Part shown: in pieces, positions 1 to 29,676 of the stretch | Numbering within the stretch: the first letter of the stretch is position 1 | How the letters are laid out: the number at the start of each line of letters is the position of its first letter | Virus record (IMG/VR): IMGVR_UViG_2660238507_000002 | Location: 1-29,676 of that record | Direction: 5' to 3' (one strand) | Source: a virus | Taxonomy: Duplodnaviria; Heunggongvirae; Uroviricota; Caudoviricetes | DNA length: 29,676 nucleotides | The notes under the pieces: model-generated | The model's database searches: none | The model's input: only the letters and a program-made list of their open reading frames with translations | What the model was told of the DNA's origin: nothing | Program-made: the position numbers and the translations under genes

Positions 1-258
1 ATGCAAACCGTTATTTTTGGTCGTTCGGGTTGCCCTTACTGTGTGCGTGCAAAAGATCTGGCTGAGAAATTGAGCAATGAACGCGATGATTTTCAGTATC
101 AGTATGTAGATATTCGTGCGGAAGGGATCACTAAAGAAGATCTACAACAAAAGGCAGGTAAACCCGTAGAAACCGTGCCGCAGATTTTTGTCGATCAGCA
201 ACATATCGGCGGCTATACCGATTTTGCTGCATGGGTGAAAGAAAATCTGGACGCCTGA
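1..258 (+). CDS. grxA: glutaredoxin 1
   Basis: 85-aa ORF with CPYC dithiol active site (GCPYCVRAK); translation recognised as enterobacterial GrxA; stop TGA at 256-258. Confidence 0.93.
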   Translation: MQTVIFGRSGCPYCVRAKDLAEKLSNERDDFQYQYVDIRAEGITKEDLQQKAGKPVETVPQIFVDQQHIGGYTDFAAWVKENLDA

Positions 259-268
259 TCGTCTGACA

Positions 269-300
269 AGCCCTCGCGTTGAGGGCTTTACTGATTTTTT
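269..300. terminator. hairpin (AGCCCTC..GAGGGCT) followed by T-run, between convergent grxA and ybjM
   Basis: 7-bp GC-rich inverted repeat at 269-287 followed by ttactgatttttt. Confidence 0.5.
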
Positions 301-665
301 CTGTGCTGTGGTTTAAACAAACTACTGATAAATAAGAAACACAGTGCCCCCAGCGCACACCAGAACACCGCGCTTAGTAACCATGCCAGCTCTTGCCAGA
401 ATGAGCGCGTCGGTGAAAAAAACAGCCGCATAATGAGCATCGAACAGGGTGCCGCCAGCATTGCGCCAAACAGAGGTTTCAGGACTTCTCTACGCTGTGA
501 AAAGAAGCTGGCGACTGCTCCAGGAAGAATGAAAAATAGCAAGCCGATTTCAGGATGCCCGGCAGCCCGAAAAGCGCCTTTCATGTGCGTCGCCAGAAAA
601 AGGCACACCACAATGAAGAGGACAAAACAGCAGATTGCCCCCGCCCAACGTTGTTTATGTTTCAC
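288..665 (-). CDS. ybjM: small inner-membrane protein YbjM
   Basis: 125-aa ORF with several hydrophobic helices, convergent with grxA; position and sequence consistent with E. coli ybjM. Confidence 0.8.
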   Translation of the reverse strand: MKHKQRWAGAICCFVLFIVVCLFLATHMKGAFRAAGHPEIGLLFFILPGAVASFFSQRREVLKPLFGAMLAAPCSMLIMRLFFSPTRSFWQELAWLLSAVFWCALGALCFLFISSLFKPQHRKNQ

Positions 666-934
666 TCGTTCCTCCTGACACTGCGTCTATCGAACACATT
701 TTTCGCCAGTGTGGCGTTCAGTAAGATAAAGCCGCTTCGCATTCCATGCTAATATAGGCCAACGCAATTCATATAGCCGTTGATACCTAATGTGATTACA
801 CTAGTAAAATATATTGTTACTTTACTATCGTTTAGGTGCGCTGAATGAATCTGCGCCCTGAATTCTGGTAAAAAACATTATCGTAAATTACCATTTCTTT
901 CAACAGCTTACTAGTAAACAAGAAGTTAGCCTCC

Positions 935-2620
935 GTGAATATAAACGTCGCCGAATTGTTAAATGGGAATTACATTCTGTTATTATTTGTGGTCCTCGCG
1001 CTTGGGCTATGTCTCGGAAAGTTACGACTTGGTTCGATCCAACTGGGTAATTCCATTGGCGTTTTAGTCGTATCGCTGTTATTAGGCCAACAACATTTCA
1101 GCATTAACACCGATGCGCTTAATCTTGGCTTTATGCTGTTTATTTTCTGCGTCGGGGTCGAAGCCGGACCGAACTTTTTTTCCATTTTTTTTCGCGATGG
1201 GAAAAATTACCTAATGTTAGCACTGGTGATGGTTGGCAGTGCGCTGGTGATCGCCTTAGGGTTAGGTAAGCTGTTTGGCTGGGATATTGGCCTGACGGCC
1301 GGTATGTTAGCAGGCTCTATGACGTCGACACCGGTTCTGGTCGGTGCTGGCGATACACTGCGTCATTCCGGCATGGAAAGCAGGCAGCTCTCACTGGCAC
1401 TGGATAATCTGAGCCTCGGGTATGCCTTAACCTATTTAATCGGTCTGGTGAGTTTGATTGTTGGTGCGCGTTACTTGCCGAAATTGCAGCATCAGGACTT
1501 ACAGACCAGCGCCCAGCAAATCGCCCGCGAACGTGGCCTGGACACTGATGCCAACCGTAAGGTTTATTTACCGGTGATCCGCGCCTATCGCGTCGGCCCG
1601 GAACTGGTGGCCTGGACCGACGGCAAAAATCTGCGTGAACTGGGTATTTATCGACAAACCGGCTGCTACATTGAACGTATTCGACGTAACGGGATTCTGG
1701 CAAATCCAGACGGTGATGCCGTGCTACAAATGGGCGATGAAATAGCGTTGGTAGGCTATCCCGACGCCCATGCCCGACTCGATCCCAGCTTCCGTAACGG
1801 TAAAGAAGTTTTCGATCGTGACCTTCTCGACATGCGTATCGTCACTGAAGAAGTGGTCGTTAAAAACCATAACGCTGTAGGTAAACGTCTCGCACAACTG
1901 AAGTTGACCGATCACGGTTGCTTCCTTAACCGCGTCATTCGTAGCCAGATTGAGATGCCGATAGATGACAACGTCGTGCTTAACAAAGGTGACGTTTTAC
2001 AAGTCAGCGGCGATGCCCGCCGCGTAAAAACCATCGCCGATCGCATCGGCTTTATCTCGATTCACAGCCAGGTCACTGACCTGCTGGCATTCTGCGCCTT
2101 CTTTGTTATTGGGCTGATGATCGGGATGATCACCTTCCAGTTCAGCACATTCAGTTTCGGCATGGGGAACGCTGCCGGGTTGTTATTCGCCGGAATTATG
2201 CTGGGCTTTATGCGTGCTAACCACCCGACCTTCGGTTACATTCCGCAAGGTGCATTAAGCATGGTGAAAGAGTTCGGCTTGATGGTGTTTATGGCAGGCG
2301 TTGGTCTGAGCGCCGGTAGCGGTATTAATAACGGCCTGGGCGCGATTGGCGGTCAGATGTTGATTGCCGGATTAATTGTCAGTCTTGTGCCCGTGGTTAT
2401 CTGTTTCTTGTTCGGTGCTTATGTATTGCGAATGAACCGCGCACTGTTGTTCGGCGCAATGATGGGCGCACGCACCTGCGCGCCGGCAATGGAGATCATC
2501 AGTGATACAGCTCGCAGTAACATCCCTGCGCTGGGCTATGCGGGCACCTACGCAATCGCCAACGTCCTGCTGACGCTGGCAGGGACAATCATCGTCATGG
2601 TATGGCCAGGATTAGGATAA
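935..2620 (+). CDS. ybjL: putative AAE-family transporter YbjL
   Basis: 561-aa ORF with GTG start, two hydrophobic membrane domains flanking a soluble central region; translation recognised as YbjL. Confidence 0.9.
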
Positions 2621-2732
2621 AACTGAAGTTGCCCTGAAAATGAAATTTTTTTGCACAACCGCAGAACTTTTCCGCAGGGCATCAGTCTTAATTAGTGCCA
2701 CTGCTTTTCTTTGATGTCCCCATTTTGTGGAG

Positions 2733-2775
2733 CCCATCAACCCCGCCATTTCGGTTCAAGGTTGATGGGTTTTTT
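2733..2775 (+). terminator. rho-independent terminator downstream of ybjL
   Basis: 10-bp perfect inverted repeat CCCATCAACC / GGTTGATGGG (2733-2742, 2760-2769) followed by TTTTTT. Confidence 0.6.
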
Positions 2776-2855
2776 GTTGCCTGAAATTTATGCCTTTTAA
2801 AATCATGTTATTAGAAGCACTGTTTTTTAACGATGGCGACAAAATGGCGGCAGCG

Positions 2856-3074
2856 TCAAAGAGAGAGCGCCACCTGTCCTGATTTCATTGGATGCGGCTG
2901 AACCGGATTTGACTCTTTTGGCGTTGCAATCGAACGAACAAAAGTTTCATGGGTAACAAAAGTATGGCTGCAGTTAATGTTCTGGCACTGGTTGTAACGC
3001 TCTTTGGTCAATGAAGATACCTGAAAACTGCTGCGAGTATGGGCGGCACTTCCACACAGTGGGCAAATCATCAT
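2856..3074 (-). CDS. ogr: late gene transcriptional activator, Ogr/Delta/B family zinc finger
   Basis: 72-aa ORF with CPLC...C...C zinc-finger spacing and TKERYxQCQNxNC motif typical of P2 Ogr / 186 B; GGGGGAG RBS upstream. Confidence 0.9.
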   Translation of the reverse strand: MMICPLCGSAAHTRSSFQVSSLTKERYNQCQNINCSHTFVTHETFVRSIATPKESNPVQPHPMKSGQVALSL

Positions 3075-3165
3075 TTTTCGAGTTCTCCCCCATTTTTGCT
3101 AAATTCACAATAATGATACCGCATTATTCCATTTTGCAAACTTAAAAGTTCTCCATTGCGAAGAA

Positions 3166-4266
3166 TCATTCCATTTCGAAATCATCAATCCTCACTTCAA
3201 GCTCCAGACTGGTCGTAAAACCGTTATCCGGGCTGACGGTATGTGTCAGAGTCGTAATGGTCCATTCCGCATCATCTATCGGCTGTTTAAAACCACTGAC
3301 CTTCACAGGCATTTCCGTGTAGAGATCTGCCCGCCCTTCTGCCAGTTGTAGCGAAAATGACGCAACGCCGCGTTGCAGGCGTTCCCACTGCATTTTCGCC
3401 GCTCGTTCGGCGTTGCTCCGGTTGACATAAGTGCGATTAAGTACCAGCACGTTTTCATCCGTACCCACCAGGTAATCGCCCTGCTTCGCTTCCGGCTCTT
3501 TCTTCTGCTTCTTAGTCCTGCGCTTACGCTTCACCGTAGTGCTTTCTTTCTTCGCGGGTTCGCGGGTATGCAACCAGCTGGCAATTACGCCCGTATAGGC
3601 TCCGCGATCTGCCAGGGTAAAGCGGTGACTGTCGCCGTCCTTACGTGTGATAGTGATCACCGGCAGTGGTTTACCGCTGGCACTTTTACCCTGTCCCTGC
3701 CGGATGAATAACAGATTGCCATTTTTCACTGACGCAATAGCACCGTACTGGCGCGCCAGCCGCATCAGAAAACTGCCGTCACTCTCATTAGTCTGGTCTA
3801 TATGTTCCACGGGCTTATCCGACAGGTCTTTACCCAGTGCCATCTTCAGCTTGTGACGCGCAGCTATTTCCTTCACCACTTCCCCAACGGTGGTCTTGTG
3901 CCACGACTTTTCACGGCGGGTATTCAGCGTTTCCCGAAAATCAGCACTTCGCGCCCGGATAGTCAGGCGGTCCGGTGCGCCAGTGTGTTCAATCTCGTCC
4001 ACCGTGAATGCCCCTTTCGGGAAAAGCGGCTGCCCCTTCCAGCCCAGCGCCAGCGTAATGACCGCACCACGGCGCGGCAGCGCTATTTTTCCATCGGCGT
4101 CGTCCAGCTCCAGATCAAGCTGGTCCGCTTCAAAGCCCCGGTTATCCGTCAGCGTCAGCCTCATCAGGCGGTTATCCAGCACAGTGGTGATATCCCTGCC
4201 CTCAATACTGATGCTGAATGCGGGAGTTTTGTTGCCTTTGTTAAGCAGTTCAGAGCTGAAATTCAC
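3166..4266 (-). CDS. D: tail protein D (late control gene D)
   Basis: 366-aa ORF immediately upstream of ogr and overlapping U stop/start; position and composition match P2 gpD. Confidence 0.8.
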   Translation of the reverse strand: MNFSSELLNKGNKTPAFSISIEGRDITTVLDNRLMRLTLTDNRGFEADQLDLELDDADGKIALPRRGAVITLALGWKGQPLFPKGAFTVDEIEHTGAPDRLTIRARSADFRETLNTRREKSWHKTTVGEVVKEIAARHKLKMALGKDLSDKPVEHIDQTNESDGSFLMRLARQYGAIASVKNGNLLFIRQGQGKSASGKPLPVITITRKDGDSHRFTLADRGAYTGVIASWLHTREPAKKESTTVKRKRRTKKQKKEPEAKQGDYLVGTDENVLVLNRTYVNRSNAERAAKMQWERLQRGVASFSLQLAEGRADLYTEMPVKVSGFKQPIDDAEWTITTLTHTVSPDNGFTTSLELEVRIDDFEME

Positions 4267-4748
4267 GACAGCAGCCCTCCCACCGTTTTACTGATATCAC
4301 TTAAGGCAGATGTTGCCGTGTCCTGCAGATTATTCAGTTGCGTACTGAGATCACCGAACATATCGGACAGGGATTCATCCACCCGTTTGAGCGACAGGGT
4401 GAACTCAATCCGGCGCGGCATACCGTCGCGGAAAAACTCCGTTTTAGTCAGATTCAGTCCCTCAATCACATACATGCCGTAAATCGTGCCGCTGCCTTCA
4501 ATCAGGGGCCATGCTTTTCCCTGTTCTGCCATCTGCTCCAGAGCCAGCAACGACAGCCTGCCGCCCGTTATCTCCGGCATAAGAACACCAGAAAGCGTCA
4601 GCATATCGTTGTCCGGTCCCAGAAACTGCGTGGATGGACGACGGTTTACCCGGCTGTTTGCCGCATGTCGCCAGCTGCGTTGATACTGCAGTTCCTGATA
4701 CGGAACGGTGCGCAGCATAAACACGTACAATCCCAGCACCATCATCAT
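4263..4748 (-). CDS. U: tail protein U
   Basis: 161-aa ORF between T and D, size and position as P2 gpU; start overlaps T stop. Confidence 0.8.
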   Translation of the reverse strand: MMMVLGLYVFMLRTVPYQELQYQRSWRHAANSRVNRRPSTQFLGPDNDMLTLSGVLMPEITGGRLSLLALEQMAEQGKAWPLIEGSGTIYGMYVIEGLNLTKTEFFRDGMPRRIEFTLSLKRVDESLSDMFGDLSTQLNNLQDTATSALSDISKTVGGLLS

Positions 4749-5308
4749 GCGTCGTATCCCCCCTGATCGCTGTAGTTACTCCTGGCTTTTGCCTTCAGCC
4801 TGCGTTCACGTTCATCAAGCTGGCGTGCCACCTCCCGCGCAATATCCTGCGCACTTTGTCCTGGCTGCGTCTGAATGATGATCTGCGTCGGTGCCTCAAT
4901 CCGGTGAACGGGCGGCACAGTGGCTGCACGACTCACCATCGCTTCGCCGCCTTTCGCGGGAAGTGCCAAAGGATGCAACGGTGGAAGCTCTGCAGGCGCG
5001 GCAGCAACGCCCATCATTCCGGCAACAACGGCAGCCAGTGCAGCTGTATTTCTCCGGCTGGTCACATTTGCCGGGCCGTTAACAATTTCCGGCCCGTTTT
5101 CACCGACGATGCCAAACTGCCCGCGCGGGATATAGCCGCCGCTGTCATACATCCCCGCAAAGCCATATCCCCATGATGGAAAACCACCCGATGGCATCAT
5201 CACTTTAGCTGGCGCTCCACTGGCACTGCTGCGACGCGGGCTTGCTTCATCGGGCAACGCAGCGGGTTTACTTACTGCGCCGTTGTCGTCTTTGCGCCGC
5301 ACGGCATC
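4745..5308 (-). pseudogene. T: tail tape measure protein, C-terminal segment
   Basis: Minus-strand frame encodes tape-measure C-terminus (..SGGYIPRGQFGIVGENGPEIVNGPANVTSRR..IIIQTQPGQSAQDIAREVARQLDERERR..); upstream of about 5310 this frame stops looking like protein. Confidence 0.7.
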
Positions 5309-5980
5309 ACTGACGGGGAATGTCCTGAAAACTGTAGCAGGTGTGCCGGTTGCACTGTTGCGGTCTGGATTATCCGGTTTACGTGCTGTTGCTGTGATGT
5401 TTATGAATCCACTGGCAGCACTACGCGGTGGACTGGCTGCCGCAGGCGCGGTGCTGCGAGTACTGGCATCCGGTCCGCTGGCGATGCTGCGCGTTGCCCT
5501 GTATGCCATATCTGGTCTGTTAGGTGCTCTGCTCAGTCCGATAGGTCTTGTGGTTACTGCACTGGCGGGCGTGGCGCTGGTTGTCTGGAAATACTGGCAA
5601 CCCATCACCGCATTTCTCGCTGGTGTGGTGGAAGGATTCAAAGCGGCGGCAGGTCCCATCAGTGCTGCATTCGAACCACTTAAGCCTGTGTTTCAGTGGA
5701 TTGGCGACAAAGTGCAGGCGTTGTGGGGTTGGTTTACTGATCTGCTGACGCCTGTTAAATCGACCTCTGCCGAACTGCAGAGCGCAGCGGCAATGGGGCG
5801 ACGATTCGGGGAGGCTCTGGCGGAGGGGCTGAATATGGTCATGCATCCGCTGGACTCCCTGAAATCCGGTGTTTCCTGGTTGCTGGATAAACTCGGCATT
5901 GTCAGTAAAGAAGCTGCAAAGGCGAAACTGCCGGAAAGCGTGACGCGTCAGCAACCTGCGACGGTGAATGCAGACGGTAA
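5283..5980 (+). pseudogene. T: tape-measure-like coding segment on the opposite strand (apparent internal inversion of T)
   Basis: Plus-strand frame gives protein-like, tape-measure-like sequence (..LVVTALAGVALVVWKYWQPITAFLAGVVEGFKAAAGPISAAFEPLKPVFQWIGDKVQALWGWFTDLLTPVKSTSAELQSAAAMGRRFGEALAEGL..) while no minus-strand frame here is both open and protein-like; boundaries approximate. Confidence 0.55.
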
Positions 5981-7822
5981 CCAGGACAACGCGCTGCTGG
6001 TTCGTGTTACTACTGCCGTAACGGAAGGTAACGTTTTGATACCCAGCACAGAGAATCCCAGACGGATGACTGCCAGCGGCCCCAGCACTGCAGCCAGCGC
6101 CACCGCTAAGGTGCCGAGGCCTAGGGTAACCGCAGCCACAACAGCCGCTACTTTCATCAGTGTGCCTGTCAGTTCCGGGTTAGCTTCCACCCAGCGGCGC
6201 AACGCCCCCGTGATGCTTTTCACCGTGTACAGAATATCCATCAGCGGCTGGCGCAGCGTTTCGCCCAGGCTGCTGAAGGTATTCTGTGCAGTGGTTTTGA
6301 CCAGCAACCACTGCGCAGAAAGTGAATCCTTGTTAATGTCGGATTCTTTCTGCATGGAGCCGAGCGCATCATTGCCCGCTGTCAGTTTTAGCTGGCGCTG
6401 TAGTTCCGGCAGGTTGTTTGCCAGTTTCGCCGCGTCATCGCCAAACTCTTTACCAAACAACATAGTCATGGCAGACAGACGCTTGTCCTGCGGCAGTGCG
6501 TTCACCTTCTCCAGCACACGCTGGATAGTTCCCATCGCATCCTTCGTCATCTGCTTTTCAATCACTTCAGGATTGAGTTTCAGCAGATTCATCCCTTCAA
6601 AGAAACTCTTGCTCTGCATGGTGGCAATGGACAATTCACGCACCATCGCGTTTGCTGCACTGGCTGCAACCTCCGGCGCAGCGCCCAGTGTCAGAAAGGT
6701 GGAACCCAGCGCCGCCGCTTTACGATAATCCAGACGGTCCGCCACACCGCCCAGACGTTGCATGACATCAATAATGTCTGCCCCTTTCGACATGGCGTTA
6801 TCATCCAGATAGTTCAGCGCATCACCTAGCTGTTCAATATTGCGGGTAGGGATTTTGTAGAGCTGGGCGATTTTCCCCAGACTTTCTGACAGTTCATCCG
6901 CTGGCAGCTCAAAGGCTGTTGCCGCCTTTGCTGCTGTGCTGGCGAAGGCCAGCAGATCACGTTTCTGGTCTTCCCAGCTGTCGTCAGGGTTTGCGACGTT
7001 CATGCGCGCACCACCTTCAACCAGTGCAGCGAAGTCCACAGCACCGTTTTCCATCGGCAACTGTTCGCTGGCAGCCTTGATGGCATCCTGCATTTCATAA
7101 AAACGTGCAGTGCGGTTGCCATTATCGTCACGCAGACCATTGACCTGCTTTGCCACACCTTTCATGGCATCTTCTATGCTGGTATAGCTTTTTACTGCCG
7201 CCATCACTGGCGTCCCCATTGCCAACCCTGCAGCCGTGGTAGTGGCTCCGGCTCCTGCAATACGATCGCGCACCTCCAGCGAACGGGCATAACTGGCACG
7301 CGCCGCATTCATCCTGCGCTGAGCTTCCCCCAGTCGCTTCAGCCGCGCCTCCTGTTTCGACAGTTCCTGGTTATAACGTGATGTTTCACGGGCTAAACGG
7401 GCAGTTGCTCCCGCATCATCTTTCGCAGAAATTCCCGCCCGGTACAGTTCTGCACGCACAAGCGCCGTTTGCTTCTGCAAATATTTTTGTTGTTCTTCCA
7501 GGCGTTGGACTGCCAGCGTTTGCCGACCTAAAGCCACAAGGTGCCGTTGTGATGGTTGTTCCATCGCTTCCAGCTCAGAACTAAGCAAATTTGCCTTCTG
7601 TCTGGCATAGTTCAGCCTGTCGCCTAACTTTTTGTTATCGGCCTGCAGCTTGCGAAATTTTTCCAGGCTGTTACCCGCCTGATTGAGTTGCTTTAATGCG
7701 TCACGGGAGTTTCTGATTGCGCCAGCCAGCTCTTTCGAACTGGCCTGTGCAGCACGGAATGGGCGGGTGAGTTTGTCAACCGCATTAAGAATGACCTGCA
7801 GGCGCAGGTTATTATCACTCAT
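5948..7822 (-). pseudogene. T: tail tape measure protein, N-terminal segment (624 codons, ends at in-frame stop)
   Basis: Long Ala/Leu/Gln/Arg-rich coiled-coil-like ORF starting MSDNNLRLQV, followed by hydrophobic stretch; start overlaps E' stop (ATGAGTGA). Confidence 0.75.
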
Positions 7823-7994
7823 CGTTGGCCCCGCTTCTCTGAATCGCTTTATACCGCCATTCCAGCACTTCGGTCAGCGGCATAACGTCAGTAACGGATG
7901 GCGGCCAGTGAAAAATGGTGGCGATATCTGCCACCAGATCGTCAACCGTCAGGCTGTCGGTAAACCGGCAAGCACCGACTTCTTCAACAAAAAA
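7815..7994 (-). CDS. E': E' extension produced by -1 programmed frameshift (E+E')
   Basis: TTTTTTG slippery heptamer on minus strand at 7988-7994 near the E 3' end; -1 frame stays open about 58 codons and terminates at TGA overlapping the T start codon. Confidence 0.6.
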   Translation of the reverse strand, partial: FFVEEVGACRFTDSLTVDDLVADIATIFHWPPSVTDVMPLTEVLEWRYKAIQRSGANDE

Positions 7995-8251
7995 GTGACA
8001 ACCTCAACCGACATGGCAGTGAGATCTGCCGGGTCCATCTCTGCAATTTCCTGTGCAGTCAGTGCCGGACTGGAAATGCGGGGGATCACGGTCATCATCG
8101 CGTTCACATCCATATCCATAATGGCCTGCAGGCGTGTACCGCGCAGCGCACCGGACTGCGGTTTACGCAACACAATTTCGGTAATTTCTGTTTTACCGCG
8201 CATGATGGGGGTATCCAGTTGAATGGTCTTTTCAGTCTGCTTATCGTTCAT
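7949..8251 (-). CDS. E: tail assembly chaperone E
   Basis: ORF directly upstream of T as in P2; ends with slippery heptamer. Confidence 0.75.
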   Translation of the reverse strand: MNDKQTEKTIQLDTPIMRGKTEITEIVLRKPQSGALRGTRLQAIMDMDVNAMMTVIPRISSPALTAQEIAEMDPADLTAMSVEVVTFLLKKSVLAGLPTA

Positions 8252-8305
8252 TTTGTTGTCCTGTAAATTGGGTTCTGGCGCGGTATCCCGCGCCGTTCAG
8301 ATAGA

Positions 8306-8821
8306 TCAGAGGCCGAGGGCGTTGCGGTGCGCTTCCATCAGGTCCACACCGTCCACAATTTCCACCATGTTGATAAGGTCCACTTCATAGAGCACCTCAC
8401 CATTGATGGTCAGCTTCGCGTAGCTGTTGGTACTGGTCACTTTGGTGGTGTTGCTTTCGCCCGTCTTCCACTCGCCGGAATCCACTTCTTTGTGACGTCC
8501 ACGCACCACAAGCTCCACGGCCTGCACTTCTCCGGTATCGTCACGCTGGATAGAGCCGGTAAAGCGCAACTGGATGCCATCCACCGTGGCTTTGCCCATC
8601 TGCTTAAACAGCAGCAGTTCAGTACCACCAATGGAAAATTCTGTGTCCAGAGCACTGTCATCCAGTCCCAGATCCACATCCACTGCACCCGGCATTCCGC
8701 CGCCGCGATACTTCTCATATTTGCGGGTGAATTTCGGCAGCGTCAGCGACTCAACGATCCCCTGCCAGTTGTTCCCGTCGTTAAACAGGTTCAGGTGTTT
8801 TAATTTGCGTGGTAAAGCCAT
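8306..8821 (-). CDS. FII: tail tube protein FII
   Basis: 171-aa ORF, size/position and sequence as P2 gpFII. Confidence 0.85.
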   Translation of the reverse strand: MALPRKLKHLNLFNDGNNWQGIVESLTLPKFTRKYEKYRGGGMPGAVDVDLGLDDSALDTEFSIGGTELLLFKQMGKATVDGIQLRFTGSIQRDDTGEVQAVELVVRGRHKEVDSGEWKTGESNTTKVTSTNSYAKLTINGEVLYEVDLINMVEIVDGVDLMEAHRNALGL

Positions 8822-8830
8822 GTTGTCCCC

Positions 8831-9427
8831 TTACGCGCTGACCTGGCTGGAGAAATTCACCAGGTACTGATCGGTGATGCGCTGACGCAGCATCAGGTTT
8901 TCAAGTGGCGGCACTGGTGTGTAGTCGTAGTCGATGGTGAGTTTTCCAGCTTTCAGAGTGTCTTTGTCGTTCACCGACTCATCCAGCCAGCAATCGCCAC
9001 CAATGAGATAGCCCTGACTGATCAGGCTGCGCATTTTGGCGCGGATACCTTCGATAATGTCGCGGGCCAGCGACGGATTCAGCGGTTTATCGACCGCCCA
9101 CATTGGCGCTTCTGCCATCGTGTCCATCAGCACCTGCGCCGTGCGGGTGTAGTTTTCGAAGGCAAAGAGTGGGTCATCACTCAGGCAGCGGGAACCCCAG
9201 AAGCGGAAACCGTCTTTACGCACAAGCGTGGTGACGTCGTTCTGGTTCAGCAGACCTGCATCAGTTGCCGGGTCCTGCAGATCCCAGAACACATCAGCAG
9301 AAATTCCGGTGACACCGTTCACGCCCACGTTGGACAGGCTTTTGTGCCACCCTGTCTGCTCATCAATTTTGGCACGCAGACCAAGCGCACGGGCGGTGGC
9401 ATATGCCGTTGCGTCGGCATTCAGCAC
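8831..9427 (-). pseudogene. FI: tail sheath protein FI, C-terminal half only
   Basis: 198-codon frame where a ~396-aa sheath gene is expected; ends ..[18 protein letters not shown] like P2 FI C-terminus. Confidence 0.7.
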
Positions 9428-9669
9428 CGTGTCCCAGCCAGTACAGCCTTCACTGCCTTCGGTGTTGCGGCCAGTATTTCGGATTCACTGTTGGTCGCAC
9501 TGCTTAACTGAGTAAAACCTTTTGCGGTCAGCGAGGCGTCCGGGTGACGTCGTGACTGTTCGTGCTCTGATATTTTGTCATCCACATACTTGCGAGTTGC
9601 CAGTACTACAGCAGGGTCGATTTTCAGGGTGATATTGTCCGTGCTGCTGGTAATCAACACCATACGCAC
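9421..9669 (-). pseudogene. H: tail fibre protein H, short internal fragment
   Basis: 82-codon frame containing [49 protein letters not shown], the conserved N-proximal tail-fibre repeat of P2 H and relatives. Confidence 0.7.
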
Positions 9670-9917
9670 GGTCTGGGTAACGCAAAGGCGGTTTCCAGAT
9701 TGCCGCCCAGACTCAGCAGCACCACCTGCTCACCTTCCGATGGTCGCCACCATGTCCGGGCATTCCCGGCACGCAGGGTCAGCCAGCTGATCCAGTTGGT
9801 TTCTAAGTCGCCTGTTTTCACCCGGCAAAGCCAGTTTTCCCGGTCCACTTCGGTGACTACCCCAGTGCGGATCAGGTTGGTGATAAGGCGCATGATTTCG
9901 GTTAATTGTGCGTTCAT
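9654..9917 (-). pseudogene. V: baseplate spike protein V, N-terminal fragment
   Basis: 87-codon frame matching gpV N-terminus (..IRTGVVTEVD..CRVKTGDLETNWISWLTLRAGNARTWWRPSEGEQV..), then frame change and stop. Confidence 0.7.
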
Positions 9918-9963
9918 AGGGAAAGGTTGCCATCAGGGGAAGAAAGGCGGCAGTGCTGCAACT

Positions 9964-9981
9964 TGTATCAGTGCTGATACA
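9964..9981. promoter_or_regulatory. Ogr/B activator binding site (TGT-N12-ACA) of the V-operon late promoter
   Basis: TGTATCAGTGCTGATACA, a perfect-dyad TGT-N12-ACA element between S and V. Confidence 0.6.
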
Positions 9982-9985
9982 AAAA

Positions 9986-10432
9986 TCACCCCGCCAACCA
10001 TTGCAGAATCATGTCGCGGGTCATTGCCTCAACATCATCATTTACGCCCAGAAGGCGACGCTCTGCGTAACGGACCTCCGGTCCTTTGCGGCTGACGCGA
10101 TCACGCAGGCCATAATGGTGGACGCGGGCAATGCGCTGCACCTTACCTTCAAACTGCACGCTGGCAGAGTCCTCGCTGGCGGCGGTTTTCAGGTATTTTG
10201 TGGTGCGAAGTTTTGTAAACATCTGCCGTTTGATACGGCCTTTTTTACTGCGTGCTGTTACTCGCCTCGGTTCATAGCTGCTGCCATCAGGATTGCGTTG
10301 CATCCTGATGTTCTGCTGCTGTGTCCGGCGCAGTTCCTGCGCCAGCTGGCGCATCATGCGGCTTCTGGCGGCTGGTTCCAGATTCGCCAGCAAGGCACTC
10401 AGCCAGTCGTCCACCTTCTGCAGTTCAGCCAC
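9986..10432 (-). CDS. S: tail completion protein S
   Basis: 148-aa ORF following R, start overlaps R stop; matches P2 gpS size and position. Confidence 0.8.
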   Translation of the reverse strand: MAELQKVDDWLSALLANLEPAARSRMMRQLAQELRRTQQQNIRMQRNPDGSSYEPRRVTARSKKGRIKRQMFTKLRTTKYLKTAASEDSASVQFEGKVQRIARVHHYGLRDRVSRKGPEVRYAERRLLGVNDDVEAMTRDMILQWLAG

Positions 10433-10877
10433 GTTTCACCGTCCACATTTCTTCAGGTGCATCAGGTTCCGCTATAGCTTCAACGCTCGACACACTACCG
10501 TCAGTGCTGACCAGCACACGCTCCGTCAGTTGCAGGTTCAGGCTGATATCACAGACATCGTTGCGCAGAATATCCACCTCAAAGGTGAATAGTTTTTCCC
10601 GTAACGCCGGGTTATTGATGGCATCGGGCTGGTTATCCCTCAGCCACAGCAAAACCGGGGCCATCAGCAGATTCTGGTCGCCGCTGAAATCCTCAATCAC
10701 CGCGTTCAGGGTGTAACGGTACTCCCACGACATGGAGTTGGCCCCCGTGGCAACCAGCGAACCGTTATCCACAAACAGATGCAGTTTGTCCGGGTTATTG
10801 CGGACATAAGGCACCGCTTTATTGAGGGCGTGGCGCAGGGATTGTGGTTTGTTCACTGTTTCGCTCCTGACACGCAA
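10425..10877 (-). CDS. R: tail completion protein R
   Basis: 150-aa ORF after the lysis cassette, as in P2. Confidence 0.8.
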   Translation of the reverse strand: MRVRSETVNKPQSLRHALNKAVPYVRNNPDKLHLFVDNGSLVATGANSMSWEYRYTLNAVIEDFSGDQNLLMAPVLLWLRDNQPDAINNPALREKLFTFEVDILRNDVCDISLNLQLTERVLVSTDGSVSSVEAIAEPDAPEEMWTVKRG

Positions 10878-11109
10878 TAATCATGTCCACTTTGTCTGCA
10901 CAGACCGCCCAGGCGGCCTCCGTTTCATCCAGCAACGCATTCAGATCACCGTTAGTGCGCGGTGCTGCCTGCTCCAGCCGACACGGCGTCACTCGCGGAC
11001 AACCACTGACGGTAAGCTGCACCTCCGGTGAGTGCCGGACGTTCCCGCAGCCGGATAATGTCAGCAGGCAAAGGAGTATCAGCCCAGTGGCGTAAATCCT
11101 CGTTCTCAC
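10819..11109 (-). CDS. lysC: Rz1-like outer-membrane lipoprotein spanin (LysC)
   Basis: 96-aa ORF in alternate frame overlapping lysB 3' end; signal peptide with lipobox LSGC; Pro-rich. Confidence 0.7.
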   Translation of the reverse strand: MRTRIYATGLILLCLLTLSGCGNVRHSPEVQLTVSGCPRVTPCRLEQAAPRTNGDLNALLDETEAAWAVCADKVDMIIACQERNSEQTTIPAPRPQ

Positions 11110-11380
11110 GTTTCAGTTCCTCGATCCGGCGTTGTCGTTGTCTCAGCTGTGCGCTGGTCTGTTCTGCTTCGGCATAGAGCCGCGCCTGCTCCCGGTTATT
11201 GGTTTCAGTCAGAATGGACAGGCTGATAAGCTGGCTGTTGCTCTTTGCCAGTGCCTGGCTTTTGCTCTGCAGCTCGTTTGCCTGCGTGCTGATGGTCTGG
11301 CTGGCATCAGCCAGCCGCCACGTCTGCCAGCCCAGCGCCGCCAGTAATAACGCCAGCACAACCAGCAGCAACCGGTTCAT
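10952..11380 (-). CDS. lysB: Rz-like inner-membrane spanin (LysB)
   Basis: 142-aa ORF with N-terminal TM helix then coiled-coil (Gln/Arg/Glu-rich). Confidence 0.8.
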   Translation of the reverse strand: MNRLLLVVLALLLAALGWQTWRLADASQTISTQANELQSKSQALAKSNSQLISLSILTETNNREQARLYAEAEQTSAQLRQRQRRIEELKRENEDLRHWADTPLPADIIRLRERPALTGGAAYRQWLSASDAVSAGAGSTAH

Positions 11381-11754
11381 GCTGCTACCTGTTGCGCCAT
11401 CTGATTACGGGTGATCCAGAAGGCAATAACGGTCAGCAGATAAAAGACCAGGGTAATAGCCCACCCCGTCCATGCGAGACTTACAACAATCAGCAATCGC
11501 ATCACCCAACAGATAAATACATTTTCTTTTCGGGTAATTGTCTTCAGCAAAGATGCCCTTAACTCCTGCCAGAGCGGGCCATTCTGAATTAACGCAGCCA
11601 GTGCTACCGGAATTACCGCCCATGTCAGCAAACAGGCTACCCAAACGCCGGACGCTGCCAGTACCGGAAAGATCCCCTGCGGATACACCATTGCTGCGAT
11701 TAACAGCGCCATCCATAACATCAGAAACAGTCCGCTGATTAATTTCTTTTTCAT
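11377..11754 (-). CDS. lysA: lysis regulatory membrane protein LysA
   Basis: Multi-TM small ORF between endolysin and lysB; ATG at 11754 (MKKKLISG...) chosen over upstream alternative start at 11826. Confidence 0.65.
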   Translation of the reverse strand: MKKKLISGLFLMLWMALLIAAMVYPQGIFPVLAASGVWVACLLTWAVIPVALAALIQNGPLWQELRASLLKTITRKENVFICWVMRLLIVVSLAWTGWAITLVFYLLTVIAFWITRNQMAQQVAA

Positions 11755-11755
11755 T

Positions 11756-12268
11756 TCAGTTTGCTCCCTGTAAACACCAGGCCATCTCCCGCGCACGGCG
11801 GTTATCCAGCCCCTGATTAAACACACCTTTTACATAAACCCAGCGCGGCAACTGTCGGCACGCATCCGCCCAGCGCCGCTGATTGAGCAATTTCACCAGC
11901 GTGGAACTACAGGCATTGCCCGTCCCCACGTTGAAGGCAAACGACACCGTAGCGTCATACACCTTCTGTGGTGGCTGTTGCTTCACACACCTTTCCAGTG
12001 CCCGCTCCACACGCAGCACGTTGGAGATCAGCCCTTCTGCTGCCTGTCGTTCCGTGATTGTTTTGCCGGGAATGACGCCCGATGTATTACCAATGCCGTC
12101 GGTCCAGACACCCGCGCTGCACTGATACGGCTGCAGACGACAGCCTTCGTAATCGGCAATCAGTTTCAGCCCCTCCACGGAGGTGTGAAGCTGCTGAAAA
12201 CCCGGCAGCGTGGCAGCAATAGCCAGCACGGCCCCGACAAGGCAGCGTTTAACGATTGATGGATTCAT
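11756..12268 (-). CDS. K: endolysin (lysozyme family)
   Basis: 170-aa ORF with N-terminal signal-anchor-like segment and lysozyme-like core (..LKLIADYEGCRLQPYQCSAGVWTDGIGNT..). Confidence 0.85.
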   Translation of the reverse strand: MNPSIVKRCLVGAVLAIAATLPGFQQLHTSVEGLKLIADYEGCRLQPYQCSAGVWTDGIGNTSGVIPGKTITERQAAEGLISNVLRVERALERCVKQQPPQKVYDATVSFAFNVGTGNACSSTLVKLLNQRRWADACRQLPRWVYVKGVFNQGLDNRRAREMAWCLQGAN

Positions 12269-12464
12269 AGTCCTCCCGCGAGATCTGCCCGTCGCGCAGA
12301 AGCTGGTAGGCTTTGTGTTTGTAGTACCAGTTGATAGCCAGCATCAGCACACCAATCATCAGGCCGCCCAGCGTTGAGGCATCCTTGATGGACAAATCGC
12401 CCAGCCAGGCCAGCACGACGGCGATGCAATACGTGATAAAGGCGCTGATTCGCTCAAGCGTCAT
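12249..12464 (-). CDS. putative holin
   Basis: 71-aa ORF with two hydrophobic helices and charged C-terminus immediately upstream of endolysin. Confidence 0.6.
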   Translation of the reverse strand: MTLERISAFITYCIAVVLAWLGDLSIKDASTLGGLMIGVLMLAINWYYKHKAYQLLRDGQISREDYESINR

Positions 12465-12467
12465 AAT

Positions 12468-12671
12468 TCAGTCCCATAGCTGGACGGTCTGCACGGTGGT
12501 GGTGGTCGGTATGTCCGGCAGCTCCACCTGCAGCCCGTGAGGTAAAAAGGGGCCGTATTCGGCAAGCCCCGGATTTGCCTTCAGTACCTGCTCCGTGACA
12601 CCCTGCGTGCGCCCGTAATGACGCCAGCAAAGCGCGTCCACCGTGTCATACTGATACGCACGCACTTTCAT
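12468..12671 (-). CDS. X: tail protein X
   Basis: 67-aa ORF with LysM-like sequence (..YGRTQGVTEQVLKANPGLAEYGPFLPHGLQVELPD..) as P2 gpX. Confidence 0.85.
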   Translation of the reverse strand: MKVRAYQYDTVDALCWRHYGRTQGVTEQVLKANPGLAEYGPFLPHGLQVELPDIPTTTTVQTVQLWD

Positions 12672-13198
12672 CAGATAAGCTCCACTGTGCAGTGCGGCGC
12701 ATCCTGCACCCGGCTGATGGCCCAGCGGGCGTCACGCCACAAATCACCGCTGGCTTCCGCCAGTTCTTCGCCTCGCTTCACACCGGATGCCGTGGCGTCA
12801 TAGTCCTGGTATCGTTCGTTGAGCATGGCGCGTGCCCAGCAGTAAACCGCGTTGAAATAGTGCTGAATGCGCTCACTTTTCCCGTCCAGCTGTTCCGCCG
12901 GAACCTCTGCCAGCGAGGCATACCCCAGCATCTGCTGGCGTCTGCGAAACTCATACAGCTCTGCGTTGACCTCCGAAATTGCCGACAGGGCAACCTGCTT
13001 TAAACGCGGCTGCGTCACCGTGCCGTCAGTGCGCATGACACTGCGAAACTCCGACAGGTCCACATCAGGCCAGAACGGCGTATTTCTGATGATTTCCGCC
13101 TGTTCCGGTGCCTGTTCTGGCGCAACAAACTTCATGCTGCTTTCTCCTGAAATAGAGGGCGGTGGACGGGGTTTTGATGAGGCTGTGCCTTTCGCCAC
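12671..13198 (-). CDS. L: head completion/stabilisation protein L
   Basis: ORF between M and X as in P2; true start may be the internal ATG (MKFVAPEQ...). Confidence 0.7.
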   Translation of the reverse strand: MAKGTASSKPRPPPSISGESSMKFVAPEQAPEQAEIIRNTPFWPDVDLSEFRSVMRTDGTVTQPRLKQVALSAISEVNAELYEFRRRQQMLGYASLAEVPAEQLDGKSERIQHYFNAVYCWARAMLNERYQDYDATASGVKRGEELAEASGDLWRDARWAISRVQDAPHCTVELI

Positions 13199-13230
13199 CC
13201 CGTGCCGCCCGTGCGCGGGGGCACGTTCTG

Positions 13231-13881
13231 TCAGCGGCTGTCATTGCGCAGTCTGCGCTCCAGCTGCTGTTTGTCTTTTTTCACGCCACAGCGGGGATCG
13301 AGCTGTAACGCATGGTTGAGATGATTAAGGGCGGACGCCGGATTGCTTTCACTCAGGACAACGCCAATCGCTTTATGCAGACGCGCCCGTGACTGGTCCG
13401 GCATATCCAGACCGTCTGTCAGCTCCAGCGTCTGCAGCAACAGATCAGCATCAAAGCCGGTGGCGGCAAGCATTGCGCTCTGCGCGGCGTCTGCCATTTC
13501 CTCTGCCAGCACGGTCTGCACGTTGCGGTTACCCAGCGGCATCACCCAGCCATGACGCAGGGCATGACGCCCGATCTCCAGCGCTCCGGCATAATCTCCG
13601 GCATCAATGCGCCACAGCATCACGTACATCAGCACGTCATCCTGTTGAGCGCCTCCGGCAGCCAGGACACCCTCTGCCCAGGCGGCGTACTTCGGCAGCA
13701 GCTCCACCTTGATTTCCGCTTTTTTGACCGTGGACTGAACGCCCTTGAGACGGCGGCGGTCTTCCGCCAGTTGCAGCAGCATCAGGTCATAGCCCGATGC
13801 GTGGCGAACACTGCCGCCCTCGCGGGCGGCCTGTTCAGCCTGAACGCGCAGGCGATGCTGCCGTGCGGGACTCAGGCTCAT
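13231..13881 (-). CDS. M: terminase endonuclease (small) subunit M
   Basis: 216-aa ORF, sequence resembles P2 gpM (..RHASGYDLMLLQLAEDRRRLKG..VLMYVMLWRIDAGDYAGALEIGRHAL..). Confidence 0.8.
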   Translation of the reverse strand: MSLSPARQHRLRVQAEQAAREGGSVRHASGYDLMLLQLAEDRRRLKGVQSTVKKAEIKVELLPKYAAWAEGVLAAGGAQQDDVLMYVMLWRIDAGDYAGALEIGRHALRHGWVMPLGNRNVQTVLAEEMADAAQSAMLAATGFDADLLLQTLELTDGLDMPDQSRARLHKAIGVVLSESNPASALNHLNHALQLDPRCGVKKDKQQLERRLRNDSR

Positions 13882-13884
13882 GGA

Positions 13885-14244
13885 TTACGCTCCTGTTTCG
13901 GCTGCGGCGGCGCTGAAATCACCAATCTGGATGTTTTCCACCAGTGCGGCGCAGCGGTAGTCCTCAACCACATAGGCTTCGTTAACGGATTCAAAGTTTT
14001 CAATCCGGTCACGTTTCGGGTTGTCGATAACTGAACGGCGGCGGGTGTCTTCCTGCCAGTAGATGGACAGGTTATCCAGACGGGTGATCAGCAGCGCATT
14101 CGGCGGGAAGATCTGGTCTTCCAGCGTCTGCTGCACAGACGGCTCCACGGTGAACTTGCTGGACAGTTCTTCAACTGCCACACCGTTCAGACGCGCCAGC
14201 TGCTGCAGGTAAGCGTTAAAAGCAAAGCGGGTATTCTTCTTCAT
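13885..14244 (-). pseudogene. N: major capsid protein N with large in-frame internal deletion
   Basis: Only 119 codons between O and M where a ~357-aa gene is expected; retains gpN-like N-terminus (TRFAFNAYL..KFTVEPSVQQTL) joined to gpN-like C-terminus (LITRLDNLSIYW..NPKRDRIENFESVNEAYVVEDY..GDFS). Confidence 0.75.
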
Positions 14245-14260
14245 CAGGTTTTGTGCTCCA

Positions 14261-15094
14261 TCAGCAATTGGTCAGAGTGTCAGCGGGGGCGTTACCGCCT
14301 GTTGCACGCTGGCGGTAGTCCTGGCGGCTGTCTTCATGGCTCAGCTTGTCCACCAGTTCGTCAAAGGCGGTCAGCTGTGCCTGCAGGGCTGTCTCCAGCT
14401 CAGACAAGCGTTCTTCCTGTTCAGACAGGGATTTTTCGGTGCGCGCACTCAGGTTTTGCTGCTCAGTGGCGACCAGCTCCACGGCCTTATGCACATCAGA
14501 GAACCGGGCATCGTCTGACTGCTCTTTTTTGGTGAACAGCGCCGTGACGCGGGCAAACAGGGACGGTTTGTCGTCCTGGACTTCCTCCAGTTCGATCACC
14601 GTTTCTTCTGCAGCGGTAAAGAGATTGGCAGGATTCTGCTTGCGGTTTGCCAGCGGGTTATGGGCTGCACTGGCGCTGAATGTCAGCATTTCAGTGCCCA
14701 GACTGGCAGGGTCATCAGTGGCAGCCAGGCCGACCAGGTAGGCTTTGCCCGTATCAGCGAACTTCGGGCTGACTTCCATAGAGGTGAATAATTTCTGGCC
14801 TTTTTTCACCAGTTCCACCAGGGACTCCGTTGGCTCAACGTCGGCATACAGCGCCATCTTGCCTGCCAGCGGACCTTCCTTGATTTCTTCAGCAAACAGC
14901 GCCGTCACCTTGCCGTAGCGGTTAAAGGTGCTGTCCGGCAGATAAGACTTGATGTGCTCAAGGTTAATCAGCGCGGTATACACCGCCGGGTTGTAGCTGG
15001 CTGCCATCTGTTCCAGCCATTCACGCTGGATTTCGCGTCCGTCGGTGGTGGCACCTTCCACCCCGATGCGAAAACGCTTTGCTTTCACTGTCAT
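14261..15094 (-). CDS. O: capsid scaffold protein O
   Basis: 277-aa acidic coiled-coil-rich ORF, first gene of leftward late operon. Confidence 0.8.
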   Translation of the reverse strand: MTVKAKRFRIGVEGATTDGREIQREWLEQMAASYNPAVYTALINLEHIKSYLPDSTFNRYGKVTALFAEEIKEGPLAGKMALYADVEPTESLVELVKKGQKLFTSMEVSPKFADTGKAYLVGLAATDDPASLGTEMLTFSASAAHNPLANRKQNPANLFTAAEETVIELEEVQDDKPSLFARVTALFTKKEQSDDARFSDVHKAVELVATEQQNLSARTEKSLSEQEERLSELETALQAQLTAFDELVDKLSHEDSRQDYRQRATGGNAPADTLTNC

Positions 15095-15172
15095 GAGCCG
15101 TGCTCCGTTAGAAAAAACTTACTGGAGCCTTATGGTTGCGGTGATAGGGGCAGTGAAACAATGCGCGGTATT

Positions 15173-15190
15173 TGTACCGACAATCACACA
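15173..15190. promoter_or_regulatory. Ogr/B activator binding site (TGT-N12-ACA) in divergent P/O late-promoter region
   Basis: TGTACCGACAATCACACA in the 142-bp intergenic region between O and P. Confidence 0.5.
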
Positions 15191-15236
15191 AACCGCAGGC
15201 GGGGAAAGCCTTCATTCAAGGCTGTAGGTTTGTGCC

Positions 15237-17003
15237 ATGAACACCACACTGACACCCGCAGATCTCGATCCCCGTCGGCAGGCCATGCTGCTGTACTTTC
15301 AGGGATACCGCGTCGCCCGCATTGCTGAAATGCTGGGCGAGAAAGTTGCAACCGTTCACAGCTGGAAAAAACGCGACAAGTGGGGTGACTATGGGCCGCT
15401 GGATCAGATGCAGCTCACCACCGCCGCACGCTACTGCCAGCTCATTATGAAGGAGCACAAAGAAGGGAAAGATTTCAAAGAGATTGACCTGCTGGCGCGC
15501 CAGTCGGAACGCCACGCGCGGATCGGCAAGTTTAACAATGGCGGCAACGAAGCCGACTTAAACCCTAACGTCGCCAACCGTAACAAAGGCCCGCGCCGTC
15601 AGCCGGAAAAGAATGTTTTCACCGATGAACAGATTGAGAAGCTGGAAGAAATCTTTCATTCCTCCATGTTCAACTACCAGCGCCACTGGTGGGAAGCCGG
15701 AAAAACCAACCGCATCCGCAACCTGCTGAAGTCACGCCAGATCGGCGCGACCTTCTATTTTGCCCGTGAAGCCCTGATTGACGCCCTGCTGACCGGACGT
15801 AACCAGATTTTCCTTTCCGCCAGTAAGGCACAGGCCCACGTCTTTAAGCAGTACATCATCGACTTCGCCAAAGAAGTGGATGTGGAACTGAAAGGCGATC
15901 CGATGGTGCTTCCTAACGGGGCCACGCTTTACTTCCTCGGCACCAATGCCCGCACGGCCCAGAGTTATCACGGCAACCTGTATCTGGATGAATATTTCTG
16001 GATACCGAAATTTCAGGAGCTACGCAAAGTGGCTTCCGGTATGGCTATTCACAAGAAATGGCGGCAGACCTATTTTTCCACACCATCCAGCCTGACCCAC
16101 AGTGCTTATCCGTTCTGGTCCGGTGCGCTGTTCAACCGCGGACGCAACAAAGCCGACAAGGTGGACATCGACCTGTCCCACAACAATCTGGCCCCCGGCC
16201 TGCTGTGCGCTGACGGGCAATACCGCCAGATAGTCACCGTCGAAGATGCGGTGCGCGGCGGCTGTAACCTGTTCGACCTTGACCAGTTGCGCATGGAATA
16301 CAGCCCGGACGAATACCAGAACCTGCTGATGTGCGAGTTTGTGGACGATCTCGCGTCCGTGTTCCCGCTCAGCGAACTACAGGCGTGCATGGTGGACAGC
16401 TGGGAAGTCTGGACCGACTTTCATGCACTGGCGCTGCGCCCGTTTGGCTGGCGCGAAGTGTGGATCGGTTATGACCCGGCAAAAGGTACGCAGAACGGCG
16501 ACAGCGCCGGATGCGTAGTGGTGGCACCGCCAGCCGTGCCGGGCGGTAAGTTCCGCATTCTTGAGCGTCACCAGTGGCGCGGGATGGACTTCCGCGCCCA
16601 GGCTGACGCCATCAAAAAACTGACTGAACAGTACAACGTGACATACATCGGTATCGACTCAACCGGCGTCGGTCACGGGGTTTACGAGAACGTGAAAGCG
16701 TTTTTTCCTGCCGTCCGGGAGTTTGTCTACAACCCCAACGTTAAAAATGCCCTGGTACTCAAGGCCTACGACATTATCAGTCACCGCCGTCTGGAGTTTG
16801 ACGCCGGACACACCGACATAGCGCAGTCATTTATGGCAATCCGTCGCGCCACCACCGCCAGCGGCAACCGCCCGACCTATGAAGCCAGCCGCAGCGAAGA
16901 AGCCAGCCATGCCGATCTGGCGTGGGCAACAATGCACGCACTGTTTAACGAACCGCTGCAGGGCGAGTCCGCCAATACCAGCAATATTGTGGAGATTTTT
17001 TGA
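15237..17003 (+). CDS. P: terminase ATPase (large) subunit P
   Basis: 588-aa ORF; translation resembles P2 gpP. Confidence 0.85.
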   Translation: MNTTLTPADLDPRRQAMLLYFQGYRVARIAEMLGEKVATVHSWKKRDKWGDYGPLDQMQLTTAARYCQLIMKEHKEGKDFKEIDLLARQSERHARIGKFNNGGNEADLNPNVANRNKGPRRQPEKNVFTDEQIEKLEEIFHSSMFNYQRHWWEAGKTNRIRNLLKSRQIGATFYFAREALIDALLTGRNQIFLSASKAQAHVFKQYIIDFAKEVDVELKGDPMVLPNGATLYFLGTNARTAQSYHGNLYLDEYFWIPKFQELRKVASGMAIHKKWRQTYFSTPSSLTHSAYPFWSGALFNRGRNKADKVDIDLSHNNLAPGLLCADGQYRQIVTVEDAVRGGCNLFDLDQLRMEYSPDEYQNLLMCEFVDDLASVFPLSELQACMVDSWEVWTDFHALALRPFGWREVWIGYDPAKGTQNGDSAGCVVVAPPAVPGGKFRILERHQWRGMDFRAQADAIKKLTEQYNVTYIGIDSTGVGHGVYENVKAFFPAVREFVYNPNVKNALVLKAYDIISHRRLEFDAGHTDIAQSFMAIRRATTASGNRPTYEASRSEEASHADLAWATMHALFNEPLQGESANTSNIVEIF

Positions 17004-18028
17004 TGGGAAAGAGTAAGAAGAACCGCGCTGTGTCGACGAACCAGATTCAGCATAAAAGCCAGACTTCAGCCGAAGCATTCAGCTTTGGCGATCCCGTTCC
17101 TGTTCTGGACCGCCGCGAACTGCTGGACTATGTGGAATGCGTACAGACAGATCGCTGGTATGAGCCGCCAGTGAGTTTTGACGGACTGGCGCGAACCTTC
17201 CGCGCTGCCGTGCATCACAGTTCACCAATTGCGGTGAAATGCAACATTCTGACCAGTACCTACATCCCTCACCCGCTTCTCAGCCAGCAGGCTTTTTCAC
17301 GTTTTGTGCAGGACTATCTGGTATTTGGTAACGCATACCTGGAGAAACGCACGAACCGGTTCGGTGAAGTTATCGCCCTTGAGCCTGCTCTGGCAAAATA
17401 CACCCGACGTGGGTTAGACCTGGATACCTACTGGTTTGTGCAATACGGCATGACAACCCAGCCGTATCAGTTCACGAAAGGCAGCATCTTTCATCTGATG
17501 GAACCCGATATCAACCAGGAGATCTACGGCCTGCCCGGTTATCTTTCTGCCATTCCGTCAGCCCTGCTCAACGAGTCCGCCACGCTGTTCCGACGCAAAT
17601 ATTATATTAATGGCAGCCATGCAGGATTCATAATGTACATGACCGATGCCGCTCAGAACCAGGAGGATGTGAACAACCTCCGCAACGCGATGAAAAGCGC
17701 CAAAGGGCCAGGCAACTTCCGCAACCTGTTTATGTACTCGCCTAACGGCAAAAAAGACGGGCTTCAGATCATCCCATTGTCAGAAGTCGCGGCGAAAGAT
17801 GAGTTTTTGAATATCAAAAATGTTAGTCGCGATGACATGATGGCGGCACACCGCGTGCCGCCGCAGATGATGGGGATTATGCCTAATAATGTTGGGGGAT
17901 TTGGGGATGTGGAGAAGGCAAGCAAAGTGTTTGTGCGGAATGAGTTAATGCCATTGCAAAAGAATTTTGAATCACTGAATAACTGGGCTGGAAAAGAAAT
18001 TATTTCATTTAATGACTACTGTTTTTAA
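17000..18028 (+). CDS. Q: portal (capsid vertex) protein Q
   Basis: 342-aa ORF overlapping P stop, as P2 gpQ. Confidence 0.85.
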   Translation: MMGKSKKNRAVSTNQIQHKSQTSAEAFSFGDPVPVLDRRELLDYVECVQTDRWYEPPVSFDGLARTFRAAVHHSSPIAVKCNILTSTYIPHPLLSQQAFSRFVQDYLVFGNAYLEKRTNRFGEVIALEPALAKYTRRGLDLDTYWFVQYGMTTQPYQFTKGSIFHLMEPDINQEIYGLPGYLSAIPSALLNESATLFRRKYYINGSHAGFIMYMTDAAQNQEDVNNLRNAMKSAKGPGNFRNLFMYSPNGKKDGLQIIPLSEVAAKDEFLNIKNVSRDDMMAAHRVPPQMMGIMPNNVGGFGDVEKASKVFVRNELMPLQKNFESLNNWAGKEIISFNDYCF

Positions 18029-18033
18029 GAAAA

Positions 18034-18057
18034 TGCGCATGGAAATTTTCATGCGCA
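18034..18057. terminator. palindromic hairpin between convergent Q and reverse transcriptase genes
   Basis: TGCGCATGGAAA / TTTTCATGCGCA near-perfect palindrome; on the minus strand it is followed by ATTTTCTT. Confidence 0.5.
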
Positions 18058-18063
18058 CACACG

Positions 18064-18993
18064 TTATTCTGATACTACAGGTTGATATCTCTGGATTTCA
18101 TCAATCAGCTCTGATGAATATTTCGCACAAAGCCTATTAATAAATAATGGCTCAACACTTTTGCAATACGATAAATATCCTTGAAGAAATAGCCTTTTCT
18201 TCTCATCAAGAGCCTCCCATTTAAAAATAAGCGATTTAACCATCCTTTTTTTATCTCTCCCTAAGGATACTCCACCATCTGTTGTCAAAGTCACACCCGT
18301 AACCATCATTTTATTTTTCTTTGACATATGCAGTGTCTTTTTTCTATTAATCCATAGTTTTGATGGGTATTTCAAATTTTTTAAATTCGAGCGTAAAAAA
18401 GGTGGTATTTGCTTCAATACATTTTCTTCGTTTGTTGAGAAGTACATATCATCAGCATAGCGTGTATATGTTATACCTTTTGAAAGACAAAATTCATTCA
18501 ATATATGATCTAATTCATAGCATATAGCATTGCTTACCACAGGGGAACTAACAGCACCCATAGTCAGTCTCCCGTTAAAGCATACTATTTTTACCAGCAA
18601 ATCAGTATCATCCTTTGACCAATCATCACTGAAGAAATGCTTGTTGTCGTTTATAAATCTCTCAACATCACTTTTCTTAATTGAATCAAAAAAACCTTCA
18701 AAGTCCATCTTAAGCATAAAACGTTTAGCTTTGTGAATGCTTGCATGTTTGAACACTGATGAACCCTGCTGATATGCTACAGCATTTGGATGAATCGGCA
18801 ATTTCGACAGAACATTATCATGAAGTAATCTCTGCAAAACTTTTAATTCTTTAGAGGGCTGATAGACGATTCTTGTCCCACCGCCTTTTTTAGGTACAGA
18901 AAATTTACCATAATGCGAGTTAGCATCATTTGCAACTTTTAATATAAAATCAGCTTCTAACAGTAAAACTTTAGCTAGATACTCAATTAACAT
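18064..18993 (-). CDS. retron-type reverse transcriptase
   Basis: 309-aa ORF with RT motifs: N-terminal FSVPKKGGGTRIVYQP, motif A KMDFEGFFDSI, motif B GAVSSPVVSNAICY, motif C YTRYADDMYF, and retron-typical VTGV downstream; AT-rich; ATG 1 nt after upstream gene stop. Confidence 0.85.
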   Translation of the reverse strand: MLIEYLAKVLLLEADFILKVANDANSHYGKFSVPKKGGGTRIVYQPSKELKVLQRLLHDNVLSKLPIHPNAVAYQQGSSVFKHASIHKAKRFMLKMDFEGFFDSIKKSDVERFINDNKHFFSDDWSKDDTDLLVKIVCFNGRLTMGAVSSPVVSNAICYELDHILNEFCLSKGITYTRYADDMYFSTNEENVLKQIPPFLRSNLKNLKYPSKLWINRKKTLHMSKKNKMMVTGVTLTTDGGVSLGRDKKRMVKSLIFKWEALDEKKRLFLQGYLSYCKSVEPLFINRLCAKYSSELIDEIQRYQPVVSE

Positions 18994-18994
18994 A

Positions 18995-20047
18995 TCACAT
19001 GATCCTTTCTAATTCTGCTTTGAATTTAGATATCATTATTAAATCGGATAATGATCTAGCTCTACTTCGTTGAATACTTTCAACTAAATCTTTCATCTTT
19101 TCATGATTAAAAAATTTAATATAATCGACACATGAATAATGGGTCACGCCCTCAAATCGACTTTCCTTAAAAATCCCAAGGGCAACTCCAATAGAAACAA
19201 CAAATGAAATATTTTTATTAATTTTATAATTTATCAACCTACCTGTGATATTAATAATCTCAGGAATTGTTATTGGACCTAAAGAAGATATAACAACGAG
19301 CACAAAAAATAAAAAAATTTTTGGTGAATATTTGTAATCACCTATTGAATTTGTATTAGTTATGTTTGATTGAACTTTCCTATTTAGCCTTTCATTTATT
19401 TTAGGCATACACGTTAAAATTGTCTCAAATTCAGTATAGATTGTAGGGCCAAATTTGGATTCACTATCAACCCATTTTACGGGCCCTGTATTGATAAATG
19501 ACTTATGACTTTCAAACTTTTTATCTAATATAGGAAGAAGTTTTTTACGTAAAACAGGACTTAATGAAAATGCGCCCAATTCAGCTACAGTGCCATAACT
19601 CTCTACGAGAATAATTACCACATCAGAAAAATCCGCAAGCCATTCTTCAAGTGATAGCGCATTCACATTACTATGAGTTCCTAAATTGCTAATTACTTCC
19701 CATGCTAATTCTGCTCGAAAAGTAACAAATTCTTTATGATGCTTAGCAATATATTTTTCCAGCATCCCTCTATTTGAACAATAAGTCTCATCTCCTCCAC
19801 AAATAAATAATACTTTTGGCAGGATATAATTAAAAGAATTCAAGTTACTTGGAAAAAAACTTGAAATAAAATTTTCTTTTGCTCGTAAATATCTAGGATG
19901 TTTAAACCACATAACAATTAATGCCCATACAAGAGTTCCCGAGACACAAGTTAGCCTGGTGTCTATAAATGACACAAGGCTAACTTGTGTCGAGATACCA
20001 AGCAATCCATACGAGTTGGCTAAACACCAACCACTAGAAAGTAACAT
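18995..20047 (-). CDS. retron effector candidate: NDT/SLOG-like domain followed by two predicted transmembrane helices
   Basis: ORF translationally coupled to RT; contains ..VVIILVESYGTVAELGAF.. (resembles nucleoside deoxyribosyltransferase-like Glu motif) and hydrophobic stretches KIFLFFVLVVISSLGPITIPEII and ISFVVSIGVALGIF. Start uncertain: first 46 codons overlap a strong hairpin and look non-protein-like, so true start may be ATG at 19912. Confidence 0.6.
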   Translation of the reverse strand: MLLSSGWCLANSYGLLGISTQVSLVSFIDTRLTCVSGTLVWALIVMWFKHPRYLRAKENFISSFFPSNLNSFNYILPKVLFICGGDETYCSNRGMLEKYIAKHHKEFVTFRAELAWEVISNLGTHSNVNALSLEEWLADFSDVVIILVESYGTVAELGAFSLSPVLRKKLLPILDKKFESHKSFINTGPVKWVDSESKFGPTIYTEFETILTCMPKINERLNRKVQSNITNTNSIGDYKYSPKIFLFFVLVVISSLGPITIPEIINITGRLINYKINKNISFVVSIGVALGIFKESRFEGVTHYSCVDYIKFFNHEKMKDLVESIQRSRARSLSDLIMISKFKAELERIM

Positions 20048-20110
20048 ATTGAATGTACTTTCCTGCTAAGGGCACAGCTAGGCTAGCACTAACATACGGA
20101 TTATTCAAGT
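19915..20110 (-). ncRNA. candidate retron msr-msd non-coding RNA (extent approximate)
   Basis: Position immediately upstream of effector-RT operon; contains very stable hairpin at 19941-19993 as expected for an msd stem; a1/a2 repeats and branching G not identified. Confidence 0.3.
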
Positions 20111-20129
20111 GAATGCAGCTCAGCGCGCG

Positions 20130-20148
20130 CTCGTATCCCCGCCACGCC
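20130..20148. other. candidate cos site (cohesive-end sequence)
   Basis: Minus-strand GGCGTGGCGGGGATACGAG resembles the P2 19-nt cohesive end GGCGAGGCGGGGAAAGCAC as I recall it (about 14/19 identical); GC-rich island between two AT-rich inserts. Confidence 0.3.
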
Positions 20149-20193
20149 TGCCCGCTTTATGTAGTAGTTTTCATGCAGGTGCATGATCTACGC

Positions 20194-20217
20194 AAAAGCC
20201 CGCCAGTTCTGGCGGGC
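20194..20217 (-). terminator. rho-independent terminator ending the upstream two-gene cassette
   Basis: GCCCGCC-agaact-GGCGGGC hairpin followed by TTTT on the minus strand. Confidence 0.7.
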
Positions 20218-20265
20218 CTTAGCAAAAACGATCCTCAAACGATCATGCGATCTCATGCAGCATAG

Positions 20266-21108
20266 TCATGCACGATCATTTGACTCAGCATCTGCTGCAC
20301 GCTTGCTGCGCGAAGATGCACTTTTACTACCAATCTTTCGACAGTTCTTTCTATCCCTGGCTTCATTTTCTTTAAATTTGTTATATGTCTCAGTATCAAA
20401 AAACGAAATTGTTTCAACCTCATCTTTTGGTATGAGCACACGGAAATCTTCGATATTAAGCCGAGACATTCCACTTATCACACCACTATCAAGATAATGT
20501 TGGTGATAGTTAGTCGTGATACTAATCGTTAGATCATCTTTATCCCGATATCCGCTTAACATCGGGAGAAGTTCAAGGTGTTCTGAAAGCCCGTTTTCTA
20601 ACGCCGGACAAGTAACAAGACCAACATAGATTTTGCGAGACGACAGAGTTGCTATGATCGGAAACTGTCTTGCGGACGCTTCCATGAGTAATGATTCGAA
20701 AGCGTTATTACCCACAGCTTTAGCTAAGGCATCCCAGCGACGATCTCCACGTGATGTGCGTAACTTATTTCCAAAACCTGAAATCGCAGCGAGAACAATT
20801 GAAATCATAACCCATGCTATCTGTTTGATTTCATTTATTCTTTGAAGTTTGTCTTTCGATGAAGACAACATGCCATTAAAACTGTCAGGTGTTAGATTCA
20901 AGGCATTAGCCAGCCAACGAAACCCTCCGCTGACGTTCAAAATAAAGGTGAAAAAACCGCCAAGGAGAAAAAAAACGATACCCCAGGCAGCCACAAAAAA
21001 ATAAGCGTCCCAGCCGTTGGAACGCTTATATCGGTATCTTGTTGAAAGTGATAGGTTTACATAAATAAAACCACTAACCAAAATCACTGCTAAAAGTAAT
21101 GTTGCCAT
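20266..21108 (-). CDS. hypothetical membrane protein (3 predicted N-terminal TM helices plus ~160-aa soluble C-terminal domain)
   Basis: 280-aa ORF, AT-rich, start overlaps upstream gene stop (TAATG); no recognisable family. Confidence 0.65.
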   Translation of the reverse strand: MATLLLAVILVSGFIYVNLSLSTRYRYKRSNGWDAYFFVAAWGIVFFLLGGFFTFILNVSGGFRWLANALNLTPDSFNGMLSSSKDKLQRINEIKQIAWVMISIVLAAISGFGNKLRTSRGDRRWDALAKAVGNNAFESLLMEASARQFPIIATLSSRKIYVGLVTCPALENGLSEHLELLPMLSGYRDKDDLTISITTNYHQHYLDSGVISGMSRLNIEDFRVLIPKDEVETISFFDTETYNKFKENEARDRKNCRKIGSKSASSRSKRAADAESNDRA

Positions 21109-21323
21109 TATCTGGTTCTATTAGTTTTCTCTTTTACAGTGCTCGTTTTGATGCCTTCAAGCTTATCCATCTGTGCCTTGATGGCATCCATTGCTCTTTT
21201 GTTAGACAAGTCTACGGACACAAAACCATCTTTACTAAGATTGAGTTTGTCCTGGTTCTCTTTAAGAACCCTTGCCAGACGTTCAACTGGGTTACCCAGG
21301 CTAAATGCGGCGATGCTTGACAT
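21108..21323 (-). CDS. hypothetical small soluble protein, first gene of two-gene cassette
   Basis: 71-aa ORF with strong RBS AAGGGGGAG 5 nt upstream of ATG; translationally coupled to the 280-aa gene. Confidence 0.6.
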   Translation of the reverse strand: MSSIAAFSLGNPVERLARVLKENQDKLNLSKDGFVSVDLSNKRAMDAIKAQMDKLEGIKTSTVKEKTNRTR

Positions 21324-21593
21324 AACTCCCCCTTTTCACATGGCGCGGAAGTCTACACTCCGACGCCTACAACCTCAACAGATTATCTTTAAAATTTAGA
21401 CAACAATATCATCTGTTGATTTCGTTACTTAAACTTAAGTTCAATGCGCTCGATCATGCAAGCGGTTTCTTAAGAACTGTTAATTTCCTGGCATATATAG
21501 TGGTTAAGATAACAAATTGACACTAACGCCTCGCATAGCTCGTTGTTCAACCTTGCTGACGCCAGAAGCAAGTTCAGACGCCAGCAACGTTTC

Positions 21594-21827
21594 TTAATGC
21601 AGCCAGCTGTCGTCTTCCCACACCTTCTGCATAATTTTCATCACTTGCTTCCTTTCTTCGTCCAGTTGCAGTCCGGTCAGTTCCACACCGTTAGAGCTAC
21701 CTTTACGGATACGAATTACCGTTTTGGGATATAGGGGGCGCAGATTGCGGTAAAGCTCGGATTCAAGGGCGTCCAGGGTAGACTGGCTAATCTTCTGCTC
21801 TTTATCGATCATTATTTCAATGCGCAT
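21594..21827 (-). CDS. DinI-like / Tum-like protein
   Basis: Translation from MRIEIMIDKEQ... resembles DinI (MRIEVTIAK..); own RBS GAGGGGA upstream of ATG at 21827; ORF-track start at 21899 judged an upstream artefact. Confidence 0.7.
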   Translation of the reverse strand: MRIEIMIDKEQKISQSTLDALESELYRNLRPLYPKTVIRIRKGSSNGVELTGLQLDEERKQVMKIMQKVWEDDSWLH

Positions 21828-21837
21828 AAAAGTCCCC

Positions 21838-22026
21838 TCAGCTGATGACATCCATTGAGCGGTTGTATTCGTGGCTTCTGATTTTTGCCATGAGTTCATC
21901 TGTCAGTTCAGAAACCCACTGCAGGGCCAACCCCTTCTCTTCATCACTACACTCACTAGCCGCTACAAGCTTAAGAAAAAAATCAATGCGTTGGAGCTTC
22001 AAAGACTCCCAAAAATAGTCCTGCAT
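21838..22026 (-). CDS. hypothetical small protein, first gene of LexA-box operon
   Basis: 62-aa ORF from ATG at 22026 preceded by AGGAGG; upstream part of ORF-track frame overlaps the LexA box and is probably non-coding. Confidence 0.5.
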   Translation of the reverse strand: MQDYFWESLKLQRIDFFLKLVAASECSDEEKGLALQWVSELTDELMAKIRSHEYNRSMDVIS

Positions 22027-22067
22027 CTTTCCTCCTATGACACCACAAGCAATACTGTATGCATAAC

Positions 22068-22087
22068 CACTGTTTATATTTACAGTA
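22068..22087. promoter_or_regulatory. LexA (SOS) box
   Basis: CACTGTTTATATTTACAGTA = CTGT-N8-ACAG consensus, ~45 bp upstream of the small ORF / DinI-like operon; adjacent partial box TACTGTATGCATAACCAC. Confidence 0.7.
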
Positions 22088-22179
22088 TATAATAATCTTA
22101 CTGATGTAAAACGTTTTTTTACGTTCATCAGCCTGATATGCCGGGTATTATTAAGAGCACGAATTGTTAACCCGCGTAA

Positions 22180-24594
22180 TTAATACAGGTTCCGCCACTT
22201 ATCATCTTCCTGCAAACGCTGGTTCCGATAGAAGATACGCAGGCCTGCTCCTGACGGAATGCTGCCGCCGCGAAGGAGTAAATCGACCTCTTTCTCGCTG
22301 CCATCAAATCCTCTGGACTTCAGTTCATAGACGAGCTGCTGTCGTTGATGGTCTGTAATTCGCTGTTTGTAGTCTCTACGCCGTTTCGGTTTCACCAGGC
22401 GTAACCTTGCAGCCAGTTCCCGGCGCTCTTTTTTGTTCATACTGTGCAGGTAATCGTGCAACTCCTTGTCATCCATACGGGTGATATCCGTTCTGGTATC
22501 CCCATCAGCTGATTTGTCTTTCCCTTGTTGGTACAAATTTTCAGCAAGGGGACAGTTATTGCCACGAGTCCAAGGGGCGCAAGCGCCCTGGTCGGCTGCC
22601 GCCTCCTGAACGTCAACGGCTTTACGGACCATTTTCCACTTCACTGCATGAGTGCAGATCTTGCCCTCTGCAATGGGTGACCAGATGCCATAAATACGAA
22701 TACCGTGATCGCCATAGGCGGTCGGCTCTTCGTTGATTTCATAAGCGGTTCTGATGAGGTGATATTTACGGGGAACCAGTACGCCGCCCTGCTTCATGAT
22801 GTAGGTGGCAAAGCAACCAGCATCAGCTGCAGCCAGAATGGCATCAAGGCGCGGGTTATCCAGTACCGGCGCACCTGCTTTTTTGTCACCCTGTTGCCTT
22901 GCCGCCTGACCAGCCAGCAATCGCAGTTCACGGTAAGCCTGACGCCCCGGAATGCCAAAGAAGCGGAATTGCTGAACACGATGCAGAGACGCCCAGGCAT
23001 TAACGTATTCAGCGTTATCACGCAGAGATTTACCCGTTTCCTTGCTGATCTCGCCAGCCAGACCACGCCCGTCAATGTTCTTACTGATGTATTTCGCGAT
23101 GTAGCTTGTTGGTGTACCTTTGCGCGGGTTTATCAGCTCAGACTTAAAGCGTGGTCCTGTGTTATTACCCAGCTCCTCGCGGTCTTCACGAATGGCAAAC
23201 TTACGCAACAAAGCAGTAATGGCGCGGCGATCTTTTTTGCGCATAAAACACAACAGGTGCCAGTGAACTGTACCGTCATGATGCGGCTCAGCCACCCGCA
23301 CGCCATACCAGCGCAATCCGGCTTTGTACATCGCCTTACGAAATGCAGCAAACATGCCGACCAGATAATCACTGCTTTGTCTTACCGTCGCATTTGTCCA
23401 GTTCGGGTTGGGCCTGCCGTTATTTAGCGTGGAATGGAAACGTGACGGACAGGTGATGGTGTAGAAAACGGCGCAGTCACCGCGCATTTCCGCGATAAGC
23501 TCCAGACCTTTAACACATGCCATCATCTCATTGCGGCGATGCGCCGGGTTGCTACTACTGGCGTTTACCACGTCCTCCATATCCAGCGTGTCGCCGTCTT
23601 CGTTCACCAGTTCATGAGAACGGAAAAACTCCAGCGACTTACGGCGCTGCTCACGTTTATGCATCACGGCTTCATAGCTGACATAGGGAGATGCTTTTTT
23701 GCTGACCAGGCAAACAGCACGCAACTGCTCTTCCCGCCATTCGAAACGCATCTTCCATAATTTCCGATACCACCAGTCGGCGCACAACATACGCGCCAGC
23801 GAACCCGGAATGAGTTCATAGGGTACGGGTTTACGGCGGTTTCTTTTCCGGCGGAGTTGCTCAAACGCAGGAGGGATGACATCCAGACGCAGGGTTTCCG
23901 CCGCCACCCTTTCCCATGTCTTGCGGATTTCTTCTGGCTTAACGTCATCGGTGGCATACAAATCACCACAAGCTGCATCAAGGCACATGCTCATATGCGC
24001 GGCAACAAGGGTAGACAGGCGCTTCACCTGATCCTGACTCATTTCAGGCAAGATCAGCAGGCCGTCCAGCCCTTCATGGCTTGCCATAAAACGAAAAGAT
24101 GCAGATAGCTGGCTGTCGCGTACATGCTCTAGTCGTTCCAGACATGGTTTAATCGTCTCACGCAAATAGCGGGAATAAGCCTTTGGCCTGCCCAGGCTGC
24201 TGAAGTATTCAATACGTTGCATCAGCGGCTTGCTGATATGGGAAGGCTGGGCGTTAACGTCCGCCAGTATGACCATGTCCGGATTAAAACGCTGCTGCTC
24301 ATGCACCAGCTTTGCCCGGCTAATGAGCTTATCCTGCTCCATTTCGCGCTGGACAGGATCACGGGATTCATTAAAGAAATAACGCTCCCAGACCTGATCA
24401 CTCAGTGCCTCGCGGCGCAGTTGTTCCTGCTTGTTATCGGCAGCGTACAGAGTGATCAGGTTTGAAAGCGCAGAAACCGGCGCAACTTCCGCCGGGTCCA
24501 GATAAGGGTTAATCGCCTTTTTCGGGCTGTTCCATGAGAATGCTGCGGCGGCCTCGTTAAAGCCGCTGCAGTTGTTCATATCAGCATGTCTCAT
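22180..24594 (-). CDS. A: replication initiation protein A (rolling-circle endonuclease)
   Basis: 804-aa ORF at the position of P2/186 gene A; start overlaps dam stop. Confidence 0.8.
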
Positions 24595-25448
24595 GCACGT
24601 ACTCCGTACACGGCAGAACTATCCACGCCACGCGAAGGATCAAATCCCACCCAGCAGCGCGCCCCAGAAACAGCGATGATTTCTGTTGCAGATTTACTCT
24701 CACCAGCTGCTACGCCGATGCTGCGTTTTGCCTTGATGTAGTGGTGAGTAAAATTGCGATACAGCGAACGGATCAGGGATGTGTCACTGTTAGAAACAAT
24801 GACCGGATGTCCTTCTGATGACCGATGTTCAAGAACGGATGCCAGGTGATACTGGTCATCTTCAGTGAAACCATCAGTGTGATAGCTGGAAAACGTACCG
24901 TCATACGGCGGATCGCAATACACCACATCCCCCGCCTTCAACATCGCCAGCGTTTCATCAAAGCTGGCGCAGATAAACGTTGCTCGTTGGGCTTTCTCTG
25001 CAAATGCGCGAATTTCTTTTTCAGGGAAATACGGATTTTTATAATTACCGTAGGGAATGTTGAAATGCCCGCTCTTGTTATAGCGACATAACCCACGGTA
25101 ACCGTGACGATTGAGATACAGGAAATATACCGCTTTCATGAAATCAGTAATTTCAGTTGAGTAATTAAACTCCTGCCTTATGTTGTAATAAGCCACCTCC
25201 CTGTTTGCTTCCTTAAATAAAACTCTGGCGCGAGATATAAACGATTCACAATCAGCGGCAACCTTTTTATAGAGGTTGATTAAATCAGGATTAATATCCG
25301 CAACCAGATAGCTGGGATAATCCGTCTCCATCATCACAGCACAGGAACCCGCGAAAGGTTCAACCAGTCGCGGGCCAGCTGGAAGATGTTTTTTCAGTTC
25401 GGACATTACGGCGGTTTTATTTCCCGCCCATTTCAGGATGGTGCTCAT
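24591..25448 (-). CDS. dam: DNA adenine methyltransferase (Dam-like, GATC)
   Basis: Motif [11 protein letters not shown] and motif IV DPPY; start taken at ATG 25448 ([11 protein letters not shown]), overlapping TraR-like stop. Confidence 0.85.
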
Positions 25449-25672
25449 ACAGCACCTCCGTTGTAATGTTTGCCTTTCAGCTCTGCGATTTCCTGACAGG
25501 TAATGCAAAGCTGCACACCTGGAATGGCGCGGCGGCGTGCTGGCGGAATTGGCGCTTCACACTCAATGCAAAGCACGCGGGACACGCCCGGCGTTTTGGC
25601 ACGGGCAGCACGGATATGGCGCTGGCGTTCTTCTTCAACGCGCTGCTGTACGAGATCCATTGCATCAGCCAT
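25445..25672 (-). CDS. TraR/DksA-family C4 zinc-finger protein
   Basis: 75-aa ORF with CxxC...CxxC (CIECEAPIPPARRRAIPGVQLCITCQ). Confidence 0.8.
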   Translation of the reverse strand: MADAMDLVQQRVEEERQRHIRAARAKTPGVSRVLCIECEAPIPPARRRAIPGVQLCITCQEIAELKGKHYNGGAV

Positions 25673-25911
25673 TAGTGGATCTCCTGCGCTTCGTTCTGGA
25701 TTGCTTCAGCAGTTACACGCAGTAGTTCTGCTGCTTCGACGTGGTTTAGCTGGCGGGATGTGATATGACACGCCAGGCTATCAAGGCGAGCTGCCATTGC
25801 TTCAGCCCTTGCCCGGCGTTCTTCCAGACGAGCCTCTGTCAGTAAAATATTAAGCCCTGCATCATCCGGTCCGGTTTTAGTCTTGAGGGTTTCAATATTA
25901 CGCATAATCAA
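25672..25911 (-). CDS. hypothetical phage protein
   Basis: 79-aa ORF translationally coupled to TraR-like gene. Confidence 0.5.
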   Translation of the reverse strand: MIMRNIETLKTKTGPDDAGLNILLTEARLEERRARAEAMAARLDSLACHITSRQLNHVEAAELLRVTAEAIQNEAQEIH

Positions 25912-25972
25912 TTCTCCTGAATTTAGATAAAGGGATACCCGGCGGGTTTACGCCATTAATTTCATTAGTTGG

Positions 25973-26314
25973 TTAATTCGGCATGGTTAGCCGTCTGGGA
26001 AATAAGCTCACCACTGCACGAAAATGATTCATTGCTTTAATCAACTCCCGCTTTTCGTCAGTGGTCAGCTCATTAATGCTGATGCTATGACGTTCAGCTG
26101 GAATTTTTGCCATAAAGAATATGGCAGCCAGTGCTCGTTTATTCTGTTCGTTATTGATATCCCGTGGATCACGCATATCTTTAATAAACCGCTCAAGCTC
26201 TGACTCAATATTCAGGCCAAATACTTTCGCCCTTAACTCCGCAATGTGATTAAGTCCATTCAGGCGTTCACCGGGGCTTAATGGAACAGTTGCTGCAGCG
26301 CCATTAATTGCCAT
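25973..26314 (-). CDS. hypothetical phage protein
   Basis: 113-aa ORF in early operon; no family recognised. Confidence 0.45.
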   Translation of the reverse strand: MAINGAAATVPLSPGERLNGLNHIAELRAKVFGLNIESELERFIKDMRDPRDINNEQNKRALAAIFFMAKIPAERHSISINELTTDEKRELIKAMNHFRAVVSLFPRRLTMPN

Positions 26315-26336
26315 ACTTCATATCCCCCAAACGCAG

Positions 26337-26561
26337 CTATCGTTCTTTGTTCTTACGGTAACGCTCAAGAGGAGATACATTTTTTCGTATCGTCTCTTTA
26401 ACCTGCTCTCCCCGTAAAAACGTCCCATCCTTTAACGCGAAAAAGTAACTGCCATCGCCCGACAATGACGGATAGCAACAGAGCAAATCATCTTCAGGTA
26501 CTGAATAACTCTCCCCTCTGTAACGAAACTGATAAACCACTTCACTTTCTGCCGCATACAT
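26337..26561 (-). CDS. hypothetical small phage protein
   Basis: 74-aa ORF with GGAG RBS upstream. Confidence 0.45.
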   Translation of the reverse strand: MYAAESEVVYQFRYRGESYSVPEDDLLCCYPSLSGDGSYFFALKDGTFLRGEQVKETIRKNVSPLERYRKNKER

Positions 26562-26728
26562 TTGGACTTTCTCCGTTTCCTCGTGGTCAATTCAGACAGC
26601 AATTCATCTTGTGAATGACATGGATGCCAGCGTTTTCCATCCTCACCCGTGATCCAGCCGTGACCGTAGTGCATTGCCGGGCTTTGTTTTACCAGCAGCG
26701 ATGCAAATGATGGTTCTTTCGTCAGCAT
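26432..26728 (-). CDS. hypothetical small phage protein (C-terminal extent doubtful)
   Basis: ATG at 26728 preceded by GAGGTG RBS directly downstream of cII; overlaps next ORF in another frame. Confidence 0.3.
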   Translation of the reverse strand: MLTKEPSFASLLVKQSPAMHYGHGWITGEDGKRWHPCHSQDELLSELTTRKRRKSKCMRQKVKWFISFVTEGRVIQYLKMICSVAIRHCRAMAVTFSR

Positions 26729-26735
26729 AAGCACC

Positions 26736-27254
26736 TCACAGCAAACCGAATGAAGCACCGAGGCCAGTCACGGTATCAACTGCACTCGCCATCGCAGGGT
26801 TAGCCTGTAAACGGGCCTGCAATGAAACAGCAGCCAACGCCATCAGTCGTGTTACAGAGTTAATGCTGCTGATAGCATCACGACGACCTGCACTGGTTTT
26901 TACATCGCCAGATACCGCACCTGCAGCAACACGCCCGATCTCTGCGGTTGCACTCATGACGTAATGTGGCAGTTTCTCTTTTGCCACCTCATTAATTGGT
27001 ACGCATGGCAGGCAGTGAATCTGTGCCAGAAAACCATCTACCAACGTTGAATCTTCAGTCAGATCGGTAAGCAGCCAGATTTCTGGTGCGGTTAATAAAT
27101 GAGGTTGAGCTGGGTTCAGCTTGTTCCGCAGAATCTGCACATTCATGCCCGCACGTTCTGCCAGTTGCACCAGATTGTGGCGCAGTGCGAATGCACGACA
27201 GGCTTCATCAAAATGTGGATGTTTGGAAACTTGGTAATCAAACATGGTTTTCAA
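26736..27254 (-). CDS. cII: CII-like lysogeny establishment regulator (186 type)
   Basis: Translation (..[43 protein letters not shown]..) resembles phage 186 CII; true start may be the internal Met. Confidence 0.75.
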
Positions 27255-27309
27255 CTCCGAACTTATCGCAAAATCGAACTCAGCGTCTTATTGCGAAAAT
27301 AGACGTCTA

Positions 27310-27513
27310 TTAAGCAGACAAAGCATCAACAGTCAGAGCAGCCAGGTTAATCATTACCTTTTCACGTTTTTTGTCTTTACGAAGACGATGACGAGGTAGT
27401 CGGCCATCAGCCAACATGTCGTTAATCGTATCAATAGAAAGGCCAGTCAGTTCGCTATAACGTTCGATTGTGACATGTGGTGTATTCAGAGTAATTGAAA
27501 TGTTAGGTGTCAT
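27310..27513 (-). CDS. apl: Apl/Cox-like excisionase and repressor of the lysogenic promoter
   Basis: 67-aa basic ORF first in the rightward early operon, divergent from cI; RBS AAGGAA. Confidence 0.7.
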
Positions 27514-27658
27514 AAGGCAACATTCCTTCTAGATATGGCTTGTGGCGAGCCGTTGTTTGTCGTGATTAGTAGTGAAGGCTCCAAAAGAACACTTCTGGTT
27601 CAACTTTAAGATCGCTTTTGGAATCTGTCAACGAATTTTGGATTTCTTTGGAGGACTT
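27514..27658. promoter_or_regulatory. lysis-lysogeny switch region (pR / pL promoters and operators)
   Basis: Intergenic region between divergently oriented apl-cII and cI-int operons; individual -10/-35 elements not confidently assigned. Confidence 0.5.
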
Positions 27659-28228
27659 GTGGATTTCAATAGCGGCGGTAAGAAAGCCATAGAACGTTTA
27701 GTTGAAGCATATGGGTTCGGTACCCGTCAGGCTCTCTGTGATCATTTAGGTGTTTCTAAGAGCACCATGGCAACGCGCTATATGCGTGATATTTTTCCAG
27801 CAGATTGGGTAATCCAGTGCGCCCTTGAAACCGGCACCTCGCTTAATTGGCTAACAACAGGGCATGGTTCAAAGCAAGCATCAGCAAATACAAATACTAT
27901 AGAAGTAGAAAAATATTTATTGTCTGATGGAGCATTGCAGAAAGACGGTTTTTATATTTTTGATAAGGAATTTCTACCCTCTACGTTTAAAAAACCTTTT
28001 GTCATCACAGATAACAATTCTGAATTTATTTGTGATAAAGAATTTGATGATATACGTGATGGTAAATGGGTAATAAGTATTGATGGCGAAATAACGATCC
28101 GTGACATTACTCGTTTACCCGGTGGAAGAATCTTCGTCGAGGGTGGAAACAGAGCCTTCGAATGCAAGATAGAAGACATTGAAATAATTGGTAAAATTAT
28201 AAGTTTAACAGTCAAGTATGTTAAATAG
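27659..28228 (+). CDS. cI: CI-like immunity repressor (186 type)
   Basis: GTG start preceded by GGAGGA RBS; N-terminal helix-turn-helix (TRQALCDHLGVSKSTMATRY); position between switch region and int. Confidence 0.7.
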   Translation: MDFNSGGKKAIERLVEAYGFGTRQALCDHLGVSKSTMATRYMRDIFPADWVIQCALETGTSLNWLTTGHGSKQASANTNTIEVEKYLLSDGALQKDGFYIFDKEFLPSTFKKPFVITDNNSEFICDKEFDDIRDGKWVISIDGEITIRDITRLPGGRIFVEGGNRAFECKIEDIEIIGKIISLTVKYVK

Positions 28229-28243
28229 TACCGGGAGGAAACT

Positions 28244-28435
28244 ATGCTTGGTAAGGTATTTTTTGTGGTTTTGTCATGTTCTTTGTTATTAAACCCACTA
28301 ACTACCTATGCTAGAAATTATCCCTGCTCAGGGAAAAAGGGAGGTGTTTCTCACTGTACCTCAGATGGCAAATTCGTTTGCAATGATGGAACTATTAGTA
28401 AATCCAAAAAAATCTGTACTAAAAACTCACGATAA
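28244..28435 (+). CDS. small secreted cysteine-rich protein (moron)
   Basis: 63-aa ORF with strong RBS GGGAGGAAACT, N-terminal signal peptide (..[10 protein letters not shown]), ~40-aa mature region with 5 Cys; AT-rich. Confidence 0.55.
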
Positions 28436-28623
28436 CTTTTGCTTTTATATCTGCGTCTAAAATAAAAATGAGCCGCAGGTTAACCGCAAAAGTTACATGC
28501 TCACATAGCAAAAAGAATAGCCAACTTCATTATGGCTTCAGTGAGATGTATGGTCGTAGGATTTCATACATTGACACTGGTTATACATACAGTAAAAATG
28601 CTCTCTACTGGAGGGCATTTTTT

Positions 28624-29676
28624 ATGGCAGTACGAAAACTCACCACAGGGAAATGGCTTTGCGAATGTTACCCCGCCGGACGTAGTGGGCGTCGTGTGCG
28701 TAAACAATTCGCCACCAAAGGCGAAGCTCTGGCTTTTGAGCGCCACACGATGGAAGAAACCGAAGCAAAGCCCTGGCTGGGTGAATCAGTGGATCGTCGA
28801 ACACTGAAAGACGTAGTTGAGCTATGGTTCAAACTACATGGTAAATCTCTAACCGCTGGGCAGCATGTCTATGACAAATTGCTGTTGATGGTTGACGCTC
28901 TGGGCAATCCCCTTGCAACCGATCTCACATCTAAAATGTTTGCCCACTATCGAGATAAACGCCTGACGGGTGAGATCTACTTCAGCGAGAAATGGAAAAA
29001 AGGAGCAAGCCCAGTCACTATTAACCTGGAGCAAAGCTATCTTAGTAGTGTTTTTAGCGAACTATCCCGCCTGGGCGAATGGTCGTATCCGAACCCACTG
29101 GAGAACATGCGAAAATTCACCATCGCAGAAAAAGAGATGGCATGGCTTACCCATGAGCAGATTGTTGAATTGCTGGCTGATTGTAAACGTCAGGACCCAA
29201 TTCTGGCACTGGTAGTTAAGATATGCTTAAGCACTGGCGCACGCTGGCGTGAAGCCGTAAATCTTACCCGCTCACAGGTGACCAAATACCGAATTACCTT
29301 TGTAAGAACGAAGGGGAAGAAAAACAGAAGCATCCCTATCAGTAAAGAGCTTTACGAAGAGATCATGGCGCTTGATGGGTTCAATTTCTTCACAGACTGT
29401 TATTTTCAATTTTTATCCGTGATGGAAAAAACGTCTATCGTGCTCCCTCGCGGTCAACTCACACACGTTCTGCGCCATACGTTTGCGGCGCACTTCATGA
29501 TGTCGGGTGGAAACATTCTGGCCTTACAAAAAATTCTCGGACACCACGATATAAAAATGACTATGCGTTACGCACATCTGGCACCGGATCATCTGGAAAC
29601 GGCGCTTCGTTTCAATCCTCTGGCAACGCTGCCAAGTGGCGACAAAGTGGCGGCAGCGGTTGGCATTACCCCGTAA
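28624..29676 (+). CDS. int: tyrosine integrase (P2/186 family)
   Basis: C-terminal catalytic region with R..HxxR..Y signature (..ARWREA..HVLRHTFA..IKMTMRYAHL); start taken at ATG 28624 (MAVRKL...); ORF-track start 28468 is an upstream in-frame start. Confidence 0.85.
   Translation: MAVRKLTTGKWLCECYPAGRSGRRVRKQFATKGEALAFERHTMEETEAKPWLGESVDRRTLKDVVELWFKLHGKSLTAGQHVYDKLLLMVDALGNPLATDLTSKMFAHYRDKRLTGEIYFSEKWKKGASPVTINLEQSYLSSVFSELSRLGEWSYPNPLENMRKFTIAEKEMAWLTHEQIVELLADCKRQDPILALVVKICLSTGARWREAVNLTRSQVTKYRITFVRTKGKKNRSIPISKELYEEIMALDGFNFFTDCYFQFLSVMEKTSIVLPRGQLTHVLRHTFAAHFMMSGGNILALQKILGHHDIKMTMRYAHLAPDHLETALRFNPLATLPSGDKVAAAVGITP

Follow-up and report, generated by a model that had tools for sequence, protein, structure and literature searches.

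In the 29,676-nt stretch of DNA analyzed here (the window), the gene for the phage tail tape measure protein (TMP) lies on the minus strand on both sides of a segment that codes on the plus strand. Is this segment a programmed switch, an error of assembly, or the scar of a rearrangement? A preliminary description had left all three causes open; rearrangement is the one that stood, while assembly error proved unlikely and programmed inversion found no support. We conclude that the window very probably carries a real, fixed, and nonprogrammed 770-bp inversion in the TMP gene, which arose by illegitimate recombination in a decaying, defective P2-like prophage of Escherichia coli isolate 50822286.

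The affected gene (P2 gpT-like; 4745..7822, minus strand, as are the late genes) corresponds in relatives to a single open reading frame (ORF) of 3078 nt or 1025 aa. On one side of it are the gpE/E' chaperone genes and on the other gpU/gpD, and its total length and position are colinear with the annotated "phage tail tape measure protein" of E. coli MS14386 and of Klebsiella phage 4LV2017. Its 624-aa N-terminal fragment matched the Pfam family PF10145 (PhageMin_Tail) with E = 8e-19. The three blocks into which the gene is divided showed 100% DNA identity to the intact TMP gene of MS14386 (WP_129753539.1; same length and same gpE/E'-T-U-D synteny) and 95 to 97% per block to that of 4LV2017 (YP_009789858.1; Peduoviridae/Elveevirus), in which length and synteny are also the same. 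All examined relatives are uninterrupted, whereas in the window the central 770 bp are reverse-complemented and the ORF is in three pieces: instead of a continuous frame of approximately 1025 codons, the frame terminates at a stop behind codon 624, and residues 616-872 are encoded on the other strand. The TMP gene at 4745..7822 is a pseudogene. In the GenBank assembly, no CDS was called in the TMP region.

Alignment to the intact gene of MS14386 by BLAST mapped the breakpoints to 5205/5208 and 5977/5980. The flanks (1263-5207 and 5978-9446 against the intact gene; 1-5207 and 5978-9443 against the intact prophage) matched on one strand, while window positions 5205-5980 matched the opposite strand with 100% identity over 776 nt. 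When 5205-5980, 5206-5979, 5207-5978, or 5208-5977 was re-inverted, there were 0 mismatches to MS14386 over 5100-6100. The inverted block is thus 5208-5977 (770 bp) or, if the 3-nt TTA/TAA ambiguity is counted in, 5205-5980 (776 bp). Since both flanks share one coordinate offset relative to MS14386, no base was gained or lost in the inversion. Furthermore, the GC skew flips sign across approximately 5300-5900, from about -0.1 to about +0.15. The parts of the locus are the following:

5978..7822, minus strand: native N-terminal part of TMP, codons 1-615 (615 residues identical to the reference; PF10145)
5948..5977, minus strand: end of the 624-aa product, formed by nine nonsense codons (PSAFTVAGC) and a stop where the inverted block is read in antisense
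5948-7822, minus strand: truncated 624-aa ORF
5208..5977, plus strand: inverted block with TMP residues 616-872 (opposite-strand match of 100%, re-inversion, translation, and reversed GC skew)
5205..5207, no strand: microhomology TTA at the left junction, assignable to the flank or to the inverted block
5978..5980, no strand: microhomology TAA at the right junction, reverse complement of the left one and the sole inverted homology at the breakpoints
4745..5207, minus strand: native C-terminal part of TMP, last 153 codons and stop (read downward from 5206, the translation is identical to the C-terminal end of the reference TMP)
5283..6728, plus strand: spurious chimeric 481-aa ORF; its first approximately 231 codons are TMP residues 641-872, and beyond them the frame runs in antisense through the N-terminal part of TMP

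These results confirmed the preliminary description in its essentials. It had placed an internal TMP segment on the opposite strand, as borne out by the reversed middle block and by the mismatch-free re-inversion; it had given the minus-strand N-terminal part as 624 codons with a stop at 5948, and this ORF is present; and its right edge, 5980, was correct. The tape-measure character that it had ascribed to the plus strand is explained by residues 616-872, which are identical to the reference TMP. Several of its dimensions needed revision. The block measures 770 to 776 bp and not approximately 0.65 kb, and it encodes approximately 257 aa of TMP on the plus strand rather than approximately 220 aa. 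The left edge had been set at 5283, where the plus-strand ORF merely has its first TTG, and the actual edge is 5205/5208. Finally, the native C-terminal portion starts at 5207 and not at about 5310.

The C-terminal TMP codons run from 5206 down to 4748, followed by the stop at 4745-4747, and are severed from the start of the gene. The minus-strand ORF that ends at 4745 is TMP-like only near its C terminus: this 304-aa chimeric ORF (4745-5659; 286 aa in the Logan annotation) is partly TMP and partly antisense read-through. Both it and the 481-aa plus-strand ORF are by-products of the inversion. The exact 624-aa product is present in RefSeq as WP_244493338.1, under the name "phage tail tape measure protein." This entry ends in nine nonsense residues and is unsuitable for inferring TMP length or tail length.

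We then compared the arrangement with that of related sequences. By BLAST, a flipped arrangement colinear with that of the window was found in none of the E. coli complete-genome records (0/1,105) and in none of the phage records (0/46). All matching records stop at 78% of the window TMP gene and match its middle piece on the opposite strand, and only one orientation was seen among the relatives. The 30-mer across the left junction had no exact match in the species-representative genome, viral, and metagenome collections, and the one across the right junction had none in the species-representative genome collection; these scans detect exact matches, and diverged copies were covered by BLAST for the E. 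coli complete genomes and the phages. The two chimeric proteins that span the junctions were found on one indexed contig only.

The carrier of this contig is the clinical E. coli isolate 50822286 (ST410, Norway, 2014), in which the P2-like prophage (Peduoviridae) is integrated beside ybjL. The inversion is not the only private lesion of this prophage. Compared to MS14386, three deletions were detected in the structural genes:

9442..9443, no strand: deletion A, approximately 2.57 kb, removing the sheath N terminus, the tail-fibre assembly gene, and most of the tail fibre; 2-nt microhomology (TA)
9675..9683, no strand: deletion B, approximately 2.54 kb, removing the tail-fibre N terminus, gpI, gpJ, gpW, and part of gpV; 5-nt microhomology (GGGTA), imperfectly extended
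14110..14111, no strand: deletion C, approximately 0.70 kb, within the major capsid gene, of which a 119-aa fragment is left; 2-nt microhomology (GA)

Between deletions A and B, a tail-fibre island of 240 bp (9443-9683) is retained. Colinear E. coli records were not found at deletions A and B (0/2,167) or at deletion C (0/997). Apart from the deletions, the surrounding regions are 100% identical to MS14386, with no point substitution across approximately 8.9 kb. Together with the inversion, the deletions amount to four lesions in a late-region stretch of 14.7 kb. Because sheath, fibre, baseplate, and capsid sequence is deleted, the prophage cannot make virions, and therefore an intact TMP is not under selection. 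The prophage is defective whatever the state of its TMP gene.

A comparable case was found in a finished genome. E. coli OHT76-1 (NZ_CP135244.1) harbors, likewise at ybjL, a P2-like prophage that was independently deleted at multiple positions, which shows that such decay occurs naturally. As in the window, several lesions affect the late structural genes, while the ends, the regulators, and the lysis genes are kept. In contrast to the window, the OHT76-1 prophage has deletions only, with other breakpoints, whereas the window contains one exact inversion, a rarer outcome. The OHT76-1 deletions (approximately 8085-14035 of the examined locus) created fusions of tube to TMP C terminus, of sheath to gpV, and of tail X to scaffold.

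Is the inversion present in the chromosome? Two public assemblies contain it. The Logan contig SRR2724128_14 (69 kb) is 100% identical to the window and gap-free across all junctions. The NCBI contig LNIK01000019.1 (300 kb; GCA_001463645.1), which was found via the 119-aa capsid fragment, is also 100% identical and gap-free, and covers window positions 3885-24244 and 12180-29676. Both assemblies pass unbranched through the two inversion junctions, and deletion C is present in both. The 198-aa sheath fragment and the 87-aa V fragment matched the Logan contig only, these fragments being uncalled in GenBank. An artificial editing of the window was also considered and was rejected, the same structure being present in public assemblies.

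A sequencing-library or assembly artefact, in which chimeric fragments or a mis-join would have produced an inversion that is absent from the chromosome, would agree with the fact that a single isolate and read set carries the inversion, that no related record has it, and that it is suspiciously exact. Moreover, the two assemblies probably share their reads: they very probably derive from the same short reads of one isolate. However, these are separate contigs, identical to each other and unbranched at both junctions. An assembler that flips a segment needs many reads spanning the new joins, because the 3 nt that the junctions have in common are much shorter than any assembler k-mer; judging from how de Bruijn and overlap assemblers work, the reads containing the novel junctions should have been numerous. 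Word-sized repeats at the breakpoints, as would be expected for an artefact that is not reproduced elsewhere, were not found, and the two assemblies agree. In addition, an artefact would also have to account for the three deletions of this prophage, which show similar microhomology, and the OHT76-1 prophage shows comparable decay in a finished genome. We therefore consider an artefact improbable.

Phages use invertible segments in their tail-fibre genes. Intragenic invertons are known by which proteins are recoded or cut short (10.1101/2023.03.11.532203). A programmed, recombinase-mediated segment, either an intragenic inverton or one of the serine-invertase (Gin/Hin/Cin/Pin) type, could toggle TMP, and the exactness of the inversion would be in agreement with it. 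Indeed, the locus resembles intragenic invertons and the Gin/Cin/Hin segments of phages in having a reversed segment inside a coding region and a truncated protein. However, a programmed inversion requires a pair of inverted repeats recognized by a site-specific recombinase (10.1101/2023.03.11.532203). Using a seed-6 search and in-register comparison, we detected no inverted repeats at the breakpoints except for the 3 nt TTA/TAA, and the in-register match around the breakpoints was 25 to 35% over ±10 to 40 nt, and 25 to 28% once these 3 nt were left aside, which corresponds to the chance level; the earlier observation that clean flanking inverted repeats are lacking was thus confirmed. Neither a Pfam scan of the nonstructural ORFs in the window nor the annotated intact relative revealed an invertase, and the sole recombinase is a tyrosine integrase. 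None of the 1,151 related records is flipped, and the unbranched contigs would indicate that a single orientation was present in the sample. Finally, a usable alternative product was not found: the 770 nt are not a multiple of 3, the flipped state is off-frame and runs into a stop after nine nonsense codons, and nearby tail and capsid genes are deleted too. Unlike the known switches, the locus shows one orientation and neither evident reversibility nor a useful product. A programmed switch is not supported and was rejected as scarcely conceivable.

An inversion caused by a mobile element (an insertion sequence [IS] or transposon) or by the phage integrase at pseudo-att sites was also considered. 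Intramolecular transposition and recombinase events at pseudo-sites can yield exact inversions, and a tyrosine integrase is indeed present. However, neither junction contains an IS copy, inserted sequence, or target-site duplication, and the re-inverted sequence equals the reference without extra bases. The breakpoints matched the best candidate att core, an uncertain 14-nt direct repeat between the prophage ends, at 8 of 14 positions, compared to a null mean of 7.8. An origin by either of these routes is highly improbable.

The supported reading is a one-off rearrangement, and it is strengthened by the three private deletions. Homologies of 1 to 9 nt were present at the junctions of all four events (3 nt for the inversion; 2, 5, and 2 nt for the deletions), with no inserted or mobile DNA. 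The 3-nt microhomology of the inversion alone is marginally above chance (P ~0.056), and the four private events together have 12 nt of microhomology (3, 2, 5, and 2), with a P of ~5e-4 compared to a random-junction null. We propose that the inversion arose by a reciprocal break-and-rejoin at two sites sharing the inverted microhomology TTA/TAA. This would have split TMP into the 624-aa N-terminal fragment, the stranded residues 616-872 on the opposite strand, and the orphaned 153-codon C terminus. The inversion would be part of a burst of structural decay that includes the deletions.

With respect to the molecular route, we infer end-joining or a topoisomerase-type exchange. In E. coli, ligase A (LigA)-dependent alternative end-joining joins ends at microhomologies, according to the account of Chayot et al. 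(2010) given in PMC4872102. The deletions fit this pathway, and the window events resemble it, as described there, in their 2- to 5-nt microhomologies and in the lack of inserted DNA. However, alternative end-joining normally resects and loses sequence, whereas the inversion lost nothing at either junction. Perfect reciprocity with zero loss is unusual for double-strand ends exposed to RecBCD, and it would argue against both resection-dependent joining and simple template switching. The latter is awkward because a return to the exact adjacent base would be needed twice. A concerted reciprocal exchange of the topoisomerase or gyrase type may therefore be a better fit than classical alternative end-joining.

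The four lesions could have arisen in one catastrophic event confined to the prophage, by multi-break shattering and rejoining or by replication-based template switching (chromothripsis- or chromoanasynthesis-like), instead of by four independent mutations. Eight breakpoints in 14.7 kb, microhomologies of 2 to 5 nt at all of them, and zero point substitutions in approximately 8.9 kb compared to MS14386 are the basis for this suggestion, which we regard as possible but doubtful. The trigger of such an event was perhaps an abortive induction, or damage by a nuclease or a gyrase poison.

Regardless of its route, the inversion is an ordinary though tidy mutational scar in a single clinical isolate and is of small biological importance. 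It documents one more route of prophage gene inactivation. Four microhomology lesions without point changes are a modest curiosity with respect to the speed and route of prophage decay. That late genes decay recurrently through several lesions while regulators and lysis genes are kept may merit a systematic look.

Several other features of the window were noted. It starts with chromosomal DNA (grxA, ybjM, and ybjL). Its end, 29676, coincides exactly with the integrase gene boundary as called in the NCBI contig, and thus the window appears to be a portion trimmed at a gene boundary and not a whole contig. The immunity/integrase end (26315-28545) is mosaic compared to MS14386, with 89 to 95% identity, and encodes a 186-type CI repressor and Fil. 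Two genes of MS14386 are absent from the window, namely the DUF4041 gene and, downstream of int, a small hypothetical one; the difference at 29633-29635, which concerns the small gene, is a natural variant that is common, with colinearity in 1,088 records. The segment 18064-20047 (minus strand), which lies between the portal gene and the replication genes, encodes a reverse transcriptase of the retron type (309 aa, PF00078) and, next to it, an effector of 350 aa (PF28093, STM3845); their counterparts in MS14386 are annotated as "retron St85 family." This retron is apparently intact antiphage defence cargo in the P2 variable region.

Follow-up and report, generated by a model that had tools for sequence, protein, structure and literature searches.

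A probable recent deletion scar among the tail genes of a defective 186/Wadgaonvirus-type prophage in Escherichia coli ST410

Introduction

How does a P2-like prophage come to carry pieces of three tail genes, packed into 1087 bp, at the place where its relatives have a complete series of baseplate, fibre and sheath genes? The question is raised by positions 8831-9917 of a stretch of 29,676 nucleotides (IMG/VR record IMGVR_UViG_2660238507_000002; hereafter the window), which an initial annotation, made from the sequence alone, read as a tail region reduced to fused gene fragments. The V, W, J, I, H, G and FI genes are all essential tail genes in P2 genetics. Here we define what was lost from it, with which joints, from which parent and how recently, and we weigh the events that could have produced it.

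Results

The host of the prophage is E. coli ST410 isolate 50822286, a carbapenemase-producing clinical isolate (PMC6559143 for the identity of the isolate). Over the 20,360 bases compared, the window matches NCBI draft contig LNIK01000019.1 (GCA_001463645.1) base for base, and over 19,917 bases it is 100% identical to Logan contig SRR2724128_14; LNIK01 is a draft short-read assembly and the Logan assembly probably derives from the same read set. The prophage is integrated at the ybjL/rybB-rcdA site, with grxA-ybjM-ybjL of E. coli as flanking host genes, and the window covers it from ogr to the int stop codon, the whole element being about 27 kb long. The RybB sRNA lies at 2700-2778 (Rfam, 105 bits), about 80 bp from the ogr end, and the prophage directly adjoins rybB.

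The gene order is that of P2-like phages (Peduoviridae), ogr-D-U-T-E/E'-FII-FI ... V-S-R-lysis-X-L-M-N-O followed by a divergent P-Q, as established by collinear blastn matches to phage 500465-1 and to the A37 and MS14386 prophages together with the list of Pfam genes. The early region also has the markers of such a prophage, namely tyrosine integrase domains and a Phage_GPA initiator A of 804 aa, and CI, CII, Fil and a methylase are annotated in identical DNA. The prophage is of the 186/Wadgaonvirus type and not P2 proper, and therefore it never carried Z/fun; both Z/fun and orf30 are present in P2 and absent here. P2 proved a poor reference, matching the window at only about 66-71% DNA identity except for a short stretch of 89.5% in H. 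Escherichia phage 500465-1 (Wadgaonvirus) was better, matching at 93-97%, and essentially exact parents are found in two intact, near-identical prophages, those of E. coli A37 (L006) and MS14386 (L008; NZ_LR130552.1, 3088764-3122805), the latter confirmed to lie at the same chromosomal site. These two have the same gene order and sequence as the prophage studied here, but with full FI, G, H, I, J, W, V, T and N genes. All the retained pieces from window position 5205 to 14111 are 100% identical to the MS14386 prophage, and a single substitution (at 17797) separates the two over the roughly 20 kb from 2696 to 22626. We also observed a mosaic boundary inside the replication gene A: on its left side the sequence is MS14386-like, with one SNP in 20 kb, and the early region beyond it (22627-29676) is about 3% divergent from MS14386, yet 100% identical to the N196, E189 and 4314 prophages. 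This late region and this early region occur together in no other complete genome.

The interval 8831-9917 consists of three abutting minus-strand fragments in three different reading frames, FI', H' and V', and is followed by an intact tube gene:

8306..8821, minus strand: FII, tail-tube gene, intact and directly downstream of the FI remnant (within the block 5978-9443 that is 100% identical to MS14386; Pfam Phage_tube)
8831..9443, minus strand: FI', 3' remnant of the tail-sheath gene, codons 188-390 plus stop (100% identical to L006 5818-6430 and L008 12740-13352)
8831-9427, minus strand: FI' ORF, 198 aa, starting at an internal GTG
9442..9679, minus strand: H', 238-bp internal piece of the tail-fibre gene, codons 121-199 (238/238 identical to H of A37 and MS14386)
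9421-9669, minus strand: H' ORF, 82 aa, in the native H frame, stopping after 6 codons of out-of-frame FI sequence
9675..9917, minus strand: V', first 81 codons of the baseplate spike/assembly gene V (100% identical to L008 18701-18943)
9654-9917, minus strand: V' ORF, 87 aa, 81 V codons plus 6 out-of-frame codons from the H piece

The identities of the three fragments, first assigned as a V N-terminus, an internal piece of H and an FI C-terminus, are confirmed by their ORFs and by homology searches. In Pfam the 198-aa ORF matched the end of Phage_sheath_1 (profile positions 98-167 of 168; the subtilisin-like domain) and the full length of Phage_sheath_1C, the 82-aa ORF the last 27 positions of Phage_tail_fib (tail-collar fibre N-terminal domain) and a Phage_fiber_2 repeat, and the 87-aa ORF Phage_base_V, the OB domain of baseplate protein V. 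PHROGs agreed, naming them tail sheath, tail fibre and baseplate assembly protein. According to tblastn with the proteins of an intact relative, the window holds residues 188-390 of the 390 of FI (100%), 121-199 of the 695 of H (100%) and 1-81 of the 192 of V (98.8%), and the P2 proteins gave equivalent spans (FI 194-395, H 123-199, V 5-83). The sheath piece is thus the C-terminal half that had been described. The sizes given to the other two pieces needed correction: the 87 codons taken as the N-terminus of V do begin at its start but contain 81 V codons and six that are out of frame, and the 82-codon piece is indeed H but comprises H codons 124-199 and six codons of FI, the native piece having 79 codons (238 bp). 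Searches with W, J, I and G gave zero tblastn matches anywhere in the window at E<=1e-3, from ogr to the int stop, which upholds the absence of these genes; intact copies of the missing genes were not found elsewhere in the window.

In the intact MS14386 prophage the locus has the order FI-G-H-I-J-W-V and measures 6.2 kb, and its counterpart here is 1087 bp. The reduction to about 1.1 kb had been recognised correctly, from a parental region set at about 7 kb with Z/fun, which has to be revised to 6.2 kb in a phage type without Z/fun. Alignment to a complete relative, proposed at the outset as the way to find the joints, defined two deletion junctions against A37 and MS14386, with 100% identity across the retained pieces; short repeats at the junctions, also proposed for inspection, are present at both. 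The two deletions removed 2572 and 2545 bp, together 5.1 kb, and three-way alignments of the window with both parental breakpoints placed the joints as follows:

9442..9443, no strand: junction A (FI/H), 2-bp microhomology TA; 2572 bp gone, comprising FI codons 1-187, the PF promoter, G and H codons 200-695
9675..9679, no strand: junction B (H/V), 5-bp microhomology GGGTA; 2545 bp gone, comprising H codons 1-120, I, J, W and V codons 82-192

Both deletion lengths leave a remainder of 1 on division by 3, so each fragment stands one base out of register with its neighbour. The out-of-frame joining that had been noted is therefore real, with three ORFs in three frames, each one base off. Translation from V or from H stops six codons beyond the junction. 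A functional V-H-FI fusion protein is ruled out by the one-base frame shift at each junction and the stop within six codons, and V', H' and FI' are pseudogenes that code for nothing functional.

Two further lesions lie in the late region, and both were located by comparison with the intact prophages:

5205..5980, no strand: balanced 776-bp inversion inside the tape-measure gene T (by blastn 100% identical to L006 and L008 when reversed)
13885..14244, minus strand: N', major capsid gene with a 699-bp in-frame deletion (alignment to the intact prophages)

In junction alignments the ends of the T inversion show a 3-bp inverted microhomology, TTA/TAA, with no base lost or gained. The inversion places residues 615-873 of T on the opposite strand (tblastn) and breaks the gene into ORFs at 5948-7822 (minus), 5283-6728 (plus) and 4745-5659 (minus). 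The deletion in N took codons 46-278 (233 codons), leaving 119, with the microhomology GA at its junction (14110-14111). Two separate matches to Pfam Phage_cap_P2 were obtained for N', of which the better covers the C-terminal end of the profile (positions 268-327 of 327). The 119-aa N' ORF has been annotated as a protein by NCBI. Given this deletion, heads would be lost as well as tails.

Microhomology with one copy kept is thus found at all three deletion junctions (TA, GGGTA and GA), the pattern of illegitimate deletion. At least 5 bp, as at junction B, are expected by chance with a probability of about 0.005, and the joint chance of at least 2, 5 and 2 bp at junctions A, B and N is about 1e-4 under a random-join model, a figure with which empirical resampling of the parental sequence agreed. 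No IS or other foreign DNA was found at junctions A and B, which are direct parent-to-parent joins in the alignment, and comparison of the eight parental breakpoints revealed no shared restriction or recombinase site, nor any other motif, beyond the 2-5 bp just described. In addition, the MS14386 prophage has no invertase gene. A site-specific or IS-mediated rearrangement was rejected, there being no IS, recombinase site or long repeat at the junctions.

No structural lesion was seen in the rest of the prophage on comparison with an intact one. This holds for ogr, D, U, E/E', FII, S, R, the lysis cassette, X, L, M and O and likewise for P and Q (terminase, portal), the retron, A, a Dam-like methylase, the CI/CII region and int. 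The following of these features bear on late expression and on the cargo:

2856-3074: ogr, encoding an Ogr/Delta zinc-finger activator
9964..9981, minus strand: Ogr-type activator site TGT-N12-ACA of the late promoter PV, intact, 47-64 nt upstream of the V ATG
18064..20047, minus strand: type II-A (St85-family) retron in the P2 portal-side hotspot (PADLOC; RefSeq names in MS14386)

The distance of the PV site from V is comparable to that annotated in P2 (42-69 nt upstream). A second Ogr-type site is found between O and P, at 15173, and in the intact MS14386 prophage a PF-like TGT-N12-ACA site lies upstream of FI (L008 13989-14006), within the interval lost in deletion A. Judging from these motifs, the PV site would be the sole remaining late promoter able to drive V'-H'-FI'-FII-E-T'. 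With PF lost and PV kept, FII, E/E' and the broken T would be transcribed on induction only by read-through from PV across the pseudogene fragments.

The retron comprises a reverse transcriptase (18064-18993; PADLOC RT_II-A, 4e-105) and an NDT-like effector (18995-20047; PADLOC NDT_II-A, 1e-53), and the MS14386 prophage carries the same St85-family cargo. A search with Rfam at the gathering threshold detected RybB alone and gave no match to the msr/msd RNA, which is expected just upstream of the retron, at about 20050-20260 on the minus strand. P2-like phages are known to carry defence systems, retrons among them, in their portal-side hotspot (PMC9122126). ORFs of 280 aa and 71 aa adjoin the retron (20266-21323); they matched PHROGs of unknown function alone (phrog_3630 and phrog_9843) and neither Pfam nor PADLOC, and may be uncharacterised hotspot cargo.

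A search of 5,426 complete E. coli genomes, of which some 1,000 have the intact sequences, found none of the junctions of the window, not even singly, and JGI metagenome contigs and IMG/VR likewise contained none. By exact look-up in a gene index, the chimeric junction ORFs are on record solely in two assemblies of isolate 50822286. The four lesions are recent and private to this isolate, because one substitution in about 20 kb stands against four structural lesions, and because the junctions are absent from the collections searched.

Degraded prophages in which internal deletions have fused fragments of tail and head genes are present at the same site in strains OHT76-1, FORC_082, JS316 and N196. 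Among these and further strains the fusions join T/terminase, T/tube, sheath/V, X/O, sheath/H, V/lysozyme, terminase/portal, T/sheath, T/V and D/sheath, and four readable junction overlaps (OHT76-1, FORC_082 and JS316) measure 2-12 bp. The genes ogr, D and U are kept in three of the four strains examined, N196 having lost them, and all four keep the early genes and hotspot cargo. Their breakpoints and cargo differ from those described here, which makes them independent events; no junction of the window is shared by the other remnants at the site. The nearest in form is OHT76-1, where the sheath is fused directly to V without the H island that is retained in the window, and which has no near-identical intact relative, its best other matches being at 96-97%. 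In N196 the deletion extends out of the prophage into chromosomal artJ. The defence-type cargo, which varies among the remnants at the site (L003, L004, L005 and L012), includes SEFIR, PcfJ, DprA with a PRTase, a retron with PtuAB-like genes, TIR and a P-loop NTPase with an HsdR-N protein.

Discussion

All these data point, with very little doubt on our part, to 8831-9917 being a recent deletion scar made by illegitimate recombination in a defective 186/Wadgaonvirus-type prophage at the ybjL/rybB-rcdA site, in which an ancestral 6.2-kb FI-G-H-I-J-W-V block would have been cut to 1087 bp at the microhomologies TA and GGGTA. No observation speaks against this reading. The prophage lacks W, J, I and G, its V, H, FI and N are truncated and its T is split; it is thus defective, and its gene content together with P2 genetics implies that on its own it should be unable to make tails or heads. 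The scar is ordinary prophage decay and involves no new kind of element or mechanism; the sole mildly unusual aspect is that four fresh lesions cluster in a prophage that has hardly diverged by point mutation.

A source in a draft short-read assembly, with a second assembly that probably uses the same reads, raises the question of whether the collapsed region could be a mis-join or a collapsed repeat. We regard such an artefact as highly improbable, since two different assemblers agree at every base over 20 kb, a span that takes in all four junctions, and the retained pieces are unique sequence, not repeats. Moreover, the junctions share just 2-5 bp with the parents, and joins of this kind in a k-mer graph would need reads that span them. 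A remodelling by selection also deserves consideration, in which the structural genes were shed as costly or defence-triggering and a helper-dependent or domesticated module for retron defence, lysis and replication was kept. The retron, A, CI, int, methylase and lysis genes are indeed lesion-free, the late region and retron are one substitution from the intact relative, the other remnants at the site also keep SEFIR, PcfJ, DprA/PRTase, retron or TIR genes, and P2 hotspots are known to house defence systems (PMC9122126). However, useless fragments and a scrambled T were left instead of a clean excision, a single lesion would have been enough to stop virion production, the gene inventory holds no satellite-type genes, and with one substitution in 20 kb the keeping of the other genes requires no selection. 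Adaptive remodelling therefore seems unlikely to us, although less so than an assembly error.

The harder question is whether the lesions of this deletion scar arose together or one by one. One point change stands against four rearrangements in 14.7 kb of parental DNA, which is far above what ordinary genome-wide rates would lead one to expect, as a general judgement and not a computed one, and which suggests either a single episode or a locally very high rearrangement rate. Junctions A and B are best read as one event because only 238 bp lie between them: most likely a complex 5.35-kb deletion in which an internal segment of 238 bp would have been retained or re-copied, possibly by serial template switching in replication or by rejoining of broken ends. 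Under independent deletions such a spacing would have roughly a 3% chance, which is an estimate and not a computed test. For all four lesions, the T inversion, the two deletions flanking H and the N deletion, an origin in one short episode is a tentative proposal that we hold at somewhat less than even odds; as candidate mechanisms, the late region could have undergone multiple breaks or multiple template switches in the course of an infection, an abortive induction or an attack by nucleases, with subsequent joining at microhomologies. We give the same weight to the opposing account, that junctions A and B were independent sequential deletions in neutral decay and that the T inversion and the N deletion were two more independent events. 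Multi-lesion remnants with differing junctions are common at the locus in other strains, and stepwise decay clearly occurs. Against that account, one substitution in 20 kb from the intact prophage leaves little time for four independent rearrangements in 14.7 kb, two independent 2.5-kb deletions are unlikely to spare just a 238-bp island, and no single one of the four junctions occurs alone in the 5,426 complete genomes or the gene index. The lack of sampled close relatives weakens this last argument: with no other complete genome pairing these late and early regions, the missing intermediates may merely reflect relatives that were not sampled.

Gene loss from a P2-like late region is also known in R-type tailocins, which keep a complete tail and baseplate and lose the head. 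A tailocin is ruled out here, because the sheath is truncated, baseplate and fibre genes are deleted and the head genes O, M, L, P and Q are present. Nor does the prophage resemble a P4-like or other phage satellite, its inventory, as judged from the Pfam gene list, being only P2-type genes plus the retron. In E. coli K-12 the P2 remnant is ogrK and a fragment of gene D, under 1 kb in all; it likewise represents a P2-family prophage shrunk by deletion, but as an end state, whereas the prophage of isolate 50822286 is about 27 kb long, mostly lesion-free and evolutionarily fresh.

In practical terms, the annotation of this ST410 prophage should be that of a defective one, with V, H, FI, T and N as pseudogenes and W, J, I and G missing, and predictors that rely on gene counts may still call it intact or questionable. 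For the family, it provides a clean and datable case of very early prophage decay, with microhomology-bounded junctions and a retained defence retron, and the many independently scarred prophages at ybjL/rybB-rcdA form a natural series on how, and how fast, P2-like prophages are inactivated. If the four lesions did arise in a single episode, this would be a bacterial analogue of chromoanasynthesis or chromothripsis-like events in a natural clinical isolate, and it would suggest that P2-like prophages at this site are inactivated in bursts and not by slow decay.

Follow-up and report, generated by a model that had tools for sequence, protein, structure and literature searches.

The stretch of DNA analyzed here, referred to as the window, comprises 29,676 nt (IMG/VR record IMGVR_UViG_2660238507_000002) and carries, at the position of the major capsid gene N of a P2-like prophage, an open reading frame (ORF) of only 119 codons. 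This raises the question of whether the ORF is a naturally short capsid gene, a fragment kept for some function, part of a prophage tamed by its host, or the product of a recent deletion. We conclude, with a probability of about 90%, that it is a very recent null capsid allele in a newly defective P2-like prophage of one isolate. The window consists of the prophage and its left chromosomal flank, grxA, ybjM, and ybjL, the prophage extending from ogr (2859–3074) to the stop codon of the integrase gene (29676). The element is a Wadgaonvirus-like member of the Peduoviridae adjoining ybjL in one Escherichia coli isolate, and the gene order around N is that of P2 (Q-P / O-N-M-L), with P and Q divergent upstream (table 1).

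Table 1. Coordinates of the lesions and of the retained gene blocks of the prophage within the window.
Feature	Position	Strand	Remarks
Inversion in tape-measure gene T	5205..5980		Balanced, 776 bp; inverted 3-bp TTA/TAA ends; T split into fragments
Tail deletion, ~2570 bp	9442/9443		5' half of sheath FI, all of G, and 3' part of fiber H gone; 2-bp microhomology TA
Tail deletion, ~2537 bp	9675-9683		5' part of H, all of I, J, and W, and 3' part of V gone; GGGTA(A)CGC, imperfect 8/9-bp microhomology
Lysis cassette: holin Y, lysozyme K, lysA, lysB, lysC	10822..12464	(-)	Full length, 100% identical to intact prophage
gpM, terminase small (endonuclease) subunit	13231..13881	(-)	216 aa, intact; starts 3 nt past N stop
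N remnant, major capsid gene	13885..14244	(-)	119 codons: N-arm and C-terminal 74 aa
Junction of 699-bp deletion	14110/14111		2-bp microhomology GA (+ strand), TC (coding strand), common to both parental flanks
gpO, capsid scaffold/protease	14261..15094	(-)	277 aa, intact, 100% identical to MS14386; first gene of late O operon
gpP, terminase large subunit (588 aa), and gpQ, portal (341 aa)	15237..18028	(+)	Both intact
Cargo: retron St85-family reverse transcriptase and effector	18067..20047	(-)	Intact, 100% identical to MS14386
Early region: replication gene A, Dam, TraR, CII, Fil, apl/cox-like, CI, integrase	22183..29676		Full length

The ORF is open from the native ATG to the native TAA, and its 119-aa product matches Pfam PF05125 (Phage_cap_P2) with an E value of 4.7e-37 and a score of 128 bits (cut-off 27). 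The match falls into two separate stretches, the better of which aligns protein residues 46–105 with profile positions 268–327 of 327. By family profile the ORF belongs with the P2-family major capsid proteins, and it is flanked by O and M on the same strand in the late O operon. Relative to the 352-aa capsid protein of the MS14386 prophage, it consists of parent residues 1–45 joined to residues 279–352 with no substitutions (100% identity), and at the DNA level the loss amounts to 699 bp, or 233 codons (46–278), in frame. Escherichia phage 500465-1 (NC_049342.1; Peduoviridae, Wadgaonvirus), the closest named phage taxon at 97.7% identity over M-N-O, has a full-length capsid gene, different cargo, and a tail-fiber invertase module; when aligned with it, the query splits into two pieces that overlap by 2 nt and are separated by 699 bp in the subject. 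The native ribosome-binding site (GGAG), the ATG, the TAA, and the 3-nt spacer to the start of M are all unaltered around the remnant. An earlier note, made from the nucleotide sequence and its ORFs alone, had described a capsid gene reduced to 119 codons by an in-frame internal deletion, on which ORF, PF05125 match, and protein alignment agree. The gpN-like termini that it reported also hold, but its estimate of about 240 missing central codons does not, the number being 233 from a parent of 352 aa (357 aa in P2 gpN).

A capsid gene that is naturally short would have relatives of the same length. We used 1.9 kb around the ORF as a query for relatives, which matched 54 phage records and 1,091 records in 1,086 complete E. 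coli genomes. All 54 phage records, as well as the best 30 complete-genome matches listed, aligned in two pieces spanning approximately 2600 bp. P2 gpN (NP_046760.1) belongs to the same family, PF05125, with the same O-N-M order, and is 58% identical over the retained segments; it is a 357-aa protein with a complete HK97 fold, whereas the window protein has no equivalent of residues ~46–283. The alignment with P2 N thus identifies a deletion derivative, and we exclude a naturally short variant on the grounds that the flanks are 100% identical to the 352-aa gene and the junction is present in none of 5,426 complete E. coli genomes.

The structure of P2 gpN (PDB 7JW1) allows the missing part to be placed in the fold (PMC7552001). 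The N-arm of gpN carries helix alpha0 at residues 1–14, the gpO cleavage site lies at 31/32, contacts of the E-loop and P-domain include Lys64 and Glu102, the spine helix is alpha3, and the Sid-responsive sir loop occupies residues 183–224 of the A-domain (PMC7552001). By protein alignment, the deleted span corresponds approximately to P2 residues 46–283, so that Lys64, Glu102, and the sir loop fall inside it and the gpO cleavage site outside. Of the HK97-type fold, the remnant has lost the E-loop, the spine helix, the sir loop, and most of the A-domain, and it does not amount to a complete fold of N-arm, E-loop, P-domain with spine helix, and A-domain in some 340–360 aa. Because the core of the fold is missing, the structure predicts that the remnant would form neither capsomers nor a shell. 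The ORF is a gene remnant and no working member of the PF05125 family.

The junctions suggest how the allele may have arisen. Illegitimate recombination at the 2-bp microhomology would have removed codons 46–278, leaving the N-arm and the last 74 residues and abolishing capsomer formation. As the deletion is in frame and the native ribosome-binding site, the stop codon, and the downstream gene M are untouched, the 119-aa polypeptide would still be translated once the Ogr-dependent late O operon fires, and no polarity would be expected on M, L, X, or the lysis genes. Being in frame is insignificant by itself because one deletion in three is expected to be so by chance. We dropped the reading frame as a signal on this ground, and also because the two tail deletions of the same prophage (2570 and 2537 bp) are, unlike the N deletion, out of frame and the other in-frame alleles described below come from a biased search. 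An engineered deletion was likewise rejected: no FRT or loxP scars were found, and junctions with 2-bp microhomology carry no design signature.

The junctions and the 119-aa protein occur only in draft genome GCA_001463645.1 and in the Logan assembly of read set SRR2724128, which represent one isolate. A 200-bp probe across the N junction, counted as matching when covered to 80% or more, was found uncut in none of the 5,426 complete E. coli genomes, nor did any of these genomes cover in a single stretch the probes for the two tail-deletion junctions or for the inversion's left end, even though the separate halves of the junction probes were present in approximately 1,000–2,100 of the 5,426. 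The exact 31-nt N junction had no match in species-representative genomes, IMG/VR, or JGI metagenome contigs. Among approximately 15 billion proteins, the 119-aa product (KSY90541.1) is a singleton from one isolate, and most of the other proteins in its 90% cluster are fragments with a "partial" annotation.

A rival reading is an assembly or sequencing artefact, in which case the deletions and the inversion would be absent from the real chromosome. A single read set lies beneath both assemblies, making a library-level artefact conceivable, and five odd junctions within one 15-kb stretch of a draft genome are unusual. Against this, two independent assemblies agree on the lesions. The window is an exact piece of NCBI contig LNIK01000019.1 (299,926 bp) of the draft genome, and window positions 3885–24244, which hold all five junctions, are identical to that contig. 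The independent Logan assembly matches window positions 6421–12663 exactly, across both tail-deletion junctions, and calls a 624-aa T fragment like the one in the window, which spans the right inversion junction; the 119-aa protein is recorded from both NCBI and Logan. Moreover, a graph assembler bridges a junction only where reads span it, and microhomologies of 2–3 bp are not sites of repeat collapse. We therefore consider an artefact extremely unlikely.

The closest relative is the intact prophage of E. coli MS14386 (NZ_LR130552.1, 3088764–3122477; capsid WP_001471287.1), which is 100% identical over the 1.9-kb query. It shares with the window prophage the ybjL / rcdA site, the late genes, and the retron St85 cargo, and differs from it in that N encodes all 352 aa, T is not inverted, and FI, G, H, I, J, W, and V are all complete; its immunity region is also different, and it has an extra DUF4041 gene. 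Lesions aside, there is one mismatch between the two over approximately 19.8 kb, from ogr to window position 22626 in gene A. From 22627, inside gene A, identity to MS14386 falls to approximately 4% divergence (window 22627–26314 versus L002 30127–33814), and past this point the window is 99.7% identical to other intact prophages such as that of strain 10034940-2. The change at 22627 is a clean mosaic recombination boundary and reflects ordinary mosaicism of the early region. The N junction was considered as a recombination breakpoint and rejected, the divergence from MS14386 beginning 8.5 kb away. Since the surrounding DNA is essentially identical to that of intact prophages, the lesions must be very recent.

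Comparison of the whole window with the MS14386 prophage, together with gene-by-gene tblastn, mapped three further lesions in addition to the N deletion, namely the two tail deletions and the rearrangement of T that the earlier note had reported (table 1). Between the two tail-deletion junctions, H is reduced to a piece of 79 residues. The T inversion neither lost nor gained a base, and no invertase gene is present in the window prophage or in its MS14386 relative. In total, five genes (N, T, FI, H, and V) survive only in truncated or split form and four (G, I, J, and W) are missing altogether, making the prophage defective. This bears out the description of a decaying prophage, with four private structural lesions in an element that is otherwise intact.

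All four lesions are confined to virion structural genes and fall within 44% of the ancestral prophage, a distribution with a chance of approximately 0.04 on the rough estimate that they were independent and uniformly placed. Four rearrangements also stand against one substitution in approximately 20 kb. The clustering exceeds what slow independent decay would give, and the lesions may have come in a burst or from a single complex event. The balanced T inversion looks, from its ends, more like a two-break exchange than a template switch.

The remainder of the prophage is in good order. Besides the blocks in table 1, full-length genes include ogr, D, U, E, E+E', FII, S, R, X, L, and DinI, as determined by gene-by-gene tblastn. 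The unlesioned genes have 98.6–100% protein identity to intact prophages at the same ybjL site, most of them 100%, and the early-region proteins are 98.7–100% identical (again most 100%) to those of the intact prophage of strain 10034940-2; the lowest protein identities are those of gene A (99.6%) and a DUF2732 protein (98.7%). The content is colinear with ordinary P2-like prophages with no extra genes, and the P4-like satellite genes sid, psu, delta, and alpha primase were not found in it. The retron St85 slot lies between the portal gene and the DinI/A region, and in related prophages at the same site this slot holds other defense cargo, namely AIPR with a HEPN-domain protein, ThsB-TIR, or GmrSD. 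Judging from the gene content, the prophage would no longer build heads or tails; the lesions would abolish particle formation, whereas derepression, excision, replication, and lysis need not be affected. The earlier note called the prophage non-inducible, which these lesions would not by themselves entail. The genes for repression, excision, replication, late-gene activation, and lysis are intact, and these functions are probably retained.

The statement in the earlier note that the regulatory, lysis, Dam, and accessory defense genes are intact is therefore accurate, all being full length including the retron cargo. From this pattern, however, the note went on to possible domestication, in which the host would retain the prophage, once tamed, for the sake of its regulatory, lysis, Dam, and defense cargo and the structural lesions would be fixed, selected steps. 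The gene content has the appearance that this reading predicts, the retron St85 reverse transcriptase and effector, Dam, CI/CII, integrase, and lysis genes being intact and virion genes alone affected, and so does the confinement of the lesions to 44% of the prophage. Yet intact prophages have identical copies of the retained genes, so that the intactness of these genes shows a lack of time rather than selection. The lesions of a domesticated prophage should be fixed across a host lineage; here the junctions are private to one isolate and no second carrier was found in the 5,426 complete genomes or in three contig collections, so that a comparison of related strains offers no fixation to report. 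Host-killing functions should also have been lost, whereas gene A and every gene of the lysis cassette remain full length; that the replication and lysis genes, which harm the host, are untouched is the opposite of the first losses expected in host-driven taming. Finally, loss of a capsid or tail gene has no obvious benefit to the host. We regard domestication as very unlikely. The 2014 PNAS study of Bobay et al., "Pervasive domestication of defective prophages," reportedly describes rapid inactivation of prophages by deletion after integration, and is said to infer domestication from conservation across strains together with purifying selection. The window allele, known from a single isolate, can show neither.

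Central deletions of N are not confined to this prophage. A protein-level homologue search with the 119-aa remnant, which recovers only alleles keeping both ends in frame, returned at least three other independent in-frame central N deletions. These are P0010 (126 aa, 678-bp deletion) at locus L008, which also lacks approximately 12.5 kb from K to T; P0016 (84 aa, 804-bp deletion) at L012, which has other deletions including Y and K and approximately 1.4 kb of unmatched sequence; and P0022 (118 aa, 702-bp deletion) at L013, which also lacks the span from lysA to S. Microhomology at their N junctions is short, amounting to 2 bp in L008 and 4 bp in L012, and L013 has a brief, imperfect match. 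Altogether, the decayed loci L008, L012, L013, L014, and L015 carry independent internal or one-sided N deletions along with further late-gene deletions, and their resolved N junctions have 2–4 bp of microhomology except for a 17-nt overlap in L015. Three to four of these five mapped loci are at the ybjL site (L008, L012, L014, and L015 being those named), and they differ from the window in breakpoints and cargo, most having lost far more (up to 12.5 kb). L008 is an ENA metagenome scaffold of 131,842 bp that combines the ybjL site, the 126-aa N remnant, and the K-to-T deletion with ThsB-TIR cargo. In contrast to the singleton window allele, the L008 type with P0010 was found in 13 contigs from several samples, which suggests possible fixation in an E. 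coli lineage in circulation.

Pseudogenes of N are common in every form. Many further alleles have an N-terminal part of N fused to out-of-frame or foreign tails, and in the same hit list such out-of-frame alleles and fusions outnumber the in-frame ones. In P0104 (116 aa, on a 4.4-Mb E. coli contig) residues 1–84 of N continue in frame into the C-terminus of M (...LNHLNHALQLDPRCGVKKDKQQLERRLRND), which implies a deletion fusing N to M.

Some breakpoints within N recur. At nt 897, between ACACC and CGCCGCC, L008 (10219–10220) and L012 (7748–7751) have the same 3' breakpoint in the CGCCGCCG run, although theirs are independent in-frame deletions of 678 and 804 bp in prophages with different cargo. 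At nt 197, L014 (~8195–8197) and L015 (~8181–8197) share a left breakpoint after GGTCA and have different joins in T. Seven truncated N alleles (P0100, P0105, P0118, P0120, P0122, P0123, and P0124) break at codon 65/66, after ...TEQSGQ, with seven different tails; five of the seven were placed at nt 197 from their protein tails, whereas L014 and L015 were placed there at the DNA level. The nt 197 position may be a deletion hot spot beside a Chi-like GCTGGGG. The window allele is at neither nt 197 nor nt 897.

The recurrence of in-frame remnants might suggest that they do something, for example that a fragment bearing the N-arm, expressed from the Ogr/Delta-transactivated late promoter, poisons the head assembly of superinfecting P2-like phages or P4-type satellites. 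The frame, ribosome-binding site, and operon context are kept in the window allele, and in P2 procapsids helix alpha0 of the N-arm grips the neighboring subunit (PMC7552001). To these may be added the three or more other in-frame central deletions, including the type present in 13 contigs. The in-frame pattern is, however, an ascertainment effect, because the search recovers only alleles with both ends in frame. The breakpoints vary between alleles, no conserved architecture is kept, since the lysis cassette is incomplete in two of the three other carriers (K to lysB are missing from L008, and Y and K from L012), and the window allele is a singleton. There is no sign of a function of its own for the 119-aa remnant, and we give next to no credence to the poisoning of head assembly. 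It is similarly hard to believe that in-frame N-arm remnants recur as a useful and cheap capsid-decoy defense. A weaker variant would be that the four lesions here came from one multi-breakpoint event and that the nt 197 and nt 897 positions are true N hot spots arising from a specific DNA-breakage process.

A recent null allele of N in a newly defective prophage has little significance beyond annotation. Annotation should describe the ORF as a pseudogene, a remnant of the capsid gene, and mark the prophage as defective in particle formation. The sharing of N breakpoints among independent decayed P2-like prophages could merit a proper census. The case also carries a warning: in an element so young that selection has had no time to act, intact cargo beside broken structural genes should not be read as domestication. 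Inactivation of prophages by deletion is an already known and ordinary event, caught here very early, and the window offers a snapshot of the earliest decay of a P2-like prophage, with four structural lesions and essentially no point substitutions.

Follow-up and report, generated by a model that had tools for sequence, protein, structure and literature searches.

The effector of a type II-A retron is defined by an N-terminal NDT-like domain combined with a C-terminal DNA-binding domain (Mestre et al. 2020). In the same classification, reverse transcriptase (RT) clade 1 comprises types I-A and II-A1, which share the ncRNA type IA1/IIA1, and Sen2, Ec73 and Vc81 are members of subtype II-A1. In Retron-Sen2 and Retron-Eco9 the RT-msDNA complex serves as the antitoxin and RcaT as the toxin, and the gene order of Sen2, as given in one report (PMC11701397), is msr-msd, orf, ret. 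Retron-Eco1 (Ec86), a II-A3 system for which RT-msDNA-effector filaments have been solved (7v9x, 7xjg and 8qbk/l/m), hydrolyses NAD(P)+ and is triggered by a phage Dcm. The cos-proximal segment between gpA and gpQ of P2-like phages has been described as a defence hotspot (Rousset et al. 2022).

The window analysed here (the whole 29,676-nucleotide stretch of virus record IMGVR_UViG_2660238507_000002) contains a locus that we regard, with high confidence, as a complete retron of type II-A (St85/Sen2 family, and within it most likely II-A1), which a P2-like prophage carries between gene Q and cos as accessory cargo. Its parts form one minus-strand operon, in which a ~155-nt msr-msd RNA is followed by a 305-aa effector and a 309-aa RT (Table 1). 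The module is ordinary and already catalogued, and the novelty claimed for it in the initial annotation, which could place the effector in no named retron subtype, fails. The effector reaches 178 bits against the NCBIfam model of St85/STM3845 effectors (STM3845_fam, cutoff 100) and is covered by the precomputed entry PF28093 (‘STM3845’), while the local copy of Pfam returned no match for it. Both genes bear ‘retron St85 family’ names in RefSeq, the upstream one being a ‘retron St85 family effector’. A survey of the P2 hotspot lists the exact RT accession (Table S5A) and the exact effector sequence, the latter as a ‘Type II retron’ (Table S5B, system 152; Rousset et al. 2022). No study of this retron emerged from a full-text search with the RT accession and the name of the Klebsiella phage 4LV2017 (papers that mention the phage are, by title, strain genomics). 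The discovery value is small: this is a textbook retron in a P2-like cos-proximal defence hotspot, named in RefSeq and present in the hotspot survey.

Table 1. Features of the retron locus and its borders (positions in the window)
Feature	Position	Strand	Remarks
Terminator-like hairpin and T-run	18033..18058	-	9-pair stem with 5 GC pairs, TTTTCTTAAAA tail; 6 nt past RT stop
Retron RT, 309 aa	18064..18993	-	PKKGGGTR, YADD and VTG motifs; PADLOC, NCBIfam, Pfam and PDB matches
Effector (predicted toxin), 305 aa	18995..19912	-	Start MWFKHP; NDT-like N-glycosidase domain and C-terminal winged-helix domain
Spurious 45-codon N-terminal extension	19913..20047	-	Translated msr-msd region; its ATG (20047-20045) lies in the loop of msr SL1
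msr-msd ncRNA	19921..20075	-	Architecture kept in 16 related loci
a1	19930-19921	-	Part of msr-msd RNA
msd hairpin, 21-bp	19991-19943	-	21-nt arms 19943-19963 and 19971-19991
msr-msd linker	20013-19992	-	
msr SL2	20032-20014	-	GGTTGG/TGTTTAG/CCAACT; recovered by RNAalifold
msr SL1	20063-20036	-	Folds in 16/16 sequences
Branching G candidate	20066	-	Part of msr-msd RNA
a2	20075-20067	-	Part of msr-msd RNA
Candidate retron promoter	20080..20108	-	-35 TTGAAT 20108-20103; 17-nt spacer; TG-extended -10 TGC-TAGCCT 20088-20080
cos-like 19-mer GGCGTGGCGGGGATACGAG, then CGCGCGCTGAG	20130..20148	-	Phage backbone, not retron; upstream limit of cargo

The RT carries all three of the motifs that the initial annotation had taken as retron hallmarks (Table 1), and the searches place it among retron RTs. 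Its best PADLOC match is RT_II-A (4.4e-105), the second-best model is RT_I-A, and all 25 of the matches displayed are retron RT models; the NCBIfam model retron_St85_RT gives 326 bits (cutoff 235), Pfam RVT_1 matches the protein, and a search of the PDB returns retron RTs, the best down to 1.5e-54. An RT of another kind (DRT/UG, Abi-type or group II intron), merely lying beside an unrelated gene, would have a precedent in the Abi/UG-type RT known from the same P2 variable locus (Odegrip et al. 2006), and weak NCBIfam matches to Drt2, Drt4 and group II intron RT were indeed obtained. These, however, reach 16-39 bits against cutoffs of 300-450 (28 against 390 for Drt2, 16 against 450 for Drt4), in contrast to the St85 model. 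With a covarying, a1/a2-flanked msr-msd RNA directly upstream, and a neighbouring effector gene that in most related loci co-varies with the RT, the probability of a non-retron RT is negligible. The retron RT is nearer to those of Ec78 and Ec83 (type I-A; 1e-43 to 1e-50) than to that of Ec86 (4e-32), and thus fits clade 1 of Mestre et al. (2020). An RT of this clade near type I-A, in an operon ordered msr-msd, effector, RT, is what distinguishes II-A1, which, as judged by match strengths and gene order, is the most likely subtype.

The gene upstream of the RT, with which translational coupling had been proposed, does have its TGA stop a single base ahead of the RT start codon, but its listed start is wrong. 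To judge from its homologues, the effector begins at the conserved ATG at 19912 (305 aa), and not at the start of the annotated 350-aa ORF (18995-20047). The start motif MW..HP is found in 21 of the 21 displayed rows of a 41-homologue alignment, one of which has additional N-terminal residues ahead of it, and named homologues are mostly 305-327 aa long, although versions of 349-371 aa also occur. In one related locus (L084) the gene is called at the conserved ATG, again giving 305 aa, and a TAG lies in frame upstream of it (read by hand, for L084 alone). No obvious Shine-Dalgarno sequence precedes the ATG at 19912. The erroneous start masks the msr-msd RNA, and the same error probably recurs in automated annotation of the St85 effector family.

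The initial annotation had described the product of this gene as NDT/SLOG-like, with two transmembrane (TM) helices; the first part of that description stands, given the ESYGTVAELG motif and a best PADLOC match to NDT_II-A (1.2e-53), and the second does not. Had it stood, the locus might have represented a new retron subtype, whose effector is anchored by two TM helices and kills at the membrane. Such a reading could draw upon the Kyte-Doolittle hydropathy of 2.34 in one 19-residue window (annotated residues 244-262, IFLFFVLVVISSLGPITIP), as well as the ‘1 TM in protein 2’ assigned to this effector by Rousset et al. (2022). That segment alone, however, passes the Kyte-Doolittle threshold; it contains a conserved SLGPI turn followed by charged residues, and the second hydrophobic stretch, close to the beginning of the 350-aa ORF, comes from translation of the ncRNA. 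In an AlphaFold (AF2) model of the effector (pLDDT 86.6, and about 90-95 over the hydrophobic stretch), the stretch corresponds to helices 197-211 and 216-227, the first two of a helix-helix-helix-beta-beta winged-helix domain that follows a Rossmann-like N domain. A Foldseek search superposes the whole model on the soluble, msDNA-bound Retron-Eco1 effector (8qbl_E, probability 1.00, 283 columns), and partial matches were found to NDT, DNPH1 and CMP-N-glycosidase folds and to MarR and ArsR winged helices. The score above the curated STM3845 family cutoff likewise argues against a new subtype, and PADLOC models of type IV, whose effectors have two TM helices, gave no matches. A membrane-anchored effector is thus very improbable; as modelled, the hydrophobic stretch belongs to the C-terminal winged helix, and the protein shows the two-domain design by which type II-A effectors are defined. 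More generally, one hydrophobic helix within a winged-helix fold can be mistaken for a TM segment and give rise to a spurious ‘membrane effector’. The glutamate at the catalytic position, E111 (E156 in the 350-aa numbering), aligns with the position mutated in the E106A structure of the Ec86 effector (2e-17 between the two effectors), and the equivalent of Eco1 E106 is invariant among the displayed homologues.

The retron RNA was located at ~20075-19921 through comparison with 16 related loci, which span Enterobacterales to Acidobacteriota. The very stable hairpin that had been reported just upstream of the effector gene exists and is the msd, but it lies inside the first 45 codons of the listed ORF rather than upstream of it; its arms are 95% complementary, and the free energy of its DNA fold is -21.5 kcal/mol (z = -8.4). 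The flanking a2/a1 stem displays compensatory changes in 6 of its 9 pairs; 90% of cells pair, a share that falls to 26-56% when the strands are slid, and the covariation score was reached by none of 500 shuffles. The TAG that ends a2, and with it the G expected at the end of a2 in a retron, is invariant across the 16 loci. SL1 was missed by RNAalifold because it is misaligned in the MAFFT alignment of the msr, from which SL2 alone was recovered; folded one by one, all of the sequences form SL1 despite their differences. The core of the a2/a1 stem reads CCCUUAG...GUA(A/U)GGG, and we take the core of Ec86 (CCCUUAG...GUAAGGG) to be the same. Judged by its layout, the architecture is consistent with the IA1/IIA1 ncRNA type. 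Scanned with Rfam at E<=1, positions 17500-22000 gave no retron msr family, only two chance-level matches (mir-553 and a plastid UTR). With its branching G, stems and msd of ~70 nt mapped, the RNA makes this retron a II-A1 candidate for defence assays or recombineering. A GC-rich hairpin at 20192-20223 was also considered as the msd hairpin of the initial annotation and rejected, as it lies beyond cos in the phage backbone. The motif of that hairpin recurs in L084 and, in degraded form, in a second related locus (L081).

The surroundings of the module agree with its earlier placement between Q and cos, inside an AT-rich block: portal gene Q, on the opposite strand, has its stop at 18028, the cos-like 19-mer is read from 20148 to 20130, and GC content is 0.29-0.35 over 18001-20000, whereas the structural region of the phage has 0.49-0.61. 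By hand count, the 19-mer and the bases following it match P2 cosL (GGCGAGGCGGGGAAAGCAC-TGCGCGCTGAC) at 14 of 19 and 9 of 11 positions. Backbone homology resumes at ~20119 (the listed partial matches cover about 20116-20400), a gpA-like ORF occupies 22180-24594, and the far side of cos holds hypothetical ORFs (280 and 71 aa). The retron itself sits on the Q side, presumably opposite the position of P2’s own tin/old genes. The hairpin at 18033-18058 probably ends the retron operon ahead of Q. At the other end, a candidate promoter, weak by consensus, has its 3' end ~5-7 nt ahead of a2, and its layout recurs in L081 (TTGAGT-17-TGCTAGCCT) and L084 (TTGAGC-17-TGATATCTT); it is proposed solely from this conservation, and a scan with the strict sigma-70 consensus found no promoter upstream of a2, its counts across the region equalling those of shuffles. 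The RNA and candidate promoter together reach ~20108, close to the limit of 20110 first given for the module.

The content of this slot varies between phages, as in the P2 hotspot; in another P2-like prophage it holds a relative of the retron (62% and 80% identical for RT and effector, respectively). At least partial matches to the query occur in 1274 genomes. The retron is present in only 8 of the 5426 complete E. coli genomes, and blastn with the msr across the same set recovered those 8 and no others. Such rarity would suit a decaying or inactive remnant, no longer producing msDNA or providing defence, and so would a U.U mismatch in the a1:a2 stem (20069:19927), three pairs from the branching G at the priming site. 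Some copies are broken, since the effector region of strain A37 is annotated as two hypothetical proteins and the representative in Rousset et al. (2022) is truncated at residue 221. In the window, however, both ORFs are full length and align to the family ends, with all invariant residues kept, including YADD and the catalytic-position glutamate. The a1:a2 stem retains 8 other pairs, and its mismatch, absent from L084, is shared with an 87%-identical Enterobacter relative whose genes are intact. Nine E. coli records moreover share the module at 98.6% identity or more, and Klebsiella phage 4LV2017 has it at 97.9%. Decay of the window’s copy is accordingly unlikely, and we favour a complete retron.

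By analogy with the characterized Retron-Sen2, Eco9 and Eco1, the most likely role of this retron is abortive infection through a tripartite toxin-antitoxin system. The RT would prime from the 2'-OH of the branching G, beside the a1:a2 stem, and reverse-transcribe the msd into an msDNA roughly 70 nt long, most of it a 20-bp hairpin; the RT-msDNA complex would then bind the effector and hold it inactive, thereby serving as the antitoxin. Once an activity encoded by the phage had modified or degraded the msDNA, the effector would be released, and its glycosidase activity (NAD(P)+ hydrolysis in Eco1) would arrest the infected cell and so protect the lysogen population, and hence the prophage. The attribution of NADase activity to II-A1 effectors is an extrapolation from the II-A3 effector of Eco1. 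A functional departure from Sen2 and Eco1, through another N-glycosidase substrate or a trigger tuned to the competitors of P2-like phages (for instance, temperate phages or P4-type satellites), is conceivable, though we consider it rather doubtful. The conserved U.U next to the G used for priming could reduce the amount of msDNA, which might in turn lower the threshold of activation.

[quoted passage not shown] The Retron-Eco1 effector, ~22% identical, has a like fold over its full length and the same catalytic-position glutamate, whereas its RT (31% identical) belongs to clade 9 rather than clade 1. The representative RT of system 152 is presumably that of Ec86, which would place both retrons in the P2 hotspot. 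Like the occupants of that hotspot (Rousset et al. 2022; P2 tin/old), the module is AT-rich cargo beside cos, between gpA and gpQ. Identity with Retron-Eco9 (E. coli NILS-16) was rejected, since the rcaT start ATGAGTGATTCTGCATATGAATG (the annealing part of primer JB368) is absent from the window with 3 mismatches allowed; for Retron-Sen2 (St85, Salmonella Typhimurium), neither the 120 relatives listed for the RT nor the 120 listed for the effector include a Salmonella protein, which indirectly puts identity to Sen2 probably below about 40%. The window’s copy is phage-borne, and its msd sequence is unrelated to those of Sen2 and Eco9. With these two II-A1 retrons it nonetheless shares the NCBIfam families of both proteins, the operon order of msr-msd, effector and RT, the NDT-like and DNA-binding design of the effector and, as may be expected by analogy, the tripartite logic in which an RT-msDNA antitoxin restrains the toxin.

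A single operon on the minus strand of the P2-like prophage carries a retron reverse transcriptase (RT), a covarying msr-msd RNA that has its a1/a2 stem and the invariant G, and finally an Eco1-like effector in which a glutamate occupies the catalytic position (the features are collected in the table). The module is a genuine, intact type II-A retron, ordinary in kind and catalogued before, at a phage defence hotspot that is itself known. The initial annotation had recognized a retron within a prophage, and this part of its reading stands; its ‘unassignable membrane-anchored effector’ does not survive comparison with a structural model, the Eco1 fold and protein family cutoffs.

All three motifs cited as retron hallmarks are present in the RT, which scores 326 bits against the NCBIfam model retron_St85_RT (cutoff 235) and finds its top PADLOC match in RT_II-A (4.4e-105), followed by RT_I-A. 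The NCBIfam models for DRTs and group II introns yield 16-39 bits against cutoffs of 300-450. The closest sequences in the PDB are likewise retron RTs: 22et (1.5e-54, titled only ‘Retron’, with no specific name), Ec78 (9e-50), Ec83 (1e-43) and Ec86 (4e-32).

The TGA stop of the effector gene, directly upstream, lies one base ahead of the RT ATG. The claim that the effector could not be assigned to a named retron subtype is contradicted by its matches to PADLOC NDT_II-A (1.2e-53) and, above cutoff, to NCBIfam STM3845_fam (‘retron St85 family effector protein’; 178 bits, cutoff 100). The PDB also yields a match to the effector of Ec86 (2e-17), and the glutamate of its VAELGAF motif aligns with the residue that is alanine in the E106A inactive Eco1 effector.

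Two transmembrane helices had been predicted to anchor the effector in the membrane, a reading that we reject. A single 19-residue window exceeds a Kyte-Doolittle value of 1.6 (residues 244-262 of the annotated 350-aa ORF), and in an AlphaFold2 model built from 41 homologues (mean pLDDT 86.6, pTM 0.83) this hydrophobic stretch forms helices 197-211 and 216-227 of a winged-helix domain with the order helix-helix-helix-strand-strand. A Foldseek search of the PDB returned three significant matches, all to the Retron-Eco1 effector at near full length (best 8qbl_E, E 2.4e-11, probability 1.00, 283 columns), as well as partial matches of the N domain to DNPH1, nucleoside 2'-deoxyribosyltransferases and CMP N-glycosidase, and of the C domain to MarR/ArsR/ORC winged helices. 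Judged by the model, the membrane anchor behind the apparent unclassifiability of the protein does not exist.

The annotated effector ATG (20047) falls within the SL1 loop of the RNA. In a related locus from another P2-like prophage (L084), gene calling placed the effector start at the conserved ATG, giving 305 aa, and the frame upstream contains a TAG, while the MW..HP start motif is found in 21 of 21 displayed rows of the 41-homologue alignment (in one case behind a longer N-terminus); on these sequence grounds, codons 1-45 of the 350-aa ORF (19913-20047) are taken to be translated ncRNA. Because the effector is called 45 codons early, the msr-msd RNA is hidden beneath a coding sequence. The very stable hairpin of the initial annotation is indeed the msd stem; its place, however, is within the annotated effector ORF and not ahead of it. 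The early start, inside msr SL1, is used by PGAP, the 4LV2017 GenBank record and metagenome gene calls, and concerns both window positions 19913-20047 (minus strand) and positions 2950-3999 of an Enterobacter relative, L081; versions of 349-371 aa recur in close homologues, and named homologues are mostly 305-327 aa long.

Features of the retron module, with the RNA elements in order and the architecture that relatives share among the remarks
Feature	Position	Strand	Remarks
Candidate promoter	20108-20080	minus	TTGAAT-17-TGC-TAGCCT; conserved in two relatives only
a2	20075-20067	minus	pyrimidine-rich, invariant TAG at end
Candidate branching G	20066	minus	
SL1 hairpin	20063-20036	minus	sequence variable
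SL2 hairpin	20032-20014	minus	in relatives GGTTGG-TGTATAG-CCGACC, nearly invariant
Linker			conserved, with ATTGYT
msd long hairpin	19991-19943	minus	21-nt-arm inverted repeat 19943-19963 / 19971-19991; sequence and length vary among loci
a1	19930-19921	minus	begins GTA; complementary to a2
Conserved effector ATG	19912	minus	opens MWFKHP peptide; in relatives, ATG of MW(F/S)xHP peptide within 10-40 nt of a1
Annotated effector ORF	18995-20047	minus	350 aa; ESYGTVAELG
RT ORF	18064-18993	minus	309 aa; PKKGGGTR, YADD, VTG
Terminator-like hairpin	18058-18033	minus	closes operon just ahead of Q

For analysis of the RNA, 79 loci encoding RT relatives were fetched, most of them with an effector homologue immediately upstream of the RT, and for 17 loci the sequence preceding the conserved part of the effector gene was aligned; a common architecture is found in 16 of these and in two further relatives. 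In an 11-sequence alignment, six of the nine a2/a1 pairs show compensatory changes, 90% of cells pair (vs 26-56% with the partner slid) and the covariation score was reached by none of 500 shuffles. SL2 was recovered by RNAalifold, with UA-to-CG exchanges, and SL1 is a single hairpin in all 16 folded sequences despite their differences. The predicted msDNA region folds as DNA at -21.5 kcal/mol (z = -8.4); a length of ~70 nt is estimated from the termination geometry of Eco7 and Eco1. Rfam gave no match to this RNA.

Several details of this RNA deserve mention. A U.U mismatch (20069:19927), three pairs from the branching G, interrupts the a1:a2 stem; it is the sole unpaired cell of its column among the 11 sequences, is common to L081 (RT 87% identical) and is absent in L084. 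Each msd arm (19943-19991) is self-complementary (GACACAAG-TTAGC-CTTGTGTC), so that one 20-bp hairpin or two short hairpins are possible; in L084 the long stem is maintained via a compensatory T-to-G / A-to-C change. In many relatives the effector ATG is preceded at 8-15 nt by a Shine-Dalgarno-like a1, GTAAGGG (the window has a weaker GTATGGG, 19921-19930), and a1:a2 pairing could occlude it. In a Shewanella sp. locus (L008, on a contig with an N), effector, RT and an a1-like GTAAGGAC are retained; a search upstream revealed neither a2 nor SL1 and SL2, and unrelated sequence seems to have taken the place of this msr part.

The location between Q and cos is confirmed, with RT, effector, RNA and a cos-like sequence all in place, as is the AT-rich character of the block (GC 0.29-0.35 over 18001-20000, vs roughly 0.49-0.61 in phage structural genes). 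The candidate promoter fails a strict promoter scan. Minus-strand positions 20148-20130 read GGCGTGGCGGGGATACGAG, then CGCGCGCTGAG, and P2 cosL with its flank reads GGCGAGGCGGGGAAAGCAC-TGCGCGCTGAC; 14/19 and 9/11 bases match by manual count. In P2 the gap between cosL and the end of Q is about 170 nt, whereas here 2.1 kb of AT-rich DNA intervenes. Two hypothetical ORFs lie beyond cos, together with a DinI-like gene and that of the replication endonuclease gpA. These two ORFs (280 aa and 71 aa; 20266-21323, minus strand), the longer with several hydrophobic N-terminal segments, have no match in PADLOC, Pfam or NCBIfam, and occupy the side of cos that we take to be the tin/old position of P2. 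A GC-rich hairpin just past cos, in the backbone (20192-20223, GCCCGCCAG..CTGGCGGGC, then TTTTG), is outside the retron and resembles a terminator serving the 280-aa ORF; its motif recurs in L084 and is degraded in L081.

The module occurs in 8 of 5426 complete E. coli genomes, MS14386 being 100% identical to the window, and PGAP (RefSeq) labels both genes ‘retron St85 family’ there and in most of the seven other carriers. Some part of the query is matched in 1274 E. coli genomes, only 8 of which hold the retron; the partial matches listed span just ~20116-20400, covering the query end within the 280-aa ORF (to 20400), annotated ‘hypothetical protein’. The module recurs at 97.9% identity in Klebsiella phage 4LV2017 and in a dozen records of related Klebsiella prophages, and another P2-like prophage holds a relative in the same slot (RT 62%, effector 80% identity). 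The 87%-identical Enterobacter relative is chromosomal, with an ars operon on one side and a GIY-YIG gene on the other; since a degraded phage cos flank (GGCTTGGCGGAGATACTAG...) is kept upstream (about 2780-2880), its sequence suggests a remnant of a P2-like prophage.

The module thus occupies the hotspot that P2-like phages have near cos, between gpA and gpQ, and that was described by Rousset et al. 2022, whose Table S5A includes an arrangement with the window’s RT accession (WP_047090129) and whose Table S5B lists system 152 as ‘RVT_1 | Nuc_deoxyri_tr3’ (13 occurrences, ‘Type II retron’), with the remark ‘1 TM in protein 2’. Protein 2 is the window effector; it begins MWFKHP, and the representative copy stops at residue 221, before the winged-helix domain ends. 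In E. coli A37 (NZ_CP029327.1) the effector is annotated as two hypothetical proteins. By sequence, some E. coli effector copies (A37, the Table S5B representative) thus seem disrupted, which may reflect toxin inactivation. No experimental study of the window’s copy was found in the literature.

In the mechanism that we propose, the RT would prime at the 2'-OH of G20066, giving an msDNA dominated by the 20-bp hairpin, and the effector would be bound and neutralised by the RT-msDNA; in Sen2 and Eco9, the toxin RcaT is bound by the RT and antitoxin activity is enabled by msDNA. Methylation or degradation of the msDNA by phage activities would then free the effector, which in Eco1 goes on to hydrolyse NAD(P)+, and the resulting abortive infection would benefit the lysogen and its prophage.

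Identity with Retron-Eco9 itself was rejected, the rcaT-Eco9 start (primer JB368) being absent from the window. Mestre’s clade 1 comprises types I-A and II-A1 (Sen2, Vc81, Ec73), and Ec86 belongs to II-A3, clade 9. The module is filed provisionally as II-A1, because it shares with Sen2 (PMC11701397) the operon order msr-msd, orf, ret, and because its RT, only 31% identical to that of Ec86, is closer to the RTs of type I-A, fitting clade 1.

Follow-up and report, generated by a model that had tools for sequence, protein, structure and literature searches.

We found that the long hairpin lying in the 5' part of a RefSeq effector gene is very probably the msd stem of a type II-A1 retron ncRNA (St85 / Retron-Sen2 family) and, in the same reading, that the 350-aa ORF drawn across it by RefSeq is over-extended. 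The window (the whole stretch of DNA that was analysed, 29,676 nucleotides) is a segment of an E. coli chromosome with a P2-like prophage, and in the region examined it matches strain MS14386 at 100% identity. Within this prophage the retron occupies a position between cosL and the portal gene, and all of its parts lie on the minus strand in the order putative promoter, ncRNA, effector and reverse transcriptase (RT) (Table 1).

Table 1. Positions of the retron features and of the neighbouring cos site in the window.
Feature	Position	Strand	Basis or remark
Retron RT, 309 aa, YADD motif	18064..18993	-	NCBIfam, PADLOC, Pfam RVT_1
Effector CDS (RcaT/STM3845-like, NDT-like), corrected start, 305 aa	18995..19912	-	Family profiles, conserved N-terminus
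Effector ATG	19912	-	8 nt past a1
Probably spurious 45-codon extension	19913..20047	-	Crosses msr loop 1, msr stem-loop 2 and msd hairpin
Retron ncRNA gene (msr-msd), 157 nt	19920..20076	-	Covariance model R1; unannotated in public records
a1 inverted repeat UAUGGGCAU, msd 3' end	19921..19929	-	UAAGGG in relatives
Predicted msDNA (cDNA)	19931..20008	+	Analogy with characterised retrons; 5' end next to a1
msd hairpin	19943..19991	-	15 bp + mismatch + 5 bp; fold statistics, covariation
msr stem-loop 2 (GGUUGGU-GUUUA-GCCAACU)	20014..20032	-	Consensus helix 3, nearly invariant across loci
msr stem-loop 1 (GGAAAGUA / UACUUUCU)	20036..20063	-	Consensus helix 2; loop contains RefSeq ATG 20047-20045
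Predicted branching (priming) guanosine, AGC context	20066	-	Directly 3' of a2; invariant in alignment (column 11)
a2 inverted repeat GUGCCCUUA, msr 5' end	20067..20075	-	Pairs with a1
Putative promoter	20080..20108	-	-35 TTGAAT (20108-20103), TG (20088-20087), -10 TAGCCT (20085-20080)
cos site GGCGTGGCGGGGATACGAG, then GCGCGCTGA	20130..20148	-	Likeness to P2 cosL; upstream limit of the retron cassette

The two proteins place the element in a known family. The RT, which RefSeq names "retron St85 family RNA-directed DNA polymerase", matched the NCBIfam model retron_St85_RT with 326.2 bits (cut-off 235) and the PADLOC profile RT_II-A at 4.4e-105, with RT_I-A as the second-best profile. The effector, annotated in RefSeq as a 350-aa ORF at 20047..18995 (WP_181654987.1, "retron St85 family effector protein"), matched the NCBIfam equivalog STM3845_fam with 178.1 bits (cut-off 100) and PADLOC NDT_II-A at 1.2e-53. 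Its database homologues carry PF28093, and the solved Ec86 effector (7v9x_C) aligned to residues 34-148 of the 305-aa form at 1.5e-17. Mestre et al. defined type II-A1 by an NDT-like effector, an RT clade shared with type I-A and the order ncRNA-effector-RT, and the features of the window retron agree with this definition, the structure of the ncRNA family being judged here with our own nine-locus model from other genera.

The initial annotation had described a long, nearly perfect hairpin at 19941-19993 that overlaps the annotated 5' end of the effector, and the structural examination revealed an inverted repeat at this place, inside the 5' part of the RefSeq ORF. Its arms at 19943-19963 (GACACAAGTTAGCCTGGTGTC) and 19971-19991 (GACACAAGGCTAACTTGTGTC) are 21 nt each and 95% complementary, and they are separated by a 7-nt gap that reads TATAAAT on the plus strand and forms the loop AUUUAUA in the minus-strand RNA. 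The loop was thus as described, whereas the stem, given there as 14 bp extended by 5-6 pairs, consists of an outer run of 15 perfect base pairs, one mismatch and 5 bp that close the loop. The single mismatch is U·C in the minus-strand RNA and G·A in the cDNA. As a separate observation, it sits in a CCTGG/CAAGG hemi-Dcm site. RNA folding had been proposed as a check, and when the 86-nt context of the hairpin was folded as minus-strand RNA, the free energy was -38.7 kcal/mol compared with -18.7 +/- 2.8 kcal/mol for shuffled sequences (z = -7.3), with none of 200 shuffles folding as well. In a scan of the whole 29.7-kb window, this was the longest hairpin-type inverted repeat, and the next-longest ones had 15-nt arms with 87-93% complementarity.

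The hairpin is one part of a complete msr-msd gene, in which a2, the predicted branching guanosine, msr stem-loops 1 and 2, the msd hairpin and a1 follow one another. The a1 and a2 repeats pair at 8 of 9 positions, including one G·U wobble, and the remaining position is a U·U mismatch (20069/19927). The CCCUUA/UAAGGG core of a2/a1 is kept in all loci with a delineated ncRNA, while the outer pairs covary; msr stem-loop 2 is the most conserved motif of the ncRNA. By the established priming mechanism of retrons, G20066 is predicted to be the branching guanosine. Upstream of a2 lies a putative promoter, from which transcription would start at about 20073-20076, that is, at the beginning of a2. Its CTTGA, TG and TAnnnT elements are retained in two relatives (L026 and L027), and it falls below the threshold of our consensus promoter scan, which found no strong sigma-70 consensus promoter. 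When the region was compared with Rfam, no family matched at the gathering thresholds, and only chance-level matches to miRNA and rliD families appeared at E values up to 10; membership of the RNA therefore rests on the covariance model built in this analysis. Folding of a 296-nt region with ViennaRNA proposed another a1/a2 pair, 20165-20157 with 19914-19906 (9 bp with a wobble), which was rejected. This pairing reaches across the cos site, is without counterpart in the relatives and lies outside the covariance-model match, and a pairing of its size is common, since 10 pairs of at least 8 nt were found in the surrounding 450-nt stretch.

In order to examine the conservation of the ncRNA, 20 related loci, which come from Yersinia, Pantoea, Pectobacterium, Vibrio, Shewanella, Colwellia and other genera, were compared over their upstream regions, with the a1/a2 assignment anchored on the motif. 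Except for two loci in which no msr motif was recognised (L017 and L018), all of them share the same order of elements: CCYUUAG, a variable stem-loop, a near-invariant GGUUGGUGUAUAGCCGACC stem-loop, a linker (AUUGYUUGGU...), a long hairpin and GUAAGGG, the last of which falls shortly upstream of the effector ATG. The long hairpin of the relatives is fixed in position and free in sequence and length. The RNAalifold consensus of 11 sequences contained the a2/a1 stem, the two msr stem-loops and the msd stem, with compensatory changes in 18 of its 35 pairs; these included 10 of the 13 pairs of the msd helix and 6 of the 8 pairs of msr helix 2 (stem-loop 1). On the named structure 90.9% of the cells were paired, compared with 33-51% when the 3' partners were slid, and none of 500 shuffles reached the observed value on any of five measures.

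We then built a covariance model (R1) on nine loci from Yersinia, Pantoea, Pectobacterium, Amphritea, Spirochaetia, Geomesophilobacter and Vibrio, leaving the window and its close relatives out of the training set. In the window, R1 gave a single, full-length match at 19920-20076(-) with 101.2 bits (E = 2e-22), and it also detected the RNA in Vibrio, Shewanella and Colwellia loci. In L026, the nearest diverged relative, a U-A pair of the hairpin is replaced by G-C through a double change, and the outer a1/a2 pair covaries. Like the window retron, L026 belongs to a P2-like prophage, where it lies between the replication and portal genes. The position of the hairpin within a complete msr-msd gene, the covariance-model match and the covariation of the stem all bear out the earlier proposal that it is the msd stem of a retron.

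The ncRNA has also changed more slowly than the genes that it accompanies. The Klebsiella phage 4LV2017 (L029) and an IMG/VR contig (L031) have no substitution in the 157 nt of the ncRNA, with 33 and 23 substitutions, respectively, in 1848 coding positions. L027 differs from the window at 12 of 157 ncRNA positions and at 304 of 1848 coding positions, and L026 at 22 of 157 and, for the effector gene only, at 238 of 918. The substitution rate of the ncRNA is thus about half that of its protein genes. This slower change fits neither an unconstrained spurious N-terminus nor a dead element.

Regarding the start of the effector, it had been suggested that translation begins near 19912, and comparison of the homologues led to the same place. 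An N-terminus MW(F/S/I)xHP(K/R)Y is common to 25 homologues from many genera in a 26-sequence alignment and corresponds to ATG 19912, and the few homologues annotated as longer proteins have unrelated extensions. Among the 120 matches listed, the effector relatives are typically 305-316 aa long, and the coverage of 87% (305 of 350 residues) corresponds to residues 46-350; the PADLOC and NCBIfam profiles match the 350-aa ORF only from residues 57 and 76 onwards and skip the extension. In 12 of 21 loci, at most 21 codons separate the conserved ATG from an in-frame stop upstream of it, and in the 80%-identical L026 this stop lies 15 codons away, inside the hairpin. The codons over the hairpin region do encode a C/W-rich peptide, as had been pointed out (MLLSSGWCLANSYGLLGISTQVSLVSFIDTRLTCVSGTLVWALIV). 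The conserved motif of msr stem-loop 2, GGUUGGUGU, translates to 'GWC' in this N-terminus, and CGWC recurs in over-extended ORFs of other genera, so the C/W-rich peptide is a result of translating the conserved msr loop. No recognisable Shine-Dalgarno (SD) sequence was found 5-12 nt from ATG 19912, and additional initiation at ATG 20047 is for this reason formally possible. Based on these comparisons, the 350-aa ORF is very probably an over-extension, with its ATG 20047 falling within the loop of msr stem-loop 1.

It has to be considered whether RefSeq might nevertheless be right, with translation from ATG 20047 and a hairpin that arises incidentally or at the codon level within a genuine N-terminal segment such as a membrane or signal segment. 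The ORF is open from 20047 and is annotated in this form both in E. coli and in Klebsiella phage 4LV2017, the 92%-identical L027 has an open frame of 349 aa, and a good SD is missing ahead of ATG 19912. Nevertheless, we consider this explanation highly improbable, because the extension is absent from most relatives and unalignable where present, the frame is closed in the majority of loci including L026, the family profiles leave the extension uncovered, the recurring 'GWC' is accounted for by the conserved RNA motif, and the substitutions preserve base pairs and not codons. Equally improbable is a hairpin that serves mainly as a cis-regulatory element of the effector, i.e., as a terminator, attenuator or translational roadblock, instead of a template for reverse transcription. 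The hairpin lies 30 nt upstream of the effector start, and internal msd deletions in Retron-Sen2 reduce RcaT levels, so that the msd influences effector expression there. However, the identity of the hairpin as an intrinsic terminator was rejected because the stem is not followed by a U-tract (the next bases are UCGGGAACUCUUG), and a terminator scan of 19700-20400 found none. The embedding of the hairpin in a complete msr-msd gene with a1/a2 and the branch G also speaks against this explanation, as does the pattern in the relatives, in which the free sequence and length of the stem and its kept position are those of an msd. A regulatory side-effect of the hairpin is compatible with the msd explanation but does not replace it.

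The retron could also be a decaying relic, in which the A-to-U change in a1 breaks the a1/a2 pairing, no msDNA is made and the hairpin is without current function. The U·U mismatch falls within a stem of only 9 bp and occurs in one lineage only among the loci examined, and the same base change removes the SD-like AAGGG. On the other hand, both ORFs are intact and the RT retains its YADD motif. In 8 of 9 E. coli records, in the Klebsiella phage and in the IMG/VR contig the ncRNA is unchanged, against a difference of 1-2% in the flanking genes. L027 retains the mismatch despite 16% gene divergence, which argues that it is tolerated, and a toxin that is not neutralised would be counter-selected. 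We thus regard decay as unlikely, and the hairpin is best described as the msd stem of a retron that is uncharacterised but a typical member of type II-A1, ordinary for its family.

Among the closest described systems is Retron-Sen2 (St85) of Salmonella Typhimurium, a type II-A1 retron that has the same order of msr-msd, effector (RcaT/STM3845 family) and RT, and like it the window retron is expected to act as a tripartite toxin/antitoxin. Its ncRNA likewise has two msr stem-loops and one long msd hairpin with a mismatch, whereas the sequence of the msd stem appears to differ from that in the window. The window hairpin contains no GATC, and the Dam trigger described for Sen2 therefore cannot apply to it. 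The predicted 5' end of the msDNA is AAGA here and the cleavage motif is TAGA in Sen2, and Sen2 is reportedly inserted directly in the chromosome, whereas the window element is carried by a P2-like prophage beside cos. Retron-Eco9 of E. coli NILS-16 also belongs to the St85 family and has an RcaT-type toxin with an RT-msDNA antitoxin that defends against T7. Identity of the window retron with Eco9 was rejected, as Ser155, Ser181, Ser254 and Ser292 of RcaT are not all Ser here; in the 305-aa numbering these positions hold G, Q, E and I, and in the 350-aa numbering they hold A, H, S and I. Retron-Vmi1 (Vm85) and other Vibrio St85-like retrons share the operon layout, the a1/a2 repeats, the two msr stem-loops and the msd stem with a mismatch. 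Their effectors are about 44-47% identical to the window effector, their msd is longer, and Vmi1 is inserted in dusA on an island and not in a P2-like phage.

More distant retrons with solved structures were also compared. Retron-Eco1 (Ec86), a type II-A3 system for which RT-msDNA-effector structures have been solved, has an NDT-like effector as in the window, and its solved RT matched the window RT at 4e-32. Nonetheless, the RT clade and the class of ncRNA differ between the two, and the proteins are only distantly related. The Ec86 ncRNA presumably shares the CCCUUAG / GUAAGGG core of a2/a1 with the window retron. The solved RTs closest to the window RT are those of the type I-A retrons Ec78 and Ec83 (1e-43 to 1e-50), whose effector module is an ATPase with an HNH protein instead of an NDT-like protein. 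A common ncRNA structure for types I-A and II-A1 was described by Mestre et al.

The predicted msDNA, whose 3' end is approximate (about 70-80 nt in total), opens with 5'-AAGAGTTCCCGAGACACAAG on the plus strand of the window from 19931. When the predicted cDNA was folded as DNA, the free energy was -21.5 kcal/mol (z = -8.8). GATC is absent from it, and CCTGG occurs once, at 19955. The lack of GATC in the msd is notable because a DNA adenine methylase gene is present in this prophage. In Retron-Sen2 and Retron-Eco9 the RcaT effector is toxic, and the RT together with mature msDNA forms the antitoxin. The toxin is triggered by phage or prophage functions that methylate the msDNA stem (Dam at GATC), degrade the msDNA (RecE) or sequester it, and Eco9 protects against T7. 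By analogy with Sen2, Eco9 and Ec86, a1 and a2 of the window retron would pair in the transcript, so that the 2'-OH of G20066 is offered to the RT. Starting at about 19931, the RT would then move leftwards along the RNA, copy the msd with its hairpin and halt in the linker between msr and msd. The product would be an msDNA of about 70-80 nt with a core formed by a 15+5-bp DNA hairpin with one G·A mismatch. RT and msDNA would bind and neutralise the toxic NDT-like effector, and once phage factors modify the msDNA hairpin, degrade it or sequester it, the toxin would be freed and the infection aborted.

The retron cassette begins 54 nt downstream of the cos cohesive-end sequence. For comparison, cosL of P2, annotated at 1-19 of NC_001895, reads GGCGAGGCGGGGAAAGCAC, then TGCGCGCTGA. 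When complete E. coli genomes were searched, the element proved rare, occurring in 8 of 5426. Its ncRNA is 100% identical in 8 of the 9 E. coli records, with a single substitution in the remaining one, and a search of E. coli genomes and plasmids for diverged ncRNA copies returned the same element only. Klebsiella phage 4LV2017 also has it, as do related Klebsiella phage records, and a scan of IMG/VR for phage-borne relatives gave one locus only, with an identical ncRNA. P2-like phages have already been known to bear retrons in variable loci. Neither the full texts searched nor the retron census paper's supplements contained the msd sequence, and the Klebsiella prophage paper that cites phage 4 LV-2017 does not mention a retron.

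The a1 repeat reads UAUGGG in the window and UAAGGG in the relatives, which gives the internal U·U mismatch with a2, and among the loci examined this mismatch is confined to the lineage of the window, L029, L031 and L027. Priming could be reduced or lost through this mismatch, which is absent from most relatives. In 10 of 21 loci, a1 is the best anti-SD site and lies 6-10 nt from the effector ATG; most loci with a more distant a1 have a separate SD, with L010 as an exception. In the window lineage, the SD-like AAGGG is lost through the very A-to-U change that creates the mismatch. The arrangement of these sequences suggests that RNA folding and toxin translation may be coupled. A more specific and tentative idea, to which we give a rather low likelihood, is that in the enterobacterial branch a1 (UAAGGG / UAAGGA) is the only SD-like element of the toxin gene and that the a1/a2 duplex, required for the priming of msDNA synthesis, hides the ribosome-binding site as well.

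Since the element fits the established type II-A1 pattern, it adds little to the biology of the family. What it offers for further work is a newly defined ncRNA, with a predicted branch G, an msd and a putative promoter, which can serve cloning for defence assays or retron editing. It also corrects an error that has been propagated in RefSeq, where WP_181654987.1 and YP_009789833.1 each carry 45 N-terminal residues that are, as judged above, spurious, and gene callers make the same over-extension of the effector in other genera. If the a1/a2 duplex does hide the ribosome-binding site, translation of the toxin would be coupled to the folding state of the transcript, or to processing of the same transcript by RT and RNase H, and the A-to-U change to UAUGGG, which weakens both the a1/a2 duplex and the SD, may turn down the phage-borne toxin.

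When we compared the retron with related loci, the ncRNA (19920-20076) showed a per-site substitution rate about half that of the adjoining effector and RT genes, measured against Klebsiella phage 4LV2017 (L029), an IMG/VR contig (L031), L027 and the 80%-identical relative L026. The ncRNA sequence is identical between the Klebsiella phage and E. coli prophages. The effector ORF in the RefSeq record of 4LV2017 (L029 1447-2499, YP_009789833.1) is likewise over-extended through msr-msd, and the same error was found in gene calls from other genera (P0005, P0014, P0067, P0072 and P0026). The spurious N-termini of these over-extended effectors have only 'CGWC' in common, which is the translated msr stem-loop 2.

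The sole mismatch of the msd stem falls within a CCTGG (Dcm) site at 19955-19959, and the opposite arm reads CAAGG, making this a hemi-site. Relatives in Yersinia, Pantoea and Pectobacterium carry GATC on one arm of the msd stem, with the other arm similarly disrupted. GATC is absent from the whole ncRNA of the window, even though a gene for a DNA adenine methylase is present in the prophage and Retron-Sen2 is triggered by Dam methylation of its msDNA.

In 10 of the 21 loci (L002-L009, L012 and L026), the best anti-Shine-Dalgarno site is the a1 repeat itself (UAAGGG/UAAGGA), with the effector ATG located 6-10 nt downstream, and most loci whose a1 is more distant from this ATG contain a separate Shine-Dalgarno sequence. 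In the lineage of the window and L027, a single A-to-U change in a1 (UAUGGG) abolishes the Shine-Dalgarno-like motif and also generates the U·U mismatch between a1 and a2. The same change creates a new AUG at 19926-19928, which opens an 8-codon mini-ORF (MGINCYVV*) that overlaps the effector start codon out of frame; this mini-ORF may be a coincidence.

Features of the window outside the retron
Feature	Position	Strand	Remarks
RybB sRNA gene	2700-2778	plus	Rfam RF00110, 105 bits
cosL-like site	20130-20148	minus	GGCGTGGCGGGGATACGAG then GCGCGCTGA; close match to annotated P2 cosL
280-aa gene	20266-21108	minus	phrog_3630; half of two-gene cassette
71-aa gene	21108-21323	minus	phrog_9843; half of two-gene cassette
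DNA adenine methylase	24591-25508		encoded by prophage

Given the RybB gene, we assign the left part of the window to the host chromosome. The two-gene cassette lies in the P2 variable region, across cos from the retron, and is closed by a terminator-like hairpin at 20192-20223. Neither of its genes was matched by Pfam or PADLOC. Of 5426 E. coli genomes, about 1270 contain the 3' end of the 280-aa gene; the cassette is possibly uncharacterised hotspot cargo. Two more inverted repeats with 15-nt arms were observed at 6282-6320 (93% complementary) and 21375-21419 (87%).

Since the cosL-like site closely resembles the annotated P2 cosL (GGCGAGGCGGGGAAAGCAC then TGCGCGCTGA), the retron cassette occupies the interval between cosL and the portal gene (Q), which in P2 spans about 167 nt and contains no genes. 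Measured from the left end of the packaged DNA, msr would begin at about 54 nt. In the relative L027/L028 (a Logan SRR27876785 contig and Enterobacter cloacae GCA_027267055.1), whose effector is 92% identical to that of the window, a GIY-YIG gene comes next and no P2 portal gene lies alongside. Based on this different context, we conclude that the retron cassette moves between genomic contexts.

Follow-up and report, generated by a model that had tools for sequence, protein, structure and literature searches.

What does a dense cluster of GATC sites do in a prophage that encodes its own Dam methyltransferase? GATC, the Dam site, is counter-selected in enterobacteriophages (McClelland 1984; Deschavanne and Radman 1991; both cited in PMC5014478), and the role of the widespread phage-borne dam genes has been described as poorly understood (PMC7556043). 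The cluster considered here lies between a retron and a second gene cassette in a stretch of 29,676 nucleotides, IMG/VR record IMGVR_UViG_2660238507_000002, the whole of which we call the window. A first-pass annotation of this DNA had raised two kinds of role for the cluster, one in packaging and one in methylation-sensitive control of the neighbouring genes.

Results

The window is a P2-family prophage shown in the opposite orientation to the P2 map. Its closest named phages are members of Felsduovirus such as Salmonella phage RE-2010; positions 17900-21400 are 100% identical to E. coli MS14386. It encodes a gpM-like small terminase subunit (13231-13881, minus strand; Pfam PF05944, 2.2e-40), the presumed reader of the cos arm, a gpP-like large terminase subunit (15237-17003, plus strand; 'terminase ATPase subunit family protein' in a 100%-identical RefSeq record) and a portal (17000-18028, plus strand; RefSeq). 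Identity to the P2 and 186 proteins is only 60-61% for the portal and about 50% for gpM. The capsid gene is truncated in this copy of the prophage. On the minus strand lie a St85-family retron cassette (18064-20110), a neighbour outside the GATC element, with its reverse transcriptase (18064-18993; NCBIfam retron_St85_RT, PADLOC RT_II-A), effector (18995-20047; NCBIfam STM3845_fam, PADLOC NDT_II-A) and an observed msd hairpin (about 19936-20000); a 280-aa cassette ORF (20266-21108; RefSeq 'hypothetical protein'), which had no Pfam, NCBIfam or PADLOC match; a DinI-like gene (21594-21899; profile and RefSeq match); and the replication endonuclease gpA (22180-24594; ORF list and RefSeq). The Dam-like methylase named by the first-pass annotation is genuine: the minus-strand gene at 24591-25448 encodes a Dam-family DNA adenine methyltransferase (Pfam PF02086, 1e-76; NCBIfam TIGR00571 'dam', 323.8 bits against a cut-off of 114.85).

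The dense GATC cluster is equally real, with sites at 20185, 20230, 20241, 20249 and 20274, that is, five in 93 bp (20185-20277). The whole window has 101 sites (one per 294 bp; shuffle expectation 96), its tightest three-, four- and five-site clusters all fall at 20185-20277, and the runner-up five-site span is 206 bp. With 101 sites placed uniformly, a five-site span as tight as 93 bp anywhere in the window has P = 0.022, so the cluster alone is modestly significant. The repeated and inverted ATCATGC motifs noted earlier could also be mapped: GCATGATC (20181-20188) and GATCATGC (20241-20248) match each other exactly as 8-nt inverted repeats, there are three copies of TCATGCA (20171, 20253 and 20266) and one of TGCATGA (20180), and AAACGATC is a direct repeat with copies 11 bp apart. 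Five of the window's 24 copies of TCATGC/GCATGA lie within 103 bp, against about 0.08 expected by arithmetic on the window counts. An Rfam search of 19700-20400 gave chance-level matches only.

The surroundings of the cluster were delimited by comparison with relatives. Among 80 IMG/VR loci retrieved by portal protein, conservation begins at about 20122 and ends at 20273, and the borders are sharp in 71 distinct relatives, which defines a conserved module of 151 bp (20123-20273) in this Felsduovirus-like (Fels-2/RE-2010-like) prophage. When phages and E. coli were searched with the region, 20118-20274 was the only segment common to many phages and prophages, and the retron side and the 280-aa cassette side each occurred independently of it. 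Around the module, 70 loci (the window and 69 from IMG/VR) combine 46 types of left flank and 32 of right flank in 61 ways; the 151-bp block itself falls into only two clusters at 80% identity in the same loci. The module's right flank in the window, with the 280-aa cassette, recurs in one other IMG/VR locus (L048), and the cassette is also found in other E. coli genomes.

The constant module has the features of a P2-family cos site. A 19-nt G+C-rich segment (20130-20148) is predicted to be the cohesive end (cosN) because it aligns with the ends annotated in P2 and 186: its reverse complement, GGCGTGGCGGGGATACGAG, aligns with GGCGAGGCGGGGAAAGCAC of P2 and GGCGTGGCGGGGAAAGCAT of 186, and 15 of 19 bases, including the first 13, match the annotated 186 cos (counted by hand). 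In a four-way alignment of the window, P2, 186 and P4, about 20123-20177 matches the published 55-bp P2-family cos core that P4 has in common (cited in PMC5694545 and PMC3931495). As in P2, 186 and P4, the site lies between portal gene Q and replication gene A, here with variable cassettes on both sides. Such a core of 55 bp, and a minimal cos of 125 bp, were reportedly described by Ziermann and Calendar in 1990. Conserved DNA extends 8 bp from cosN on the retron side, compared with about 125 bp on the gene-A side. The hotspot architecture of variable cassettes in P2-like phages has been described before (PMC9122126), and Dodd and Egan (1996) reported retrons in place of the DNA between cos and a terminator of a 186-like prophage.

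Four of the GATCs fall within this module, 37-101 bp from the predicted cohesive-end segment, so that the packaging-site location offered earlier as a possibility is borne out: on sequence grounds the cluster lies in the packaging (cos) site of a P2-family prophage resembling Fels-2/RE-2010, with cosN itself predicted. The fifth site (20274-20277) is assigned to the right-hand variable cassette, of which it forms the first bases, because conservation stops at 20273. The cluster is thus a composite and not one element: the cos arm holds four of its sites and the neighbouring cassette the fifth, which corrects the earlier description on this point. The five contexts are ATGATCTA, ACGATCCT, ACGATCATG, GCGATCTC and ACGATCAT, all on one side of cosN.

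The same arm carries an array of ATGCR repeats, of which the motif ATCATGC is the local form and which is common to P2, 186, P4-like satellites and the window's lineage (its Fels-2-like portal lineage). The first two repeats form the inverted pair TCATGCA/TGCATGA (20171-20186, inverted repeat I5), present in P2, 186 and P4 as AATGCAnnTGCA; three distal repeats (TCATGCG, TCATGCAG and TCATGCAC) make up direct-repeat family D1 (20243-20273), and the stop codon of the 280-aa ORF lies inside the last of them. ATGCR/YGCAT occurs in about two copies in the first 40 nt after cosN and in 3.1-4.9 copies at 40-140 nt, and beyond 140 nt it is at background (about 0.5 per 100 nt), a profile that holds in all five sets compared (the window's lineage, P2-type, 186-type, diverse genomes and P4-like satellites). 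The spacing ATGC-N9-ATGC is kept in the 186, P4-like, window-lineage and genome sets. Between the repeats lies a dyad or hairpin, GCCCGCCAgttcTGGCGGGC (20198-20217, inverted repeat I1), whose centre, CGCCAGnnCTGGCG, is kept in the window's lineage, 186 and the genome sets. P2 itself has the one-sided ATGCR arm without the dyad, and P4-like elements have a different 12-bp stem in the same place; in these satellites the hairpin and GCATGCAAAGCCATGCACCTTATCGATGCATGG are nearly invariant.

The first-pass annotation had the motifs flanking a cassette terminator and cos. The repeats do lie beside cos, and the hairpin (20192-20223) proved to be part of the cos module. It was rejected as a cassette terminator, given that none was called, that conservation of the dyad goes with that of the cos module and that the T-run of P4-like elements is on the opposite side. 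A scan of 19800-20600 called no terminator and no sigma-70-like promoter; the missing promoter and the independence of the block from both neighbours speak against a Dam-regulated promoter switch of the pap, agn43, opvAB or gtr type.

Satellites and their helpers share cos only (Rousset et al., PMC9122126), and the ATGCR array is found in all sets; the array is therefore the best candidate for the terminase (gpM/gpP) docking site, as a family-wide element for which docking is the most likely role. No IHF consensus was evident in the cos arm on inspection. In lambda, cosB likewise forms a one-sided repeat arm by the nicking site, with the small-terminase sites R3-I1-R2-R1 and no known Dam role. 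The analogy is one of layout, with short repeats on a single side of the cut as the presumed docking place of the small terminase; unlike P2, 186 and P4, lambda has no sequence relationship to the window here.

The four GATCs of the arm differ in their conservation. Sites 2 (20230) and 3 (20241) form a pair spanning 20230-20244 with the structure GATCCT-N5-GATCATGC, 11 bp from start to start. Of 132 distinct cos segments drawn from IMG/VR and 80 species-representative genomes, 108 carry this pair; the hosts of pair-bearing segments include Escherichia, Enterobacter, Citrobacter, Klebsiella, Pantoea, Erwinia and Tatumella. Using an anchor independent of GATC, site 2 is kept in 68 of 83 distinct sequences (82%) and site 3 in 70 of 83 (84%). 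Identity to the consensus is 0.82-0.84 for the two 4-mers, 0.41-0.48 for the 5-nt spacer, which alternates between CTCAAAC-type and CTTTTTG-type, and 0.3-0.55 for the upstream flank, which is also variable; at site 2 the conserved word is GATCCT, not GATC alone. Across 124 non-redundant contexts, GATC density is 1.74 per 25 nt at 75-100 nt from cosN and 0.35 at 25-50 nt, against a background of about 0.06 per 25 nt elsewhere within ±400 nt. These comparisons indicate purifying selection on two of the four cos-arm GATCs, sites 2 and 3.

The other two are more recent. Site 1 (20185-20188), which abuts TGCAT, is found only in a sub-lineage and is absent from about half of the sequences of the window's lineage; arms of the Rahnella type, of Rouxiella and, in some cases, of the 186 type have a GATC at this offset too, 36 nt after cosN. 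Site 4 (20249-20252, GATCTCATGCA) lies between ATGC repeats in a context similar to GATCTCAATGCA of the Rahnella type. By comparison of relatives, both are gains of an E. coli sub-lineage. As for the pair, it is missing from the close relatives L254, L255, L272 and L280, and it is present in L300 and L324, in which gpM is only 52% identical to that of the window; co-variation of the pair with the small terminase gave no clean pattern.

GATC arrays are also found in the arms of other lineages. In prophages of Rahnella, Pectobacterium and Brenneria, GATCCAC-N3-GATCCAC precedes the dyad, and the ATGCA repeats are preceded by a third GATC. In Aeromonas phage phiO18P (Bielevirus), the tightest three-GATC cluster of the genome lies 77-105 nt from the annotated cosL, just past CCGCGCCAG. 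Its cos resembles that of the window in the sequence of its elements, with cosN followed by TGCnnGCTT, a T-run/TGCA palindrome, CGCCAG and the array, and differs in its place beside attP/int, its RGGATC flanks, its spacings of 18 and 10 nt and the lack of the ATGCR triple repeat. Among eight phiO18P relatives found by cos-core DNA pattern, seven keep at least two GATCs of the array. In six of these the form is GATC-N14-GATC, the spacer being variable; of the remaining two relatives, L601 carries five GATCs spaced otherwise, and the other just a single GATC. As prophages, the phiO18P relatives have cos at the far end from int. By lineage the flanks read ACGATC, TGATCC and RGGATC, and since they differ, GATC itself is the common denominator. 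Taken at sequence level, GATC arrays recur in the cos arm of several P2-family lineages of Dam+ hosts. The lineages are few, hence the number of independent array events is small. HP1 and K139 are less clear cases: two GATCs lie 52 bp apart, in A+T-rich DNA, at the ends of HP1, and the stretch of K139 densest in GATC is 180-280 bp from its presumed cos, which is not annotated there.

Other arms have no such array. Betaproteobacterial relatives, the hosts of which are not known to have Dam, carry 0-1 GATC in the arm, although their background is higher, and the arms of P2, 186, PSP3 and P4-like elements also have 0-1. No GATC was found in 38 of 39 distinct P4-like satellite arms, on which ground the GATCs were rejected as part of a universal packaging signal; by the same token, the array is not required by the P2-type terminase. 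Genome-wide, the observed/expected ratio of GATC is 0.74 in the window, 0.77 in its lineage and 0.80 in phiO18P, in contrast to 0.22 in P2-type loci, 0.23 in 186-type loci, 0.22 in PSP3 and 0.41 in P4-like elements. The avoidance of GATC in genomes of the P2, 186 and P4 types accounts for model phages without the array.

The tie between the cluster and the prophage's own dam, suggested in the first-pass annotation, is weaker than the presence of the gene implies, as dam does not co-vary with the pair. The pair is kept by ten dam-less relatives in the window's lineage, in each of which the gpA region is complete and followed by more than 3 kb. Four relatives that do have dam lack the pair. These cases led us to reject phage dam as a strict partner of the array. 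The dam-less members of the lineage have a GATC observed/expected ratio of 0.78.

Discussion

The conserved Dam sites in this cos suggest that methylation may influence packaging. Our preferred reading, to which we give a probability of about 45%, is that the GATCs form an accessory, methylation-readable array in a putative terminase-recognition arm of cos and are read at packaging, as at P1 pac. In order, the site comprises an 8-bp left edge, the 19-nt cohesive-end segment and, extending for about 125 bp on the gene-A side only, an arm in which the ATGCR array, the CGCCAG/CTGGCG dyad and the GATCs are interleaved. Terminase (gpM/gpP) would dock on the ATGCR array. The pair at 20230/20241, one helical turn apart, together with 20185 and 20249, would be an added array found only in lineages that tolerate GATC; since it is absent from P2, 186 and P4, it is better seen as an accessory or regulatory layer than as core recognition. 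The hosts of these lineages are all Dam+, so the sites would be fully methylated at rest and hemimethylated just after replication. This state could be read at cos by terminase itself or by SeqA competing with terminase, and cleavage and packaging would thereby be coupled to the methylation and replication state of the genome. A methylation-related role is plausible because GATCs are kept while their spacers vary and because independent arrays occur in other lineages. Counting against it, P2, 186, PSP3 and P4-like elements package without a GATC array, the conserved GATCCT at site 2 fits an ordinary protein-recognition word, some close relatives are without the pair and phage dam does not co-vary with it.

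The closest precedent is P1 pac, with seven GATC-containing hexamers in 161 bp and methylation-dependent cleavage (Sternberg and Coulby, as cited in a secondary source). Like the window, P1 has a packaging site with many Dam sites and encodes its own Dam. Unlike the window, it packages by the headful mechanism and has TGATCA/G hexamers on both sides of the cut, whereas the site described here is of the cos type, none of its five GATCs matches TGATCA/G, and all lie on one side, with none on the other side of cosN. A stronger form of the preferred reading would make the array a Dam-methylation checkpoint on cos cleavage, an old feature of P2-family phages in Dam+ hosts, at 75-105 bp from the end, that lets terminase, or SeqA opposing it, tell finished and fully methylated genomes from newly replicated ones and that was lost in the GATC-avoiding P2, 186 and P4 lineages; we consider this form doubtful. 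As P4-like satellites are without the array, such a checkpoint could also affect which satellites a helper packages.

The main rival is that GATCCT and GATCATGC are plain recognition repeats of the lineage's terminase or of a host factor, in which the Dam sites are incidental. Conservation indeed covers GATCCT and GATCATGC, beyond GATC alone, the GATCs are interleaved with the universal ATGCR repeats, the pair is kept without phage dam, and in P2, 186 and P4 the place of GATCATGC is taken by CGCATGC or TTAATGC. However, GATC recurs in the arms of three lineages with unrelated flanks and partly different offsets, and the array is absent from arms in non-Dam hosts. Moreover, any protein that contacts GATC in a Dam+ host necessarily meets N6-methyladenine. 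We regard docking words with incidental Dam sites as unlikely, though a serious competitor to a methylation-readable array.

The sites might instead serve a host GATC protein apart from terminase, through SeqA binding to the hemimethylated sites, mismatch repair or another Dam-linked process, for example in organising new phage circles or the prophage locus. In work by Brendler and Austin, SeqA reportedly bound cooperatively to two hemimethylated GATCs that share a face of the helix and are separated by no more than about 31 bp. The spacings of 11 and 8 bp in the arm lie within this range and would allow SeqA binding, and the array is restricted to Dam+ hosts. Its distance from the cos cut is nevertheless fixed in unrelated layouts, portal-adjacent here and int/attP-adjacent in phiO18P, which ties the array to cos and not to replication or neighbouring genes, and we find a role apart from packaging improbable.

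Chance, as a composition accident followed by hitch-hiking in a conserved block, is given some room by the window-wide P of only 0.022, by the one site that belongs to the cassette and by the two recent sub-lineage gains. It fits very poorly with the 20- to 30-fold peak of GATC at 75-100 nt from cosN in the 124 contexts, with sites kept while the spacer varies and with the independent arrays in phiO18P-type and Rahnella-type arms, and its odds are slim.

Control of the neighbouring genes was the other role originally raised for the cluster, either by switching the retron or the 280-aa cassette in a Dam-sensitive manner or through activation of the retron toxin by phage Dam. Dam triggers retron Sen2/St85, for which a GATC in the msDNA hairpin is required (Bobonis et al.), and here a retron of the same family lies next door, a phage-type Dam is present and the cluster adjoins both cassettes. 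In the window, however, the cluster is outside the retron cassette, and there is no GATC between 19057 and 20184, a stretch that takes in the msd hairpin at 19936-20000, so that Dam has no site to methylate in the msd. With the same module beside 46 left-flank and 32 right-flank types, and hence independent of the cassettes, and with no promoter-like site in 19800-20600, neither form of this proposal was borne out, and we consider both largely refuted.

In the literature searched, no paper linked GATC or Dam to a P2-family cos site, and a paper on undermethylated GATCs in Salmonella and one on ST64B held nothing relevant to cos GATCs. The locus is best filed as the cos site of a known family with a conserved Dam-site array, for which no published description was found in that literature.

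The cos module stands as a fixed anchor between two defence-gene hotspots and helps to delimit their cassettes. Epigenetic control of packaging has so far been known for one headful phage, P1, and P2-family cos packaging has been regarded as a matter of sequence alone. If the methylation-readable array is real, a set of Dam sites at a fixed distance from the cut would extend the P1 principle to cos phages and would give the widespread phage-borne dam genes a function.

GATC is strongly depleted in the DNA of P2- and 186-lineage phages, with an observed-over-expected ratio (O/E) of 0.22–0.23 and approximately 0.85 sites per kb (P2- and 186-type comparison loci L086–L245). No such depletion is seen in the Fels-2-like lineage, for which we obtain an O/E of 0.77 and 3.4 sites per kb (relatives L005–L084 plus the window), and the dam-less members of this lineage are likewise undepleted (O/E 0.78). 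P4-like satellites lie in between (O/E 0.41). The satellites differ from helper phages in the extent of cos-arm conservation, which reaches much further beyond the core: satellite arms on the psu side (L326–L399) keep >85% conservation over 200 nt or more past the core, whereas conservation in helper-phage arms ends sooner, at approximately 125 nt in the window's lineage and approximately 35 nt in the P2 type (ungapped register).

GATC clusters also occur elsewhere. The tightest three-GATC cluster in the genome of the Aeromonas phage phiO18P (L411, 93–124) adjoins cosL, and at least two of the cosL-side GATCs are kept in seven of eight relatives. For K139, a phage without an annotated cos, the densest 130-bp GATC stretch (L410, 180–281) is 180–280 bp away from the presumed cos and contains the repeated words TGACGATCAG and ATGATCATGTG. 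The second densest cluster of the window is at its left edge (55–260, five sites in 206 bp), within an ORF that extends past the window end.

Beside cos, in the P2 defence hotspot, is a minus-strand two-gene cassette (20266–21323; 280 aa and 71 aa) that is common to many E. coli prophages and has its stop codon within the last cos repeat. It has no match in Pfam, NCBIfam or PADLOC and may represent an uncharacterised hotspot system.

Compared with L037, L011 and other close relatives, the window carries a 697-bp deletion at approximately 14110, inside the capsid gene. The prophage copy is probably defective, with its own cos site out of use at present, because the capsid gene is cut to a 119-aa remnant (13885–14244, minus strand) matching only portions of the P2-family major capsid profile, but is intact (1,059 bp) in E. 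coli MS14386, which is 100% identical to the window over 17900–21400.

The retron effector ORF (18995–20047, minus strand) is annotated at 350 aa, but STM3845_fam is matched only from residue 76 onwards, and the first approximately 40 codons of the ORF overlap the msd hairpin (19936–20000); the annotated start is probably too early. The St85/Sen2-family retron is housed in a Dam-encoding prophage, yet its msr/msd region is GATC-free. Across 19057–20184 (1,128 bp, the msr/msd region plus the upstream half) there are zero GATCs, against approximately 3.8 expected at the mean window density. Low G+C may contribute to this absence, which fits avoidance of self-triggering of the retron by Dam.

Follow-up and report, generated by a model that had tools for sequence, protein, structure and literature searches.

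A coupled gene pair beside cos

In the window (the whole 29,676-nucleotide stretch of viral DNA analysed here), a two-gene cassette lies on the minus strand of a 186/P2-like prophage, within a variable module of ~1.25 kb (~20274 to ~21520, from comparison with cassette-free E. coli genomes) placed between a LexA-controlled DinI/Tum-like operon and cos. The module and its borders contain the following features.

20136-20148, minus strand: cos-like core GGCGTGGCGGGGA, a single exact match to the cos core (0.04 expected by chance), which we take to be cos
20195-20220, minus strand: intrinsic-terminator-like hairpin (fold, z -4.1) that would end a leftward transcript
20266-21108, minus strand: large gene, encoding a 280-aa membrane protein with three predicted TM helices and a predicted cytoplasmic Sm-like domain; RefSeq WP_000212611.1
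21108-21323, minus strand: small gene, encoding a 71-aa soluble protein; RefSeq WP_000094764.1
21324-21520, minus strand: upstream segment of ~200 bp that travels with the cassette, with conserved blocks in a Klebsiella phage and Pectobacterium
21326-21334, minus strand: Shine-Dalgarno sequence AAGGGGGAG of the small gene, read from the sequence
22070-22085: LexA box upstream of the DinI/Tum-like operon

A sequence-only reading of this DNA had described two translationally coupled genes of lower GC content than the phage backbone, lying between the LexA-controlled operon and gene A on one side and cos on the other. Both ORFs were found in these places on the minus strand, sharing one base in a TAATG overlap; the cassette has a GC content of 0.40-0.44 compared to 0.52-0.61 for structural genes; and the LexA box, gene A (22180-24594), and the cos-like core could all be placed, in agreement with that description. 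Both coding sequences are annotated identically in RefSeq in E. coli MS14386, in which the region is 100% identical to the window. Relative to the 80%-identical copy in a Klebsiella phage, dN/dS was 0.05 (large gene) and 0.21 (small gene), and homologues of the cassette proteins were found as far as other orders. These low ratios and distant homologues indicate that both ORFs are real genes, and the substitution pattern indicates that both are under purifying selection. The strong ribosome-binding site noted earlier exists for the small gene, where the Shine-Dalgarno sequence is kept as GGAGG/GGGGAG in the Klebsiella phage and Pectobacterium copies, but not for the large gene, which on inspection of the sequence has no Shine-Dalgarno sequence of its own, suggesting that its translation depends on the TAATG coupling.

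Borders and upstream sequence of the module

The flanking backbone is present in ~1,070-1,270 E. coli genomes. On the cos side, the region 20118-20273 was matched in ~1,270 genomes, just 52 of which have the cassette; because the hairpin at 20195-20220 lies in this cos-proximal backbone, common to mostly cassette-free genomes, it does not belong to the cassette, which had been credited with its own terminator. On the opposite side, the DinI-side backbone starts again at ~21520-21523 in cassette-free genomes. Within the upstream segment, between this border and the small gene, lie an imperfect inverted repeat of 15 nt (21375-21389 / 21405-21419) and a palindrome, ACTTAAgtTTAAGT, at 21429-21444. 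Autoregulation by the small protein through a conserved upstream operator was considered; the inverted repeat, however, occurs only in close relatives and is not family-wide. Hand-picked -35/-10 promoter candidates upstream of the cassette were weak and were dropped. An Rfam search over 17000-22500 returned only a chance miRNA match.

The location of the cassette downstream of the LexA box would be consistent with an accessory function in induction or lytic growth, in which the cassette would be co-transcribed with the DinI/Tum-like operon after SOS and would act on host RNA, on Rho/Hfq-dependent processes, or on lysis timing. Scans between the DinI-like gene and the cassette found neither a canonical terminator nor a consensus sigma-70 promoter, a DinI gene is again adjacent to the Pectobacterium copy, and the Sm-like Rho inhibitor YaeO was among the weak matches to the large protein. 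However, other phages place the pair in unrelated transcription contexts (tail genes and the int-repressor region), the ~200 bp of upstream sequence moves with the cassette, and the DinI gene is part of the backbone, present in ~1,070 genomes compared to 52 with the cassette. We therefore regard a role of this kind as very unlikely.

A predicted membrane anchor fused to an Sm-like domain

In the predicted structure of the large protein, an inner-membrane anchor of three TM helices (N-out/C-in) precedes a cytoplasmic Sm/LSm-like barrel; the two parts are encoded as follows.

20761-21105, minus strand: membrane region, aa 2-116, comprising TM1, a basic cytoplasmic loop (RYRYKRSNGWD), TM2, a ~35-aa periplasmic loop, and TM3
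20395-20703, minus strand: cytoplasmic Sm/LSm-like beta-barrel, aa 136-238, with invariant K159, Y161, G163, P182, S185, G186, and Y201

The three TM segments proposed earlier coincide with three hydrophobic segments in the hydropathy profile and with AF2 helices at residues 2-29, 33-60, and 87-119, and family-wide net K+R values of +2.0, -0.8, and +1.7 point to the N-out/C-in topology. Conserved residues in the membrane part are G13, G32, Y36, and G43, and the family alignment contains no conserved polar, pore-lining residues in the TM helices. The predicted fold of the cytoplasmic domain has an N-terminal helix and then a strongly bent five-stranded antiparallel sheet that forms a small barrel, as in Sm/LSm/Hfq proteins. 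The domain carries the motif LPxLSGYRDKDxLT, and by eye SRKxYVGxV and LSGYRDKD resemble the Sm motifs G..Y.G.L and IRG. A profile search of PDB sequences with the large-protein family gave nothing below E 0.2 and no Sm protein, the best Sm-like match being YaeO (E 0.22). Compared to Sm/LSm/Hfq and the related WYL ligand-sensing domains (BrxR, DriD, and CapW), the cassette domain is 10-21% identical and differs in being fused to a three-TM anchor, in carrying an additional inter-strand insertion, and in having a distinctive invariant motif. MscS channels are heptamers with three TM helices (N-out/C-in) and a cytoplasmic Sm-like beta domain; the cassette protein is alike in size and in this order of parts, a likeness of architecture only. 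Homology to MscS was rejected (hhalign probability 0.1-0.6%; no match to Pfam MS_channel).

Searches of both proteins against Pfam, NCBIfam, PADLOC, and PHROGs matched only PHROGs of unknown function, the large protein hitting PHROG 3630 at 3.3e-99. The PADLOC-DB v2 defence HMMs gave no match to either cassette protein at E values up to 0.1, and PADLOC applied to 65 diverse relatives gave one chance-level match. Pfam DUF6338 scored above threshold in 3 of the 65 distant relatives, over the N-terminal membrane half (best in P0199, 30.8 bits against a cut-off of 26.5, residues 3-134), and the large protein of the window itself gave no Pfam match to it; because DUF6338 has no known function, these matches add nothing on function. 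The sequence-only reading had recognised neither protein, and indeed no characterised family was matched in Pfam, NCBIfam, PADLOC, PHROGs, the 65 relatives, or the PDB; the profile and structure searches that it suggested yielded a predicted Sm-like fold and no characterised homologue. Literature searches on both accessions, on DUF6338, and on Sm-like domains in defence found no characterisation. The cassette had also been called undescribed, which holds in that no function has been assigned to it, but both accessions already appear in Table S5A of Rousset 2022, labelled only 'hypothetical' (PMC9122126). Distant relatives correspond to systems 43 and 57 of Table S5B of the same paper, listed without function (PMC9122126).

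Obligate pairing and a conserved hairpin within the large gene

A small partner lies immediately upstream of the large gene in 49 distinct pairs, with gaps mostly of -4 to +20 nt, and the divergence of the small proteins is correlated with that of the large proteins (rho 0.57, a value reached in 0 of 500 permutations). Partners across the family are 50-80 aa long, one being currently mislabelled 'multidrug ABC transporter ATPase'. As judged from this gene order and co-divergence, the two proteins form an obligate pair. The small protein is predicted to contain a helix (residues 12-22), a beta-hairpin (27-37), a long helix (42-69), and a basic tail, among which no antitoxin-type DNA-binding fold is recognisable. 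The gene arrangement is that of type II toxin-antitoxin systems, with a small upstream gene coupled to, and inherited with, a larger downstream gene.

A terminator scan flagged a second hairpin, inside the large gene.

20994-21029, minus strand: terminator-like hairpin followed by U7, a candidate attenuator at nt 80-115 of the large ORF (codons 27-38)

This hairpin has a 12-bp stem and then U7 (-16.4 kcal/mol, z -3.4). Of the 19 homologues that share 40% or more amino-acid identity, 18 have the same element, compared to 7 such hits elsewhere in 76 genes. Synonymous sites are frozen at the hairpin (0.92 compared to 0.59; the top of 126 windows), and the stem contains two compensatory pair changes. 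Thus, a GC-rich stem-loop with a U-tract lies on the transcribed strand and is conserved beyond coding needs, as expected of a terminator or attenuator, and its sequence conservation suggests that the hairpin probably throttles expression of the membrane protein. Taken with the missing Shine-Dalgarno sequence of the large gene, the conserved hairpin and U-tract suggest that the product is a dose-sensitive effector.

The same features would suit toxin-antitoxin addiction, in which the cassette would stabilise the prophage or its episomal form and have no direct anti-phage action: the larger gene, whose membrane protein is probably dose-sensitive, is coupled to a small gene upstream of it, the intragenic hairpin would skew expression to the small product, and partition systems are found at the hotspot that houses the cassette in about a quarter of P2-like phages (PMC9122126). 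However, the small protein shows no recognisable antitoxin-type DNA-binding fold and there is no family-wide operator, and we consider addiction by itself quite unlikely. This explanation overlaps with the anti-phage function that we favour below, because many toxin-antitoxin modules of such hotspots prove to be abortive-infection (Abi) systems. In ToxIN, a type III toxin-antitoxin and Abi system, a terminator sets the antitoxin:toxin ratio. In both ToxIN and the cassette, a terminator-like element after the first product would limit read-through into a second, putatively toxic gene, but the ToxIN terminator is intergenic and its antitoxin is an RNA, whereas the cassette has its hairpin within the effector ORF and encodes a protein as its first product. 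A hairpin frozen into coding sequence would illustrate compactly one way in which a phage may limit the amount of a dangerous membrane protein.

The cassette is mobile prophage cargo

The cassette was found in 52 of 5,426 E. coli genomes and is absent from 99% of them. It lies between replication gene A and the portal gene Q, adjoining cos, at a position where content varies between otherwise syntenic prophages. In a sister prophage (CFSAN061761), its slot is occupied by DUF2971. The cos-like core GGCGTGGCGGGGA divides this slot from a second one between cos and the portal gene, which is also variable and holds a type II-A retron in the window, directly on the other side of cos and upstream of the portal gene, and DprA or SEFIR in sister prophages. 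A functional link between the cassette and the retron was rejected, as the retron sits in a separate slot across cos that is filled by SEFIR or DprA in other phages. The earlier ranking of the cassette as the best defence candidate in the window needs revision, since this retron makes it not the sole one. The proposed variable cargo slot of P2-like phages, in contrast, matches the gpA-gpQ/cos region, a documented cargo hotspot of these phages (PMC9122126; PMC13586616). Residents of this hotspot include old/tin, retrons, DprA-PRTase, and others (PMC9122126; PMC13586616), and it holds non-defence cargo too, such as partition systems and CDT (PMC9122126).

Elsewhere, the two genes were found together beside cos in Salmonella phage SEN5 (whose record ends ~170 nt past its cassette copy), in the lambdoid tail K/I slot, and in the int-repressor region of Shewanella and Pseudoalteromonas P2-like phages, where it adjoins the repressor (phage C5a and a Shewanella prophage). 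The cassette is therefore a mobile prophage cargo module (moron) that moves as a unit between cargo slots.

Some of these sites bear on an alternative in which the cassette provides non-suicidal superinfection exclusion, with the inner-membrane protein blocking entry of an incoming genome and the small protein serving as an assembly or stability factor. P22 SieA, T4 Imm, and HK97 gp15 block genome entry, and HK97 gp15 is encoded in a tail-gene moron slot. The predicted inner-membrane protein with its cytoplasmic-face domain would suit such a role, as would the classic lysogen-expressed slots beside the repressor (phage C5a and the Shewanella prophage) and among tail genes, and SieB is present in the same hotspot loci as the cassette (Rousset 2022, PMC9122126). 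Known Sie proteins, however, are mostly encoded by one gene alone, whereas the cassette family retains a soluble partner in almost every case; down-regulation by a candidate attenuator would be expected of a toxic effector more than of a gatekeeper made constitutively; and searches of Pfam, NCBIfam, and PHROGs found no homology to any Sie family. We judge superinfection exclusion of this kind to be unlikely.

The family of the large protein grew from 57 clusters in a first search to 2,888 representatives in a profile search; with a 50% identity cut-off, it comprises ~2,900 clusters from Proteobacteria and Acidobacteria. Elsewhere, an integrase is the commonest neighbour of family loci, and many housekeeping genes are neighbours as well. 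Because integrase and tail genes dominate outside P2 prophages, and PADLOC matches among neighbours there are sparse and generic, we did not count guilt by association in favour of defence. In the Pseudomonas fluorescens group, distant relatives (20-25% identity) are found at a conserved position in the chromosome, flanked by metabolic genes; for these relatives at least, this suits a function other than defence. If the two proteins bound RNA or a ligand at the membrane and served the physiology of the host or lysogen, through lysogenic conversion or housekeeping and not through defence, this would account for the chromosomal locus in many Pseudomonas species, for the very large family, and for the housekeeping neighbours; RNA metabolism is the best-known setting of the Sm/Hfq fold, and the hotspot itself carries non-defence cargo. 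Against such a role, the clade to which the cassette belongs is almost always found in prophage cargo slots with rapid turnover, the cassette is missing from nearly all E. coli genomes, and many family loci adjoin integrases. On balance, we consider this explanation somewhat unlikely.

A possible anti-phage function

We tentatively favour, at somewhat under an even chance, an anti-phage role for the cassette: expressed in the lysogen, it would act in exclusion or abortive infection through a membrane effector, with a logic like that of toxin-antitoxin systems. Defence is inferred here from location and architecture: the cassette occupies a cargo site in the gpA-cos-gpQ hotspot that is exchanged for DUF2971 in sister prophages. 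Its rarity among E. coli genomes, its movement as a unit, the obligate pairing, the predicted membrane anchor with an Sm-like barrel, and the signs of dose control over the large gene also speak for such a role. As a prior, 3 of 8 further P2-hotspot systems defended (PMC9122126), as did 6 of 8 randomly chosen P4 loci of unknown function. In the mechanism that we propose, the 280-aa membrane protein would be the effector, probably forming a ring at the membrane through its Sm-like domains and binding nucleic acid or a small ligand, and the 71-aa protein, produced in excess, would serve as a partner, regulator, or sensor for it. Synthesis of the effector would be throttled twice, by TAATG coupling without a ribosome-binding site of its own and by the intragenic hairpin, which, 80 nt into the large ORF, would stop most transcripts after the small gene. 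Infection would then shift the balance, so that the effector harms the membrane or blocks the invader. Counting against an anti-phage function, PADLOC searches with both proteins found no homology to any validated defence protein. The chromosomal relatives in the P. fluorescens group, the generic PADLOC neighbours, and the non-defence hotspot cargo also count against it, as does the lack of conserved pore-lining residues, a recognisable antitoxin fold, and a family-wide operator.

If the cassette is defensive, an Sm/LSm-type barrel tethered to the inner membrane would be a new effector architecture in prophage immunity, and a function would be gained for thousands of proteins that lack annotation, together with the small partners (50-80 aa) that have been overlooked beside them. 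A broader proposal, that membrane-anchored Sm-like rings are a widespread undescribed class of immune effectors, gated by nucleic acid or ligand and checked by a co-evolving mini-protein and an embedded attenuator, strikes us as doubtful. If it is not defensive, the cassette would clearly illustrate that this hotspot, whose contents are often assumed by default to be defensive, also carries other cargo. The module is just 1.25 kb and comes from E. coli, making it experimentally tractable.

Among known systems, RexA/RexB of phage lambda is a two-component abortive-infection module with a membrane effector. Like the cassette, it is prophage-encoded and pairs one soluble with one polytopic membrane component; the cassette would likewise be expected to be expressed in lysogens, and the stoichiometry of the two components appears to be controlled. 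The two systems are not homologous, and in the cassette the soluble part is tiny (71 aa) and a large cytoplasmic domain resides on the membrane protein. P2 old/tin and other gpA-gpQ cargo occupy the same slot and are likewise low-GC, fast-exchanged cargo of P2/186-like prophages (PMC9122126), but P2 Old (an ATPase-TOPRIM nuclease) and Tin have no sequence or domain relation to the cassette. The cassette itself is entered as 'hypothetical + hypothetical' in the locus table of Rousset 2022 (PMC9122126). Systems 43 and 57 of that study, '2 TM' proteins with SGYRDKD, belong to the same family, sharing N-terminal GW..YF and ISGYRDKD, and to the same hotspot, as ~25-30% identical sub-families that are not among the validated systems of the paper's P2 section (PMC9122126). 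System 57 has a ~78-aa partner, like the cassette, whereas system 43 is entered as a single gene.

A coupled gene pair in an exchangeable slot beside cos

The sequence belongs to a P2/186-like prophage. Over positions 20050–21450 it shows 100% identity to the chromosome of E. coli MS14386, and the RefSeq annotation of that region includes both cassette genes.

RefSeq features of the MS14386 region, minus-strand genes in annotated order (window coordinates for the cassette)
minus strand, replication endonuclease A
minus strand, 62-aa protein
minus strand, DinI-like protein
21108–21323, minus strand, WP_000094764.1, 71-aa hypothetical protein (also in our ORF list)
20266–21108, minus strand, WP_000212611.1, 280-aa hypothetical protein (also in our ORF list)
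minus strand, retron St85-family effector and reverse transcriptase
plus strand, portal and terminase genes

The sequence-only reading had described two TAATG-coupled genes with a strong ribosome-binding site and a lower GC content than the phage backbone. We recovered both ORFs, which overlap by one base in TAATG and match the two RefSeq CDSs in MS14386; AAGGGGGAG provides a ribosome-binding site ahead of the small gene, inspection of the sequence upstream of the large gene revealed no ribosome-binding site of its own, and cassette GC was 0.40–0.44 compared to 0.52–0.61 for structural genes and 0.29–0.35 for the retron. With the copy from Klebsiella phage ST15-OXA48phi14.1 (80% identical) as reference, dN/dS was 0.05 for the large gene and 0.21 for the small gene, indicating that both are under purifying selection. 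The large gene was split or truncated in ~7 of 80 species-level loci (L024, L027, L031, L043, L049, L057, and L066), two of which are Candidatus Symbiopectobacterium genomes; these copies are probable pseudogenes.

On the left side of the query, E. coli matches were mostly limited to 20118–20273, a segment matched by ~1,270 E. coli genomes, only 52 of which carry the cassette, and homology on the right restarted at ~21520–21523, or at 21584, in cassette-free genomes. The left stop at 20273 and the right restart near 21520 thus delimit an exchangeable module of ~20274–21520, comprising the two genes and roughly 200 bp upstream. The proposal of a variable slot is borne out by this patchy occurrence and by E. 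coli CFSAN061761, in which DUF2971 replaces the cassette and DprA occupies the retron slot; the Klebsiella phage has the same cassette with a SEFIR protein in place of the retron. This site is the gpA–gpQ hotspot, a variable cargo region between replication gene A and portal gene Q (Rousset et al., 2022, PMC9122126; Moura de Sousa et al., 2026, PMC13586616).

Elements flanking the cassette
22070–22085, perfect LexA box CTGTTTATATTTACAG, upstream of the 62-aa ORF/DinI-like (186 Tum-like) operon
20195–20220, minus strand, terminator-like hairpin (fold z −4.1) in shared backbone
20136–20148, minus strand, cos-like core GGCGTGGCGGGGA in shared backbone
18064–20047, minus strand, type II-A (St85-family) retron with NDT-like effector and reverse transcriptase, between cos and the portal gene

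The cos-like core, identified by its match to the P2/186 cos sequence, agrees with the earlier placement of the cassette next to a putative cos. The claim that the cassette has its own terminator did not hold, as the hairpin falls outside the module. A terminator scan of the stretch separating the 62-aa/DinI-like operon from the cassette found no canonical terminator, so SOS-induced transcripts may read through into the two genes; one rival reading casts the pair as an SOS-induced lytic accessory. Upstream of the cassette lie an imperfect 15-nt inverted repeat (core CAACAG...CTGTTG, 21375–21419) and the palindrome ACTTAAgtTTAAGT (21429–21444). The Klebsiella phage and Pectobacterium share both elements, which have no counterpart in more distant relatives.

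On the other side of cos, the retron matched PADLOC NDT_II-A (1e-53) and RT_II-A (4e-105) as well as NCBIfam retron St85. An Rfam search returned no match for retron RNA. An msd-like stem (21-nt, 95%-complementary inverted repeat; hairpin 19943–19991) falls inside the effector ORF (350 aa), at its annotated 5′ end, and effector family models align only from residue 57–76 on, suggesting that the msr–msd RNA probably lies at about 19900–20117 and that the ORF start is probably over-extended.

Predicted architecture of the large protein

As the sequence-only reading had held, neither protein was recognizable: Pfam, NCBIfam, PADLOC, and PHROG searches returned only PHROGs of unknown function, PHROG 9843 as the sole family match of the 71-aa protein and PHROG 3630 as that of the large protein, which had no match in Pfam, NCBIfam, or PADLOC. 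An initial search yielded 57 clusters of the large protein, all from Gammaproteobacteria and all 'hypothetical'. When a profile was run against 1.84 billion representatives, 2,888 matched at E ≤1e-3 and 2,016 at E ≤1e-10; among the matches listed, most were 240–300 aa and aligned over nearly their full length. Across 65 diverse members, G13, Y36, K159, Y161, G163, P182, S185, G186, and Y201 were invariant, within the motifs GW.xYF and LP.LSGYRDKD.L. Pfam DUF6338, which has no known function, was passed by 3 of 65 distant relatives, over the membrane half.

Hydropathy analysis identified three hydrophobic segments. The AlphaFold2 model (pLDDT 77) contains helices at 2–29, 33–60, and 87–119, followed by a helix at 136–147 and a strand barrel extending to residue 236, and its top Foldseek matches were all Sm/LSm. 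Family-wide net charge was +2.0 in loop 1, −0.8 in loop 2, and +1.7 after TM3, a pattern that gives a predicted N-out/C-in topology with a cytoplasmic Sm-like domain. The layout is similar to that of MscS; comparing profiles revealed no homology to MscS.

A small partner and a candidate attenuator

Among the 80 species-level loci collected for the large protein, an HMM placed a small-protein homologue immediately 5′ of the large gene, on the same strand, in 49 distinct pairs, with gaps mostly of −4 to +20 nt. The HMM did not pick up the Pseudomonas loci, in which an upstream ORF of 66–80 aa with the same hairpin–helix pattern overlaps the large gene. Divergence of the two proteins was correlated (Spearman 0.57, reached by 0 of 500 permutations). 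The small protein has a conserved core, x-phi-x-phi-xxDG-x-phi-x-phi-N, followed by an amphipathic helix. Many NCBI/UniRef records label it and its close homologues P0059, P0063, P0064, and P0069 'multidrug ABC transporter ATPase', which, given the 71-aa length and lack of ABC motifs, is a propagated misannotation.

Hairpin within the large gene
20994–21029, minus (coding) strand, terminator-like hairpin from the terminator scan, 12-bp stem and U7, nt 80–115 of the large ORF

This hairpin has a stability of −16.4 kcal/mol (z −3.4). The nucleotides TAAGCGTTC...TGGGACGCTTATTTTT were unchanged in homologues with only 45–57% amino-acid identity, and the hairpin's synonymous sites were frozen across homologues with only 41–57%. 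Across the 19 homologues sharing ≥40% amino-acid identity, conserved codons 27–38 relied on one codon in 92% of cases, the highest of 126 windows, compared to 59% gene-wide. Hairpin plus U-tract recurred at the same site in 18 of these 19; elsewhere, only seven such elements were found in 76 genes. Two stem pairs showed compensatory double changes, and in Aeromonas such a change substituted S30A and D34H with pairing kept. The hairpin is likely an attenuator, as judged from these sequences: most transcripts would stop beyond the small gene except where a closely trailing ribosome kept the hairpin from forming, and the membrane protein would then be scarce relative to its partner. Two Pasteurellaceae loci (L047, 5875–5907; L048, 1240–1271) have an unrelated hairpin and U-run ~25 nt downstream of the enterobacterial site, which may be a convergent intragenic attenuator.

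Coupling without a Shine–Dalgarno sequence and the putative attenuator suggest expression skewed to the small product. Together with strict pairing and a membrane-anchored domain of ligand-/nucleic-acid-binding type, this skew points to a membrane effector that is sensitive to dose and controlled by the small protein; a pure addiction module is a competing account of the pair.

Possible function and distribution

Both accessions appear in Table S5A of Rousset et al., 2022 (PMC9122126) only as 'hypothetical', and Table S5B includes distant relatives (systems 43 and 57), labelled '2 TM' with no function and absent from the validated systems in the P2 section of that paper. Our literature search found no paper characterizing the family. 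As hotspot cargo that includes a membrane protein, the cassette is of a familiar kind and one of many uncharacterized ones; the Sm-like membrane architecture, universal mini-partner, family size, and coding-sequence attenuator appear not to have been described. The cassette is moderately surprising and easy to test.

Location in a prophage cargo slot and published success rates for unknown hotspot cargo (3 of 8 defended for P2, Rousset et al., 2022, PMC9122126; 6 of 8 for P4) favor anti-phage exclusion or abortive infection, a role to which we give slightly less than an even chance. Non-suicidal superinfection exclusion is a rival reading. The gpA–Q slot of P2-like prophages holds the pair in about ten species; it also occurs at the genome end of Salmonella phage SEN5, between tail genes K and I of an Enterobacter lambdoid prophage, and in the integrase–repressor region of a Shewanella prophage and Pseudoalteromonas phage C5a. 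For 147 flanking proteins at 38 non-P2 loci, phage integrase led the families, ahead of lambda-type tail, portal, and terminase genes and many housekeeping genes; PADLOC matches were few and generic, and we did not count them as a defence-island signal.

In Pectobacterium, DinI and the small and large genes are kept together as a chromosomal islet. In the Pseudomonas fluorescens group, a distant version of the pair occupies a conserved place on the chromosome and, unlike the enterobacterial prophage copies, looks vertically inherited; these loci make a non-defence physiological role a credible alternative. In loci L061–L084 of this group (about 7800–8830 in each), an Oxidored_FMN-type gene (651 aa) and an HTH regulator precede a 66–80-aa ORF whose overlap with the gene for a 275-aa protein is 13 nt.

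What the first reader, a model, noticed from the sequence alone, without database searches (positions are those of the whole stretch)
21594..22087. SOS-controlled operon: consensus LexA box upstream of a small ORF and a DinI/Tum-like gene
A perfect CTGT-N8-ACAG box (22070-22085) with a second partial box sits about 45 bp upstream of a 62-aa ORF followed by a DinI-like gene, each with its own RBS. In phage 186 a LexA-repressed tum gene of this type provides SOS-dependent prophage induction, which supports a 186-like (not P2-like) induction circuit.
Basis: partly seen in the sequence, partly recalled or inferred. Interest (0 to 1): 0.4.

Follow-up and report, generated by a model that had tools for sequence, protein, structure and literature searches.

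The report
LexA-controlled prophage induction operon (split tum)
This is the DNA-damage switch of a Fels-2/186-like E. coli prophage: a LexA-repressed promoter drives a 62-residue antirepressor and a DinI-like helper, and near-identical copies have already been shown experimentally to trigger prophage induction.

Summary
CTGTTTATATTTACAG lies at 22070-22085. The full 20-mer matches the LexA consensus at 17 of 20 positions, and no shuffle of 100 did as well. It sits 43 nt upstream of a 62-aa ORF (22026..21838, minus strand), which is followed by a 77-aa DinI-family gene (21827..21594). Each gene has its own ribosome-binding site.

The Tum-equivalent effector is the small ORF, not the DinI-like gene. 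Profile searches link the ORF to the N-terminal half of 186 Tum. It is 98% identical to ECHS_RS04495, the gene called tum in E. coli HS prophage DuoHS. Deleting that gene, or making lexA non-inducible, blocks mitomycin C induction (PMC12055606). The DNA of the module is 96.8% identical to Fels-2. The layout matches tumA/tumB of PSP3.

Together the two boxes form a double overlapping SOS operator like that of colicin E1, and this is conserved in all six relatives checked that carry this tumA subtype.

The immunity region is 186-type (CI, Apl, CII). The module occurs in 1124 of 5426 complete E. coli genomes.

Verdict: already known. Two details are worth a small follow-up: the double operator, and a nearly invariant antirepressor paired with divergent CI repressors.

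The parts
22105..22110 (-). -35 hexamer TTTACA of the p95-like promoter
   Evidence: It lies 17 bp upstream of TACTGT. The same layout is annotated for 186 p95. It is conserved as TTTACA, TTCACA or TTCCCA in the window, SEN8, ESSI-2, ev015 and PSP3, by my reading of the sequences. The generic promoter scan missed it because the -10 matches only 3 of 6.
22082..22087 (-). -10 hexamer TACTGT, which is also the left arm of LexA box 1
   Evidence: The 186 record annotates the same hexamer as the p95 -10, inside its LexA site.
22068..22087 (-). LexA box 1: TACTGTAAATATAAACAGTG (17 of 20 to consensus)
   Evidence: 0 of 100 shuffles. Conserved in all 10 relatives.
22053..22072 (-). LexA box 2: CAGTGGTTATGCATACAGTA. 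It overlaps box 1 by 5 nt, giving a colicin-type double SOS operator.
   Evidence: Pattern CTGT-N9-CAGTGG-N8-ACAG at 22055-22085. The same architecture is at the ColE1 plasmid site L006:5063-5093. It is conserved in Fels-2, SEN8, SopEPhi, Yersinia MLG42, and Klebsiella phi4.1 and phi12.1.
22031..22036 (-). Ribosome-binding site AGGAGG of the 62-aa gene
   Evidence: It lies 4 nt before the ATG at 22026.
21838..22026 (-). tumA-like gene: 62-aa antirepressor, predicted to be a helical hairpin
   Evidence: phrog_698, E 2.6e-37, with cross-hits to the PHROGs matched by the N-terminal half of 186 Tum. A family HMM hits 186 Tum residues 5-43 at 33.7 bits. It is 98% identical to ECHS_RS04495, the DuoHS tum gene. 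AlphaFold mean pLDDT is 90, with helices at 2-23 and 28-61.
21834..21839 (-). Ribosome-binding site GAGGGG of the DinI-like gene, overlapping the tumA stop codon
   Evidence: The two genes are in different reading frames.
21594..21827 (-). tumB-like gene: 77-aa DinI-family protein
   Evidence: Pfam PF06183, E 6.6e-23. It is 78% identical to PSP3 TumB and 41% identical to 186 Tum residues 71-145.
21552..21588 (-). Hairpin just after the DinI-like stop codon; possible weak terminator or module boundary
   Evidence: The stem is about 11 bp with no U tract (the z-score of -2.15 is for the whole 101-nt stretch folded). The terminator scan was negative. Homology with Fels-2 and DuoHS ends at the stop codon.
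27659..28228 (+). CI repressor, 189 aa from the GTG with a GGAGG ribosome-binding site; the inferred target of the antirepressor
   Evidence: It carries PF07022 and PF16452. It is 87% identical to DuoHS CI and 33% to 186 CI. The start codon was chosen by alignment and ribosome-binding site.
27310..27513 (-). Apl/Cox-like excisionase-repressor of the lytic operon
   Evidence: phrog_575, E 1e-29.
26736..27254 (-). CII-like lysogeny establishment activator
   Evidence: PF06892, E 3.4e-42; phrog_101.

Best explanation
This is the SOS induction operon of a Fels-2/DuoHS-type (186-like) P2-family prophage of E. coli.

In the lysogen, LexA occupies a double overlapping operator that covers the -10 hexamer and the likely transcription start of a p95-like promoter, just downstream of the replicase gene gpA. 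This keeps the operon silent. DNA damage activates RecA, LexA cleaves itself, and the promoter fires.

The first product is a 62-residue helical hairpin, homologous to the N-terminal half of 186 Tum and equivalent to PSP3 TumA. It binds the 186-type CI repressor stoichiometrically and stops it from binding its operators. The lytic promoter then opens, giving Apl and the early genes.

The second product is a DinI-like protein equivalent to TumB and to the C-terminal half of Tum. It is probably translationally coupled to the first. It acts on RecA filaments to shape the strength or duration of the SOS signal, and is not the switch itself.

Shown here: the sequence anatomy, the homologies, and conservation of the operator. 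Shown by others on near-identical modules: dependence on LexA, requirement for tum, and DNA-damage induction of the transcript. Inferred: direct binding of the small protein to CI in this phage, binding of two LexA dimers, and the role of the DinI-like protein.
For: - Operator: the 20-mer matches the consensus at 17 of 20 positions, with 0 of 100 shuffles as good. The double-box pattern is at 22055-22085 and matches the ColE1 site. [quoted passage not shown]
- Conservation: the box and promoter layout are present in 10 relatives from 8 named genera of Peduoviridae.
- Small ORF: the PHROG cross-hits bridge it to the 186 Tum N-terminal half. The ORF hits phrog_698 at 2.6e-37, phrog_8554 at 1.2e-8 and phrog_1993 at 0.002. 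Tum hits phrog_1993 at 1e-22, phrog_8554 at 1.4e-11 and phrog_698 at 2.4e-5. An HMM built from diverse ORF62 relatives hits Tum residues 5-43 at 33.7 bits, E 9e-7 with Z set to 1e6.
- DinI-like gene.
- Known split layout: PSP3 annotates tumA ('UV induction of prophage') and tumB in the same position. Lemire 2011 states that Fels-2 and PSP3 have tum split in two, and that the upstream PSP3 gene carries the antirepressor activity.
- Near-identical modules: the module DNA is 96.8% identical to Fels-2. ORF62 is 98% identical to ECHS_RS04495 and CI is 87% identical to DuoHS CI.
- Experiments by others: delta-tum and lexA(Ind-) both abolish mitomycin C induction of DuoHS. Fels-2 STM2727 was induced 5.5 to 14.8-fold by the mutagen MX, alongside known LexA-regulon genes.
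- 186 mechanism: Tum inhibits and sequesters CI, and is expressed from the LexA-regulated p95 promoter (PMC7708051).
Against: - BLASTP finds no similarity between ORF62 and 186 Tum or PSP3 TumA, so the homology rests on profile methods only. PSP3 TumA was not hit even by the broader HMM.
- No LexA binding, transcript or protein interaction was measured for this exact sequence.
- The -10 hexamer is weak (3 of 6) and the generic promoter scan reported nothing.
- Box 2 alone has 6 mismatches to the consensus.
- The Phollow deletion of tum could in principle have affected the downstream DinI-like gene, although it was an in-frame deletion that joined the start and stop codons.
- No clear terminator ends the operon.
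Confidence: 0.9

Rival explanations
1. The DinI-like protein is the induction effector, which is the implicit reading of 'DinI/Tum-like gene'. The small ORF would be an accessory or leader peptide.
For: The DinI-like part is the only portion that BLASTP matches to 186 Tum. Database annotations label it 'SOS induction modulator' or 'tum' in some records.
Against: The gene deleted as tum in DuoHS is ECHS_RS04495, which is the 62-aa ORF and not the DinI-like ECHS_RS04500. In PSP3 the upstream gene carries the antirepressor activity. The 186 record describes its truncated DinI-only products only as modulators of SOS induction. ESSI-2 and ev015 have the LexA box and a tumA-like gene but no DinI-like gene downstream.
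Confidence: 0.04
2. The operon is a lysogen-benefit SOS module that modulates host RecA and the SOS response or serves repair. It would have no role in switching the prophage, which would be induced another way or not at all.
For: DinI-family proteins are host SOS modulators (established knowledge). The operon sits beside a cargo region that carries a retron.
Against: CI belongs to the 186 family. Its Peptidase_S24 match is below threshold, at 16.1 bits against a cut-off of 23.3, so an antirepressor route is expected. The 98%-identical tum gene is required for DuoHS induction. The position of the operon and its operator are conserved with 186 p95-tum.
Confidence: 0.04
3. The LexA-like box is a chance AT-rich palindrome in an intergenic region, and the two genes are transcribed by read-through from the early operon via gpA.
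For: The minimal CTGT-N8-ACAG motif is expected 0.51 times per window by chance. No canonical sigma-70 promoter or terminator was detected between gpA and the ORF.
Against: The full 20-mer never occurred in 100 shuffles. The box is conserved at the same position in relatives whose intergenic DNA is otherwise unrelated. The Fels-2 orthologue behaves as a LexA-regulon gene, and lexA(Ind-) blocks DuoHS induction.
Confidence: 0.02

Closest known systems
E. coli HS prophage DuoHS tum (ECHS_RS04495) and DinI-like gene ECHS_RS04500, and the equivalent Fels-2 genes STM2728 and STM2726.1/STM2727
   Same: It is the same module. The small protein is 98% identical to DuoHS and 95% to Fels-2. Box 1 is identical, and box 2 differs only in its spacer. 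The ribosome-binding sites and gene order are the same. The DNA is 96.8% identical to Fels-2. CI is 87% identical to DuoHS CI.
   Different: CI is only about 40-42% identical to Fels-2 CI. The DNA downstream of the DinI-like stop codon differs: a hairpin, two unknown ORFs and a type II-A retron here, against STM2726 in Fels-2.
Salmonella phage PSP3 tumA/tumB
   Same: It has two cistrons behind a LexA box downstream of gpA. TumB is 78% identical. The upstream gene is the antirepressor.
   Different: PSP3 TumA is not detectably similar by BLASTP or by the family HMM. PSP3 has a single LexA box. Its tumA and tumB are in the same frame, separated by a stop codon, whereas here the two genes are in different frames.
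Coliphage 186 p95-tum (SOS operon)
   Same: The promoter is LexA-repressed, with the box over the -10. The position after gene A is the same. Homologous N-terminal antirepressor and C-terminal DinI-like parts are present. The switch is CI/Apl/CII.
   Different: In 186 the two parts are fused into one 146-aa protein, and the DinI-like part is also made from internal starts. 186 has a single LexA box. The N-terminal parts are 18% identical.
Colicin operon double SOS operator (for example ColE1 cea)
   Same: It has two overlapping LexA boxes in the layout CTGT-N9-CAGTGG-N8-ACAG. By my count, 25 of 31 positions are identical to the ColE1 site.
   Different: It controls a prophage antirepressor, not a colicin. 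The promoter and genes are unrelated. Binding of two LexA dimers was not tested here.
Gifsy and Fels-1 LexA-controlled antirepressor operons (dinI-gfoA/gftA)
   Same: LexA-repressed operons pair a small antirepressor with a DinI homologue (PMC3121763).
   Different: The gene order is reversed, with dinI first. They belong to lambdoid phages with unrelated repressors. No sequence relationship was tested here.

Membership tests
186 Tum / PSP3 TumA-TumB SOS antirepressor module | A LexA operator overlaps the promoter immediately upstream | tested here: met
   The match is 17 of 20 to consensus, it overlaps the -10 TACTGT, and it is conserved in 10 relatives.
186 Tum / PSP3 TumA-TumB SOS antirepressor module | Located directly downstream of, and on the same strand as, the gpA replicase gene of a P2-family phage | tested here: met
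186 Tum / PSP3 TumA-TumB SOS antirepressor module | The antirepressor part is homologous to the N-terminal half of 186 Tum | tested here: met
   Profile evidence only: PHROG cross-hits and an HMM of ORF62 relatives against Tum residues 5-43 at 33.7 bits. BLASTP was negative. PSP3 TumA itself was not reached.
186 Tum / PSP3 TumA-TumB SOS antirepressor module | A DinI-like part lies downstream of the antirepressor part, either fused or as a second cistron | tested here: met
186 Tum / PSP3 TumA-TumB SOS antirepressor module | The cognate repressor is of the 186 CI type, within a CI/Apl/CII switch | tested here: met
186 Tum / PSP3 TumA-TumB SOS antirepressor module | The protein binds CI and blocks its DNA binding, and is required for SOS induction | not testable with these tools
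   Indirect support only. Deleting the 98%-identical DuoHS gene abolishes mitomycin C induction. The 186 mechanism is described in PMC7708051.
186 Tum / PSP3 TumA-TumB SOS antirepressor module | The transcript is induced by DNA damage in a LexA-dependent way | not testable with these tools
   Indirect support only. Fels-2 STM2727 was induced 5.5 to 14.8-fold by MX. lexA(Ind-) blocks DuoHS induction.
DinI family (Pfam PF06183) | The match to the family profile exceeds the curated cut-off over its full length | tested here: met
   81.3 bits against a cut-off of 24.2, covering profile positions 1-63 of 63.
Colicin-type double overlapping SOS operator | Two LexA boxes share about 5 nt, in the layout CTGT-N9-CAGTGG-N8-ACAG | tested here: met
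Colicin-type double overlapping SOS operator | Two LexA dimers bind together, giving tighter repression | not testable with these tools
   Known for colicin operators (PMC2994835). Not measured for this site.
P2-type non-inducible switch (C repressor/Cox, no SOS link) | A P2 C-type repressor is present, and there is no LexA-controlled antirepressor | tested here: not met
   The repressor is of the 186 CI type (PF07022 and PF16452) and CII is present. A LexA-controlled tum module is present.

The most novel reading that the evidence does not exclude
Two features go beyond the textbook 186 picture and are not excluded.

(1) This clade has replaced the single p95 LexA box with a colicin-type double overlapping operator. 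That would set a higher or later SOS threshold for induction than in 186 and PSP3.

(2) The antirepressor is nearly invariant (84-98% identity) across phages whose CI repressors are only 37-58% identical to this one. Among the relatives checked whose antirepressor is at least 95% identical (Fels-2 and five others; DuoHS is closer throughout), the CI N-terminal DNA-binding domain stays 65-78% identical while the C-terminal domain is 23-41%. One antirepressor may therefore target the conserved N-terminal domain and cross-induce relatives with divergent CI repressors in polylysogens, as reported for Gifsy antirepressors.
Probability: 0.3. Interest if true: 0.45.

Novelty: already known. Interest (0 to 1): 0.15.

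Why it matters
The result explains how a very common E. coli, Salmonella and Klebsiella prophage type senses DNA damage. The module is present in about one in five complete E. coli genomes.

It also has practical value for annotation. The 62-aa gene that actually triggers induction is labelled 'hypothetical protein' in every listed RefSeq E. coli record and in most phage records, and sometimes 'levan regulatory protein'. The Tum/SOS-modulator label is often placed on the DinI-like neighbour instead.

The prophage carries a retron beside this operon, so its inducibility bears on how that defence system spreads. None of this changes current understanding of the mechanism.

Tried and rejected
- BLASTP of the 62-aa ORF against 186 Tum and PSP3 TumA found no alignment. 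186 Tum against PSP3 TumA also found none.
- Pfam and PADLOC gave no hit for the 62-aa ORF.
- An HMM of close homologues only (at least 80% identical) gave a weak 12.8 bits to Tum. It was replaced by a broader HMM.
- The exhaustive profile search found 84 representatives. Almost all are 50-100 aa, and I saw none fused to a DinI domain. It did not reach 186 Tum directly.
- The generic promoter and terminator scan of 21300-22400 found nothing.
- An Rfam E-value scan of 17000-22300 found nothing.
- Foldseek of the AlphaFold model against the PDB gave only generic helical hairpins, none at E <= 0.001.
- I rejected the 96-aa ORF version (22128..21838) that many databases call. Its extension would run across the promoter and operator. 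The 62-aa form is conserved, with its own AGGAGG, in diverse genera.
- I rejected the 101-aa version of the DinI-like ORF (from 21899). It overlaps the small ORF, and PSP3 TumB and the 186 internal GTG product both begin at the MRI/VKV position.
- Bunny et al. 2002 (PMC151935) is not held in the library, so its content is cited only through Lemire 2011.
- I did not compute the Lewis heterology index, because I could not retrieve the reference matrix. Mismatch counts, shuffles and conservation were used instead.

Full report
**Observation.** The finding lies on the minus strand, directly downstream of an 804-aa P2/186-type gpA replicase gene (24594..22180). CTGTTTATATTTACAG is at 22070-22085 and is the only CTGT-N8-ACAG in the window. 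That minimal motif is not significant on its own: 0.51 are expected by chance, and 40 of 100 shuffles had one. The full 20-mer at 22068-22087 reads TACTGTAAATATAAACAGTG on the coding strand. It differs from TACTGTATATATATACAGTA at 3 positions, and no shuffle of 100 gave such a match. The 62-aa ORF runs 22026..21838 with AGGAGG at 22031-22036. The DinI-like ORF runs 21827..21594, with GAGGGG at 21834-21839 overlapping the upstream TGA. The two genes are in different frames and 10 nt apart, so translational coupling is plausible.

**Promoter and operator.** The 186 record annotates p95 with -35 TTCACA, an 18-bp spacer and -10 TACTGT. The -10 is the left arm of its LexA site. The window has the same layout: TTTACA at 22105-22110, 17 bp, then TACTGT at 22082-22087. 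I extracted the 130 nt upstream of the homologous start codon from ten relatives: 186, PSP3, ESSI-2, ESSI2_ev015, SEN8, Fels-2, Yersinia MLG42, SopEPhi, and Klebsiella phi4.1 and phi12.1. Each has a LexA box whose 5' end lies 38-96 nt before the start codon. By my reading of those sequences, the window, SEN8, ESSI-2, ev015 and PSP3 also carry a TTTACA, TTCACA or TTCCCA hexamer 17-18 bp upstream of TACTGT. In 186, PSP3, ESSI-2 and ev015 the surrounding DNA is not otherwise alignable. This conservation is the strongest in-silico argument that the site functions.

**The second box.** It overlaps box 1 by 5 nt, and together they read CTGTAAATATAAACAGTGGTTATGCATACAG. This fits CTGT-N9-CAGTGG-N8-ACAG (0.02 expected per window). 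The ColE1 plasmid carries CTGTATATAAAACCAGTGGTTATATGTACAG at L006:5063-5093; from memory this is the cea (colicin E1) operator, which the plasmid's gene table does not list. [quoted passage not shown] The double layout is conserved in every relative checked that carries the MQD-type small protein: Fels-2, SEN8, SopEPhi, MLG42, phi4.1 and phi12.1. In contrast, 186, PSP3, ESSI-2 and ev015 have one box. Tighter or later derepression is an inference that I could not test.

**The DinI-like gene.** It matches Pfam DinI over the whole profile, at 81.3 bits against a cut-off of 24.2. It is 41% identical to 186 Tum residues 71-145 and 78% identical to PSP3 TumB. It begins exactly where 186 makes a 77-aa product from an internal GTG, which the record describes as 'truncated Tum - modulates SOS induction'.

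**The 62-aa ORF.** BLASTP finds nothing against 186 Tum or PSP3 TumA, and Pfam has no family for it. Profile methods do connect it.
- The ORF hits phrog_698 (2.6e-37), phrog_8554 (1.2e-8) and phrog_1993 (0.002).
- The N-terminal 61 residues of 186 Tum hit phrog_1993 (1e-22), phrog_8554 (1.4e-11) and phrog_698 (2.4e-5).
- An exhaustive profile search returned 84 representatives. Almost all are 50-100 aa, and I saw none fused to DinI.
- An HMM of 37 diverse members plus the ORF hits 186 Tum residues 5-43 colinearly at 33.7 bits, E 9e-7 for a nominal database of one million.

The shared core is a conserved Cys in a turn followed by (L/I)AL..(I/V)(A/S)E(L/I). AlphaFold gives a confident helical hairpin, with helices at 2-23 and 28-61 and a mean pLDDT of 90. 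There is no informative structural neighbour in the PDB. The ORF is therefore the stand-alone equivalent of the N-terminal half of Tum. ESSI-2 and ev015 carry this gene behind a LexA box with no DinI-like gene downstream. That fits the small protein being the essential part.

**What is already known.** PSP3 is annotated with tumA ('similar to 5' end 186 tum; UV induction of prophage') and tumB ('similar to dinI and 3' end of 186 tum') in the same position. Lemire et al. 2011 state that Fels-2 and PSP3 have tum split in two. [quoted passage not shown] 2002 (PMC3121763).

- The window's module (21560-22180) is 96.8% identical in DNA to Fels-2.
- In Salmonella TA100, which carries Fels-2, STM2727 was induced 5.5 to 14.8-fold by the mutagen MX among LexA-regulon genes. 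STM2726-STM2727-STM2728 was scored as a responding operon (PMC2225428).
- ECHS_RS04495 is the 62-aa gene just upstream of the DinI-like ECHS_RS04500. It is 61/62 identical to the window's ORF.
- The window's CI is 87% identical to DuoHS CI, and the C-terminal 71 residues are identical.

The window region itself is 100% identical to two E. coli chromosomes. The module occurs in 1124 of 5426 complete E. coli genomes. All listed records annotate it as 'DinI-like family protein | hypothetical protein | replication endonuclease'.

**Circuit type.** The immunity region has three components.
- A CI with PF07022 and PF16452. It probably starts at GTG 27659, giving 189 aa.
- A divergent Apl/Cox-like gene (27513..27310).
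- A CII with PF06892 (27254..26736).

CI's Peptidase_S24 match is below threshold, consistent with induction through an antirepressor rather than repressor cleavage.

**Mechanism.** LexA represses the p95-like promoter through the double operator. SOS derepresses it. The 62-aa hairpin then sequesters CI, as 186 Tum does (PMC7708051), and the lytic operon opens. The DinI-like protein modulates RecA and the SOS signal. The anatomy and homologies are shown here. LexA dependence, the requirement for tum and DNA-damage induction are shown by others on orthologues that are 96-98% identical. Direct binding to CI, occupancy by two LexA dimers and the DinI-like role are inferred.

**An observation beyond the finding.** The small protein is 84-98% identical in phages whose CI is only 37-58% identical to the window's. 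I aligned CI from eight phages. Six of them have a small protein at least 95% identical and a clearly divergent CI: Fels-2, 813R9, Cartapus, phi14.1, Kp4860-7 and Kp4865-2. In these the CI N-terminal DNA-binding domain is 65-78% identical to the window's, but the C-terminal domain only 23-41%. DuoHS CI is close throughout (83% and 91%). For 186, whose Tum N-terminal half is only 18% identical, the CI N-terminal domain is 39% identical. This suggests, without showing, that the antirepressor contacts the N-terminal domain and could act across related prophages with divergent CI repressors.

**End of the operon.** No intrinsic terminator was found. An 11-bp hairpin without a U tract follows the stop codon at 21552-21588. 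Homology with Fels-2 and DuoHS ends at the stop codon. Whether transcription continues into the downstream cargo is open. In Fels-2 the next gene, STM2726, was grouped with the operon.

**Verdict.** The system is already known, and near-identical copies have been characterised experimentally. Interest is low. The double operator and the invariant antirepressor are modest leads.

Noticed in passing
window 18064-20047 (- strand), plus the gap at 20048-20265: A type II-A retron sits in the cargo region downstream of the SOS operon. It comprises an NDT-like effector at 20047..18995 (PADLOC NDT_II-A, E 1.2e-53) and a reverse transcriptase at 18993..18064 (RT_II-A, E 4.4e-105; Pfam RVT_1). The 219-nt gap upstream is where msr/msd would be expected. 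Rfam reported nothing there.
   Followed up: partly
window 20266-21323 (- strand): Two cargo ORFs of unknown function lie between the DinI-like gene and the retron. One is 71 aa (phrog_9843). The other is 280 aa with hydrophobic N-terminal segments (phrog_3630). Neither has a Pfam or PADLOC hit. Homology with most relatives breaks at about 21523 or 21596, so this is a variable moron or defence hotspot.
   Followed up: partly
window 21838-22026 compared with 27659-28228; loci L007, L014-L020: The antirepressor is nearly invariant (84-98% identity) across phages whose CI is 37-58% identical to the window's. In six relatives with a clearly divergent CI and an antirepressor at least 95% identical, the CI N-terminal domain stays 65-78% identical and the C-terminal domain drops to 23-41%.
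   Followed up: partly
L003 (Cronobacter phage ESSI-2) 1383-1700; L004 (ESSI2_ev015) 1380-1713: These phages have a LexA box and a tumA-like gene after gpA, but no DinI-like gene. The next genes are late genes. In ESSI-2 the tumA-like ORF is not annotated at all.
   Followed up: partly
window 21838-22128 (- strand): Many database entries call an extended version of the small gene, 84-101 aa, starting upstream of its own promoter and LexA operator. A few name it 'levan regulatory protein'. All listed RefSeq E. coli records call it 'hypothetical protein'. The experimentally defined tum function is therefore not propagated in annotation.
   Followed up: yes
window 27572-28228 (+ strand): The mechanical ORF for CI is 218 aa from GTG 27572. 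Alignment with DuoHS CI, and a GGAGG ribosome-binding site, point to GTG 27659 as the real start, giving 189 aa.
   Followed up: yes
window 24591-25508 (- strand): An ORF overlaps the start of gpA and is syntenic with the 'DNA adenine methylase' of DuoHS and Fels-2. The Fels-2 note calls its counterpart 'retron EC67 DNA adenine methylase'-like. I did not run it against Pfam.
   Followed up: no
window 22103-22129 (- strand): A short inverted repeat, GATGAACGTAAAAAAACGTTTTACATC, lies between the gpA stop codon and the promoter and overlaps the -35 hexamer. It could be a weak terminator for the early operon. It is conserved in Fels-2 and DuoHS, with variation in the length of the A run.
   Followed up: no

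Follow-up and report, generated by a model that had tools for sequence, protein, structure and literature searches.

What does a small cysteine-rich protein gene, carried between the repressor and the integrase of a temperate phage, do for the lysogen? The question is raised by a 63-codon open reading frame at 28244..28435 (+ strand) of a 29,676-nt stretch of phage DNA, the whole of which is called the window here. Comparison with RefSeq genomes placed the window at the right end of a 186-like E. coli prophage inserted beside rcdA, which lies in the host chromosome beyond int. The local order is CII (CP76 family, minus strand), a Cox/Apl-like gene (minus strand), and then, on the plus strand, CI, the gene under study (ydcA-like gene, see below) and int. 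The 186-type CI repressor, first cistron of the lysogenic operon, occupies 27659..28228 (+; Phage_CI_repr, 3.3e-31; Phage_CI_C, 4e-29), coordinates onto which the RefSeq CDS of an identical prophage maps. The tyrosine integrase, the last prophage gene, is found at 28624..29676 (+; Pfam Int_N, 3.2e-32; Phage_integrase, 7.2e-22).

In the list of open reading frames the gene starts with ATG and runs through 63 codons to a TAA stop. Its Shine-Dalgarno sequence, GGGAGGA (28233..28239, +; by direct reading of the sequence), stands 4 nt upstream of the ATG, inside the 15-nt gap that follows the cI stop codon. A preliminary description had spoken of an AT-rich gene of this length with a strong ribosome binding site, which is correct: the GC content is 35.4% (GC3 29.7%), lower than that of int (48.4%) and of the window as a whole (50.4%). 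The neighbouring DNA is equally AT-rich (32.6% GC in the C-terminal half of cI, 36.7% in the downstream spacer), and the low-GC tract that includes both extends beyond the gene itself. Judged from its sequence, the reading frame is a genuine protein-coding gene, far beyond chance; the annotation draws on the ORF list, the models NF007463 and phrog_6000, PF27300 on homologues, the RefSeq entry and purifying selection.

The translated sequence scored 115.8 bits against the curated NCBIfam equivalog NF007463 (cutoff 93), with residues 5-63 aligned to profile positions 1-58 of 58, and matched phrog_6000 at 1.9e-34. Close homologues carry the precomputed Pfam assignment PF27300 (YdcA), and the RefSeq entry for the identical protein, WP_000900883.1, is named ‘YdcA family protein’. 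A Pfam scan, run with a model set lacking PF27300, returned as its sole match a sub-threshold GULLO2-like one (E = 0.075). Residues 28-58 contain one four-cysteine domain together with the GG, CNDG and SxSKK motifs. The predicted gene product is a YdcA-family mini-protein with a 63-residue precursor. As the protein is already catalogued in RefSeq and by Pfam, NCBIfam and PHROGs models, the gene itself is no discovery.

The E. coli K-12 protein YdcA (b1419; NF007462, within PF27300) is 57% identical to the window protein over 53 residues. Both consist of a leader and one 30-31-residue four-cysteine domain, share the motifs PCSG.KGG..HC, F.CNDG and S.SKK.C, and are predicted to be periplasmic. 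Against the K-12 equivalog NF007462, however, the window protein reaches only 68.5 bits (cutoff 118), and it belongs to the sister model NF007463. The settings differ as well: K-12 ydcA is chromosomal, between rydC and hokB, whereas the window gene is prophage-borne and lies in a repressor operon. A published account of K-12 YdcA gives a length of 57 residues, an unknown function and a predicted periplasmic location (10.1101/2024.02.12.579971). Literature matches to the name ydcA were mostly unrelated namesakes, namely a B. subtilis rhomboid, a plasmid methylase and a gonococcal-island gene.

Residues 1-23, Cys12 included, form a predicted Sec signal peptide (28244..28312, +), as indicated by hydropathy, the -3/-1 rule and the leaders of homologues. 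The n-region MLGK is followed by a 12-residue hydrophobic core (V5-L16; Kyte-Doolittle 9-residue maximum 2.72) and by the proline-containing c-region NPLTTYA. Upstream of R24 the -3 and -1 positions are occupied by T and A, a site of the A-x-A type. From hydropathy and the -3/-1 rule, Sec cleavage is predicted after Ala23. The signal peptide and mature peptide of about 40 residues that had been proposed thus agree with the sequence features, since n-region, core and -3/-1 residues are present and 40 residues remain from R24 onwards. With this inferred cleavage site the mature peptide (28313..28432, +) would have a mass of 4.3 kDa, a pI of 9.7, a net charge of +7 and four cysteines. Five cysteines had been assigned to it; the ORF does hold five, at positions 12, 28, 38, 46 and 58, but C12 lies inside the hydrophobic leader. 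The remaining four are spaced C-x9-C-x7-C-x11-C (residues 28-58), and the AlphaFold model of the protein has pLDDT values of 87-90 across residues 31-50.

Among 136 family representatives the leader is hydrophobic in 131 and followed by a small-x-small site in 124. An alignment of 49 homologues gave 29% identity for the leader and 83% for the mature core, the pattern expected of a cleavable leader attached to a tightly constrained folded domain. We also considered a bacterial lipoprotein anchored through Cys12, for which the lipobox [LVI][ASTVI][GAS]C should follow a positively charged n-region and a sufficiently long hydrophobic stretch. This was rejected, as V-L-S precedes Cys12 only 8 residues after Lys4 and violates the lipobox rule, homologues show LLIC, LLVC, LFVC or no cysteine at that place, and the conserved domain begins after residue 24. 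The description of the protein as secreted is right as regards the export leader, but not as regards passage through the outer membrane, as nothing nearby could carry the peptide across; most probably it goes no further than the periplasm.

The position of the gene bears on its expression. In phage 186 the lysogenic operon, with promoters pL/pE, reads cI and then int, and the end of cI and the start of int overlap in a shared base, 22433. The preliminary description had called the slot empty in P2; the check was made on phage 186, where cI and int overlap, and relative to 186 the gene is thus extra cargo. The 15-nt gap between cI and the ydcA-like gene is filled by the Shine-Dalgarno sequence, and no terminator was found in it by the promoter/terminator scan. 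Upstream of the gene the promoter scan detected no plus-strand promoter-like site that could be its own. Since the gene follows cI at a distance of 15 nt in the same orientation and with no terminator between, expression in the lysogen is the natural expectation, and by its layout the gene would be the second cistron of the lysogenic cI operon, expressed with the repressor. Family identity, export and co-expression with cI, taken together, are in our estimate very probable.

Selection on the gene is evident from diverged copies. The comparison set comprised prophages of E. coli, Enterobacter, Yersinia and Hafnia, Haemophilus phage HP2 and a Moraxella chromosome; relative to these copies pS was 0.73-0.93 and pN 0.03-0.16 in the mature region. 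The copy in E. coli B differs by 11 synonymous codon changes and one conservative non-synonymous change (R24K). The mature YdcA domain retains approximately 83% identity among homologues drawn from several gamma- and betaproteobacterial genera. Invariant or near-invariant residues include P27, K32, C38, F44, C46, G49, S52, S54, K55 and C58; in the homologue alignment the four cysteines are invariant and His37, which precedes Cys38, is nearly so. Saturated synonymous sites combined with a mature peptide of this identity mean strong selection, and the ydcA-like gene is under strong purifying selection.

Out of 5,426 complete E. coli genomes, 631 carry the cassette, including those of strains B, BL21 and C, and 638 carry this type of cI, so that the two are tied almost one-to-one. 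Identity is 90% or more in every copy of the cassette but only 80-90% in 498 of the cI copies; within E. coli, conservation is stronger in the ydcA-like gene than in cI. E. coli B retains an intact ydcA-like gene in a decayed prophage whose CII and replication genes are pseudogenes. These data also bear on the term moron, which had been applied to the gene. It is apt inasmuch as the gene is absent from related phages such as 186, but less so in view of its linkage to one cI type (631 vs 638 genomes) and of the promoter search described above. A classical stand-alone moron was therefore rejected, there being no own promoter, a near one-to-one tie to the cI type and conservation better than that of cI.

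Outside this E. coli prophage group, diverged 186-like prophages of Escherichia, Enterobacter, Yersinia and Hafnia have a YdcA gene directly after cI, some with additional cargo between it and int. In two further P2-like prophages the YdcA gene is in the same operon, one gene further from cI. Haemophilus phage HP2 contains an unannotated 60-residue YdcA ORF (NC_003315, about 2489-2671, minus strand) overlapping the stop codon of cI; the annotated pL promoter is upstream of it. Haemophilus phage S2 has the ORF at the same coordinates. In these distantly related members of the Peduoviridae the arrangement resembles that of the window, with the ORF directly after cI and upstream of int in a pL lysogeny operon, and tblastn gave 73.5% identity to the window protein over the mature region. 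In contrast, the leader of the HP2 protein is its own, and the HP2/S2 ORF has no annotation in the GenBank records, whereas the window protein is named in RefSeq. In HP2 the ORF is moreover followed by a gene for a 254-residue OB-fold protein (PF12869) with an N-terminal leader-like segment; the window has no PF12869 gene. The OB-fold proteins paired with YdcA in HP2 and a related prophage are homologous (BLASTP, 1e-24).

At least 534 IMG/VR contigs contain YdcA homologues. Homologues occur in Moraxella, Acinetobacter and Pseudomonas phages, the Moraxella and Acinetobacter copies lying in late regions, and on 58 plasmids. Two of the plasmids measure only 4.07 kb and 5.37 kb, and in these the YdcA gene is among very few cargo genes. 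On the smaller, pGFJ6, it adjoins a gene annotated as TraD; on the larger, pA40P1, it is directly preceded by a lipoprotein gene, with a MobA/MobL gene of opposite orientation at a greater distance upstream. In both plasmids the YdcA gene is followed by one for a membrane-anchored protein; these two proteins are homologous to each other (E = 2.6e-8) and related to nothing else. Chromosomal copies outside mobile elements were seen in K-12 (ydcA), in Moraxella bovoculi and in a set of contigs where the gene is near dsbC. A conserved two-gene partnership was considered and discarded, the downstream gene in Moraxella being unrelated to HP2 orf1; there is no universal partner.

A YdcA profile search returned 445 clusters (50% identity) at E ≤ 0.001. 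In 136 representatives, 141 of 142 domains follow C-x9-C-x6/7-C-x11-C over 30-31 residues, the second gap being x6 in 117 domains and x7 in 24. The domain starts at a median of residue 29, and its core carries a net positive charge in 133 of the 142 cases; C-terminal tails are present in most members and are basic in 71 of the 91 cases in which they are long. Among the best 150 of the 445 representatives, nuclease fusions were found with Endonuclease_NS (3), SNase (1) and PLDc_2 (1). Secreted nucleases of three unrelated folds are thus the only recurrent enzymatic partners in these 150, which further include tandem YdcA repeats and one VasL fusion. The inspected nuclease fusions have leader, YdcA domain, linker and nuclease in that order.

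Structural and profile comparisons led to a subunit of the Legionella Dot/Icm system. Foldseek retrieved Dis2 (Lpg0823; PDB 7MUC/7MUD, chain AN) with a probability of 0.94 and 38% identity, and the YdcA family profile run against the PDB found Dis2 (7MUC, chain AN) at E = 3.4e-4, in an alignment that takes in both of its lobes. An hhalign comparison gave E = 1.7e-4 against a truncated Dis2 homologue, a near-identical Dis2 fragment that itself carries a PF27300 match; the query for full-length Dis2 was a 46-residue fragment and returned only two truncated homologues. Each Dis2 lobe has the pattern CCSK.GG(I/V)..C...G..VCN(D/N)G..S, and Dis2, like the window protein, begins with a leader. A relationship between YdcA and Dis2 is probable but weak, given E values of about 1e-4 and 21-46 aligned residues. 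Dis2 is a disulfide-stabilised periplasmic protein next to the outer membrane (PMC8486379) whose two similar lobes are pinned by five disulfides (PMC8486379, PMC12716638). Within the Dot/Icm outer-membrane core it contacts DotK, DotC and DotD near the outer membrane, and it is dispensable and of no known function (PMC12716638). It was reported to be Legionella-specific and without structural homologues (PMC8486379, PMC12716638), so that the similarity would relate YdcA to a secretion-system subunit described in the literature as having none. Dis2 differs, however, in having two lobes and 10 cysteines and in being a stoichiometric subunit of a secretion machine, whereas the window protein is a single domain. 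No type IV secretion genes were found in the window region or in related prophages. We therefore rejected the notion of a Dis2-type core subunit of a secretion system; the similarity is at the level of one lobe.

Exclusion and lysogenic-conversion genes can be co-transcribed with phage repressors, as exemplified by lambda rexAB. The window gene resembles these in being an accessory gene in the repressor transcript, with expression in the lysogen to be expected, but YdcA has no sequence or structural relationship to known exclusion proteins, and the window protein gave no PADLOC-DB match at E ≤ 0.01. The cI-int slot of relatives, on the other hand, does hold anti-phage genes according to PADLOC-DB, namely PDC-S20 (1.3e-171) and PD-Lambda-1 (3e-120); in vB_EcoM-813R9 a PD-Lambda-1 gene fills the slot instead of a YdcA gene. 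The integrase-primase interval of P2-like prophages has been described as a minor defence hotspot (PMC13586616).

The mode of action that we consider begins with transcription of the lysogenic cI operon, by which the YdcA-like precursor would be made whenever repressor is made. The Sec system would export the precursor and signal peptidase I would cut it after Ala23. The basic 40-residue peptide would then fold in the periplasm around two disulfides formed by the four invariant cysteines, as suggested by the sequence and by the disulfide-pinned lobes of the related Dis2. It would act as a small envelope binding module, neither an enzyme nor a diffusible toxin, with a polyanion such as DNA, or a DNA- or protein-translocating machine close to the outer membrane, as the preferred target. 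The lysogen might thereby be protected from incoming foreign DNA, in the manner of superinfection exclusion or entry exclusion. Fusion to nucleases, the positive charge and the pairing with an OB-fold protein speak for a polyanion, for example DNA, the link to Dis2 favours docking onto outer-membrane-proximal machinery, and carriage in an immunity operon, in a slot used by defence genes and on tiny plasmids suggests a benefit tied to incoming DNA. As the best explanation taken as a whole, a periplasmic binding module that aids the lysogen, perhaps against incoming DNA, is assigned a probability of roughly 0.4. Its parts differ in strength: an envelope binding module as such is an even proposition, and a specific action against incoming DNA or phage is rather unlikely. 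The nuclease fusions, at 5 of 150 representatives, could equally mean anchoring to the envelope rather than DNA binding, and the non-mobile chromosomal copies make it unlikely that a purely anti-phage role is ancestral.

The main rival starts from the chromosomal paralogue. Deletion of ydcA in E. coli W caused sensitivity to 300 mM 3-hydroxypropionate, and acid induction of the gene under YdcI was reported in the same study (PMC7642389). This is the only published phenotype of any member of the YdcA family, and it points to envelope or stress physiology. With 57% identity to K-12 YdcA, the prophage-encoded protein might act likewise in acid or organic-acid tolerance, so that lysogens grow better in the gut and no exclusion role exists; the intact gene in the decayed prophage of E. 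coli B fits a host-beneficial function of this kind. Such an envelope-stress factor is possible, although on the doubtful side. It relies on one growth phenotype from one study without a mechanism, a host that already bears ydcA would gain little from a paralogue unless expression differs, and the nuclease fusions, the resemblance to Dis2 and the carriage by phages and tiny plasmids of many genera would be left unexplained. In a second alternative the peptide would be an accessory subunit of an outer-membrane-proximal complex, like Dis2 in the Dot/Icm core, docking onto outer-membrane lipoproteins or an OmpA-like protein and altering a host envelope machine without binding nucleic acid. This agrees with the sequence and fold similarity to one Dis2 lobe, with the DotK, DotC and DotD contacts of Dis2 near the outer membrane (PMC12716638), with the TraD-annotated neighbour in pGFJ6 and the lipoprotein and MobA/MobL genes of pA40P1, and with the UniRef label of the exact cluster, ‘Conjugal transfer protein’, an unverified source label. 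We nevertheless regard it as quite improbable, as the window and related prophages are devoid of type IV secretion genes, the Dis2 similarity is marginal, Dis2 itself is dispensable, and the locus reveals no partner.

A toxin had been among the functions first suggested, and the composition of the mature peptide (40 residues, four cysteines, net charge +7, pI 9.7) indeed recalls a cationic, cysteine-stabilised, defensin-like antimicrobial that lysogens might release against competitors; the membrane-anchored proteins encoded downstream in the two small plasmids are in principle candidates for immunity. In the window, however, int comes next and no immunity gene, exporter or lysis gene is adjacent, and the Sec leader reaches only the periplasm. 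The domain is moreover built into nucleases as their N-terminal module, repeated in tandem and present in a structural component of a secretion machine, and single chromosomal copies occur in housekeeping contexts. Competitor toxins tend to diversify, whereas the mature sequence is extremely conserved. A released antimicrobial is hence highly improbable, and the toxin suggestion finds no support, given the missing immunity or export partner, the non-mobile paralogues such as K-12 ydcA and the use of the domain as the N-terminal module of larger enzymes. Two related candidates were rejected likewise: a bacteriocin or microcin cassette, since only cI and int flank the gene and immunity and export genes are not adjacent, and a Hok-like type I toxin, to which the proximity of K-12 ydcA and hokB might point, since what is conserved is a soluble domain, one that occurs in enzyme fusions as well, and the gene is not overlapped by any antisense element. 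The four invariant cysteines and the nearly invariant histidine before Cys38 could further be read as a metal site or a thiol-disulfide relay in a periplasmic mini-protein. In one set of chromosomal homologues a DsbC-like gene is found two genes away, and there is a weak match (E = 0.11) to the family of lpg1681, which has been linked to DsbD2 and redox-active homogentisic acid. That match is not significant, though, and the lpg1681 paper gives no usable link; the Dis2 lobes show structural disulfides and not metal sites, the YdcA-like protein has no CxxC motif, and other YdcA neighbourhoods are unrelated to metal or redox functions. This makes a metal- or redox-active role the least probable of all.

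Returning to the periplasmic binding module, a bolder form of the proposal can be stated for the family at large. In this form, the YdcA domain may be a hitherto unrecognised module of the periplasm, able to bind DNA or to dock onto DNA- or protein-translocating machines of the envelope, like its distant relative Dis2 in the Dot/Icm core. Phages, from within the repressor operon, and small plasmids would use this single domain as a minimal means of excluding incoming DNA, be it that of a superinfecting phage or DNA arriving by conjugation or transformation. We regard this extension as unlikely; if it were true, 12% of complete E. coli genomes, those of B, BL21 and C included, would express an envelope-level exclusion peptide. 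The family signature is clear, consisting of a conserved exported domain, placement in the lysogeny operon of many 186-/HP2-like prophages, presence in about one in nine complete E. coli genomes, laboratory strains among them, carriage on very small plasmids, nuclease fusions and the relationship to Dis2, and it makes YdcA a good candidate, and one that is easy to test, for a new function of mobile elements at the level of the envelope. Its function can be tested directly because the peptide is chemically synthesisable and because E. coli B, BL21 and C are natural carriers.

Between the ydcA-like gene and int lies a strongly structured 188-nt spacer (28436..28623, +), with an RNA minimum free energy of −59.5 kcal/mol (z = −5.2). 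A search of 27200-29000, which includes the spacer, identified no Rfam family; a match to the Phe leader at E = 0.88 is at chance level. Directly before the int ATG, a 13-bp hairpin with a U-run (28594..28622, +; −17.5 kcal/mol, z = −5.45) has the appearance of a terminator and is a candidate for one. It was missed by the promoter/terminator scan because the stem absorbs the T-run, and was recovered by folding. The 3′ arm holds the Shine-Dalgarno sequence of int, GGAGG (28610-28614). The hairpin is identical in E. coli B and lies within a block that is common to the int regions of Klebsiella phages without a ydcA-like gene.

According to the literature, the subunit Dis2 (Lpg0823) of the Legionella Dot/Icm outer-membrane core is Legionella-specific and has no homologues (PMC12716638). 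In the deposited structures (7MUC and 7MUD, chain AN), Dis2 appears to consist of two YdcA-like lobes. The YdcA family profile matched Dis2 at E = 3.4e-4, Foldseek gave a probability of 0.94, and PF27300 was matched on a truncated Dis2 homologue (sequences listed with Dis2: P0230 and P0231). The YdcA domain is also found fused to other domains. In five family representatives (P0122, P0175, P0199, P0206 and P0197) the partners are secreted nucleases of three unrelated folds, i.e. SNase, Endonuclease_NS and PLD-like, arranged in those inspected as leader, YdcA domain, linker and nuclease. In a further representative, P0119, the partner is VasL, a type VI secretion domain.

In phage 186, cI and int overlap, whereas in the window int is preceded by a spacer of 188 nt (28436–28623) that is strongly structured over its entire length (z = −5.2). 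The spacer contains a 13-bp hairpin followed by a U-run at 28594–28622 (−17.5 kcal/mol, z = −5.45), the arms of which, AAAAAUGCUCUCU and GGAGGGCAUUUUU, are separated by ACU. The int Shine-Dalgarno sequence GGAGG (28610–28614) is buried within this hairpin, and a single base separates the end of the element from the int ATG. The element resembles a terminator, a translational occluder or both, and would in that way hold int expression low in lysogens; a consensus terminator scan did not pick it up. The promoter-like site TTGACA-17-AAAAAT (28571–28599, plus strand) is found shortly before int, partly within the hairpin, and a second one, TTAACA-17-TATAAT (28224–28196, minus strand; 11/12 matches), is antisense to cI and faces into its 3' end, the total count of such sites being no higher than expected by chance.

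The C-terminal half of cI (27901–28228) equals the ydcA cassette in AT-richness, with 32.6% GC as compared to 45.9% in the N-terminal half. The repressor C-terminal domain and the ydcA cassette may have travelled jointly as a single low-GC module.

In relatives, other genes occupy the cI–int slot. In related prophages (L005–L008, 5198–6529) the gene after ydcA is a KAP-NTPase defence gene (PDC-S20, 1.3e-171), and in a Hafnia prophage (L019, 4247–5290) it encodes a 347-residue protein without any family match. In phage vB_EcoM-813R9 (L002, 822–2498), PD-Lambda-1 (3e-120) replaces ydcA. In two Pasteurellaceae-type P2-like prophages, ydcA adjoins an OB-fold gene, which is located once after and once before it. 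The products, HP2 orf1(S) (L001, 3112–3876) and its counterpart in L027 (3190–3948), are homologous (E = 1e-24); each has ~250 residues and combines a leader-like stretch at the N-terminus with an OB-fold of the tRNA_anti-like type (PF12869). On two very small Moraxellaceae plasmids, pGFJ6 (4,066 bp; L112, 640–1609) and pA40P1 (5,371 bp; L113, 2932–4091), ydcA is followed by a gene encoding a membrane-anchored protein. These proteins are mutual homologues (E = 2.6e-8), and the pair of genes possibly represents a two-gene cassette.

The cI type of the window is also present in BL21 and E. coli C. In the E. coli B strain C3029 (L030, 1773–4410), cI, ydcA and int are all intact within a prophage remnant of the laboratory B lineage, in which CII and the replication genes are pseudogenes. 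Moraxella phage Mcat28 (L028, 3433–3624) contains a YdcA reading frame without a proper leader. A leader-like N-terminus is found just upstream in a different frame, as would be expected from a frameshift or from an error in sequencing.
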